The translations under genes and the position numbers were made by a program. The notes under the pieces are model-generated. The model saw only the letters and a list, made by a program, of their open reading frames with translations. It did not search any database and was not told where the DNA came from. Positions 1 to 36,831 of a DNA stretch of 36,831 bases are shown here, piece after piece (position 1 is the first letter of the stretch; the number at the start of each line of letters is the position of its first letter). Source of the DNA: Promethearchaeota archaeon (GTDB lineage: Archaea > Asgardarchaeota > Hermodarchaeia > Hermodarchaeales > Hermodarchaeaceae); assembly GCA_048939245.1 (NCBI GenBank), contig JBHLPR010000021.1, positions 1 through 36,831 of the forward strand, in the 5' to 3' direction.

Positions 1-777
1 ACCTATACTAAGGTCTTTGGTCCAATTCGGGAGTTATTCTCGAAAACTGAAGAAGCACGAAAACGTGGGTATCAGCCGGGTCGATTTAGCTTCAACGTCA
101 AAGGCGGTCGTTGCGAAACTTGTCGTGGTGCTGGAGTTCTCCGAATCGAAATGCAATTTCTACCTGATGTTTATGTCATTTGTGATGAGTGCCATGGCAA
201 GCGCTTCAACAAGGAAACCCTCCAGGTCCGCTACAAAGGAAAGACCATCTACGAAATCTTACGGATGACAGTGGATGAAGCTGCGGAATTCTACAAGAAT
301 ATCCCCAAGATTGCTCGTATCCTTGAAACGCTGCAAGCCGTCGGTTTAGGGTACATGGAGATAGGTCAACCTTCACCAACCCTCAGTGGAGGAGAGGCCC
401 AGCGAATTAAATTAAGCCGTGAACTTGGCAAACGCAGCACAACCCAAACCCTCTATATTCTCGACGAACCCACTACTGGCCTGCACCTTGCGGACGTTCA
501 GAAACTATTAGACGTTCTCAATCATTTGGTTGATGCAGGTAACACTGTCATTGTAATTGAACATCAACCTGATGTGATTAAGGGGGCAGACTACATTATT
601 GATTTGGGACCGGAAGGAGGCGATAAAGGCGGATATGTTGTCGCGCAAGGCACCCCTGAACAAGTAGCCCAAAATAAGAACTCCTATACAGGGTCTGTAC
701 TCCGCGAAGCATTAGGGTCTAAAGCTGAACAGGAATCCCAAAAATCTAATGGACGCGTAAAAATCCTTTCCCGGTAA
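1..777 (+). CDS. uvrA: Excinuclease ABC subunit A, C-terminal part (5'-truncated by the window edge)
   Basis: Frame is open from base 1 ([13 protein letters not shown]...[17 protein letters not shown]). Zn finger continues in [12 protein letters not shown] motifs [22 protein letters not shown] and VIEH, plus the UvrA tail [11 protein letters not shown]. Adjacent to uvrC. Confidence 0.97.
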
Positions 778-827
778 AAGCGAACGGTTCTTCAAGCCTG
801 GTTGTTATCTAGTAGGTGATTAGGGCT

Positions 828-2666
828 ATGAATCTTGAACAGGAACTAAAAGATTTACCCGATGCACCTGGGGTCTACATTCTATATGATGCTAATGACG
901 CCGTAATCTACGTCGGGAAAGCCCGATCTCTCAAGAAACGAGTTCCCGCCCATTTTCGTGGCTTAGGAAGTGGCAGCGTCTTTTCACCAATTGGACAAGA
1001 GGTCACTGAACTCGAATACATGGTTACCGCAAACGAATCTGAGGCTTTGGTCCTTGAAGATAATATGATTAAACGATACAAACCCCGTTATAACATCCGA
1101 TTAAAAGATGACAAGAGCTTCCCCTATGTCCGTATCACACTTCAAGAGGCCTTTCCCCGAGTGGAAAAAACCCGAACCTTGATCAACGACGGTAGCCGCT
1201 ACATAGGTCCCTACTCGAACGTGAAAGCATTAGATGGGCTCTTAAAATCAATTAATCGTATCGTACCGATTGCCACCTGTAAACCCGTAATCGTGCCTGG
1301 AAAACGCAAACGCGCCTGCCTGAAATATGATATCGGCTATTGCCCAGCACCTTGTATTAACAAAATCAACAAAGAAGATTATGCCAACCTTGTAAAAGAA
1401 TATACGTTAATGCTAACAGGGCAACTCGATGAATTAGAAGCTCACCTTTCCCAACTTATGACCAAAGCGTCCCAAGACCAAGAATTTGAAAAAGCTGCTC
1501 AATACCGTGATCGACTCCGAGCGGTTAAACGTGGACGCCAAGCCCAACGAGCCACCTATTGGAATCAGTTACCCGGTTACCGCGATGTATTAGGGCTAGC
1601 CCGCGCAGGATCTGATGCCCTTGTCCAGTTGCTTGTTGTCCGTGAAGGACGTGTCATTGGACAGCAACCTTTCCCACTCAGTGCTCCCTCGGAATTAGAT
1701 GATGAAACGGTAATGGAGGCCTTTCTGAAACAATATTATCTCCGGGCAACGGATATCCCTGAGGAGGTCATCATCTCAGTTCCCTTAACCGATACTCAGT
1801 TCCTCGAAGAATGGTTAACAGAACGGCGTGGCATTCAGCATCCTGTGAAAATCGTCTACCCGACAAAAAATCCTCTTATGAGCTTGATACAACTGGCGAA
1901 TGAAAACGCCCAATTCCATCTTCACCAACTCGTTGAACGTATGGCCCGAGACGAAGGACGAAAGCAACAAGCCTATAACGATCTCATGACTGCTCTCAAT
2001 CTTTCTGAAGAACCCACACATATCGAAGGTTTTGATATTTCGACGCTCCAGGGTACCGAATCTGTTGGTGTCTGTGTCGTATTCAAGAATGGACTCCCAT
2101 ACAAGAAAGGTTATCGTCGGTTTAAGATTCGAGACGTTGAAGGCCAAGATGATTTTGCGATGATTCATGAGGTGGTCCACCGCCGCTATCGACGAATCAT
2201 TGTAGAACAGAAAGCATTACCCAATCTCATCATAATTGATGGAGGGCGTGGTCAATTGAATATGGCAAAAAAGGCTTTAGATTCAATCGGAGTCGAAGAG
2301 GTTCCCATTCTAGGAATTGCGAAAGCAGAAAAACCCAATCCTGATGTCATCTATGTTCTGGGGCGGAAGACGCCAATTCAGTTGTCTGGTGACAATCAGG
2401 GTTTACGGTTGTTACAACGGGTACGAGATGAGGCACACCGCTTTGCTATCGCTTATCACCGGAAAATTCGCCAAATCAAAGGACTCAAACTGACCTTAAC
2501 AGACATTCCTGGTGTGGGTGTTAAACGAGCAACACTTCTGCTTCAGCATTTTGGCAATCGAAAGAAGCTCTCTGAAGCATCTGTTAATGAAATCGCTGCT
2601 GTCCCAGGTATCACTAAGCAAGTTGCGAAGAATATTGCCCAATATTTCTCCGAAACCAGTGATTAA
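828..2666 (+). CDS. uvrC: Excinuclease ABC subunit C
   Basis: GIY-YIG domain (PGVY...IYVGKA, KPRYNIRLKDDKSFPY), Cys-rich region, UVR motif (FEKAAQYRD), RNase H-like endonuclease (EGFDIS, IDGGRGQL, RDEAHRFA) and C-terminal HhH pair. ATG 828 preferred over GTG 816 because AGGTGA lies at 814-819. Confidence 0.96.
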   Translation: MNLEQELKDLPDAPGVYILYDANDAVIYVGKARSLKKRVPAHFRGLGSGSVFSPIGQEVTELEYMVTANESEALVLEDNMIKRYKPRYNIRLKDDKSFPYVRITLQEAFPRVEKTRTLINDGSRYIGPYSNVKALDGLLKSINRIVPIATCKPVIVPGKRKRACLKYDIGYCPAPCINKINKEDYANLVKEYTLMLTGQLDELEAHLSQLMTKASQDQEFEKAAQYRDRLRAVKRGRQAQRATYWNQLPGYRDVLGLARAGSDALVQLLVVREGRVIGQQPFPLSAPSELDDETVMEAFLKQYYLRATDIPEEVIISVPLTDTQFLEEWLTERRGIQHPVKIVYPTKNPLMSLIQLANENAQFHLHQLVERMARDEGRKQQAYNDLMTALNLSEEPTHIEGFDISTLQGTESVGVCVVFKNGLPYKKGYRRFKIRDVEGQDDFAMIHEVVHRRYRRIIVEQKALPNLIIIDGGRGQLNMAKKALDSIGVEEVPILGIAKAEKPNPDVIYVLGRKTPIQLSGDNQGLRLLQRVRDEAHRFAIAYHRKIRQIKGLKLTLTDIPGVGVKRATLLLQHFGNRKKLSEASVNEIAAVPGITKQVAKNIAQYFSETSD

Positions 2667-2671
2667 TGGTC

Positions 2672-3391
2672 TTAGAAGATGAATACGACAAAGCTGAGCG
2701 AGAGTAGGAATAAAGCAAGATAGTAAGTTGGAAAGATGAACAGCTCAGCTTTCTTGAAATGGTGGTGGAATTCTTTAATGAATAGAACAAGATCTGAGAT
2801 GACAAAGAAGAAGGCACCTAATACTGGAATAAACCCGAGTAGAGTTCCTGAAGTAAGCCATAGCATAAATGCGCTGCAAAACGTAAGGGAAACAGTAAGT
2901 GAATAGACGAAGATGGGAATCTTCATATTCTTAAAACCATTTTCTGAGGATTCGATGTAGTGTGTATTAAAAATAATTATCAGTAGCCACCCGATAAATG
3001 CGCTTATAAACGCGGTTATGGGTAGGAAGGAAACGCCCATCAGTATGCTCTGCCAAGTAAAATTGGAAATCAATAGAATTTGAGCGATAAGAAAGAATAT
3101 GCCACCGATGAGGATTTTAATTTCCATTCCAATATCGCCGAGGAGGCAGAAGATGAATGCAACGGCTAATAAAATGTAAAACAAGCTGATCGTAGGTCGG
3201 AAGAGTATCACCATAATTGCTGCAGTAAGTGCAGGGATGAATTTGATTACCATGAAAGCGGGTGTTGGTAATTTTGATAACCATTCCTTTTGAAAGATTA
3301 TCTCGTTTTCACGAACGGATTTAATAACCGTTGACACGAGCGCAGTAATCCAAAAAATCAGGGAATAAGGTATGAGGTATAGCATGTTCAA
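2672..3391 (-). CDS. YhhN/TMEM86-family (lysoplasmalogenase-like) membrane protein
   Basis: About 7-8 hydrophobic helices with family-type motifs CLLGDI, GAFFFVISDLVL and TYYLA. Confidence 0.75.
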   Translation of the reverse strand: MNMLYLIPYSLIFWITALVSTVIKSVRENEIIFQKEWLSKLPTPAFMVIKFIPALTAAIMVILFRPTISLFYILLAVAFIFCLLGDIGMEIKILIGGIFFLIAQILLISNFTWQSILMGVSFLPITAFISAFIGWLLIIIFNTHYIESSENGFKNMKIPIFVYSLTVSLTFCSAFMLWLTSGTLLGFIPVLGAFFFVISDLVLFIKEFHHHFKKAELFIFPTYYLALFLLSLSFVVFIF

Positions 3392-3437
3392 TGTTTACTG
3401 TGTTATAAGCTTAAGAGTGTTAGAGTTTATTGTGTTA

Positions 3438-3956
3438 TTACGTTTTGCGGTTCTTTTTGAGAAGAGAAATTGCGCCTCCAGCATCGAGGTAATCGATGAG
3501 AAATGAGGGAATTTTGGTCGTTTTAAAGCGTTTTTGTGTTCGGTGGTTCAATAAAGTTCCCTCATTTAAGTTGATTTCAATGAAATCGCCTTCTTGAATC
3601 TCTTCCGGACTTTTCGCAAGTTCGGGGAATTCGATTGCGGGGAGACCCAAGTTAAAGGCGTTTCGAAAGAATATTCGGGCAAAGGATGGTGCTACTATGG
3701 CTCCGATGCCTAAATGAAGAAGAGTTGCAGGCGCTTCTTCACGACTGGAACCGATGCCAAAATGTTCATCTGCAACAATAATGTCGCTGGGCTGCACTTT
3801 CTCAGCGAATTCTGGTCGAAGATGTTCAAAAACATAGGGTGTAAGTTCCGTTGTGGAGATGCGACCAAGACGGACACCAGAAATAATATCATCGGTGCTA
3901 ATATTACTCCCAAATCGCCATACTTTCCCGCTGATTATTGATTTCCGTTTTGGCAT
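3438..3956 (-). CDS. leuD: 3-isopropylmalate dehydratase/homoaconitase small subunit (LeuD/HacB type)
   Basis: GKVWRFGSNISTDDII, FGIGSSREEA, SFARIFFRNAFNLGL. In operon with the large subunit. Substrate is uncertain. Confidence 0.9.
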   Translation of the reverse strand: MPKRKSIISGKVWRFGSNISTDDIISGVRLGRISTTELTPYVFEHLRPEFAEKVQPSDIIVADEHFGIGSSREEAPATLLHLGIGAIVAPSFARIFFRNAFNLGLPAIEFPELAKSPEEIQEGDFIEINLNEGTLLNHRTQKRFKTTKIPSFLIDYLDAGGAISLLKKNRKT

Positions 3957-3961
3957 AAAGG

Positions 3962-5224
3962 CTAGTTTCCTCCACGGGGATCAGTAATTTGTCCTGCAAT
4001 AGCACTTGCCGCTACCGTTGCTGGTGATGCAAGATAGATTTGGGCTTTGGGACTGCCCATGCGACCAGGAAAATTCCGGTTTGTTGTACTGATACATACT
4101 TCATCTGGAGCAAGTAAGCCAAAATGGCCACCAAAACATGCCCCACATGTCGCTGGTCCGATTGTTGCTCCCGCTTTCACGAGTGTGCTAATTATTCCGT
4201 TTTTAAGAGCGATCTGATAAATTTTCCGACTTGCAGGGTTTACGATGAATCGAACCCCATCAGCCACCTGTTTTCCAGACATTATTTGAGCTGCAACCCG
4301 AAGGTCTTCTAATCGTCCATTAGTACACGATCCGAGATAGGCTTGATCAATGGGTTGTCCTGCCACCTCTGAAACAGGAACCGCTTGGGTCGGTAATGAT
4401 GGGGTTGCGACCTGTGGGGTAAGTGTAGAAATATCTAATTCAAGGGTTTGGTGATAATTGGCTGTCTCATCAGGATAAACAGGTGTGAATTTGTGTTGAC
4501 TTTGGTTTTTGATATAGTCGATGCTACGTTTATTTGGGGGAATTAACGCCGCCATGGCTCCTACTTCTACGGCCATATTGGTGAGGGTCATCCAGGCGTC
4601 TAAGCTTAATTTTGACAATGTTTTTCCATGGTATTCGATTGCTTGAAATGCTGCTCCCTCCACGCCGAGTTGCCCGAGAGTATGAAGGATGATGTCTTTT
4701 CCCATTATCATGGGAGGAATATTGCCAGAATATGTAATTTTTAGGGTGTCAGGGACACGGAACCATAATTGCCCGGTCGCGAGGACAATTGCCATATCGG
4801 TTGCTCCTATTCCTGTTGCTAAGGCTCCAAAGGCACCTGCTGTAGTTGTGTGCGAGTCGGTGCCGACTACTAATTCACCGGGTCGGATGTGTCCCTCTTC
4901 GACAAGAACTTGATGGCATATTCCTTGGCCCACATCATAGAAGTGTTCAATTTGATATTTTTTTACGAATTCACGGACCTGCTGGTGGATGGTAGCAATT
5001 TCGATCGTAGGCGCTGGGGCCCAATGATCTAAAATCATTACGACTCGGCTGGGATCCCAAACTTTGCTAACATCGGCTTGGTCTAAAAGTGGGAGAATGC
5101 GGCTTCCCATCATCTCATGAGACATTGCCACATCAATGGACGCTTCAATGATTTCTCCTGGTTCTATCGCTTTCTTATCAGTGTGGTTGAGCAAAATTTT
5201 CTCAGCCATGGTTTTTCCTGTCAT
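3962..5224 (-). CDS. leuC: 3-isopropylmalate dehydratase/homoaconitase large subunit (archaeal LeuC/HacA type)
   Basis: DH, GICHQV, GTDSHTTTAGA, GSCTNGRLEDL, CGACFG, STTNRNFPGRMG and YLASP aconitase-family motifs. Confidence 0.93.
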   Translation of the reverse strand: MTGKTMAEKILLNHTDKKAIEPGEIIEASIDVAMSHEMMGSRILPLLDQADVSKVWDPSRVVMILDHWAPAPTIEIATIHQQVREFVKKYQIEHFYDVGQGICHQVLVEEGHIRPGELVVGTDSHTTTAGAFGALATGIGATDMAIVLATGQLWFRVPDTLKITYSGNIPPMIMGKDIILHTLGQLGVEGAAFQAIEYHGKTLSKLSLDAWMTLTNMAVEVGAMAALIPPNKRSIDYIKNQSQHKFTPVYPDETANYHQTLELDISTLTPQVATPSLPTQAVPVSEVAGQPIDQAYLGSCTNGRLEDLRVAAQIMSGKQVADGVRFIVNPASRKIYQIALKNGIISTLVKAGATIGPATCGACFGGHFGLLAPDEVCISTTNRNFPGRMGSPKAQIYLASPATVAASAIAGQITDPRGGN

Positions 5225-5234
5225 CTGCTTTTCA

Positions 5235-6410
5235 CTACTCCTTTAATTGCTGCTGAATACGCTTCCTAATAGCTGCACCTACTTGCTTTGTCGTGGACGG
5301 TTTCACATCCGCATATGCTCCCACACATAAATCATAGGTGCGAACCTGCTCCTCACCTAACAATTGAATCACTGCATCTTCAATGATTCCTGCCGCCTTC
5401 AAAGCAGCTTGGTCATTATGTTGTTCACCGAGCCAATCGAGTAGCATTCTACCAGCTAGAATCGCTGCAATAGGGTTCGCCCGACGTTTTCCCGCATGTC
5501 GTGGTGCCGAACCATGAATTGGTTCGAACATCGCATGGGACTCTCCAATATTTCCGCCCGCCGCGACTCCCATTCCTCCCTGAATCCCCGCACCCAAGTC
5601 CGAGATAATGTCGCCAAACATATTCGATGTAACAACCACATTGTAAAACTCGGGGCGTCGGAGGCACCACATGGTCCAGGCATCAATATACGCATAATCG
5701 GGTACAATCTTGGGAAACTTGTGGGTCATCTCTTCGAATATACGACGGAAAAGTTGGTCGCCAATTAGAACATTGCTTTTATCAACACAAGTAACGCGTT
5801 TTTTTCGGTCCTTCGGTGCACCTTGTTTCCGCTTCATCGCGAGGTTCATCGCGTATTGAATGACCCGTTCGGATCCTAGTCGTGAGATTGGGCGCATATC
5901 AATTGCCAGTTCTTCGCGCTCATTTTCGCCATAATGCTTCCCAATCCCTGCATACAACCCTTCAGTATTTTCTCGGATAATGACAAAATCGATGTCCTTT
6001 GGTTGTTTATTTACTAAGGGTGTCGGAACACCTGGGTACAATTTCACAGGCCGGATATTCGCATACAGTTCGAGTTCTCGTCGCTGCCCTAATACAACGG
6101 TGGCGCCTGCAAGCTGACCATTGTTCAGGCGCACAGGCTCTCCAGGGGCTTTTTCCCAACCCACTGCCCCTAGCAGAATGGCGTCTGCCTCTTGCTTTGA
6201 AAATACCTCCGCTTCCCCGGACCATTCACAACCCGTCTCTAGAAAATATTTCCCTCCGCACGGAAACTCATGGAAAGCCAGCTCTAGCCCAGTAATTTCA
6301 GCAGAAATCGTTTCTAATGTTTTTACAGCTTCTTGAATAACTTCTGGGCCAATTCCGTCACCAGGTAACACCTGAATCTTGTAGGTCCGCGCCACAGGAA
6401 TCCGTTCCAC
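5235..6410 (-). CDS. Isocitrate/isopropylmalate (beta-decarboxylating) dehydrogenase family protein
   Basis: PGDGIGPEV, LYANIRP, RENTEGLY, VDKSNVL, NMFGDIISD, FEPIHGSAP, ANP. First gene of the operon with LeuC/LeuD. Confidence 0.93.
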   Translation of the reverse strand: MERIPVARTYKIQVLPGDGIGPEVIQEAVKTLETISAEITGLELAFHEFPCGGKYFLETGCEWSGEAEVFSKQEADAILLGAVGWEKAPGEPVRLNNGQLAGATVVLGQRRELELYANIRPVKLYPGVPTPLVNKQPKDIDFVIIRENTEGLYAGIGKHYGENEREELAIDMRPISRLGSERVIQYAMNLAMKRKQGAPKDRKKRVTCVDKSNVLIGDQLFRRIFEEMTHKFPKIVPDYAYIDAWTMWCLRRPEFYNVVVTSNMFGDIISDLGAGIQGGMGVAAGGNIGESHAMFEPIHGSAPRHAGKRRANPIAAILAGRMLLDWLGEQHNDQAALKAAGIIEDAVIQLLGEEQVRTYDLCVGAYADVKPSTTKQVGAAIRKRIQQQLKE

Positions 6411-6523
6411 AATCCTGTTCGCGTTCAGCTATACAAAGTTTCCGACTCGAATAACTCCGAATATTTGAATTAATATCCATTCTTCAACTGAGTACATGAA
6501 CAATTGACCATGATGCGTAAGAA

Positions 6524-7741
6524 TTACTTCAGAGCTTCTTCCACAAACTGAATCAAATCCACCATCTTCAGCTTAGAGCCACTCCTCTCAATCGCTAATT
6601 GAAGGCTAGTTTCGCAGAAGGGGCATGCACTAACTAGGTGAGTTGCTCCGGTGTCTTCGGCTTCTTTAATACGTTCAATGGAGGTGTCTAGAGTCCAATC
6701 GGGAAACTGTGCACGGGCACCACCACCAGCTCCACAACACCAGGCATTTTCTTTGTTACGGGGCATTTCTACAAAATTGTCGCCAAGGAGTGTTCGAAGG
6801 ATTTTTCGGGGAACTTCAAACCATTCAGCTTTCTCCTTTCGATCCTTAATGAGGTGGGCGACGTGGCGTCCGTAGTGGCAGGGATCGTGATAGGTGGCTT
6901 TGATGCCTTTGAGGGGCTTGAGCTTCGCTTTGCCAGCTTCGAGAAGTTCGGCAATGAAGTTCACGCTGTGTTTAACTTCGAAAGGTAAGGGGCCATAATA
7001 TTTGGGCCAGTCCCGTTTCATGGTTCGAAAACAACCTGCACAAGATGAAACGACCACCTTTGCGCCTGAATTCTTGAAGAGCTCGACGTTATGTTTGACG
7101 TAGTCGTTGACCAACTCGGTTTTACCCACCCGAATTAATGGGGAACAGCAGCACCATTCATCCTCTTTCACCGTCATGTCGGCGCCAAGCATATCCATGA
7201 CCCGCATTGTGGAAATTGCGAGTTCTTGTAACCGGTAGGAGGCGGTACATCCAACAAAATAGATGACGTCGGCTTTTTCTTTGAGCTTGAATTCTTTGGG
7301 CACCCAGGCTGTTCGGTTAGCGTGTTCCTCGTTGTAAGGATTCCGCTTGATTTCGGTAGCCTTCGAGTATCCGATTTGCTTATCCAAAGGGCCAACACCG
7401 GCTTTCACAGCCTCCGCTCGCATGGCTTCAATGATATCCACCGTAGGTAGCTCGTTTTCACATTGTTCTTCGCATTGACCGCAGGTGGAACAACGAAAGA
7501 GCATGTCACCGATATCTTTGTCGAGTTTATAGTTCCCATTGAGAATTGCTCGTGCGAGCCATAACTTGGCACCGCCACTGTACGCTTCCCATTCCATGGC
7601 ACTCCATGCGGGGCATCCCACTTCGAAGCCGCCTTTTGGATTAGCTGCGTCTGCAATGGTACAAGCTTTGCAATGAATACACCGCGCGATATCTAGTTCA
7701 AAATCTTTGAGTTCGGTTTTGGATTTTTCAGATTCGGTCAT
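6524..7741 (-). CDS. (Fe-S)-binding protein, GlcF/HdrD-like, with 2x[4Fe-4S] ferredoxin motifs and two CCG domains
   Basis: CIHCKAC...CP, CSTCGQCEEQC, FVGC, WCCCSP, SCAGC, YHDPCHYGR, WCCGAGGG, ACPFC. Confidence 0.9.
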   Translation of the reverse strand: MTESEKSKTELKDFELDIARCIHCKACTIADAANPKGGFEVGCPAWSAMEWEAYSGGAKLWLARAILNGNYKLDKDIGDMLFRCSTCGQCEEQCENELPTVDIIEAMRAEAVKAGVGPLDKQIGYSKATEIKRNPYNEEHANRTAWVPKEFKLKEKADVIYFVGCTASYRLQELAISTMRVMDMLGADMTVKEDEWCCCSPLIRVGKTELVNDYVKHNVELFKNSGAKVVVSSCAGCFRTMKRDWPKYYGPLPFEVKHSVNFIAELLEAGKAKLKPLKGIKATYHDPCHYGRHVAHLIKDRKEKAEWFEVPRKILRTLLGDNFVEMPRNKENAWCCGAGGGARAQFPDWTLDTSIERIKEAEDTGATHLVSACPFCETSLQLAIERSGSKLKMVDLIQFVEEALK

Positions 7742-7849
7742 TATGGTGTTCCTCCGAGTTGGAAGGAGAATTGCTGTGTTCCAGAGACGCTTGCCCCTTT
7801 TACAGTTTGCCTTTTTTCGAAAAATTCACGGTGTTAAAATTGAACTACT

Positions 7850-8530
7850 TCAATCGTTCCCCTCTCTTGTTTTGGCAGAAGCTTCTTGATTTAAAATCGC
7901 TGAAATGATGAAGATGATGAAAATGAACACCATCAAAATGAATCCCGTAAACGAAAGAATTTCACTAACTGAATCAGAAAAAACCACTGAAAAAATAAAC
8001 AAAAGCACTGTAGCGATAAGAGAGGGAATGCCAACAGCAATGAATAGGCCTCCTTGAAAAAAGAGCGATCCCTCTGAGGGATTGATAAATTTAGTGAAAC
8101 GATGATACCGATATCCGAGGGTGAAGCTAATACTTGCGCTAAGGAAAAGAAATGCCACAAGGGGAATTAGCAGCAAAGCTTCCCACCGATATACGCTAAG
8201 AAACTCGGAAAGGCTATCAATACCTATCAACAAAAAAGCCATTATTCCCACAAAAAATGCAACTGATAAACCGATGCCGCAGCCAAAAAACAGGCGTCCC
8301 CAATTACTCTCTTGAGTTAGTAGTTGTTGAATTTGCCTTGGCATTAACAAACCGAACAGACTAACGAAAACCAGGGAAGTCACAGCCATATTAGCTGGCG
8401 CCACTAATGGTTGCGTTGCACCAAGCAGAAAAAGCGCCAAGTAACCTAAACAGAGCAGAACACTCAGGATTCCCAAAAAGCGCAGCCAAAACATCATTCG
8501 CTCCGTCGATTCTTCGAAATGTTCTTGCAT
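7850..8530 (-). CDS. Hypothetical multi-pass membrane protein (about 6 TM)
   Basis: 226-aa ORF with alternating hydrophobic helices. No family recognised. Confidence 0.7.
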   Translation of the reverse strand: MQEHFEESTERMMFWLRFLGILSVLLCLGYLALFLLGATQPLVAPANMAVTSLVFVSLFGLLMPRQIQQLLTQESNWGRLFFGCGIGLSVAFFVGIMAFLLIGIDSLSEFLSVYRWEALLLIPLVAFLFLSASISFTLGYRYHRFTKFINPSEGSLFFQGGLFIAVGIPSLIATVLLFIFSVVFSDSVSEILSFTGFILMVFIFIIFIISAILNQEASAKTREGND

Positions 8531-8724
8531 CTTCTTCTATCAACCCGAAGTTCATTTCGTTCTTTGTTCAAATTATCTTGCCAATTAAGTAGTATTAGAT
8601 AAATTTCTCAGACAAGATAATTATCTGCTATAAGCGACGTATAACAAAATTGGTATAAAAGGAACGCAGAGACCCATGATTATGAAGGAAAGACTGAGTG
8701 GATGGTTTTGCGTACTTGGGTTTT

Positions 8725-9234
8725 CTAATACCAACCGACATGCGTTCCGCATTCATGGCAGTATTGATCAATCCGGTTCAATTCCGCACCGCAGTTGACG
8801 CATTTCTTTTTTTGCCCAGTGGATGAATCACTCGGTGGCTGTTGGTGAATCCAAATGGACTTTCCATCATACACGTGATACGGTCCTAGGGGATGAAACT
8901 TAGTATGGCCAGAAGGTTTGGATGGTATGTGATACGGATTCCAACTCGCCACTAAGGCGCCTGCAACAATAAGGAGGACACCACCAATCAGAAAGATGAA
9001 GATTAGGCTGAGGATGCCAGCGATGATGAGTATGCCTCCCGCAGATCCTCTGTTGCCCTTGGGAATTTCATTATAAGCTATCATTGGCAAGATGATTCCG
9101 ATGAAGAACCAAATGAGTGTGAAGAATAACATAGGAAAATAGAAGACGCCTACTAGGAATTCGAAGAACAGAATGAAGCCATTACATAATATACCAATTA
9201 TTGTCAACACTTTCGCTGAATCTAGGGTTCCCAT
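8725..9234 (-). CDS. Membrane protein with C-terminal zinc ribbon
   Basis: 3-4 N-terminal TM helices, Pro/Ser linker, then CVNC-x10-CHEC. Confidence 0.8.
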   Translation of the reverse strand: MGTLDSAKVLTIIGILCNGFILFFEFLVGVFYFPMLFFTLIWFFIGIILPMIAYNEIPKGNRGSAGGILIIAGILSLIFIFLIGGVLLIVAGALVASWNPYHIPSKPSGHTKFHPLGPYHVYDGKSIWIHQQPPSDSSTGQKKKCVNCGAELNRIDQYCHECGTHVGWY

Positions 9235-9366
9235 TTTCTAACCACTACCTCATTCTGGAATTAGTTCTGAGTAGAGATTCTAAAAACGGATTGAAAAACA
9301 TTTACTGTTCTAGCCTAAAACGGACTCTGATGGATGGCAATGATTCAATCCTTTAGCGATTTTTGC

Positions 9367-10821
9367 TTACACTTCTAATCGTCCCGGATGCATGATGCCA
9401 TTCGGATCCCATACTTCTTTGAGCTCTTTCAGCATTTTCACATACTCGGGCATCAACGGTTTCATTGCCGGCCAATGAATGAACGCATTGGGACGATAGT
9501 TTAGCCATCCTTTCTTGTGGGCGATTTTGGTGAAGTGTTTATCCCAGGCTTCTACTTGCTCATACCCTTTCTCAGTACGACTATCGAAGGTCGCGATAGG
9601 CATTGCAATACATTGGCGACCTTGTTCGATGCTCGCCACCCACATTACTGGTGGAATATCGAATTTCTCCATGGTCTCAACTGCGACACGTGAGACTTCA
9701 GCGCAATCTGCCCAGGGCGTATACCAGGTGATGAACACGAATCCTGCCCGGTGCATCGCATAAGGAACGGCGATGAGGTTAGGTTTGGTGAGTCGAACAG
9801 CTTTTGCACGTGGGTGGAGTTCCATGGGATCCACTTTGGCTCCGGTTTCTCGGATTTTCTTGGCTTCGTCTTCAATGATGTCTAATTGGCTTTGCATTTC
9901 TTTTTCAGTGTGCGCCCAGATTTCGTAGTTCATGAGCCATTCGGGAATGTAGTATTTCTTCTCACGCCATTCTTCGAGGGTAGTAGGTACTTCGCGTTCG
10001 TCTTTGCGACTGGGAACCAACCACCAGTTGCCCCCTTGGACCATGACACCCACTTCTTTCTTCAGAACCGCCATGGAATGGCTCTGCATGACCTCTGGCG
10101 TATCATAATCGTAGGCGACAAGGTCAATGTAGGGAGGATGGGGGACAATCCGGATTGCGGCTTTGGTAATAATGCCCATGGTGCCTTGTGCGCCTAGAAA
10201 TAGACCGGTGAAATCGGGACCCGGTCCCCAAGGATAATAGGGTTTGAAGTCTTTCAGGGCCCAGCTGCCTGTGTAGATAAGGTCTCCTCGTGGAAGGATG
10301 ACTTCAAGTCCGTTAATCATTCGGCCTTGGGGTCCGTATTTGCTGGTGACAAGGCTAAAACCTCGTTCTAAGGCATCGCCTATGAGTGTGGCACGTGGCG
10401 GAGCCCCATCGGGAACAGGTGGCGCCCATTCAGGGTGATGCTTACGGAAATAAGCCCAAACTTGCCCAGCAGTTACACCAGCCTCCACAACGACATATCG
10501 CGAATCCTCGTCAACTTCGATAATCTTATTTAATCGCACCAAGTCCAGGATGATGCCTTCTGGTTTCAGGGGTTGAGCGTAACCGCCACTTAAACCCCCT
10601 GAATACGGGCTTATCGGAATCTTGTATTTATTACAGAGTTTGACGATTTCTTGTGTCTCTTCGCGATTACCAGGTTTGACTATCGCTTCCGCGACTGCGG
10701 CTCGGATACCCATGACAGACCGAGCCATGTAACTATGGCGCATTGCAAGGTTTGTGGTAAGATGTTCAGAACCGACAATTTTGGTTGCTTCATCAACGAA
10801 TTTATCTATATTTCCAGGCAC
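9367..10821 (-). CDS. FAD-binding oxidoreductase (VAO/GlcD-type FAD-linked oxidase)
   Basis: FAD_binding_4 features (GIILDLVRLNKIIEVD, VEAGVT, GLEVILPRGDL, FLGAQGTMGIITK) and C-terminal WDPNGIMHPG. Confidence 0.9.
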   Translation of the reverse strand: MPGNIDKFVDEATKIVGSEHLTTNLAMRHSYMARSVMGIRAAVAEAIVKPGNREETQEIVKLCNKYKIPISPYSGGLSGGYAQPLKPEGIILDLVRLNKIIEVDEDSRYVVVEAGVTAGQVWAYFRKHHPEWAPPVPDGAPPRATLIGDALERGFSLVTSKYGPQGRMINGLEVILPRGDLIYTGSWALKDFKPYYPWGPGPDFTGLFLGAQGTMGIITKAAIRIVPHPPYIDLVAYDYDTPEVMQSHSMAVLKKEVGVMVQGGNWWLVPSRKDEREVPTTLEEWREKKYYIPEWLMNYEIWAHTEKEMQSQLDIIEDEAKKIRETGAKVDPMELHPRAKAVRLTKPNLIAVPYAMHRAGFVFITWYTPWADCAEVSRVAVETMEKFDIPPVMWVASIEQGRQCIAMPIATFDSRTEKGYEQVEAWDKHFTKIAHKKGWLNYRPNAFIHWPAMKPLMPEYVKMLKELKEVWDPNGIMHPGRLEV

Positions 10822-11106
10822 GCTAGAAGCCTCCGAGACAAGTATGGAACTAATGCCGACAAGGTGTTACAGCCTCTAAATAAGCGTTACAGTCGTTAGC
10901 CTTTTCTAATCCTGATCTGCACCTGCTTCTTCACTAGCTAAATATATTTCAAATATCTATCAAAATGAACAGGTTTGTAAAGTGGGGTCACTGGAGAGTT
11001 TAACCAACAGGAACAGTAAATAAGGGGAGCATGTGTTAATGGGAGCTCAATTCCAAGCCTTATACAAGAGGTTGGCTTTACTGGATAACGGCTCTGAGGT
11101 ATCACG

Positions 11107-13425
11107 ATGGGTATCTTTTCCACTTTTCTCAGCTTACACTGGTATGAACAAGTTGCAATTTCTTTAGTAATCGTTGCCGCCATTATCAGCCTGATTTATG
11201 CCGTCTGGCTCCGCCGCGATGTCCTCAAACACGACAAAGGCACCACCAAGATGCAAGAAGTGTGGAACGCTATCAAAGATGGAGCCAACGCTTACCTCCG
11301 TAAACAGCTCCGAACAATCCTCCCCATTATTGCCTTCCTCACTATCGTTCTCTTCTTCACCGTCTATATCGTCCCTCCCAGTCTTGAAGCCCTCGAAGTA
11401 TTTCCACCTAGTGAAGGCTATTCTTACCAGCAAGTTCAGCTCATCATCGCCACCGGACGTGCTATCGCCTTCGTCATGGGCGCATTAAGCTCACTCGCTG
11501 TTGGACAACTAGGAATGCGGATTGCCATCGAATCCAATATCCGTGTTGCATCCGCCTCTGGACGAAGCTATCGTGAAGCCCTCAAAATTGCTTATCATGG
11601 TGGCACCTTCACCGGCATGCTCACAGACGGCCTTGGACTCCTTGGGGGCACCATAATCTTCATCGCCTTCGGCGTCTCCGCGCCTGATGCCCTCCTCGGC
11701 TTCGGATTTGGTGGAACCCTCCTTGCTCTCTTCATGCGAATCGGTGGAGGAATATACACCAAAGCTGCAGATGTCGGCGCTGACCTCGTTGGCAAGGTTG
11801 AAGCCGGCCTCCCTGAAGATGACCCCCGCAACGCGGCCGTCATCGCCGACCTCGTTGGTGATAATGTCGGAGATTGTGCGGGGATGGCTGCTGATATCTT
11901 CGAATCCTATGAAGTCACCATTGTCTCCGCCCTAATACTCGGTGTTGCCCTCTACGTTGTTACCGGACATATCTTCTGGGTCGTCTTTCCACTCGTAGTC
12001 CGCGCTATCGGCGTCATTAGCAGCATCATCGGCACTTTCATGGTTGCGGTCTGGAGAACCGAAAAAGCCGAAAAAGCCATGTTCTACAGCTACGAGGTAA
12101 GCAGCGCGTTTACCATCATCGTCTCCTGTATCTTCTCCTATTTCTATACAGGCGATATTCGCCTTGGCATCCTCGTTGCTGTTGGCGTTCTTCTCGCCGT
12201 CAGCTTCAATCCACTCACCAACTACTTTACAAGCCATCGCCATCGCCCCGTCGAAGAAATTGTCGAACAAGCCAGTGGTGGACCCGCTACCATCGTTCTC
12301 AGCGGCATTAGCACAGGCTACGAGGCCGCTGTCTGGATCCTCCTCGTTATCGTCGCCACTTTCATCGCTGCCTTTCTCATTGCTCCCGAATTTGTCCTCT
12401 TCGGCATCGCACTCATTGGTATCGGAATGCTCTCGCATACAGGAAATAATGTGGCGATGGACAGTTATGGACCGATTGCCGATAATGCCGGTGGAATTGC
12501 CGAGCTAGTCGATATGCCACAGGATTCTCGGAAGATTTTGGCTGATTTGGATGCGGTTGGTAATACGACCAAGGCGATTACGAAGAATGTGGCGATTGCT
12601 TCTGCAGTAATTGCAGCAAGTGCTTTGTTTTATAGTTTCGTGGTGGATGTAGCACGGGCAGCTGTTGCTGCGGGAATACCCAATCCATTAGCGCTGGGGA
12701 TTCGAATTGATAATCCGCTAGTGTTGTCTGGATTGCTGATTGGTGCTGCGCTACCTTGGTTATTCTCAGCATTAGCGATTCGTGCAGTGAGTCGGGCTTC
12801 GTCACAAATCATCGATGAGGTACGTGAGCAGTTCAAAATCCCTGGAGTGATGGAGGGGACGGTGAAGCCGCATTATGACCGTGTGGTGTCCATTACTACA
12901 GCTGCTGCTCAGAAAGAACTCATCAGTTTAACTATTCTCTCGGTGATTACTCCAATCGTGATTGGGCTCTTATTGCAGGTTGAAGCCTTGGGTGGATTCC
13001 TTTCAGGGCTTATTGCTTCCGGGTTACTCCTTGCGGTCTATATGTCGGTTGCGGGTGGCGCTTGGGATAATGCGAAGAAGTATATTGAAAATGAGGCGTG
13101 TGTGCCCGAGGAAGGAACTGGGAAAGGTTCGGAGCGCCATAAGGCAGCAGTGTGTGGGGATACAATTGGTGATCCGTTAAAAGACACTGCTGGTCCTGCG
13201 TTGAATCCGATGATTAAAGTTGTCAATCTCATCAGCTTAATCGCTGCGCCAATCCTTATCGTGTATCGGTTTTATAACCCAGGTTGGCCACCAATTCCAG
13301 ATGTTCTACTATGGAATTTGATTATTGGCATCGTTGTCATCATCTTGGTTGCACTGTTGGTGTGGGCTTTCCGTCAAAGTCGTCGCTCCATCCCACCATT
13401 AGGGCAATGGGAGAGTAGCGATTAG
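11107..13425 (+). CDS. hppA: Membrane-bound proton-translocating pyrophosphatase (K+-independent signature)
   Basis: GGGIYTKAADVGADLVGKVE, EDDPRN, DNVGDCAGMAADIFESY, DSYGPIADNAGG, DAVGNTTKA, GGAWDNAKK, GDTIGDPLKDTAGP. Confidence 0.96.
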   Translation: MGIFSTFLSLHWYEQVAISLVIVAAIISLIYAVWLRRDVLKHDKGTTKMQEVWNAIKDGANAYLRKQLRTILPIIAFLTIVLFFTVYIVPPSLEALEVFPPSEGYSYQQVQLIIATGRAIAFVMGALSSLAVGQLGMRIAIESNIRVASASGRSYREALKIAYHGGTFTGMLTDGLGLLGGTIIFIAFGVSAPDALLGFGFGGTLLALFMRIGGGIYTKAADVGADLVGKVEAGLPEDDPRNAAVIADLVGDNVGDCAGMAADIFESYEVTIVSALILGVALYVVTGHIFWVVFPLVVRAIGVISSIIGTFMVAVWRTEKAEKAMFYSYEVSSAFTIIVSCIFSYFYTGDIRLGILVAVGVLLAVSFNPLTNYFTSHRHRPVEEIVEQASGGPATIVLSGISTGYEAAVWILLVIVATFIAAFLIAPEFVLFGIALIGIGMLSHTGNNVAMDSYGPIADNAGGIAELVDMPQDSRKILADLDAVGNTTKAITKNVAIASAVIAASALFYSFVVDVARAAVAAGIPNPLALGIRIDNPLVLSGLLIGAALPWLFSALAIRAVSRASSQIIDEVREQFKIPGVMEGTVKPHYDRVVSITTAAAQKELISLTILSVITPIVIGLLLQVEALGGFLSGLIASGLLLAVYMSVAGGAWDNAKKYIENEACVPEEGTGKGSERHKAAVCGDTIGDPLKDTAGPALNPMIKVVNLISLIAAPILIVYRFYNPGWPPIPDVLLWNLIIGIVVIILVALLVWAFRQSRRSIPPLGQWESSD

Positions 13426-13535
13426 TCTCTGACTCCAATCAAGGATACTGAACGGTTTCCATTAGAATGCAAAGGAACAGAAGACCCAAAAGTGGATATT
13501 CCCTATTTATGTTAGAGATACAAGAGGGTGTGTGA

Positions 13536-13715
13536 ATGTTATCTCAACCACGTTCCGTAATTATACTAATTTTCATGGGTATCGTGTTCATGGTTGCTGG
13601 TTTCGCGTTACTGTTGATTCCACTTTTGGGCTCTCAATCTTACGTGGCTTCGATTGTTTTGTTAACAATTGGAGTTCTTGCGTTGATTTTCGCTGGCTGT
13701 CTTAGTCGGCGGTGA
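13536..13715 (+). CDS. Small two-TM membrane protein (59 aa, not in the supplied ORF track)
   Basis: Hand translation MLSQPRSVIILIFMGIVFMVAGFALLLIPLLGSQSYVASIVLLTIGVLALIFAGCLSRR*, with GAGGGTG upstream. Confidence 0.6.
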   Translation: MLSQPRSVIILIFMGIVFMVAGFALLLIPLLGSQSYVASIVLLTIGVLALIFAGCLSRR

Positions 13716-13757
13716 TACTAGCGATTTGTGATTTGCTTTTTCAAAACAAGCTAGTGT

Positions 13758-13871
13758 TGGTCACTGGAGCCTTGGCGGATTAGACACCTCGAAGATAATG
13801 AAAACATCGGAGAGGGAATGGTTTTCTAGGGGGGAGAGAGGTGCCAACACTTGTCACCGCTCCAGTGACCA
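13758..13871 (-). ncRNA. Putative structured RNA or long hairpin element
   Basis: Perfect 13-bp inverted repeat (13758-13770/13859-13871) with nested stems. No family recognised. Confidence 0.3.
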
Positions 13872-14036
13872 CTGTAGTAACTAGAAAGGTGCTAGACCAA
13901 TCCTCAAATGGAAATTGCAACGGTAAAATATAAAGATATATCTTCCGGCTTTTAAGGCTAGGATTGTCAGCACGAGCTACACACTTTTAAGCGGGGTTCA
14001 TAACTAGTCGCCTCACCAAATTCAAGGCTGATATTC

Positions 14037-15311
14037 ATGGTCGATTTTGCCCTTTCGAAACGTGAACAGGAACTTCTTGACACTGCTATGGCCTTTTCCA
14101 AGAAGTGGATTGTGCCTTATGCCCGGGAACTCGAAGAAGCGGATGAGTTTCCTTGGGAACTCGCTCAGAAGGCTTTTGATGTGGGGCTCATGAACTCTCA
14201 TATCCCCAAAGAATATGGTGGACCCGCGCACTCGATGGTCGAAGAAACTCTCATCGGAGAAGGCATTGGTTACGGCGATGGCGGAATTGCCACCACCATC
14301 TTAGCCAATAACTTGGCACTCACGCCTCTTCTGATTACTGCGACTCCTGAGCAAATGAAGAAATATATTAAACCGTTCGCCACAGGGAAGAAACCTCAAT
14401 TTGCTTCCTTTTGTCTCACCGAACGTGAAGCTGGATCTGATGCTGCAGCGGTGAAAACCACGGCCACTAAAGATGGAGATGAGTGGGTTATCAATGGACG
14501 CAAATGCTTCAGCACCAATGGGCATGTCGCAAAATATCTGAGTGTATTCACAACTGTAGATCCCTCGTTGGGTTACAAGGGAATGGCTTTGCACATGGTG
14601 GAAAAAGACCTACCCGGCGTCGAGGTCGTCATGCTGGAAGACAAGCTTGGGCAACGAGCGTCCTTTCAAGCAGAAATTGAATTCAAGGATGTCCGTATTC
14701 CCGGTGATTGTCTCTTTGGCGAACTCGGTAAGGGCTTTAAATATGCTATGCAAACTCTTGACCGCACCCGTGCTGCCATCGCCGCCCTCGGTGTCGGTAT
14801 CGCCCAACGCGCCGTTGATGAAGCGGCGATTTTTGCTAACCATCGCAAGCAGTTTGGCAAACCAATCGGGGCATACCAGGGCATCAACTTTATGATTGCT
14901 GAAATGGAAGCCCGGGCTATGCACGCCCGGTGGGCAACGCGATATTCAGCGTGGCTTGTTGATCAGGGGCAAAGAAATACTAAGGAGTCGAGTTGTGCCA
15001 AATTCTTTGCAACCGATGCGGCTATGCAGAATACCTTAGATTGTATCCAAATTATGGGCGGTTATGGGTATTCCAAGGAATATCCAGCTGAACAGATGAT
15101 GCGTGGTGCGAAGCTCACTCAAATCTATGAAGGAACAAACGAGATTCAACGCTGGGTGGCGGGACAAGCCGTCTTGAAGGAGGCAAGAGTAACCGAACTG
15201 GATACCGGCTTTCGGCTCACGTTTTCGGGAAATGATTATCCGGATCCTTGGGGACCTCGTGAAGGTAAAGTGCCTGACTTATGGGGCAAGAAGAAATTAA
15301 AATCGAAATGA
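14037..15311 (+). CDS. Acyl-CoA dehydrogenase
   Basis: FCLTEREAGSD, WVINGRKCFSTNG, KLGQR, RKQFGKPIG, QIMGGYGYSKEYP, IYEGTNEIQR. Confidence 0.95.
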   Translation: MVDFALSKREQELLDTAMAFSKKWIVPYARELEEADEFPWELAQKAFDVGLMNSHIPKEYGGPAHSMVEETLIGEGIGYGDGGIATTILANNLALTPLLITATPEQMKKYIKPFATGKKPQFASFCLTEREAGSDAAAVKTTATKDGDEWVINGRKCFSTNGHVAKYLSVFTTVDPSLGYKGMALHMVEKDLPGVEVVMLEDKLGQRASFQAEIEFKDVRIPGDCLFGELGKGFKYAMQTLDRTRAAIAALGVGIAQRAVDEAAIFANHRKQFGKPIGAYQGINFMIAEMEARAMHARWATRYSAWLVDQGQRNTKESSCAKFFATDAAMQNTLDCIQIMGGYGYSKEYPAEQMMRGAKLTQIYEGTNEIQRWVAGQAVLKEARVTELDTGFRLTFSGNDYPDPWGPREGKVPDLWGKKKLKSK

Positions 15312-15427
15312 GAACCTCGATTCCAATTAACGTCGATTCTCCCTCTAATTAAAATAAAAAGATGGAGCCGACATCCACAATTTCTGGTGTCGACTCGATT
15401 AGAAGCTCTGCGGTTAGGGGGTGTTTC

Positions 15428-16393
15428 TTACTCCTTCTTCCTTCGACGTTCCTGCTGTACGGGAGCTGGTTGATTGGCACCAACCAGACCTGCAAGCCCC
15501 ATGATTTCGCCTCTAACCATATCCATGGGGATAGCAAAGACGATGGTATTACTTTGGTCGAAGCTGATATCCTCGAGGCTAGAAAGGGTTCGTAGGTAAA
15601 GTGCTTGTGTGCTCATCTTTTGGACCGCTTCTTCGAGGTTTTGAGCAGCTATGAGTTCACCTTCACTTTTAATGATGACGGCTCGACGTTCTCGTTCTGC
15701 TTCAGCTTGGCGGGCGATGACACGTTTCATGTCCGCCGGCAGTTCGATATTTTGCAGATTGACGCTGATGATATCTACGCCCCAATCCTGCACGTCTTTG
15801 TCAACTTGGAGCTTTATCCGTTCAGCGATTTGATCACGTTTTGCCAGGAGGTCATCGAGTTCCACATTACCAATTACATCGCGCATGGTGGTCTGTGCAT
15901 ATTGCACGGTGCTCAGTCTGACATCTTGGATATTGATGAGGCTTTTTGGTGTGTTGATGACTTTCATGAACACCACGGCATCAATCATGAGGCTGATGTT
16001 GTCTCGGGTCATCAGCTCCTGCTTCATCACATCCAGAGTCTGAATTCTGATATCCTGTCGGAGGAATCTTTCTACTGCAGGCCATTTGAAGAAGATTCCA
16101 GGTCCAACCAATCGGACGAATTTTCCGAAGCGCAAGACTATAGCTTCTTGCCATTGCTTGTTGATGGCAATGGTTGCAGGAACCATTATTAAGAATAGCA
16201 CTGCGAAAAATCCAAAGACGAAGGGGAAAACGATAGCGATGAAGCCGAGCATTGGTCCTAGAATTGGTATCGCGAATATTGCTAGAATGATAAATAGTAT
16301 TCCAAGGAATAAGAATGTAAATAACGGAAGCGGGGAGCCTCTATATTCATACATTCGTCGTTCTTCTTTGTCAGTAAGGGGGTCTTCTCCCAT
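15428..16393 (-). CDS. SPFH/band-7 (stomatin-like) membrane protein
   Basis: N-terminal TM hairpin, VLRFGKF..GPG, TRDNISLMIDAV, AQTTMRDVIG, RQAEAERERRA. Confidence 0.92.
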   Translation of the reverse strand: MGEDPLTDKEERRMYEYRGSPLPLFTFLFLGILFIILAIFAIPILGPMLGFIAIVFPFVFGFFAVLFLIMVPATIAINKQWQEAIVLRFGKFVRLVGPGIFFKWPAVERFLRQDIRIQTLDVMKQELMTRDNISLMIDAVVFMKVINTPKSLINIQDVRLSTVQYAQTTMRDVIGNVELDDLLAKRDQIAERIKLQVDKDVQDWGVDIISVNLQNIELPADMKRVIARQAEAERERRAVIIKSEGELIAAQNLEEAVQKMSTQALYLRTLSSLEDISFDQSNTIVFAIPMDMVRGEIMGLAGLVGANQPAPVQQERRRKKE

Positions 16394-16690
16394 GTTTTTT
16401 CACCATTGATAACCTATAACGCTCAATTGCTACTCGCGAATCTATGATTTAATTCCATGATTGGATAACAATTGACTACGTTATGGGCTTGAGGAATTAT
16501 TCTGTAATGGGACTATACGTTAATGAGCTAAATAAGCGTCATCTATGACGGTTCACTTGTAAGGTGTAGAATCCCACGCCAGGTTTGAATATCCCTCGTA
16601 CTAGACAGCACGAGTTCAGGCTTTTAAAATTAATGAGATTCTGCATAATCGTAGAAAGATGCGACGGGCTCCGCTTCATGCTTGGGGTGA

Positions 16691-16871
16691 TTAAAACAAT
16701 TGGTTAAAGATCAGCATAAAGAAGCCAATAATTGAAAAAAACGCTGTAAATACACCCCCTATCCACACAGCTGCAAATGACCCTAGACTGAAATTAATTA
16801 GTGTTACTGCTGCACTAAGACTTCCAAGAAAAACAAGCTCTTGCCAATTAAATGTGCCTCTCCAGTTTCAT
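16691..16871 (-). pseudogene. Frameshifted small membrane-protein gene
   Basis: 58 hydrophobic sense codons (NWRGTFNWQELVFLGSLSAAVTLINFSLGSFAAVWIGGVFTAFFSIIGFFMLIFNQLF*). The ATG at 16869-16871 is one base out of frame. Confidence 0.35.
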
Positions 16872-16924
16872 ACTCTTCACATCGATGCCTTTAGAGCTCA
16901 TCCTATTTTGGTAGAGCTTTCTTG

Positions 16925-16952
16925 TTCTGGAAAATGCTATTATGACACTTTT
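16925..16952 (+). repeat. dif-like direct repeat, copy 1 (TTCTGGAAAATGCTATTATGACACTTTT)
   Basis: 25/28 identical to 17813-17840. Confidence 0.7.
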
Positions 16953-17083
16953 GGGTCGGCGGACCCAACACATGCCGACATCGAACTGAGCAGAGACTAC
17001 TACCCATCATTTACAACATGCACGTGCTATTCACAAAGGCACTGCAAAGAATCTAGCTGTTCTAAACCGTAGATTCATAATTC

Positions 17084-17761
17084 ATGAAGGAAACACGTTA
17101 TTCGCAGGTTTGTATTTTGAAACTTGAGCCGGATAAAATTAAGACTGGAAACAGACAGCAACGCACAGCTTTTGCTAAAAAGATACCAACATGGATTTTC
17201 CTCATAATCCTTAGCACGATTATTCTATGCTACAACTGCAGCACAGCATTCTTAGCAAACCTCACATATCTCCCCCCAACTTTGTATAACCGAGTATACG
17301 ATTGCATGACCCTTGAAGGAGCAGGGGCTGCAGTCCTTGTTGGGATGTTCATCCTTTACCCCCCACAACTTTTCATGGCAACCATCCGGGGTCTTTTCCT
17401 GGGGGGAGTAGAGGGTGCCCTCTGTGGAATACTCGTAGCAATCTACTGCAGTTCAACCCGGCGACAGTTCCCCCTCCTCGGAGCCGTCGTGGGCAGCATC
17501 AGTGGAATGACCCTTGGCACCACCATCCTTCCCCTTTCTATGCGACTCAGCCTCACCACCTCTGCTACCCACTTCTTTGACCTCTATGCACTCGGAGGCA
17601 TCCACACCATTGAGATTGGCTGCCAGTACGGTGCCTATTCCCTTGCCCTCCTCTACACCAGCTACCTACCAATCCTCTTTCTCCTCAGCCTCATCGCCAT
17701 TGTTGGCACCGTACTCCTCCGCTTCATTGCAAATGCCATCAGCCACGTGGCCACGGACTAA
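17084..17761 (+). CDS. Hypothetical membrane protein lying between repeat copies 1 and 2
   Basis: 225-aa ORF with about 5 hydrophobic Gly-rich helices and a strongly C-rich 3' half. Confidence 0.7.
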   Translation: MKETRYSQVCILKLEPDKIKTGNRQQRTAFAKKIPTWIFLIILSTIILCYNCSTAFLANLTYLPPTLYNRVYDCMTLEGAGAAVLVGMFILYPPQLFMATIRGLFLGGVEGALCGILVAIYCSSTRRQFPLLGAVVGSISGMTLGTTILPLSMRLSLTTSATHFFDLYALGGIHTIEIGCQYGAYSLALLYTSYLPILFLLSLIAIVGTVLLRFIANAISHVATD

Positions 17762-17812
17762 AAGAGTCAAGAACCACCCACAAGCAAGCCCTAATTGATA
17801 ACAGTTCGTTTT

Positions 17813-17846
17813 TTCTGGATAAAGATATTATGACACTTTTTGCATG
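17813..17846 (+). repeat. dif-like direct repeat, copy 2 (TTCTGGATAAAGATATTATGACACTTTTTGCATG)
   Basis: Matches copy 1 over 28 bp and copy 3 over TATTnTGACACTTTT(T)GCATG. Confidence 0.7.
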
Positions 17847-18111
17847 GCGCAACTAGCACGGGTCTGCTATTAGATAAGGGGTAGAGGAGGCTCTGTATTC
17901 CCTAGCGAGGTTGCGTATGGTCGGTAGTATCGGGAGAATGTGAAGTTGGAGGGTCGGTAGTTGTTTCAAAATACACTTGTAAAGCTTCTTTTTTTAGATC
18001 AGTTTGAGAGGGTATTGCACTTTTCATCATCTTCATGGGCGCCAGATTGTCCGTAGGGATCGCTAGCGGTTACTATTGCCAAAGAGAAGAATAGAAAATT
18101 ACCGAGGATTT

Positions 18112-18504
18112 CTAAGGTCCTTCTATCTGGATGTTAAGCAGTTCAAGTTGTCTTATAAGACGTTGGGGTAAGTCGGGAGTAATGAGTTTTTCTTGGTCAT
18201 AGTCTTCAATTTCTTTAATACCACGAGAATATAAGTAAAGTCCGAGGTCAACACCAATCCCATTGATTTCTCTAGCAATAGGAAGGTTTTCTTCGGTTGC
18301 TTTTTCTAAGAATTGCGAATCTAAAGCCTTAGCAATTGATTTAGAGATTTCCAATTCATCTGTTGGGCGTCTGCATAACTTCGATATCTCTTTAGTATCA
18401 ATACTTCTCAAGTCTTCCAATGTAGTTACACCATGTTTTGCGAGTATGCTAGCTGTCGATTGGCCAATTCCCCAAATCTTTTTGAAATTTTTACGAGACT
18501 CGAT
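18112..18504 (-). CDS. Helix-hairpin-helix (HhH) DNA-binding domain protein
   Basis: Frame is open upstream of TTG 18420 as far as 18510. Two HhH-like motifs, IWGIGQSTASILAKHGV and INGIGVDLGLYLYSRGI. Start codon uncertain (ATC 18504 proposed). Confidence 0.65.
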   Translation of the reverse strand: MESRKNFKKIWGIGQSTASILAKHGVTTLEDLRSIDTKEISKLCRRPTDELEISKSIAKALDSQFLEKATEENLPIAREINGIGVDLGLYLYSRGIKEIEDYDQEKLITPDLPQRLIRQLELLNIQIEGP

Positions 18505-18635
18505 TTTCGTTCACTTCCTTTTGATAAGGATTTGTAAACACAAAAATCAGTGAAGAATAATTAGATGAATCTTCACCATTCCTAATCCTCAGCTAATTTA
18601 GTAATTTTCTTCAAGAAAAATCTTTTGGGTCTTTC

Positions 18636-18663
18636 ATGATTCTTCACCATTACGAAGAATCAT
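18636..18663. promoter_or_regulatory. Perfect inverted repeat ATGATTCTTC-N8-GAAGAATCAT
   Basis: Seen directly, intergenic and upstream of the HhH gene. Function is inferred. Confidence 0.35.
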
Positions 18664-18751
18664 AATGGTCCTTATCGCAATGGTGTATGCTTCGAGATTT
18701 TTTTTAAAAAAATGAATCGAACTGATAAGTTTGACAAGGTTGAAATGTTTT

Positions 18752-19171
18752 TCAAGAACTTTCTTCCTTAGTATGAATCTTCGTTAATCCGAAGAATCCT
18801 CCGAGAATAGCTAGGATTGCACCTAGAAACAAGATTACACACCCTACACAAACAAAGAACACTAGAACGGCAGGAATAGAAAAAATAATAATCTTGACAC
18901 TGCCGATTCGTGATTTTCTTTTGATTTGGACTGCTATAGCGATTATCACTAAACTCCCACATGTTAACGCCACAGCCATAGTTACAATCATTCCGTTCAA
19001 TAAATTAATCAAAATTTGGGCTAAATCAGGAGGCAGTAATGGTAATAAGGCTAATCCAACAAAGAATAATCTAGCAACGAAAAACTGTGATACAAACATT
19101 ATAATGCCTCCGATAACTGAAAGTATTCTAGAAGCGATTTGCAATGAGTCACTTCTCAACTTTTTTCTCAC
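18752..19171 (-). CDS. Cationic multi-TM membrane protein (candidate immunity protein)
   Basis: 139 aa, 3-4 TM helices, K/R clusters. 4-nt overlap with the upstream gene. Confidence 0.65.
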   Translation of the reverse strand: MRKKLRSDSLQIASRILSVIGGIIMFVSQFFVARLFFVGLALLPLLPPDLAQILINLLNGMIVTMAVALTCGSLVIIAIAVQIKRKSRIGSVKIIIFSIPAVLVFFVCVGCVILFLGAILAILGGFFGLTKIHTKEESS

Positions 19172-19764
19172 TCCCCTTTATCATTTTTTGAATAAAATGC
19201 TATAACTAAAATTACAATTATGATAACACTTCCTAAAATTAAACTGGATCCGAGAAAAGGCACATAATGTACGCCTGTAGTTGGTTCGAAATTAATGGAA
19301 AAGAAATGGTGAGGACCCAGTCTGCTGTTGTGGTTAGAAGATGCATCTGTAGCAGAGAACTGAATATAATAGGCATCACCATCTTGCACAAATCCTATGT
19401 TATATGAAAAAGTCACGTTATCTGTTGATGCCATAGTACGATTTGTGGTAACGAACTGGTAGTTTTCATCATTTAACATGCGTACTCTGCAATAAACCAC
19501 AGCAATACCAGACTCGTCTCGAATAATTGCCCAAGCAGTTACGTTATCTCCAGCTTCCGGAACCTCTGGAGTAATCCAAGAATTTTCAAATATTGGAGGT
19601 TCTAAATCTCCGTTATTACCCCTCTCACTTATATAACAACTTTCTATCGAATAATTTAGTTGAGATGACTTGATAACACTGAGTAGTAGAATTATGTATA
19701 ATATAATAACTAAAGTGTTGAGAACCCGTATTCTTCTATTCCAATGAAGTATCATACCTCCCAC
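19168..19764 (-). CDS. Membrane-anchored protein with extracellular Ig-like domain
   Basis: N-terminal TM helix, beta-rich DLEPP...GDNVT...DESGI...YYIQFSATD domain, C-terminal TM helix. Confidence 0.7.
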   Translation of the reverse strand: MGGMILHWNRRIRVLNTLVIILYIILLLSVIKSSQLNYSIESCYISERGNNGDLEPPIFENSWITPEVPEAGDNVTAWAIIRDESGIAVVYCRVRMLNDENYQFVTTNRTMASTDNVTFSYNIGFVQDGDAYYIQFSATDASSNHNSRLGPHHFFSINFEPTTGVHYVPFLGSSLILGSVIIIVILVIAFYSKNDKGE

Positions 19765-19781
19765 CTAAATCAACCTTTTTA

Positions 19782-19800
19782 CTAACCAGGTTAGCTAACC
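19782..19800. promoter_or_regulatory. Overlapping palindromes CTAACC-A-GGTTAG-CTAACC (operator-like)
   Basis: Lies between a TATA-like TTTTAATATAT (minus strand, about 19810-19820) and the 19764 start. Confidence 0.35.
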
Positions 19801-19816
19801 AATTGTTGGATATATT

Positions 19817-19846
19817 AAAAAAGGAGCCTATAAAAATAGGCTCCTT
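19817..19846 (-). terminator. Hairpin terminator after the peptide-precursor gene
   Basis: Perfect 11-bp stem AAGGAGCCTAT/ATAGGCTCCTT with a 4-nt loop, running into a U-tract on the minus strand, 9 nt after the stop at 19856. Confidence 0.75.
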
Positions 19847-19855
19847 CTTATTTTT

Positions 19856-20203
19856 TTAGATTAGTAATGGTAGTTCAATGAATATATCGTATACTGTGAG
19901 TAATATTAGCAAACACTCTGGAGCGAGTACACCAGTCAAGAGACAAGCACCCACGATGATGAGTAAAATAGCACCATCAATGCCTGAAACTATTAGAACC
20001 CAATTAAACCATTCCTCGAATGACATCTGGCCAGTAAGAACATATTGCATATATGTTAGGATGATCCATCGACTACCATGGGTATTTTGACCTTGAATGG
20101 TTTGATCCTGGGGAGTTGACTTGTAAGTTGCTGCAATCATAGGGGTGATGATTAACCCAACAATGGTAATTACTGTAAGTAACCGATAGTGTCCCCTTTT
20201 CAT
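19856..20203 (-). CDS. Secreted hydrophobic peptide; putative bacteriocin/archaeocin-like precursor
   Basis: Perfect GGAGGTGA RBS (20208-20215). Signal-peptide-like residues 1-25, polar spacer, hydrophobic core of about 70 aa. Divergent from SpoIIM and Yip1 genes. Confidence 0.6.
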   Translation of the reverse strand: MKRGHYRLLTVITIVGLIITPMIAATYKSTPQDQTIQGQNTHGSRWIILTYMQYVLTGQMSFEEWFNWVLIVSGIDGAILLIIVGACLLTGVLAPECLLILLTVYDIFIELPLLI

Positions 20204-20360
20204 CCATTCACCTCCGATATTTGAATTATTTAATTTATTATTTGATTTTATTTAAAGACTTTCATCCCTGAATCTAACGATTAATTTAATTTCTATCCTT
20301 TTTTTAGGAAACTTTCTTAACATTATAAATGCACATAACATCAGAGGAGAAGGAAGTCTC

Positions 20361-21023
20361 TTGACAAATTATAGAAATAATTGTCTCGATACAATCTTTG
20401 TAGAAAACCATACACAACTATTATCGAATAGAAATAAACAAGTAACCAATAATAAAGAAGTTGACACACCTAAACCTTCTTCAGCATTTTGGATTTTATC
20501 ATTTTTAATTGTAGTTGTTGCTTATATTAGTGGAATTATAATTGGGTGGTTTACCCCCCTCCCCTATCTATCCGACAATGAGCCTAATAATTCCTGGTTC
20601 TCTCCCTTATTCCTCTTCTCATACATTTTGAGATCAAATATCACATTCGTTATAATAATTTTAATATTAGGTGTTTTGACATTTGGAGTGGGAATTATCA
20701 TTAATCTTTGGTTACAGGGTTTCATCAACATTTTAGTTATACGTTTAGCCTTACAAGTAGCACCACTCCATATGGTTCTTGTTTCCTTTTTCCCTCATGC
20801 AATAGTCGAAATCACAGCCATTCTTTGGTCTGCTGCAATCGGATTGTATTTACCGCTTCAGCTAATTCGATATCTCTTTGGGTATAGAAGCAGAATTCTA
20901 ATACACAACGAGCCTCGCCAAATAGTTATATCTATTCCGATTATTTTGATCTTGCTTGTAATTGCAGCTTTCATTGAAAGTTTTGTAACACCTCAGCTGA
21001 TGGGGGTATTATCCATTGTCTGA
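20361..21023 (+). CDS. Stage II sporulation protein M (SpoIIM/DUF95) family membrane protein
   Basis: ILRSN, FPHAIVEITA and LLVIAAFIESFVTP family motifs; about 5 TM helices. Confidence 0.88.
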   Translation: MTNYRNNCLDTIFVENHTQLLSNRNKQVTNNKEVDTPKPSSAFWILSFLIVVVAYISGIIIGWFTPLPYLSDNEPNNSWFSPLFLFSYILRSNITFVIIILILGVLTFGVGIIINLWLQGFINILVIRLALQVAPLHMVLVSFFPHAIVEITAILWSAAIGLYLPLQLIRYLFGYRSRILIHNEPRQIVISIPIILILLVIAAFIESFVTPQLMGVLSIV

Positions 21024-21561
21024 TTCACTGAAGTTATTAATTCATCCACTCAATCCACCCAAGAAAATAGTGACGTCTCCAAATCCATTTGTTTCTTTCG
21101 GCACGGTATTGACCACAGGATTCGTTAGCATTCTGATGAATATGCTCACATTAATTTGGCTTGAACCCTGGATTTTTGAGATTCCATTCATTCTATTTCT
21201 TGGAGGCCTTGTTGCTATTTTCTCATATCTCATAGTTTTTTTAATTATTTCTACTATTAGTTATTTAATAGCCAAATCGTTTAATGGAAAAGCTGATTAC
21301 AGAATTCATTTGCTTGCACTCGGATACACTTGGTTTTTTAGAATTCTAGTAGTATTGGCTATTCTAATTGTAAATTTGATTATTCCTACATTTATAATTC
21401 TAATCATATTCATTACGGTATTATTAAAAACAGTATTTTTTATTCCTGCGAGTTCGGTATGTCGGTATGTAAATAATATTAAATGGAAACCTGCATTAAT
21501 TAGTGTTATTCTACCAGATTTAATTTTATTTTTTGGAGGAATTTGGCTTTCGATATTATAA
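21016..21561 (+). CDS. Yip1-domain membrane protein
   Basis: N-terminal LLIHP and YLIAKSFNGKADY...LGY pattern; about 5 TM helices. 8-nt overlap with the SpoIIM gene. Confidence 0.75.
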   Translation: MSDSLKLLIHPLNPPKKIVTSPNPFVSFGTVLTTGFVSILMNMLTLIWLEPWIFEIPFILFLGGLVAIFSYLIVFLIISTISYLIAKSFNGKADYRIHLLALGYTWFFRILVVLAILIVNLIIPTFIILIIFITVLLKTVFFIPASSVCRYVNNIKWKPALISVILPDLILFFGGIWLSIL

Positions 21562-21685
21562 CGAAACCTAATGTTGATAGTATACTTTGATTGAAACCGC
21601 ATTAGAATTTAAAATTAATTTTAAAAAACAATTAAAAGAAAGTTCTAATATGTTCTAAATAGAAAAAACCAGAGAGAATAAATAC

Positions 21686-21913
21686 ATGTCACAGAGAAAA
21701 GCTGGAATAGTAGCAAAAGAAATTAGTCGCTGGTACTTTCTTGGATTTTTCATTTGGATTGCAATAATATTTTTTCTCATTTGTTACGCAGGAGGTTGTG
21801 ACAACATATCTCCAGAATTTACGTTTGCAATTATGTTTCTATTTGGATCGATTGGAATTGGTGCATTGATATTATATTCGGTGCAGGTCCTTAGAAAGAC
21901 CAATAACCAGTAA
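21686..21913 (+). CDS. Small two-TM membrane protein
   Basis: 75 aa, basic termini, two hydrophobic helices. Confidence 0.6.
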   Translation: MSQRKAGIVAKEISRWYFLGFFIWIAIIFFLICYAGGCDNISPEFTFAIMFLFGSIGIGALILYSVQVLRKTNNQ

Positions 21914-22203
21914 AGAACTTTTATAATTCAAGAGTGCCATTCTATTTACCAAAAAATCAAAGGTGAAATGAAGATAAAGGCCAAATTCAAGCCAAATAAA
22001 AATTCACTGTTAACTCGAATGACCCAAAACATGAAACTAGGGAATCTATAAATCTTCTTGGGAGATTTCTCGAAAAATTGAGGAGGCCTTTCTGCCTTCA
22101 CTCTATCTTATTCATTAATTTTATTAATTTGGATTAAGAAAGAATAATTCCCATCACGGTGGTCTTTTACAAACTCCCCGTTATCATCGAATAAAGACTA
22201 CAA

Positions 22204-22482
22204 TTATTCTGAAGACCGTAAGTTTTTTCTAAAAAAATAAAGGAGAGTGACAAAGGCGAAAATGAGGATAACTAAATGAACCGAGAGTGCCAGAATTAAT
22301 TGTTGGAAAAATATGGAATCGGAGGGAAAAATACCAAAGATCTGATTAACGATTAGGAATGTAATAAAGCTGGACAATAAGATTATGGGGGTTAGCGTTA
22401 CAATCAAAGCTATGCTAAGCCCTTTCCGTGATGGCTTTATCTCTGAATCACTACTACTCACAAGCATTTTCACTAATATCAT
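22204..22482 (-). CDS. Small two-TM membrane protein
   Basis: 92 aa, two hydrophobic helices, basic C-terminus. Confidence 0.6.
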   Translation of the reverse strand: MILVKMLVSSSDSEIKPSRKGLSIALIVTLTPIILLSSFITFLIVNQIFGIFPSDSIFFQQLILALSVHLVILIFAFVTLLYFFRKNLRSSE

Positions 22483-22544
22483 AAATTTAATTAACTATTT
22501 AAAAGCTGCTTTCCTATGGTAAAAGACTGGATTGGACAATAGAA

Positions 22545-22778
22545 GTGTGGGAAAAATTACACGAAGATCAAATCCTGCATTTGTTCAATACGACTTATGA
22601 TATTGTCCAAATGCCTGATGTTCGGAGTCGAGATTTTGAAACAGCAATGGTGCTTCATCCTGAGAAGGGATATATTGGCTATCTAATTAAGAAAAATAGT
22701 CGTTTCTTTTTCTTGGATGAATTACGGATTCAAGATGTTTTTCAGGAGTGGTTTGCATCTCTTAGGGAGACTCCGTGA
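22545..22778 (+). CDS. Small hypothetical protein or gene fragment
   Basis: Protein-like 77-aa ORF. Frame extends to 22503 without an ATG/GTG/TTG, so it may be 5'-truncated. Confidence 0.4.
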   Translation: MWEKLHEDQILHLFNTTYDIVQMPDVRSRDFETAMVLHPEKGYIGYLIKKNSRFFFLDELRIQDVFQEWFASLRETP

Positions 22779-22862
22779 AGATATCCAATGATAGAGAATA
22801 AAAAATCTATATTAAGTAAATGCAGGATTTTAGAGATGCGTTCTGCTTCCCATATAAAGTCA

Positions 22863-23295
22863 ATGGAATCCAAAAAACATTTGGATTAAAATTATAATCG
22901 AGTTATTTCAAGCTTTATTGAGCTTTATGAATCCATATTCACGAGATTGGGGAACTCTTTGTCTCATAGTAGGAATCATCGTCATTCCATTTGCTTTCAT
23001 CTTTTAGTATCCCGCTTTGTTATTAGCATTCATCACCCTGTTAAACAGCAATATTGAACAAGCGTTGGGATTTTGGCAGAACCTTCTGGAGGTCCAGATA
23101 GCTCTTATCACAATGTTGGGGATACTTTTAGGATTTTCAGGAGTAATTGTATTCTATCAGATGCGAAGGTATGATCAATTCCTTTTCTTGGCCTTGAATC
23201 AACAAAGGGCATCTCAGGTTGTACTTGATTTAGGAGCCCGTGAGCTACTTGAAGGAATGTTTGAAGGAGAAACATTTCATCTTCCAGAAAAATAG
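22863..23295 (+). pseudogene. Disrupted membrane-protein gene
   Basis: Hydrophobic frame 22858-23295 interrupted by TAG at 23005-23007. ATG 22863 joins this frame only if one A is removed from the A6 run. Confidence 0.45.
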
Positions 23296-23817
23296 ATCTA
23301 TCTTTTTGAGATGCCTACCAACTAGATGGCTACACAAAAGATAGAAATCTCCTCCGGTTTGCCATAGATGTGTAGATGGACTTCTGCTCAGACCACTTGA
23401 TTAATGCCGATTTGAACCACTTCCCTTTAGGCAAACCTTAGCTGCTAAATCAAAGTTGTTTGGTTACATCTTTGAAAGTGAAGATAGCCGTCCGAGAGTC
23501 CCGGGTACTATTTTCGGTCCTGATTCATTTCATTTTTGAAAACGGTATGATATTAAGTGAGAACGTCTTCATTGAGCGAGTTTTTATTGAATTTGTGGAA
23601 GCCCTTGTCCATGTAGGGATAGATCTGGTTCCGATAATCTCACGTGAGGTTACGGATCGTCTTGAATTAGTAGCATTTGAACCTGTTAGAGGTTGATTTA
23701 ATCTCGACGATTTTAAGATTAGGGGAGCTCGGAATTTGAATAAACTACTCATAAACTGGTAATTGATAAAGGGCTAATTGAAGTTTTTAATAAGGAAAGT
23801 GAAGCATACTCTGATGA

Positions 23818-24069
23818 GTTGCCAGTTGTTGCTATCATCTCCCTCATGAATTGTCAACCGTTGTTGAGGCGATTTGTGTTCTGGCAACCGATACATTAAC
23901 CGATGATATAGTTAAGGGATATATCCGATATCTAACTATTACCAGAAGGCGATTAGCACCTATTGGCGCCTCTTCTATTGATGGTAACTGAGGAGATAGA
24001 GAATATTATAAGCTCGCCTTCTCTAAGGGTTGTCAACTGGAACCGTGGCGAACTTGTCCTGACAACCGA
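23818..24069. repeat. Degenerate intergenic repeat array (RTTRYCA ... TGRYAACYGA, three units)
   Basis: Half-sites at 23818, 23850, 23881, 23938, 23981, 24029 and 24059. Confidence 0.4.
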
Positions 24070-24133
24070 AGTGCTAAGCGAATGCAGCACCTGTGCAGCA
24101 ACTAAAATTCGCATGAAATAAGAGGAATCGGGC

Positions 24134-24174
24134 TATTCTGACACTTTTGCATGTTATTGTGACACTTTTTGGCA
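24134..24174 (+). repeat. dif-like repeat, copies 3 and 4 (tandem right halves)
   Basis: TATTCTGACACTTTTGCATG (24134-24153) and TATTGTGACACTTTTTGGCA (24155-24174). Confidence 0.65.
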
Positions 24175-24214
24175 GAATACAATGGTTATTGCTTAATCTG
24201 GATAAATATTCAGT

Positions 24215-25216
24215 TCATGCTTCCGAATCATCGATTTGTAAATATGGATACTCTGGATCTAATTGTAGGACCCGTTGAAAACACTCTTGGGCTTCTTGTG
24301 GGCGTTTAAGCTCGATGAGGATACGTCCTCGGAGGTATATTCCATTGACATGGTCAGGGCTAGTTTTGAGGAGTCGATCGACAATATCGAGGGCTTCCTC
24401 AAACCGCTTCAAGTCACGTGCCAGAGTATTTCCAAGATTATAAAGTGTAAGTGCGTCATGTGGATTGATCATAGCTGCCTGCAAATATGCTTCAACTGCT
24501 TCATCATATTTTTGCAGCATGCCCAATCCAACACCTTTGTCATACCACGCTCGACTATTTTGGGGTTCAAGACTGATGACGCGCTGAAAGATACGTAACG
24601 CTTCCTCAACCCGTCCCATTCTCCCAAGGAGTTCACCCATATCGAGCCAGGCATCAATATGCTCTGGGGCGAGTTTAGTAGCTTTCTTGTAACAGGTTAG
24701 TGCGTCCTTAAGTTGTGTTAGCTGTTCGTGAAGGACACCCCGATTATACCAGGCTCGGGCATCTCCAGGGTTTACGTTAAGTGTTTCAATGAAACAATCA
24801 AGAGCTTCCTCATATCGTTTGAGTTCCGAAAGAATAACACCCCGGTTATACCATGCATTCGCATAATCCAGACGATTTTTCGTCCGGGTTCGTGTGGCTC
24901 TAATAAAGCTCTGTAATGCTTCTTCAGTTCGATTCAATTCTTGATATGCTGCACCTAAATTGTTCCACGCTTCGATATAATTAGAATCAAGTTCAGTTGC
25001 ATGTTTGTAACAATCGAGCGCTTCATTGATGCGTCCAAGCTCATCAAGAGCAAGTCCTTTGTTAAACCAAACAGCTGCATCCCGTGGACGGAGTTCTGCT
25101 GTGATTGAAAACGCCTCTAAAGCTTCCTCTAATTGACCTTTTTCAGCCAAATCTACACCTAAATTAAACCAATCTTCAGCGGTGAAATTTGGTTTACTCC
25201 GTTTCTTCTTTGACAA
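24215..25216 (-). CDS. Tetratricopeptide-repeat protein
   Basis: About 8-9 tandem 34-aa repeats of the form AWYNRG..L..L.RYEEAL..F..AL.L.P. Confidence 0.93.
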   Translation of the reverse strand: MSKKKRSKPNFTAEDWFNLGVDLAEKGQLEEALEAFSITAELRPRDAAVWFNKGLALDELGRINEALDCYKHATELDSNYIEAWNNLGAAYQELNRTEEALQSFIRATRTRTKNRLDYANAWYNRGVILSELKRYEEALDCFIETLNVNPGDARAWYNRGVLHEQLTQLKDALTCYKKATKLAPEHIDAWLDMGELLGRMGRVEEALRIFQRVISLEPQNSRAWYDKGVGLGMLQKYDEAVEAYLQAAMINPHDALTLYNLGNTLARDLKRFEEALDIVDRLLKTSPDHVNGIYLRGRILIELKRPQEAQECFQRVLQLDPEYPYLQIDDSEA

Positions 25217-25220
25217 ATAC

Positions 25221-25586
25221 TCACCCTGGTGCTTGAAGTATTTGCATCATCAGCTGGCCTAAGGGCACAGATTCGTGAGCGGCACCAATAATAATGAGCT
25301 CCCATTTTTTTATCAAGTCTCGGAATGACGCTTGTCCGGTGAAGAGATTCATCAGTGTTTTCGTCGATGCTTTGTATATGACTTCAGGGGAGGGATAGCT
25401 TCCTGAATGTAATTCCATCGTTCCTTGTTTTTGCAATACGATATGAAAGATCTCCCCATCAGTTTCCACTTGGAGCACTTTTCCTTGGTACGGACCTACC
25501 CAGTTTCGGATGAAAACTCGGTGTTCAGGTGTTTTGTTAACCTTAGCAATTAATCCTTGAAAAATCTGAATTAACGGGTTTGTCAT
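25221..25586 (-). CDS. SCP2 (sterol-carrier/lipid-binding)-like small protein
   Basis: FHIVLQKQGTMELHSG...PEVIYKAS..TLMNLFTG......IKKWELIIIG pattern resembles the SCP2 fold. Confidence 0.6.
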   Translation of the reverse strand: MTNPLIQIFQGLIAKVNKTPEHRVFIRNWVGPYQGKVLQVETDGEIFHIVLQKQGTMELHSGSYPSPEVIYKASTKTLMNLFTGQASFRDLIKKWELIIIGAAHESVPLGQLMMQILQAPG

Positions 25587-25603
25587 TTATCTCACCTAGC
25601 AAG

Positions 25604-25873
25604 TTATTTTTTCTTTATCCAGGCCTGCACCGCTTCCATTACAGCATCGTTTACGTGCCGTGCTCGAATATCTCCCTTTCTTTCTCGCACCTTTACCAGA
25701 AAGTTCTGGTATAACTCGTGATCCATCAAGACCACCATGCGACCTTTGCGATTATTCACCAAGGCTTGGGTGATGTACTTATTTTCACGAATCATTAGGG
25801 TTTCAATATCTCGTAACTGTAGGTGTGGATATCCGGGCCATTGTCCATCTGACGCTTTCTTATATCGTGGCAT
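25604..25873 (-). CDS. Small protein with C-terminal ribbon-helix-helix-like segment
   Basis: MVVLMDHELYQNF...VNDAVMEAVQAWI; tight operon spacing. Confidence 0.6.
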   Translation of the reverse strand: MPRYKKASDGQWPGYPHLQLRDIETLMIRENKYITQALVNNRKGRMVVLMDHELYQNFLVKVRERKGDIRARHVNDAVMEAVQAWIKKK

Positions 25874-25886
25874 CTGTTATTCCTCC

Positions 25887-26153
25887 TTAATTCGAATCTT
25901 TTTTTCCTTCATCGATTGATTGGTCTCCAGGAATTTTAACCAATCCCGGTTGAAAAGGCCATTCCACCACATACCGCATTCCTTTTTTTCCTCCCCGATT
26001 TCCTCGTCGCCAAGTGCCCACGTAGATGCCACTTCCAAATACTCGGATATATTCTGATAAGATCAAGATTGCTGCTACTTCCGGGCTGATATTTGCTTCC
26101 CTCGCTTTTTCCTCGAGTCCCTTTTGAATATCCTCAGGTATTTGTAATTCCAT
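25887..26153 (-). CDS. Small protein with N-terminal ribbon-helix-helix-like segment
   Basis: MELQIPEDIQKGLEEKAREANISPEVAAILILSEYI; tight operon spacing. Confidence 0.62.
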   Translation of the reverse strand: MELQIPEDIQKGLEEKAREANISPEVAAILILSEYIRVFGSGIYVGTWRRGNRGGKKGMRYVVEWPFQPGLVKIPGDQSIDEGKKDSN

Positions 26154-26159
26154 CTTTCT

Positions 26160-26960
26160 TCACCTTTTCTTCTTGCGCTGCTTCTTTTTGGTTTGTGTGC
26201 TTTTCTGATGTCGAAATGCTAATCGTTGGTAAGGAGTTCCCCATCGCTCTGCATAAAAACTACCTTCCAATGGCCACCGTGAAGGACCAAGCATACGCGG
26301 CTTTTCTGGAACCCCTATACAGAAAGCCGCAATTGGTGTCCAAGTGCGTGGAATCCCTATTTTATCACAGATAAATTCGACATGGCGCTTATCTGCGAAG
26401 GCTACGGCTTGATAGGCACAGGCGTATCCCATCGAGTGAGCAACCAGCCACATATTCATAACCCCCATACCTATGACTACACTCCCACAGAGTTCATTGG
26501 GATACCTCCCCGTGCTATCATGCCAGGTTTCAGAAGCGCAACAAACAATAACAGCATCTGCCTTTTCGGGGTACCGAAATAATGATCCATCTCGCATTTC
26601 CTCATATATGCCTGGGCGGCTGGCATCAGGCACATACCATAATCGACCTTGTGTCGATTCATACGGAAAATTACCAAAAACATATCGTGCGGCTTCTTGG
26701 CTGATATCGGCAATGATGCGTTTCATTTCTTCATCCTCCCGGATGAGTATATAACGCCACATCTGCATATTCTCTGGAGATGGCGCATAGCGTGCCGCAT
26801 CTAAGATTAGTTCTAAATCCTGGTCAGGAATTCGTTCCCCCGTCATATGCCGCATACTTCGACGCATTCGAATCAATTCGACGAGTTGCCCCGTCGATTG
26901 GGTGATGTTAGGCATGTCCACAGTATTACCGGATCGGTTTTTCTGTTTAGATTCAGTCAT
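26160..26960 (-). CDS. Nitroreductase family flavoprotein
   Basis: RRSMR, ILDAARYAPSPENMQMWRYILI, NMWLVAHSMGY. Confidence 0.9.
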   Translation of the reverse strand: MTESKQKNRSGNTVDMPNITQSTGQLVELIRMRRSMRHMTGERIPDQDLELILDAARYAPSPENMQMWRYILIREDEEMKRIIADISQEAARYVFGNFPYESTQGRLWYVPDASRPGIYEEMRDGSLFRYPEKADAVIVCCASETWHDSTGRYPNELCGSVVIGMGVMNMWLVAHSMGYACAYQAVAFADKRHVEFICDKIGIPRTWTPIAAFCIGVPEKPRMLGPSRWPLEGSFYAERWGTPYQRLAFRHQKSTQTKKKQRKKKR

Positions 26961-27079
26961 GGAATTCTCACCATTCTATCTTCTATCGGATGGTATTCTA
27001 GTGATATTAAATGGTATTATCGCTGTTCGAATACAGCTTCTTACATTGAAAGTTAGTGCAAATTATTGATAAAATGCAG

Positions 27080-27799
27080 TTAGGAAGACCGGATATGCAT
27101 ATTCAGCTCTTCCATCTTCGCGACAACAGTTGCTACGGTGTCTGGTGGTAAATCTGAGGGGCTCGATTTGAGCAGTGCAATAAGCTCCTTATAGACGCTG
27201 GCTGCTTTTGCTCGACTACTCAGGTTATTCATCGCCGTATCACGTGCCTGCTCAATGAGTGGCTTCAGGTATTCTCGTTGAACCCGTTGTCGGTTTTTCA
27301 GGTCGTTAATGATGTTTTCGTTGGCTTCAATGACTGTGGCTACTTTGGTATCTGGAACATCGGAAGGTCGACGTGGCGCTGCTGCAGGAGCTGGTGCCGG
27401 AGTAGGAGTGGAAGCAGTGGCTTGGGCGGGGGCCAAGGCCGGTGCGGGTGCCAGAGCAGGGCCTGGAGCGGGAGTTGGTGCTGGGGCAGGTTTGGCTGCT
27501 TTGATTTGGGGGATGATCTGTTGAGTTATGGCGGATTTAATGGATTTATCAATCACATCTGCTAATTTGGTTTGAAGGGGGCTTAATCCGTCTGTGACAG
27601 CTTTTCCTGTCGCTGTCATAACGTTGCCAACCGCTTTATCAAGAGCGTCCATCCGTTTCTCAAGGTTGGCTAGTTGTGCTGCTAGTTTTTTCTGCGATTC
27701 ATTCAAGTGGCTAATATACGAAATGATTTTCTTCAATTCGGCTTCAATTCCACTTGTTGCAGCAGGGGCAGGTTTCGCATCACTCGGTTCCTTAGACAT
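27080..27799 (-). CDS. Hypothetical protein: coiled coil, Pro/Ala linker and helical C-terminal domain
   Basis: Heptad segment LNESQKKLAAQLANLEKRMDALDK, (PA)n linker, amphipathic C-terminal helices. Confidence 0.8.
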   Translation of the reverse strand: MSKEPSDAKPAPAATSGIEAELKKIISYISHLNESQKKLAAQLANLEKRMDALDKAVGNVMTATGKAVTDGLSPLQTKLADVIDKSIKSAITQQIIPQIKAAKPAPAPTPAPGPALAPAPALAPAQATASTPTPAPAPAAAPRRPSDVPDTKVATVIEANENIINDLKNRQRVQREYLKPLIEQARDTAMNNLSSRAKAASVYKELIALLKSSPSDLPPDTVATVVAKMEELNMHIRSS

Positions 27800-27925
27800 C
27801 GGGTATCAATCTCCATTAACTCTTCATATGCATAAAGTGGAGCGAGAGTATAACCCTTCTGTTCTCCTGTTCCCAAGATATCAGATAAATGTTTAGCTAA
27901 ATTTCTGGAAAAAGTCGGGTTAAAA

Positions 27926-28381
27926 TCAGCTGCTTCGATGAATCTCCACGTTCACTGGGATACCCTGCCGGATAGAGGACGTAACAATGCAGTAATTCTC
28001 GAAGATCTCAACACAGCGTTGAAACCGCTTAGCCTTCTCTTCACCCACCGTGATATGGATCTTCACATCCAGATGGTGAACTCGCCACCTTCCCTCTTCG
28101 TTCCTTGTTATTGTTGGTGTAACTTCAGTACGAACCGACTCCACCGTTAGTTTACTTCGCTGTAAACAGAACATTAGACTTGCCGACAGACAATTGCCCA
28201 CTGCCACAGCAAGAACACGTGTCGCATTGGGACCTTTATCCTCACCCACCGGTGGAGATTCATCCAAGATCCATTCTGAGAACTCAGGCTTGTCAAAATG
28301 CACTCGAAACTCAAAATTATTTACCCGTTCAACAATGATTGAGTAACTGCGTGTTTCTTCCTCGTTAGACATGCATTTCAC
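27926..28381 (-). CDS. OsmC/Ohr family protein
   Basis: DESPPVGEDKGPNA..LAVAVGNCL and FENYCIVTSSI (two catalytic-type Cys). True start may be ATG 28372. Confidence 0.88.
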   Translation of the reverse strand: MKCMSNEEETRSYSIIVERVNNFEFRVHFDKPEFSEWILDESPPVGEDKGPNATRVLAVAVGNCLSASLMFCLQRSKLTVESVRTEVTPTITRNEEGRWRVHHLDVKIHITVGEEKAKRFQRCVEIFENYCIVTSSIRQGIPVNVEIHRSS

Positions 28382-28499
28382 CTAGAAATGGGTGAAGTGA
28401 TACTGTGATTCATAAGCCTATAATCTTGTAGGCGTACCGGATGCTTTTCAAAGTCATCAACCCGGCTGTCCTGCGTCTATTTCGAAAAGTTTATAACAA

Positions 28500-28541
28500 A
28501 GAACATCCCTAAAACATCTATAAGGATGTTCTCAAACATCC
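28500..28541. promoter_or_regulatory. AACATC operator array upstream of the CopG gene
   Basis: AGAACATCC-N15-GGATGTTCT plus AACATC at 28513 and 28535, just downstream of TTTATAA (about 28490). Confidence 0.5.
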
Positions 28542-28563
28542 ATTATACAGGGCTGGAATACAA

Positions 28564-29022
28564 ATGTATACCGAACCAAAAATGGAAAAACTGACGATTA
28601 ATTTACCACCAATGGATCTCGCCCGAATTGATCTTCTTGTTGAAGCTGGGTTCTATCCAAGTCGAACCGAATTAATTCGAGCAGCGATTCGAACGCAGCT
28701 AGAAGTACATCAGGATTTCATCACAAAGCAAATGGCGTTATTAACAACTCCCTTTGAAGATGAAACAATTGAGGAATCACCAGAAGCCCAAATTGGGGGC
28801 TTGGGCGTCTTTAGTATCAATAAAGATGTTTTGAAGAAGGCAATTAAGGAAGGAAAAATGCTGAATATCATTGTAGTGGGTATGCTTCGTATTGCAAAGG
28901 ATGTTACACCAGAACTCATTGATGCATCGGTTGCTAAGATAAGATTGTATGGGATACTGAGAGCACCTGCGAAAGTGAAGGTCGCGCTTCAGAGTCTAAT
29001 GGAAGACAAAGGGGATGCATAA
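28564..29022 (+). CDS. CopG/Arc/MetJ ribbon-helix-helix transcriptional regulator
   Basis: EKLTINLPPMDLARIDLLVEAGFYPSRTELIRAAIR. Confidence 0.88.
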   Translation: MYTEPKMEKLTINLPPMDLARIDLLVEAGFYPSRTELIRAAIRTQLEVHQDFITKQMALLTTPFEDETIEESPEAQIGGLGVFSINKDVLKKAIKEGKMLNIIVVGMLRIAKDVTPELIDASVAKIRLYGILRAPAKVKVALQSLMEDKGDA

Positions 29023-29207
29023 CATTGGATATTCTCGCTGAAAGTGGTGCTGTAAGTTTGAATCTGGGGGTTCTGCAAATCCTTTTCGATATACAACGAA
29101 AAACGATGTGTTACAAATTGAATCTGTCAGTTATTGAGTGTATCTTGGAGTATAATCTAGCCTGATGTTTAGTGATGAATGGTACTTTCGACTAGACGAT
29201 GGTTAGA

Positions 29208-30890
29208 TTATTTACGATCGACGATGGATTTCTTACCTATCTTCTCCAACTGTTCTTCCTGAAGTACCCGACGGAGCACCTTACCAACCATTGATTTTGG
29301 CAATTCGTCACGGAATTCGACAAATTGTGGGCGTTTGTAGTAAGCGAGTTTATCTTTGGTGTATTCGATGATTTCTTCAGCGGTGGCTTCTTCGCCTTCT
29401 TTGAGGACGACCACTGCCATCACGGTTTCGCCCCGTTGTTCATCGGGAATACCGAAAACAGCTGCTTCTACAATCTTGGGATGCTCGAAGAGGACTTCTT
29501 CGACATCGCGAGGCCAGACCTTGAAACCAGCCCGATCAATCATTTGTTTAGCACGATCGACGATGTAGAAATATCCGTCTTCATCCATCTTCGCAATGTC
29601 GCCTGTTCGTAACCATCCGTCCTCTGTGAGTTGTTGTGCTGTTTCTTCGGGTTTATTCCAGTATCCTTTCATGATTTGAGGACCTTTGATAACTAGTTCA
29701 CCTACTTGTCCTGGTGGAAGGTCCTCACCGGAATCGAGGTCGATGATTTTTGCTAAAGTACTTGGCATGGGTATGCCGACGGAGCCTTCCCGTTTCTTAT
29801 CGAAAGGTGGGTTCTCTTGGATGGGATTCGAGTGCGTGACAGGACTCGCTTCAGTGAGCCCGTATCCTTCGACGAGGTTAGCACCGGCGATTTCTTCAAA
29901 GGCTTTGGCGACAGCCATCGGAAGGGGTGCAGCGCCAGATAGGCAGGCGGTCATGGATTTGAGGTCGTATTGATCGAGGTCATCGCGTTGAAGTAGTGAC
30001 GCATAGAGAGTGGGAACCCCAGGAAAGAATGCGACGTTGTAACGTGGAATATCCCGGAGGACTTGATCTAAGTCTGGTCGTGGATGCAAGACTAAACGAT
30101 CAGCGAGGACGATGGTATTGAGCATACAAACGGTTAAGCCAAAGGAATGGAAGAATGGCAACACGGCAAGGGTTGTATCACCAGCGCCGCGTTCAGCGAA
30201 GGGAATCCAGCTTCTACATTGATAGGCATTAGCGACCAGGTTATAATGAGTGAGAATAGCGCCTTTTGGTACACCTGTGGTTCCGCCTGTATAGAGAAGT
30301 ACAGCTGGTGTCTCTTTTGGTTTAATGGAAACCTTGGGGGCTTTAGGCTCAGCAGCGTCTAAGATTTCGCCCCACATGTGATATCCTTTCACCCCTTCAG
30401 GGGGTGTAAAACTAACTTGCATACCAGGGAAAGCGTCTGCCATTGTTGTGACAACAGTGTGCTTGACTTTCGTGTTGTCACGGATTTTGGCATAGTTATC
30501 ATGCATGATATCAATAATGATTAATGCTTTTGCGCCTGAATCATTGAGCTGAAATTGGATTTCAGGAGCTTGATAAAGCGGATTGATCAGGGTAAGAATA
30601 GCTCCAGCTTTGAGAGTGCCAAAGAATGCAGTGATGAATTGGGGCATATTGCCTAACATAAGAGCTACTACATCACCTTGTTTGATGCCTAATTTATTGA
30701 GGGCATTTGCTAAGCGATCGACTTCTTCTTGCACCTGTTTGTAGGTTTTTTCTTGGCCAAGAAAAATACCAAGGGTGTTGTCCGGAAAGTCTTTTGCAGA
30801 ATCTTCGAGGAGTTGGAAGAGTGGGATTTCGGGAATATCAAGATTTTCGGGAATGTTGGGTTCGTAATACTTCAGCCAGGGTTTTTCCAT
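29208..30890 (-). CDS. fadD: Long-chain-fatty-acid--CoA ligase
   Basis: YTGGTTGVPKGA, LPFFHSFG, EGYGLTEASP, GWLRTGD, VDRAK, PKSMVGKVLRR. Confidence 0.93.
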   Translation of the reverse strand: MEKPWLKYYEPNIPENLDIPEIPLFQLLEDSAKDFPDNTLGIFLGQEKTYKQVQEEVDRLANALNKLGIKQGDVVALMLGNMPQFITAFFGTLKAGAILTLINPLYQAPEIQFQLNDSGAKALIIIDIMHDNYAKIRDNTKVKHTVVTTMADAFPGMQVSFTPPEGVKGYHMWGEILDAAEPKAPKVSIKPKETPAVLLYTGGTTGVPKGAILTHYNLVANAYQCRSWIPFAERGAGDTTLAVLPFFHSFGLTVCMLNTIVLADRLVLHPRPDLDQVLRDIPRYNVAFFPGVPTLYASLLQRDDLDQYDLKSMTACLSGAAPLPMAVAKAFEEIAGANLVEGYGLTEASPVTHSNPIQENPPFDKKREGSVGIPMPSTLAKIIDLDSGEDLPPGQVGELVIKGPQIMKGYWNKPEETAQQLTEDGWLRTGDIAKMDEDGYFYIVDRAKQMIDRAGFKVWPRDVEEVLFEHPKIVEAAVFGIPDEQRGETVMAVVVLKEGEEATAEEIIEYTKDKLAYYKRPQFVEFRDELPKSMVGKVLRRVLQEEQLEKIGKKSIVDRK

Positions 30891-31467
30891 GGGCTATTTC
30901 CTCCTAATTGGGAATAGCTGTATATGGTGTGTCACGAAGGAAAAGGCTTACCATTCCTAAGATTCTAGTTATGAATGGACTACTAGAGCTTTTATCCAAG
31001 ACTCTTGCACCTTTCTTCAGGTGAAGATTTGGAATTTCAGCTCCCCACGATTACATGCAAAATATTTTATTCAATTATTTGCTCTTCCACTCTTCTTCTA
31101 CCTTCTATTTTTTGCACTAATTGCATTTTTTTCTACTAATTCTTCTCCCTCACTTCCACTGGACTTCTTGGCTTTGGACTGGTCTTCTGTTATTGGGGGG
31201 GGGATCCTTTGTTTCATTTAGACACTCCCCAGTATCGTTCTGGGTATGCCCTGACTACAGAAGTTGAATCTACTCCTTCAAATGAGCGCACAGTTCTCTT
31301 ACAGAAAACATTTGCTGAGCTTCAAGAACTCAATAAGAACCTGCAGCAGTTTGAATAGCTAGCTTAGAGGGTTTCTTGATTTACTAAATCAGATTTTCGT
31401 CCCGTGACTGACACTTAAAAGTCATCTCGTCAATAGTTAGCATGGATTCTGGCGAGGATGCACATGA

Positions 31468-32652
31468 ATGGACGCTGCTGATTTACGTCATCACATCGCA
31501 GACTATCTGGACTATGTTCGCGAGTTCAACCAACGTGTTATCCTAATTGACACGGGAGTGTTTCGACCTAACGGTCGGGATGGACTCGTGACCCATCCTG
31601 AGGCGATTTTAAGAATCGAAAATCAGTTTGTTAGCGAGCTCGTTCATCTACTCAATGAATTAGATCGAGCTCTTCGTCATGCTCGCGATTGGCGGCTCCA
31701 TTTAGAGGATATGACACGGAACCTATACTTTTCACCTCAGGAACAAATTGCCCTTTTTGAAAGGCGACAAAAAGCTATTCACATTTTAGCGAAAGACGCA
31801 CTCAAGAAACGAATTGAATCTCAAACCGACGGGATTGATTATTTGCGGTGGGTTGTTGCGGATACGGGTGGAGAACTTGAGCGATTACTCATTGATATGC
31901 GTGATTTGGGCGTCACAGATCATGGCTTTCGAGACTTTTTCCAAAAATACCAATCACCTGAATTAGGTCGCTGGGAAAAAGCTCTCGATGTTTGGCTGGA
32001 CATGGATATACCAGCCTTGATTACTGCCTTACAGGGCTTTCTTGACGAAGCCAGCACTGGAGCATTTGAAAAGGCACTAATTGCGCTAGCGAGCTATATT
32101 GATGTACTTGTGAATCTCCTCGCCCAATTCTCAGCTTTTAGCAGCGACTTTGATTTTCTATCACTCAAATGGGTGTCTAAAGTCCAGATTCAATTTGACC
32201 TCTTAACTGAAGCCAGTGTGGCACTTCATGAATTGTTGGTTCAGCGAACCCAAATGGGAATGCTGTATGTTGACCATGAACGTGCAATCCTGAATGCAGT
32301 GCTACCAACGGAAATTGATGTTGAAGAATGGTATAGTATGTTTGCAAGTAATCCTAAAAAATCCGCTCATGAATTGTTGCCTTCTGATATTCGTACTGAT
32401 GCATTGCCTTATGCTATGCGCCAGTCAGAAACTGCCTTGGTCTCAATGGATGACCAAGTGCAAATTGGGGAATATTTACTTAAATCCGTTGAAGTTTTAC
32501 CGGAATTATTGAAGTCACCTGTCGTTGCGAAACTCCTTGATGCTGATCGACAGCGACTGGATTTGTTTCGGTTGGGACGTCAGGAACTCTTACGCAGACT
32601 GAGACATTTACGTGATGTGGTCTCTTCTAAGGAAACAGAGTCACCTCAATGA
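31468..32652 (+). CDS. Hypothetical all-alpha soluble protein
   Basis: 394-aa ORF rich in L/E/R/D. No motif recognised. Confidence 0.75.
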   Translation: MDAADLRHHIADYLDYVREFNQRVILIDTGVFRPNGRDGLVTHPEAILRIENQFVSELVHLLNELDRALRHARDWRLHLEDMTRNLYFSPQEQIALFERRQKAIHILAKDALKKRIESQTDGIDYLRWVVADTGGELERLLIDMRDLGVTDHGFRDFFQKYQSPELGRWEKALDVWLDMDIPALITALQGFLDEASTGAFEKALIALASYIDVLVNLLAQFSAFSSDFDFLSLKWVSKVQIQFDLLTEASVALHELLVQRTQMGMLYVDHERAILNAVLPTEIDVEEWYSMFASNPKKSAHELLPSDIRTDALPYAMRQSETALVSMDDQVQIGEYLLKSVEVLPELLKSPVVAKLLDADRQRLDLFRLGRQELLRRLRHLRDVVSSKETESPQ

Positions 32653-32691
32653 TGACCACCTTGCATCTGCAGTCTTTTAGTTTAAGCGGTG

Positions 32692-34362
32692 TTATTCTCC
32701 GCGGCGTCGGCGGTACACAATTACGATGATAATGATGAGGATAATGATAATTATCAGCACCAGTAGCAAGAGGAATTGGAATGGATCGAAGAACGTTGGA
32801 GGACGAGTAATAACTGTCTTGACAGCAGAGGTTATTGGGAGATCAAACATATTCGTGCTTGCATCGACAGCCCCTTGGGCACCGATGGCTGTTACACGAA
32901 CTGAGTATGTGGTTGTATTAGTCGCTGTTGCAGAAATCACTAATGCAATCAATAGGTTAACTGTCGTCCATTTGGCTACATTGAGTGTTGGGTCAAAATC
33001 TAGAACCTGTGTTGAATGTCCTGGACCAGTAGCAAGTAGAGTTTCTCCTGCTTCAATTTCGGCGTCACCATCAATATCATGGATCACCTGAATCTGGCTC
33101 ACATCAATGGACGGGTCACCAGAACCCAATATGTCTACCGTGATATTTGAAATCGTGAAATCTTCAGCGTAGGAATAGAATGCCAATTGAAGCAGCACAT
33201 TCGGTGTGGTCCCGTCAGGTGTCCAATTATGATCACCAGGCGTATTTGCTCCTATGTCAATCTTTAGACTACCCTCGGTCGTTTTCACTGCTGATTGATA
33301 GGGAGGACCAGGTAGGTTAATGAGCAGACCACTGGAATTACCTACGGCACGAATTTGGGTCACAGTGAATGCAAAGGTTTCTCCTGCATCACTTGTAAAT
33401 GCTAATTGATAGGCAATTAGGAAAACATGACTTTGCCCTTTCGGTATGCTATGTGATGTGTTAAGCTGTAGGGTCCCATCATCTTGTGCGTAGCTGCCAC
33501 TCGCTAGTAAGGGTTCGGTGTCATTATCATAGATTCCATTCCCATTCAAATCACGAACTAAATCTACTTGGGCGATATCAGTTGAATCATCTCCCGTTCC
33601 AGACGCTTGCAGCGTGAAATTCAGGTTACCCAAATCATCGTTGACCGCTGAAACGTTAATCTGGAGCATTTCGTTCCACGGATCGGCGTCTGGGTCAAAG
33701 TGACTGCCATGATCACCGGGGGAGTTATCACCTAGGCTCGAATCTCCTAGAGGATAGAATTCTACGTCATCGAAGAAGACATCACCCCCGGTGATAATGT
33801 CTCCAGGAAGTACTGTTGCTCGTAACACGATTGTGGCCTGAGCCGTTCCCGCAGGTGAATTGGTTATCCAAATGATTGGGAACCATATAGCTTGAGGTCC
33901 AAAAAATTGACCGGAAAAGGATTCTCCGAGATAGCCTCCTCCAATATCTCGCCATATGACACCAATGTCAACGGCAAGAGTTGGAGGGGTGGTCATATAG
34001 ACCCATGAGGTTAGGTTGTAAGTGACACCTCCACTGACCGGAGTGATGGAAGATTGACTCCATTCGGCATGGTCGCCGGGTTCAGCTATACTGACAACTA
34101 TTCCTGCAGATTCGGCTCCCGTGTGGGGGAAGCCGGTCGGATACAACCATAAGAAGTCATCTGGTGGATCACTGGTAGTGGTAAAAACCCAATGGTCAGG
34201 AAATACCGGTGGACCCGGGCCAGGACTTTCAAATCCCGGATTTAAAACAACGGGCCAGGATGCAGCCAAAGCTGGGAAATGAGAAAGTGCGGAAAATGTG
34301 ATTATAATTAAAGCTAGTGCTATTCCACTTTTTTTCGGAACACCCCATCCGATTTTACTCAT
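32692..34362 (-). CDS. Secreted, C-terminally anchored cell-surface protein with CBM-like domain and two beta-rich repeats
   Basis: Signal peptide ending ALA, NPGFES...VFFDDV carbohydrate-binding-module-like domain, two repeats with DLNGNG/DIDGDA loops, poly-Ile TM helix followed by RRRR. Confidence 0.85.
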   Translation of the reverse strand: MSKIGWGVPKKSGIALALIIITFSALSHFPALAASWPVVLNPGFESPGPGPPVFPDHWVFTTTSDPPDDFLWLYPTGFPHTGAESAGIVVSIAEPGDHAEWSQSSITPVSGGVTYNLTSWVYMTTPPTLAVDIGVIWRDIGGGYLGESFSGQFFGPQAIWFPIIWITNSPAGTAQATIVLRATVLPGDIITGGDVFFDDVEFYPLGDSSLGDNSPGDHGSHFDPDADPWNEMLQINVSAVNDDLGNLNFTLQASGTGDDSTDIAQVDLVRDLNGNGIYDNDTEPLLASGSYAQDDGTLQLNTSHSIPKGQSHVFLIAYQLAFTSDAGETFAFTVTQIRAVGNSSGLLINLPGPPYQSAVKTTEGSLKIDIGANTPGDHNWTPDGTTPNVLLQLAFYSYAEDFTISNITVDILGSGDPSIDVSQIQVIHDIDGDAEIEAGETLLATGPGHSTQVLDFDPTLNVAKWTTVNLLIALVISATATNTTTYSVRVTAIGAQGAVDASTNMFDLPITSAVKTVITRPPTFFDPFQFLLLLVLIIIIILIIIIVIVYRRRRGE

Positions 34363-34520
34363 ATTTCATCACCTCTAATATTAATGAGTAGAGTGATGGA
34401 TTCATGTTCACTATCGAGATTCCACTTTTATATCATGCGTTTTCGAACACACCACAGGTAGCATACGTTGGTGTAAATAGTTAATGAACTGCTATAGACA
34501 TCTAAGAACGCTTGAGGTGC

Positions 34521-35438
34521 TTATTCACGAAGTCCAACTTCACGACGATATGCTGAATATTCTTTGATTTCCTTCAAACTAATTTTACTCATAACTAAAC
34601 CGCCATGCTCATTTGGGGTTATGCGTAAAGCTTGTGTGTGGAATCCTTCATTATTCGAAAATCGGTACGATGGATCCGCAATACAGGAGCTTCCACAAGT
34701 GTAGATGCCAGGAGCGTATTCTCGTGATGCTTGATCAGCACTTACAATTGGGATAGAATATTCCTTTGATCTCACAGAAACAAGAGATCGCCAGGCCCAT
34801 TGACCATAGTTAACATGTTGACTGTCTAAAACCGTGGTCATGGTGGGCACAGCAAGAAAATCAATTTTGAGGGAGAGTTTGTAGAGCAGGTCAGGGAACC
34901 AAAGGTCAGAACAAATGACCACTGCCATTCGTAGTCCGTTAACAGTGAAAACAGGAAGTGTGGTCCCTGGTTCAAGGCCTAGTCGTTTTTCGGTTCGGAA
35001 GGGATGGTGCTTATCATATGAGCCTAGTATTTTACCTGACTTAGAAAAGATGAAACATCGATTTCGCCATGTCTGCTTTTCTGTTTGAAACGGCATGGAT
35101 CCTGCAACAATGGTTATCGCATAGGTTTTAGCAAGCTGTTTGAGTTTTGTTTGTATGCTCTTGATTTGCTGATCTGTATCTTGTTTTGAGGTGAGCCATT
35201 CGCGTAAGGTACCAAACGCGTATTCAGGCAAAACAGCACAATCAAAGGCTCCTTCTTCTGATAGAACCTTTTCGAGGAGACTTTGGATTTGTAATAGAGA
35301 GTCAGTTAAGTTAGGGGAAGGTTCAGTTTGTAATGCTACGAGTTTCAGTGTTTCTGGTAAACTCAAGGATTTCAGCTTCCTCTTCATGATTGTTTGCCTA
35401 TTGGAAATAAGTTCTATGGACACTGAACTACGTTTCAA
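34521..35438 (-). CDS. Carbon-nitrogen hydrolase (nitrilase/amidase superfamily)
   Basis: Catalytic triad contexts LPEY, YDKHHP and VICSDLWFP. Start may be ATG 35387. Confidence 0.9.
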   Translation of the reverse strand: MKRSSVSIELISNRQTIMKRKLKSLSLPETLKLVALQTEPSPNLTDSLLQIQSLLEKVLSEEGAFDCAVLPEYAFGTLREWLTSKQDTDQQIKSIQTKLKQLAKTYAITIVAGSMPFQTEKQTWRNRCFIFSKSGKILGSYDKHHPFRTEKRLGLEPGTTLPVFTVNGLRMAVVICSDLWFPDLLYKLSLKIDFLAVPTMTTVLDSQHVNYGQWAWRSLVSVRSKEYSIPIVSADQASREYAPGIYTCGSSCIADPSYRFSNNEGFHTQALRITPNEHGGLVMSKISLKEIKEYSAYRREVGLRE

Positions 35439-36831
35439 CTGATTCTAATGTTTCACCGGGTCTGGGAATCATATTTCCTGGATTCAAAATCCAATCCGGG
35501 TCTAATGCCCGTTTCACAGCCGCCATTTCCTCAAGCCCTTCATTGCCATACATGATTTGGAGGAACGGGCGTTTGAGTTTACCAATCCCGTGCTCTGCAC
35601 TCACCGTACCGCCTAACTCAACGGCTTTTTTCGCAAATTTCTTGTAGATGTTCATGCCTTCGTCGACCTCGTCGTTGGTTCGCGGAAGAATATTCACATG
35701 AAGATGATTATCTCCGATGTGACCAAACATGATGTATTCCATTCCCGCATCATCAAGGGTTTTCTTGTAGTAACTAATCATCGTTTCCATATGCTCATCA
35801 GGGACAGCCATGTCAGTACCCAATTTATGGACTTGTGGATATTTTTGTTTACGCTGGGCAATGAGGGAATTGACGGTTTCAGGAATCAGATGTCGCACGG
35901 CTTTCATTTTATCAAGGTCGCCTGGGTCGATTCCTGCCCAAGTATCGTCCATACCGATTTCATATTTTCCAAGAAGTTCTTGAGCTGCCATGAAGGTTGA
36001 CTCCATTTCAGCTTCCACGAAAGGGATTTCAAAGAAGATGATTGCTTCTGCCTTATCAACTTGAGGTGGAACCATCACACCGGCAAGTCCTTTGACGCGG
36101 GCATCTCGAAGCATCTGGACCGCATTGGAATCAAAATATTCCACCAAGGTGGGTTGAACGAGGCTCGATTCACTTCGAATGTCTCTCACAAAGGCGAGTG
36201 CCGCTTTTTCCGTGGGGAAGAACGCAAAAATGGTCAAACTCCGCTCAGGATACACTTCTAGCCAAACTTCAGCCTCCGTGATGATGCCCAAAATACCTTC
36301 AGATCCGATAAACAAATCGATAAGATCCATTCCTTGATGAGCGAATAAGCCTGCTGCGTTTTTCGTTGAAGGCATATCGTAAGTAGGTATAGTGATTTCG
36401 TTAATGCTTCCATCCGCCAATTCGATAACAAATTGGCCGTCTTTTGCGAATACCGTTCCTCGGCTAATATCAAGGGCATCACCATTCGACAACACAACGC
36501 GCAACCGTTTGGTCCATTGGCGAATTGCCTTATACCGGAAGGATCGTGCCCCTGAAGCATTAGCAGCTAGAGAACCTCCCAGGTGGGCTGTCATCTCGGT
36601 AGGATCAGGCGGAAAGAAATGGGTTGATGAATCAGTAAGGAATTTGTCTAAAGCCGCTTGCTCATCATCTGTACACTGGGTCTTAAGTGAATCAAGTTGA
36701 CGTTTGTATACGGCTGAGTTGAGCGCTTCCAATGTGACACCCGGTTGAGCACGGATGAACCACTTACTCTTGGTTTCATCAAAGCCCAAGCCACAGAGCT
36801 TATCCATTTGTTCTAATGAAAGGAGGATACC
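35428..36831 (-). CDS. FAD-binding oxidoreductase, D-lactate dehydrogenase/GlcD family (5'-truncated by the window edge)
   Basis: Frame is open to the window end (GILLSLEQMDKL). FFPPDP, ANASGARS, FIGSEGILGIIT, GHIGDNHLHVN, SAEHGIG, DPDWILNPG. Confidence 0.92.
   Translation of the reverse strand, partial: GILLSLEQMDKLCGLGFDETKSKWFIRAQPGVTLEALNSAVYKRQLDSLKTQCTDDEQAALDKFLTDSSTHFFPPDPTEMTAHLGGSLAANASGARSFRYKAIRQWTKRLRVVLSNGDALDISRGTVFAKDGQFVIELADGSINEITIPTYDMPSTKNAAGLFAHQGMDLIDLFIGSEGILGIITEAEVWLEVYPERSLTIFAFFPTEKAALAFVRDIRSESSLVQPTLVEYFDSNAVQMLRDARVKGLAGVMVPPQVDKAEAIIFFEIPFVEAEMESTFMAAQELLGKYEIGMDDTWAGIDPGDLDKMKAVRHLIPETVNSLIAQRKQKYPQVHKLGTDMAVPDEHMETMISYYKKTLDDAGMEYIMFGHIGDNHLHVNILPRTNDEVDEGMNIYKKFAKKAVELGGTVSAEHGIGKLKRPFLQIMYGNEGLEEMAAVKRALDPDWILNPGNMIPRPGETLESVET

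Follow-up and report, generated by a model that had tools for sequence, protein, structure and literature searches.

The analyzed stretch of 36,831 nucleotides (the window) contains an accessory region flanked by two core genes on the minus strand, an SPFH/Band 7 gene (15428-16393) and a TPR gene (24215-25216). The left flank also holds the remnant of a membrane-protein gene of ∼65 amino acids (16640-16870, minus strand) that is frameshifted near its start; this gene is intact in four relatives (G003, G004, G001, and G008) and absent from two others (G014 and G010). As a previous reading of this DNA from its letters alone (the sequence-only reading) had proposed, short sites split the accessory region into discrete cassettes, and no recombinase is encoded in the window. 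The units predicted at ∼0.89 and 6.3 kb correspond to two stacked cassettes of 888 and 6,383 bp.

Cassette 1 (16926-17813, plus strand, GC content 0.49) opens with a left-end site at 16926-16952, also read on the plus strand, which consists of the hexamer TCTGGA (16926-16931), six variable bases, and a half-site (16938-16952). The site is followed by an extension (16953-16985, plus strand) with a small GGGTC/GACCC palindrome that is common to the type-A copies of relatives and that, as single-stranded DNA, does not fold better than shuffled sequences. The cargo gene (17084-17761, plus strand) encodes a 225-amino acid multi-pass membrane protein that belongs to no Pfam family, and its homologues in G013:C72 and G012:C1 (68-73% DNA identity) have no adjoining sites. 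Cassette 1 abuts the hexamer of the next cassette and is one of several units that are without a canonical right end and are still bounded by the hexamer.

Cassette 2 (17814-24196, plus strand, GC content 0.355), measured from hexamer to hexamer, starts with a type-B left-end site (17814-17840, plus strand), and its extension (17841-17905, plus strand) includes a second conserved box, AGGGGCT..ATTTCCC, in degenerate form. Positions 17801-17887 of the window match eight relatives. The low-GC cargo (0.34, 18000-23289), which is mostly unique to this genome, comprises small membrane-protein ORFs and a SpoIIM/DUF95-type gene (20361-21023). Near the right end lies a conserved module (23283-24133, plus strand) that begins with an inverted hexamer, TCCAGA (23283-23288), and in which we found no convincing ORF and nothing that matches Pfam or Rfam. 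This module is 91% identical to a segment of G006:C48 over 928 bp and 96% identical over 732 bp, and partial copies are found in at least eight other places. The right end proper spans ∼65 bp of the plus strand and is made up of two half-sites 21 bp apart (24134-24169; 24134-24148 and 24155-24169), a tail (24170-24196; GGCAGAATACAATGGTTATTG plus 5-6 bases) that is kept in 19/19 aligned right ends, and a closing TCTGGA (24197-24202). This terminal hexamer, 12 bp before the TPR stop codon, is where the array meets the core genome, and homology to relatives restarts just past it, at 24226-24231. The end architecture of cassette 2 is that of an 8.3-kb element in G004:C48, for which empty alleles exist.

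The region had been described as containing four direct copies of a dif-like site. The strings of all four copies are present, and the 28-mers at 16925-16952 and 17813-17840 agree at 25/28 positions, but the copies at 24134 and 24155 are half-sites of the different, conserved right end rather than truncated sites. The ATAA-N5-TTAT dyad that had been pointed out is likewise present but trivial. The conserved unit is 27 bp long (TCTGGA-N6-TATTATGACACTTTT) and occurs twice in the window, starting at 16926 and 17814, compared with 0.00 copies expected from 100 shuffles. With a weight matrix derived from the 32 copies of relatives, these two sites score 50 and 46 bits, respectively, and a scan of the window with this matrix found no other full site. 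The 15-bp box with up to three mismatches is found four times in the window versus 1.74 expected, a result that is weak taken alone; with at most one mismatch, only four places in the whole 2.52-Mb genome contain it, all on the same strand and all in the window. Elsewhere in this genome, a third full site is present at C45:11956, and C74 carries a decayed cassette.

Comparison with relatives defines the unit to the base. Across 32 left ends, the T of TCTGGA is the exact point at which information content rises; across 19 right ends, conservation stops exactly after TCTGGA and 17 different flanks follow. The hexamer itself is nearly invariant (29-32 of 32 copies). A complete unit is a left end, 0.7 to 8 kb of cargo in either orientation, and a right end. 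The left end is TCTGGA, six variable bases, and the 15-bp box, often with the second box ∼35 nt further in (as in left ends of types B, C, and D), whereas the right end is one or two more 15-bp boxes in the same orientation, a 26-bp tail, and TCTGGA. The starts of these phased direct repeats are 21, 32, and 22 bp apart.

Empty and occupied alleles of sister species show where the units join the chromosome. In G005:C270, the empty allele reads right end-TCTGGA-flank, and G006:C34 carries at this position a 1.93-kb unit with TCTGGA on both sides, the flanks of the two loci being 89-92% identical. The flanks of the 8.3-kb element of G004:C48 are parted only by TCTGAA or TTTGAA in G001:C8, in G003:C5, and in contig C52 of the genome that holds the window. 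Both junctions of that element are TCTGGA, whereas its three empty alleles read TGAA instead of TGGA, a pattern that target duplication fits as well as a shared core does. Units come and go as whole blocks with the hexamer as the exact boundary; an empty locus has one copy of it, an insert is flanked by two, and the hexamer of a resident unit is the entry point of new units, building tandem arrays. Gene-content breakpoints in relatives coincide exactly with the sites, as had been predicted. Crossover had been placed at the central variable bases; in the two empty/occupied comparisons, the exchange point is instead TCTGGA, at the left edge of the site. A second indel (916 bp, G011:C33 versus G013:C124) has its joint in a 13-bp half-site and not in the hexamer, and none of the empty loci scanned in relatives has a site.

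Among 185,579 species genomes, the exact 27-bp pattern was found in 16 stretches, all of them in Hermodarchaeum-type metagenome-assembled genomes (MAGs). The 15 genomes of the genus contain 0-12 copies each, compared with 0-2 for a reversed-pattern control; two of the four genomes of the sister genus have none, and the other two have 2 and 0 one-mismatch matches, which is the control level. All genomes compared are MAGs that are 72-91% complete. The sites are clustered, co-oriented within a contig, and found at several loci per genome. The units move between species: the same cassettes (a 670-bp A cassette, an LUD cassette, and an ABC-transporter cassette) occur in different contexts, and cassette identity between species is 91-96% versus 72-79% for core flanks.

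Based on the above comparisons, we consider it probable (∼60%) that the window holds two stacked members of a Hermodarchaeum-restricted family of mobile gene cassettes that have no enzyme of their own. Such units would move by conservative site-specific recombination, in which a circle containing right end-TCTGGA-left end would recombine with a TCTGGA-like hexamer of the chromosome, and a trans-acting enzyme would bind the phased direct repeats. The cassette cargo that was examined encodes no recombinase and no recurring transposase.

Of the alternatives, the one that survives best, unlikely as we judge it to be, is Xer/dif-type capture, the proposal that IMEX- or pdif-like modules are recombined by host XerA at dif-like sites. 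As in IMEX stacks and pdif modules (PMC5357621, PMC11705084), the units are enzyme-less, a recombinase is encoded elsewhere, and the arrays are bounded by short direct sites of ∼28 bp. The search of this genome turned up a single site-specific recombinase, XerA (C82), and Xer is present in 13 of the 15 genomes of the genus. The arrays of co-oriented hybrid sites recall the stacking of IMEX at dif, and an 11-6-11 reading of the rebuilt right end-TCTGGA-left end junction is possible, with a left arm that ends in GCATAA. In archaea, however, dif is a single-copy site whose inverted 11-bp arms match almost perfectly (PMC2958812), and the TCTGGA site is not an inverted-arm copy of dif: the 28-mer that had been called dif-like, when split 11-6-11, has only 3/11 complementary arm positions, and the weak dyad around the hexamer in natural or rebuilt junctions has 5-7/11 (read by eye). 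In addition, this genome has no XerA-type palindromic site with a TCTGGA spacer, G002 has XerA yet no sites, and exchange occurs outside the proposed spacer. The pdif-like layout that had been suggested fares no better, as the sites occupy several loci per genome and all point the same way. The modules of pdif systems, by comparison, are bounded by oppositely oriented sites.

Next is the proposal, which we also regard as doubtful, that the units are non-autonomous derivatives of IS607-like/TnpB-type transposons, whose direct repeats would be bound by a serine transposase acting in trans, with strand exchange at the GG of TCTGGA. Members of the IS607 family have no terminal inverted repeats, carry short phased direct repeats near both ends, and end in and insert at GG (PMC6188088). 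The TCTGGA units resemble them in having no clear inverted ends, in the spacing of their direct repeats, in the GG inside the hexamer at the joint, in their minimal target requirements, and in a cassette of G011:C18 that carries a 479-amino acid TnpB, its 3′ end facing a type-A left end. Against this, TnpB or a trace of it was seen at only 1 of ∼50 collected loci, and per-genome TnpB counts do not track site counts. No serine recombinase (PF00239) was detected in a six-frame search of the 15 genomes of the genus, whereas a positive control was detected in 12/14. Moreover, six bases rather than two are fixed at both joints (three to the left of GG and one to its right), empty alleles carry GA and not GG, and the cassette ends match no RNA family. 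Unlike IS607 elements, the TCTGGA units stack in tandem, with varied cargo of up to 8 kb.

It appears improbable that the units are ordinary cut-and-paste transposons that target TCTGGA strictly, duplicate 6 bp of the target, and depend on an unrecognized transposase. Such transposons would account for a hexamer that occurs once in empty alleles and twice around inserts, and for the identity of the G004 junction hexamers where the empty sites of relatives differ by one or two bases. The ends seen here, however, are not inverted repeats, and the box that recurs at both of them points the same way each time; near-invariance of the hexamer is unusual for duplications, units without a right end are hexamer-bounded all the same, and no transposase recurs in the cargo.

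Readings in which these sequences are not mobile ends at all, but regulon binding sites or promoters, a Cys-rich peptide motif (CYxDTF), or gene tails cast off by homing endonucleases, are very improbable and largely refuted: the pattern is not a genome-wide regulator site, being absent upstream of core genes (the ordinary transcription-factor site that the sequence-only reading had named as its possible refutation), the gene that follows lies -10 to 991 bp away and runs in the direction of the site in 17 cases and against it in 14, and right ends adjoin unrelated genes at many loci; one frame of the boxes does read CY(S/C/Y)DTF, with a TAA immediately ahead of the hexamer at the close of the right end, but the median open stretch upstream in that frame is 13.5 codons, not above another frame, several copies carry stops, all type-B left ends read TCT GGA TAA, and substitutions show no wobble bias.

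The mobile cassettes favored here also invite comparison with integron cassette arrays and CALINs, which include archaeal, Asgard-enriched ones (Ghaly et al. 2022, PMC9668308). Like these, they are small, recombinase-less units, often of one gene, arranged head-to-tail between co-oriented recombination sites; they are shuffled among relatives, new units join beside the resident site, and discrete cassettes are stacked one way at a fixed core. Unlike integrons, the TCTGGA cassettes have no attC-type hairpins, IntI, attI, or promoter platform (a hairpin search with DNA folds of both ends on both strands gave z-scores of -0.1 to -2.0 and no conserved hairpin), their cargo lies in both orientations, the arrays occupy several loci, the two ends of a complete unit are conserved but differ from each other, and the shared core is TCTGGA, not GTT. 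In common with λ-type attP and archaeal integrative elements (reviewed in PMC8371274), there is a short core that is identical at both junctions and single when empty, and repeated putative protein-binding boxes are found in both arms of the rebuilt junction. Unlike tyrosine-integrase elements, they hold no intact integrase gene and have no tRNA target; none of the three frames is open across the left end, which rules out a split-integrase (SSV-type) layout.

We put forward only tentatively the further proposal that Hermodarchaeum has a gene-exchange system that is new with respect to the literature on aloposons (PMC8813620), archaeal integrons (PMC9668308), and Xer/dif, in which a trans-acting zinc-ribbon tyrosine recombinase or XerA would read the phased direct repeats of enzyme-less cassettes with asymmetric ends and a TCTGGA core, the cargo passed between species being lone genes or small operons. 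If a trans-acting recombinase does act on this core, the system would do in archaea what integrons do, with sites and an enzyme unrelated to theirs, and if the enzyme is host XerA or a new type of recombinase, known routes of gene capture would extend beyond integrons. The cassettes bear on how Asgard archaea, the closest known relatives of eukaryotes, gain genes, as sequence-defined units carry ordinary genes for metabolism, transport, and membrane proteins from one species of the genus to another. Their joints are exact to the base, making the sites a search key for gene flow in Hermodarchaeum and concrete substrates for finding the enzyme.

The enzyme is most likely a tyrosine recombinase, the only class of site-specific recombinase found; in addition to Xer, several genomes contain extra members of this class. 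A search of five genomes found no Y1 transposase. As this genome yielded no recombinase besides XerA, the cassettes described here may be stranded. No site lies in the 2-6 kb examined around the intact extra tyrosine recombinases. Besides host XerA, the candidate is a family of tyrosine recombinases of 350-360 amino acids with a C-terminal zinc ribbon, which is broken at cassette ends in two relatives. In G009:C51, fragments of a recombinase of the G011:C24 type begin 75 bp past the left end, and in G011:C21, a fragment of the same type sits where the orthologous G006:C51 locus has a right end.

The repeated strings that a sequence-only reading had proposed as dif/Xer-like 28-mers at 16925 and 17813 were confirmed by checking the sequence, and such 28-mers occur twice in the window compared with 0.00 times in shuffles. 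The three site regions of the window each match many places in genomes of the same genus, Hermodarchaeum, of which about 50 were fetched (the genome that carries the window is called the own genome here, relatives' genomes G001 and so on, their contigs C and the fetched loci L). From these alignments, a left end is a 27-bp sequence that consists of TCTGGA, six variable bases, and a 15-bp box, TATTATGACACTTTT. Across 32 distinct copies from relatives, information content leaps exactly where TCTGGA begins and drops away once TTTT has been passed, with leftward flanks that are all different. The sequences that continue inward fall into a few types; a small palindrome marks type A, and types B, C, and D have in common a second box ∼35 nt further in. 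Right ends (19 aligned) contain the box alone as a half-site, often two of them 21 bp apart, followed by a 26-bp tail, of which a variant form is also present, and TCTGGA. Right-end conservation halts immediately after this hexamer, with 17 different flanks beyond it.

In the window, left ends lie at 16926 (type A) and 17814 (type B), a right end spans 24134–24202, and a weight matrix identified no further full site. The units so bounded, 16926–17813 and 17814–24196, measure 888 bp and 6,383 bp. In the whole own genome, TATTATGACACTTTT is found with at most one mismatch only at 16938, 17826, 24134, and 24155 of the window, all on the + strand. In a junction rebuilt from a right end and a left end, successive boxes begin at intervals of 21, 32, and 22 bp, or about 2, 3, and 2 helical turns, and this spacing suggests that a protein array could assemble on one face of the DNA. 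Folds of both ends were no better than those of shuffles, so neither end forms a single-strand hairpin of the attC or IS200 type, making integron attC or IS200-type chemistry unlikely at these ends.

The window is the entire contig C93 of a 2.52-Mb MAG (88% complete). When its positions 14000–27000 were compared with 40 relatives by blastn, the SPFH and TPR sides were adjacent without the insert in same-genus genomes. The gap between the two sides measures 37 bp in G014 (C5), 53 bp in G010, and 330–380 bp in G003, G004, G001, and G008, the last four of which carry within it an intact gene for a small membrane protein (∼65 aa, two-helix) that is missing from G014 and G010. In the window, a frameshifted remnant of this gene lies at 16640–16870 on the − strand, with its start codon and body in different frames. 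Homology to the relatives extends as far as 16631, or else to the remnant, before restarting at 24226–24231, showing that all of 16926–24202 is extra in the window. A right-end-like stretch, now decayed, separates the membrane-protein gene from the TPR gene in G003 and G004, so the intergenic spot seems to be an old landing place. GC content falls from ∼0.46 to 0.31–0.39 across 18–24 kb of the window, and the low-GC cargo of the second cassette (18752–22482) includes a SpoIIM/DUF95-type membrane gene (20361–21023) amid small hydrophobic ORFs. The window encodes no tRNA and no recombinase, and it has no Rfam match, including in a search for an RNA gene.

Under the sequence-only reading, breakpoints in relatives should fall on the sites, and two locus comparisons bear this out, as units are gained or lost as blocks at the hexamer. 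At a locus common to G005:C270 and G006:C34, with flanks that are 89–92% identical, the former has a right end, TCTGGA, and the flank, whereas the latter has an additional 1.93 kb that opens with a type-B left end and has TCTGGA on both sides; the bases adjoining the hexamer place the exchange within it. In the second comparison, an 8.3-kb element of G004:C48 opens with a type-B left end, carries an ABC transporter and an AAA ATPase, and closes with a right end, and in the empty alleles the same flanks are separated only by TCTGAA (G001:C8 and own C52) or TTTGAA (G003:C5). No sites were present at the scanned empty loci of relatives. A third difference, by which G011:C33 and G013:C124 are set apart by 916 bp, is joined within the 13-bp half-site, not in the hexamer, and may be a deletion between repeats. 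For an HD-domain gene that starts at the right-end hexamer in G011:C33 and is without an orthologue in the genus, no empty allele was found. Separately, one cassette-joint flank is inverted between the species represented by loci L027 (G006:C51) and L029 (G011:C21), and L029 contains two half-sites head to head, which suggests that an inversion occurred between oppositely oriented half-sites.

Units move between species. A 670-bp cassette (the A cassette) is 92% identical between G004:C111 and G006:C34, where the neighborhoods differ, compared with about 72% identity between these genomes outside it. A LUD-domain cassette is present in G011:C33, G009:C51, and G013:C124, each time with different neighbors, and an ABC-transporter cassette is found in four genomes at 91–94% identity. 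In the window, the right-end module (23283–24133) shares 96% identity with G006:C48 across 732 bp, and the core flanks are 72–79% identical. This 0.9-kb module, 91–96% identical to its G006:C48 counterpart, opens with an inverted hexamer, TCCAGA (23283–23288), so it is bounded by hexamers in opposite orientations, perhaps marking an inversion or a separate unit. The cargo of the cassettes is diverse and includes Glu/Leu dehydrogenase-like proteins, LUD proteins, ABC-2 transport proteins, an AAA ATPase, membrane proteins, and one TnpB.

The 15-mer, at no more than one mismatch, occurs 0–12 times per genome in the 15 genomes of the genus compared with 0–2 times for a reversed control, these genomes all being MAGs that are 72–91% complete, with assemblies broken by repeats and several right ends at contig ends. 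The copies are clustered and in the same orientation within contigs. Four genomes of the sister genus have 2 one-mismatch hits in total, which is not above the control level. In a scan of 185,579 species genomes, the exact 27-bp pattern was found in 16 stretches, every one of them in Hermodarchaeum. IMG/VR contained neither a correctly spaced 27-bp pattern nor the right-end pattern, and the 921-bp right-end module had no match among plasmids and phages. Within the own genome, the weight matrix also located a joint at 11956 of C45 (11850–12260, − strand), in which a right-end variant, TCTGGA, and a type-D left end follow each other, and a decayed cassette on C74 (32459–33750, + strand) whose left and right ends, both degenerate, are separated by 1.25 kb.

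Among known systems, IS607 (PMC6188088) has a similar end architecture, but the cassettes do not belong to it, as 15/15 genomes of the genus yielded no serine transposase and TnpB is present in only one cassette. That cassette, the only one of those found to carry TnpB, is a 2.4-kb unit at 2630–5041 of locus L036 (G011:C18), in which a type-A left end and the right-end module accompany a 479-aa TnpB encoded on the opposite strand; with TnpB in just one cassette, we rejected TnpB ancestry. The dif-like view of the 28-mers was not upheld. Archaeal dif has an 11-6-11 structure with nearly perfect inverted arms and occurs once per chromosome (PMC2958812), whereas the 28-mer matches this build at 3/11 arm positions only, its exchange point is at the left edge instead of the center, and several loci are present per genome. 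A weak 11-6-11 dyad (5–7/11, left arm ending GCATAA) emerges only at right end–left end junctions; as its bases could also represent a fourth, degenerate copy of the direct repeat, we gave it little weight. The own genome has no palindrome with a TCTGGA spacer, and only 3/15 genomes retain its best 11-6-11 dif candidate (C16:69627).

That the box is an ordinary regulator or promoter site upstream of core genes, an outcome that would have counted against the sequence-only reading, is ruled out by the genus-restricted distribution of the 15-mer and 27-bp pattern and by the mixed orientation of the gene after left ends (17 co-oriented and 14 opposite, at −10 to 991 bp). A coding repeat or gene tail was also rejected, because right ends lie beside unrelated genes and do not consistently encode protein; small ORFs of the right-end module had no Pfam match at E ≤ 1. 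Aloposons are unrelated, given their tRNA targets and giant genes (PMC8813620).

Conservative site-specific recombination of a circle with a TCTGGA-like target agrees with the data: the 6-bp joint is fixed, being single when the locus is empty and double when it is occupied; the ends are asymmetric, with the 15-bp box pointing the same way in both; and the units are stacked in tandem. A circle carrying right end-TCTGGA-left end would recombine with a TCTGGA-like target, which could be the hexamer of an already resident unit.

The searches for site-specific recombinases turned up tyrosine recombinases alone: no serine recombinase was detected in 15/15 genomes of the genus and no Y1 transposase in 5/5 genomes, and IS110-type genes were rejected as they are present in 2/5 genomes and not on site-bearing contigs. 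A split (SSV-type) integrase was rejected because stop codons interrupt all three frames within the left end; no N-terminal integrase part was found upstream of any right end. Xer is present in 13/15 genomes, and several have extra tyrosine recombinases. One such family (350–360 aa) includes a 359-aa protein of G011:C24 with a C-terminal zinc ribbon, and two broken copies of this type touch cassette ends. A frameshifted catalytic domain in L032 (G009:C51, 3735–4138, − strand) starts 75 bp after a left end, and a C-terminal piece in L029 (G011:C21, 4547–4726, + strand) lies where the orthologous G006:C51 has a right end. As sites cover ∼0.1% of a genome, the two contacts are unlikely to have arisen by chance. 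Intact extra tyrosine recombinases have no site beside them at ≥7 bits, so this enzyme remains a candidate only. Extra tyrosine recombinases compared with site presence gave 8/12 against 0/3 genomes, a difference that is not significant among genomes that are not independent. N-terminal pieces of the same family are also found in G006:C34 (8599–8847) and G004:C157 (6287–6745).

The only tyrosine recombinase of the own genome is a 315-aa Xer-type protein (XerA) encoded on C82 (20497–21444), so the cassettes of this genome either depend on XerA for movement or are stranded. A half-site look-alike beside this xerA was rejected as a site since four relatives have not conserved it. Downstream of xerA (2080–2400 of locus L031, from own C82), a conserved terminator hairpin is followed by an AT-rich stretch with recurring TTCG..GAAAAT-like motifs that are common to five species.

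Follow-up and report, generated by a model that had tools for sequence, protein, structure and literature searches.

The window analysed here is a stretch of 36,831 nucleotides from a Promethearchaeota archaeon (GCA_048939245.1 JBHLPR010000021.1:1-36831). It carries an AT-rich accessory insertion (cassette 2) that, judged by the GC profile and the synteny of relatives, occupies positions 17826..24169 together with its bounding repeats. GC content is 0.31-0.37 between 18 and 23 kb versus 0.42-0.51 in the remaining window, in agreement with the AT-rich island of the original prediction. The insertion itself spans 6.3 kb (17826-24134) and has direct repeats at both edges. A repeat search located one copy with the core TATTNTGACACTTTT at 16938..16952 on the plus strand, and the same core recurs at 17826-17840, 24134-24148 and 24155-24169; in the 2.5-Mb genome this motif is confined to the island locus, with four exact pattern matches. 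Similarity to relatives stops at ~16632 and restarts at ~24226. Eight same-genus genomes lack the island and have the flanking SPFH and TPR genes adjacent, at a spacing of 250-1200 bp as compared to 7.8 kb here, and the island is also absent from the 18 same-family genomes searched. Family profiles and PHROGs/PADLOC revealed no integrase or other mobile-element gene within it. Restriction to one species and AT-richness are what conflict cargo would be expected to show, and on these sequence features the island is apparently horizontally acquired foreign DNA.

Genes of the island

The SpoIIM/DUF95 family membrane protein (PF01944; 220 aa) is encoded at 20361..21023 on the plus strand. It matches the full Pfam domain with 76.1 bits (E 4e-21) and retains all family-invariant polar residues (N93, H146, E150 and E206), and the profile check thus identifies it as a true member of the family. 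Its closest relatives share 26-38% identity at best; the only SpoIIM that the island protein detects among 40 relatives (E 1.8e-5) is that of G023, a second Asgard genome within the phylum. The next gene, at 21016..21561 on the plus strand, overlaps the SpoIIM stop codon by 8 nt, as had been described, and the two genes are probably translationally coupled. It encodes a divergent Yip1-like membrane protein of 181 aa, assigned by three weak concordant lines. The Pfam Yip1 profile (PF04893) is matched over its full length (6-171 of 173), 25 of the 30 nearest clusters by ESM-Atlas features are Yip1 (score 0.94, 207-211 features in common), and the F-[DN]-G-K..[FY]-R motif is retained. The earlier Yip1 assignment holds on these grounds but not by Pfam score, which at 16.2 bits lies under the cut-off of 28.6. 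An adjacent Yip1/COG2881 (PF04893) protein, as found in the archaeal cassette discussed below, is therefore supported, and weak by sequence alone. Two more Yip1 genes, both scoring better, occur elsewhere in the genome.

Five orphan membrane-protein ORFs, of 139, 198, 115, 75 and 92 aa, surround this pair. The 115-aa orphan (19856..20203, minus strand) is a candidate client or partner of SpoIIM-Yip1. Its gene is divergent from SpoIIM, on the opposite strand across a 157-bp intergenic region, and has the strong ribosome-binding site and separate terminator that the original prediction ascribed to it: the Shine-Dalgarno (SD) sequence GGAGGTGA ends 4 nt ahead of the ATG, and the stop codon is followed by a terminator-like 11-bp palindromic hairpin flanked by T-runs (19821..19846). 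The protein has three hydrophobic segments and two Cys. Residues 1-25 are basic and hydrophobic, residues 26-45 form a polar linker, and residues 46-115 are anionic and very hydrophobic. This 70-aa C-terminal part (GRAVY 1.52, 50% ILVF, 11% Gly+Ala) is more hydrophobic and far lower in Gly/Ala than verified or candidate precursors, and its last two helices are not amphipathic; such a composition is more readily expected of an ordinary hairpin in the membrane than of a peptide that is secreted. A single-sequence AF2 model contains five helices, four of them after the linker, at a pLDDT of 59.7, a value at which the closeness of the termini cannot be judged. Foldseek with this model gave no match. 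The protein finds itself alone among 5.8e9 proteins, and has no Atlas look-alike and no matching PDB chain. When the precursor profiles PF09221, PF12173 and TIGR03651 (Pfam and NCBIfam, E up to 1) were applied, the ORF gave no match; the positive control, a Paenibacillus peptide (locus L098), scored 25.6 bits on PF09221. Likewise, neither of the two archaeal peptide families found in related loci matched. By sequence, the 115-aa ORF would thus not count as a recognised precursor of a circular bacteriocin cluster.

The other orphans lie on both sides of these genes. The 139-aa gene (18752..19171, minus strand), encoding a multi-pass membrane protein with a net charge of +9, overlaps by 4 nt the stop of the 198-aa gene (19168..19764, minus strand). 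The 198-aa product has a signal or anchor at the N-terminus, an ectodomain of ~130 aa and a TM anchor at the C-terminus; no family matches it, and homology with the CARDB proteins encoded in related loci could not be detected. It had been described as an Ig-like anchored protein; the hydrophobic anchors are present at both termini, whereas the Ig-like fold finds no family match. Downstream of the Yip1-like gene are a 75-aa ORF with two TM segments (21686..21913, plus strand; net charge +3) and a hydrophobic 92-aa ORF of uncertain gene status (22204..22482, minus strand; +3). SD sites precede genes including the SpoIIM-Yip1 set, with the exception of the 92-aa ORF. The island has five ORFs that reach 115 aa, against an expectation of 0.038 from Markov-shuffled island sequence. 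The same shuffling yields 0.9 ORFs of at least 75 aa and 0.24 of at least 92 aa, so the 75- and 92-aa genes are individually weak and could be chance ORFs. All three small hydrophobic membrane proteins of the original prediction are present as described, the two shortest being weak by length. With charges of +3, +3 and +9, the 75-, 92- and 139-aa ORFs match the description of immunity proteins; none has homologues, and the first two fall within chance lengths.

An HMM that detects the ABC ATPase in 20 other loci found none at positions 14001-27000, and family profiles found no large CirB-like membrane protein, protease family or AAA+ gene in the island, which bears out the earlier statement that ABC ATPase and protease are missing. 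An ABC transporter, basic to circular bacteriocin clusters (PMC6131525), is thus not part of this locus. FtsX-type permeases are encoded elsewhere in the genome.

The Yip1-linked SpoIIM clade

The island SpoIIM and 12 other SpoIIMs form one side of a branch with an SH-aLRT support of 98.5 when large clades are thinned and two long-branch rows are left out; with all rows, Paenibacillus included, the same grouping has a support of 89. Both are quick trees, and the placement involves a long branch. The grouped proteins come from Archaeoglobi, Methanococci, Methanosarcina, Thermococcus, another Asgard genome and the Paenibacillus cluster. Eight of the 12 adjoin Yip1 and most have ABC exporters, while among 63 SpoIIM genes outside the clade none of 14 hydrophobic neighbours is Yip1. 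By this placement, the island protein would belong to the Yip1-linked SpoIIM/COG1300 paralogues.

Loci from A. veneficus, M. mazei, the Methanococci and MAGs of Archaeoglobaceae have a common architecture that comprises Yip1, one ORF for a small hydrophobic peptide, another for a small cationic TM protein, SpoIIM, a surface protein with an anchor, and an exporter of the ABC type. Related SpoIIM-Yip1 pairs do have adjoining small hydrophobic precursor-like ORFs, and the original prediction thus survives the refuting condition that it had set, namely pairs lacking such ORFs. One peptide family beside archaeal SpoIIM-Yip1 genes is conserved across orders, and the peptide of the Paenibacillus cluster belongs to PF09221 (Bacteriocin_IId). 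Toxin-antitoxin pairs and a transposase adjoin related cassettes. Given the SpoIIM clade and the Yip1/small-peptide neighbourhoods, we assign the locus to the archaeal Yip1-SpoIIM small-membrane-protein cassettes, in an ABC-less form.

Comparison with known systems

A cassette of this kind, combining arCOG02054 (Yip1), arCOG01996 (SpoIIM/DUF95) and arCOG09673-like small membrane proteins, has been described as archaeal 'dark matter' (Makarova et al. 2014, PMC4158269; 2015, PMC5898192). It was published for three euryarchaeal lineages by computation only, and those who described it suggested a role in defence or in membrane remodelling rather than in bacteriocin production (PMC4158269, PMC5898192). 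The original prediction mentioned neither this publication for archaea nor the repeat-bounded insertion. Like the cassette, the island has a SpoIIM paralogue next to Yip1, a location in a variable island, an anchored surface protein close by, and small, rapidly evolving orphan membrane proteins, one of them with roughly three hydrophobic segments; the 115-aa three-segment orphan fits this slot, and the 139-, 75- and 92-aa orphans are further small membrane proteins. Of the optional companions (a SalXY/MacB ABC transporter, an AAA+ ATPase and an S-layer-type protein) none was found, the 198-aa anchored protein occupying a comparable slot. In contrast to the published cassette, the host is an Asgard archaeon, no SalXY/MacB-type ABC exporter lies nearby, all partners have diverged past detectable homology, and the candidate peptide gene is divergent rather than just upstream of SpoIIM.

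For circular-bacteriocin clusters, the literature gives SpoIIM/DUF95 as class-defining (PMC6131525, PMC13289728) and Yip1 as common (PMC8659200; bioRxiv 10.1101/2025.10.31.685828), in support of the original prediction. The island and the Yip1-containing bacterial clusters belonging to the pumilarin or altitudin A/S type have in common SpoIIM/DUF95 followed by Yip1, a small hydrophobic ORF that carries expression signals of its own, and small cationic hydrophobic ORFs that are immunity-protein-like by description only; moreover, the Paenibacillus cluster with its Pfam-verified precursor falls within the island SpoIIM's clade. Unlike the bacterial clusters, the island lacks both components of an ABC transporter, ATPase and permease, as well as a large CirB-like membrane protein. 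The 115-aa candidate also differs from bacterial precursors in its Sec-type signal, found in no characterised circular bacteriocin (PMC6131525), its polar linker, two Cys, TM-like composition and lack of a precursor family.

The same-phylum Asgard genome G023 contains a seven-gene SpoIIM-Yip1-ABC module (locus L108) in low-GC DNA, ordered peptide, SpoIIM, Yip1, large TM protein, two ABC genes and permease. Both loci share the phylum, the low GC content and a hydrophobic ORF of ~120 aa beside overlapping SpoIIM-then-Yip1 genes; G023 additionally encodes a membrane protein of 491 aa, a pair of ABC ATPases and an ABC-2 permease, and there the peptide gene runs in the same direction. Pairwise comparison detected no similarity of the two peptides to each other, nor of the two Yip1 proteins.

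Interpretation and significance

On the gene content, family membership, insertion status and conservation of clade and neighbourhoods observed here, our preferred reading, at a probability of roughly 0.45 and hence tentative, is a repeat-bounded acquired island carrying an ABC-less archaeal Yip1-SpoIIM cassette that acts on a small conflict peptide. By analogy, and tied to the literature, the archaeal cassette may be regarded as the counterpart of the bacterial circular-bacteriocin core machinery. SpoIIM and Yip1 would assemble in the membrane into a complex for processing or escorting a small hydrophobic peptide that serves in inter-microbe conflict, or for tolerance to it. The divergent 115-aa protein, which may enter the membrane via its Sec-type N-terminus, would be the best client candidate, and the cationic small membrane proteins are candidate protective partners. 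Any cleavage, cyclisation, antagonistic or protective effect is one that we infer. The locus is the weakest exemplar of the cassette because its candidate peptide has no relatives. We counted against this reading the missing pump, CirB-like protein and protease, the orphan, TM-like character of the 115-aa protein and the possible chance ORFs, and further the Sec-type signal, which no characterised circular bacteriocin has (PMC6131525), and the describers' own proposals, which did not include bacteriocins.

It is unlikely that the small proteins are instead structural subunits and that the SpoIIM-Yip1 complex serves membrane remodelling or vesicle formation (Makarova et al. 2015). The comparison drawn with SpoIIM's part in engulfment and with vesicle budding by Yip1p-Yif1p-Yos1p (PMC5898192, section 3.3), the resemblance of the three segments of the 115-aa protein to the '3-TM' arCOG09673 slot, its TM-like composition, and the better-scoring Yip1 genes elsewhere speak for such a role; however, a housekeeping role is hard to reconcile with an AT-rich insertion that is bounded by repeats, specific to the species and missing from same-family genomes, and leaves the recurrent link to peptide-type ABC exporters and a verified bacteriocin cluster unexplained. 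A peptide-free cargo of a mobile element, guarding the membrane against viruses or foreign toxins by superinfection exclusion or as an immunity-only 'orphan' module, is slightly less likely still. Makarova et al. (2014, PMC4158269) interpreted loci of this type as new defence systems associated with the membrane, the island is an insertion, related cassettes have toxin-antitoxin and transposase neighbours, and the absent pump and recognisable precursor suit an immunity-only remnant, but PADLOC defence models and PHROGs gave no match beyond one marginal, IMG/VR viral contigs hold no relative, and the island contains no integrase or mobile-element gene.

That a bigger module, such as the seven-gene Asgard one, has decayed here, with loss of pump and peptide gene and with small ORFs that are in part spurious products of the AT-rich sequence, appears quite improbable: although the ABC and large-TM genes are missing relative to G023, the two shortest ORFs lie within chance expectation and every small protein is an orphan, SpoIIM is full-length with its invariant residues, the excess of long ORFs and the strong SD and terminator of the 115-aa gene persist, and the SpoIIM-Yip1 overlap is intact. 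We consider just as improbable the minimal cyclic-peptide system originally proposed, in which Sec exports the 115-aa precursor, signal and linker are removed, and SpoIIM-Yip1 join the rest head to tail into an anionic, hydrophobic archaeocin or self-recognition peptide of ~70 aa, with no ABC pump dedicated to it. What stands of it is the SpoIIM clade and Yip1 linkage common to circular-bacteriocin clusters; a core of ~70 aa is in range, and a precursor as long as 132 aa is known (altitudin S, bioRxiv 10.1101/2025.10.31.685828). Group ii peptides combine hydrophobicity and a low pI, and for the class a signal peptidase encoded on the chromosome has been suggested to cleave the leader (PMC6131525). 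The gene is also equipped with a separate SD and terminator, and AF2 places four helices, at low confidence, after the linker. What does not stand is the precursor itself, which lacks family or profile similarity, is unlike verified and candidate precursors in composition, and has two Cys although circular bacteriocins are without disulfides (PMC6131525); the ABC transporter basic to the clusters (PMC6131525) is absent, and the model is unusable for terminus proximity. A self-sufficient, pump-less route, with Sec export and trimming followed by head-to-tail cyclisation by SpoIIM-Yip1 at the membrane's outer face, is very doubtful.

Under the preferred reading of an acquired Yip1-SpoIIM cassette, the locus is an Asgard, pump-less addition to a cassette so far computed for euryarchaea. 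The word 'archaea' is absent from the mining papers PMC7132975, PMC8534725, PMC5695211 and PMC8659200, which report no archaeal circular peptide. Cleavage and ring closure of circular bacteriocins are unsolved, and SpoIIM/DUF95 is the suspected, unproven catalyst (PMC6131525). The wider value lies in the comparison: the Yip1-linked SpoIIM clade spans a verified bacterial bacteriocin cluster and cassettes of cultivable archaea, and since cassettes with peptide genes occur in cultivable Methanosarcina mazei, Archaeoglobus veneficus and Methanococci, the question can be tested at the bench. If pump-less cyclisation were true, no smaller gene set would be known to make a circular peptide, archaea would have their first such set, and SpoIIM, with Yip1, would be the long-sought cyclase.

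The insertion and its gene content

The SpoIIM gene and its neighbours lie between an SPFH gene (15428-16393) and a TPR gene (24215-25216), which are 7.8 kb apart here compared with 250-1200 bp in eight same-genus genomes. Similarity to these eight congeners ends near 16632 and restarts near 24226. A direct repeat of ~20 nt with the core TATTNTGACACTTTT occurs in four same-strand copies (16938-16952, 17826-17840, 24134-24148 and 24155-24169), and exact matches to this motif in the 2.5-Mb assembly are confined to the island locus. The repeats delimit two units between genes that are adjacent in the congeners: an 888-bp unit of normal G+C that encodes a 225-aa membrane protein, and an AT-rich 6.3-kb unit that carries the SpoIIM-Yip1 cassette. 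The first two copies have about 50 nt in common at 76% identity. The motif is absent from the empty sites of relatives with up to four mismatches allowed; neither an integrase nor any other mobile-element gene was seen in the island, nor a recombinase gene near the repeats. Searches of 14 same-genus and 4 same-family genomes (72-91% complete) recovered no SpoIIM. That the cassette rides on a species-specific insertion is well supported.

The intergenic segment upstream of the SPFH gene (16489-16632) is 72-86% conserved in same-genus genomes and stops exactly at the insertion start. It has no Rfam or tRNA match and may be either a promoter or leader or a small RNA, so far unannotated, acting as an integration target. 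The TPR orthologues of two congeners, G014 (G014:C5:67764-68753) and G009 (G009:C27:12905-13477), contain one in-frame TGA each and otherwise match at full length.

The AT-rich island is evident at 18-23 kb, where G+C is 31-37% versus 42-51% in the remainder of the sequence window. All seven ORFs from which the original prediction assembled a circular-bacteriocin-like cluster are present, with unchanged coordinates. The minus strand carries ORFs of 139 aa (multi-pass protein, 18752-19171), 198 aa (hydrophobic at both termini, 19168-19764) and 115 aa (19856-20203), the last separated by 157 bp from the first plus-strand ORF, the 220-aa SpoIIM (20361-21023). The 181-aa Yip1-like ORF (21016-21561, plus strand) overlaps SpoIIM by 8 nt and is followed by a 75-aa plus-strand ORF (21686-21913), toward which, as toward the other plus-strand genes, a 92-aa ORF (22204-22482) is convergent. 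Five ORFs of at least 115 aa were seen versus 0.038 expected in the Markov-shuffled island. The 75-aa and 92-aa genes are insecure by length alone, because chance alone predicts 0.9 ORFs of 75 aa or more and 0.24 of 92 aa or more. The 139-, 198-, 115-, 75- and 92-aa proteins have zero matches in Pfam, NCBIfam, PHROGs and PADLOC; the PHROGs and PADLOC searches altogether returned nothing meaningful. An Rfam search of 15500-25500 gave no match, and the window lacks tRNA genes. A 102-aa acidic ORF on the minus strand at the island's left end (18112-18420) contains a helix-hairpin-helix-like G-I-G-V-D-L-G stretch and matches no family; it may be a leftover DNA-binding gene of the inserted element. 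The genome also encodes a true actin (432 bits), consistent with the Asgard assignment.

The SpoIIM-Yip1 pair and related loci

Assignment of the 220-aa protein to SpoIIM was confirmed by HMM (PF01944, 76.1 bits, E 4e-21), and the protein retains N93, H146, E150 and E206, the polar residues invariant in 40 relatives. For the predicted Yip1 partner, the 181-aa protein, the match spans the full Pfam model, yet at 16.2 bits versus a cut-off of 28.6. A six-frame genome-wide scan with PF04893 (E up to 1) did not list this copy and found two better Yip1 genes elsewhere in the genome. Its F-N-G-K..Y-R...G-Y stretch aligns with the invariant motif in a profile of archaeal Yip1 proteins adjoining SpoIIM, and Yip1 accounts for 25 of its 30 nearest ESM-Atlas clusters (score 0.94, 207-211 features in common). 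The 181-aa protein is accepted as a divergent Yip1.

An exhaustive HMMER search of 1.8 billion representative proteins found no SpoIIM relative above 38% identity (best E 4e-14); the named best relatives include Methanosarcina mazei, Archaeoglobus veneficus and a Halobaculum MAG. A word-based homologue search with the window SpoIIM recovered the query itself only, and scans of IMG/VR and JGI metagenomes found no relative. The bacteriocin-like interpretation had presupposed precursor-like ORFs beside homologous pairs, and small hydrophobic ORFs do recur in the SpoIIM-Yip1 neighbourhoods collected (one or two per locus, 60-130 aa). The recurring layout is Yip1, the small hydrophobic ORF or ORFs, a further small ORF that is cationic and has two to four TM segments, and SpoIIM. 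Often a CARDB-type protein of ~470-500 aa comes next, bearing a signal and anchored C-terminally, along with an ABC ATPase and a permease of the FtsX or ABC-2 type. A Methanococci MAG has SpoIIM before Yip1, as in the window. Fuller than the window's cassette is the module of the same-phylum Asgard genome G023 (contig C73; L108:5287-10856). Its seven genes, in low-GC DNA, are a 127-aa hydrophobic ORF, SpoIIM (89 bits) and Yip1 (39 bits), a gene for a membrane protein of 491 aa, and those for an ABC-2 permease and two ABC ATPases. A Paenibacillus arenilitoris cluster with the same type of SpoIIM encodes a 73-aa peptide that scores above the threshold of PF09221, the uberolysin-like circular bacteriocin family.

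A quick maximum-likelihood tree covered 78 SpoIIM proteins; their sources were 80 named genome loci and the related loci examined. The window SpoIIM falls in a 15-row group (SH-aLRT 89) that includes all archaeal SpoIIM proteins linked to Yip1, together with the Paenibacillus protein and one from an actinomycete, which is encoded next to an ABC_tran_2-type membrane protein. Because of a long-branch attraction warning, the tree was rebuilt after removal of two long-branch rows and thinning of the large clades; the window SpoIIM and the 12 remaining linked rows then form one side of a branch with SH-aLRT 98.5. Among the 63 SpoIIM loci outside the group, 14 hydrophobic neighbours (140-300 aa, within 2.5 kb) were counted, none of which is Yip1. 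Both are quick trees with a long window branch, and sampling is centred on an A. veneficus-type query.

In M. mazei, a small hydrophobic peptide (L023:937-1140) lies directly upstream of SpoIIM, with Yip1 adjoining. It is kept in a high-GC archaeal metagenome contig, L025 (54% identity over 54 aa, E 8e-19), which holds two tandem copies (3590-3994 and 4300-4704). Peptides of this type have no Pfam, NCBIfam or PDB match, and a word-based search with the M. mazei peptide returned the query itself only. The AF2 model of this peptide has three helices (pLDDT 70.8), for which Foldseek and VIA-align gave generic helical matches or none. A resemblance of its C-terminus to gassericin-type peptides was considered and dropped, as no test confirmed it. 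A second family, from Archaeoglobi, Methanococci and related MAGs, consists of Gly/Ala-rich hydrophobic peptides of 90-127 aa encoded next to SpoIIM (L022:5413-5688, L029:1635-1946, L034:5438-5743, L036:223-543, L028:93-368, L031:122-445, L031:2292-2633 and L021:646-915). Its members have a common signal-like N-terminus ending around V-G-D, and a Methanococci locus holds two copies. That these archaeal peptides combine a strongly conserved leader with a hypervariable core was considered and set aside, being only weakly borne out (mean pairwise identity 33.6% N-terminally versus 25.6% in the remainder). PDB profile searches with both archaeal families found no circular bacteriocin.

The cassette of A. 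veneficus adjoins, at L022:1523-4484, a transposase, an AF2212-like/PIN pair and another copy of SpoIIM, truncated to 119 aa and accompanied by small membrane ORFs of its own. In a metagenomic relative, HicAB immediately follows SpoIIM (L018:1766-2234). These neighbours and the truncated copy are signs of cassette mobility and turnover.

The 115-aa protein

The expression signals predicted for the 115-aa gene hold: a Shine-Dalgarno sequence, GGAGGTGA, ends 4 nt upstream of the ATG, and a terminator-like hairpin, an 11-bp palindrome with T-runs, follows the stop at 19821-19846. Residues 1-25 form a basic and hydrophobic N-terminus ending in P-M-I-A-A, a plausible signal-peptidase site judging by the residues, and residues 26-45 a polar linker. 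The 70-aa C-terminal part has zero Lys/Arg, six acidic residues and two Cys, with a GRAVY of 1.52, 50% I/L/V/F and 11% Gly+Ala. The archaeal candidate peptides and the Paenibacillus precursor verified by Pfam have a Gly+Ala content of 24-36% and a GRAVY that is mostly lower; AT-rich codon bias may explain part of this gap.

A word-based homologue search with the 115-aa protein recovered the query itself only, the Atlas-feature search no relative, and the PDB sequence search no match and no circular bacteriocin. BLASTP gave no match to the M. mazei-type peptide (E 0.45) and nothing against the G023 peptide; in an hhalign comparison with the archaeal peptide family of eight members, the N-terminal hydrophobic stretch alone aligned, at E 0.28. 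The AF2 single-sequence model has five helices at low confidence (pLDDT 59.7), and Foldseek returned nothing for it; VIA-align gave generic helical matches at most. Complex prediction with SpoIIM (40-row alignment) scored 0.00, which is uninformative either way. The cassette described by Makarova et al. has a slot for a "3-TM small protein", which the 115-aa protein, with its three hydrophobic segments, suits as well as it suits a precursor role.

Functional readings of the cassette

In archaeal "dark matter islands", Makarova et al. described a cassette of arCOG01996 (DUF95/COG1300), arCOG02054 (Yip1) and arCOG09673-like small, fast-evolving membrane proteins, often near SalXY-type ABC transporters and S-layer proteins, from Archaeoglobi, Methanococci and Thermococci (PMC4158269, PMC5898192). 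It is well supported that the present locus is an ABC-less, highly diverged member of this Yip1-SpoIIM small-membrane-protein cassette. Its function might be structural membrane remodelling, in keeping with the later proposal of membrane remodelling or vesicle formation (PMC5898192), or defence or immunity only, close to the first proposal of a membrane-associated defence system (PMC4158269); alternatively, the locus might be a decaying remnant. All three retain appreciable weight, because no archaeal member of the cassette has ever been tested.

The basic parts of bacterial circular-bacteriocin clusters are a precursor, an ABC transporter, a DUF95 protein and an immunity protein that is small, cationic and hydrophobic (PMC6131525). 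SpoIIM/DUF95 is found in all such clusters (PMC6131525, PMC13289728), and Yip1 is a frequent part of them (PMC8659200; altitudin S preprint, bioRxiv 10.1101/2025.10.31.685828). Archaea are unmentioned in four mining papers (PMC7132975, PMC8534725, PMC5695211, PMC8659200). The narrower claim of the original prediction, Sec export of the 115-aa protein followed by head-to-tail cyclisation, is improbable as a sub-case of peptide handling. The broader reading, drawn from the neighbourhood and the clade, is tentatively preferred at a probability of about 0.45: the locus would be a peptide-handling module serving microbial conflict, with the 115-aa protein as its client.
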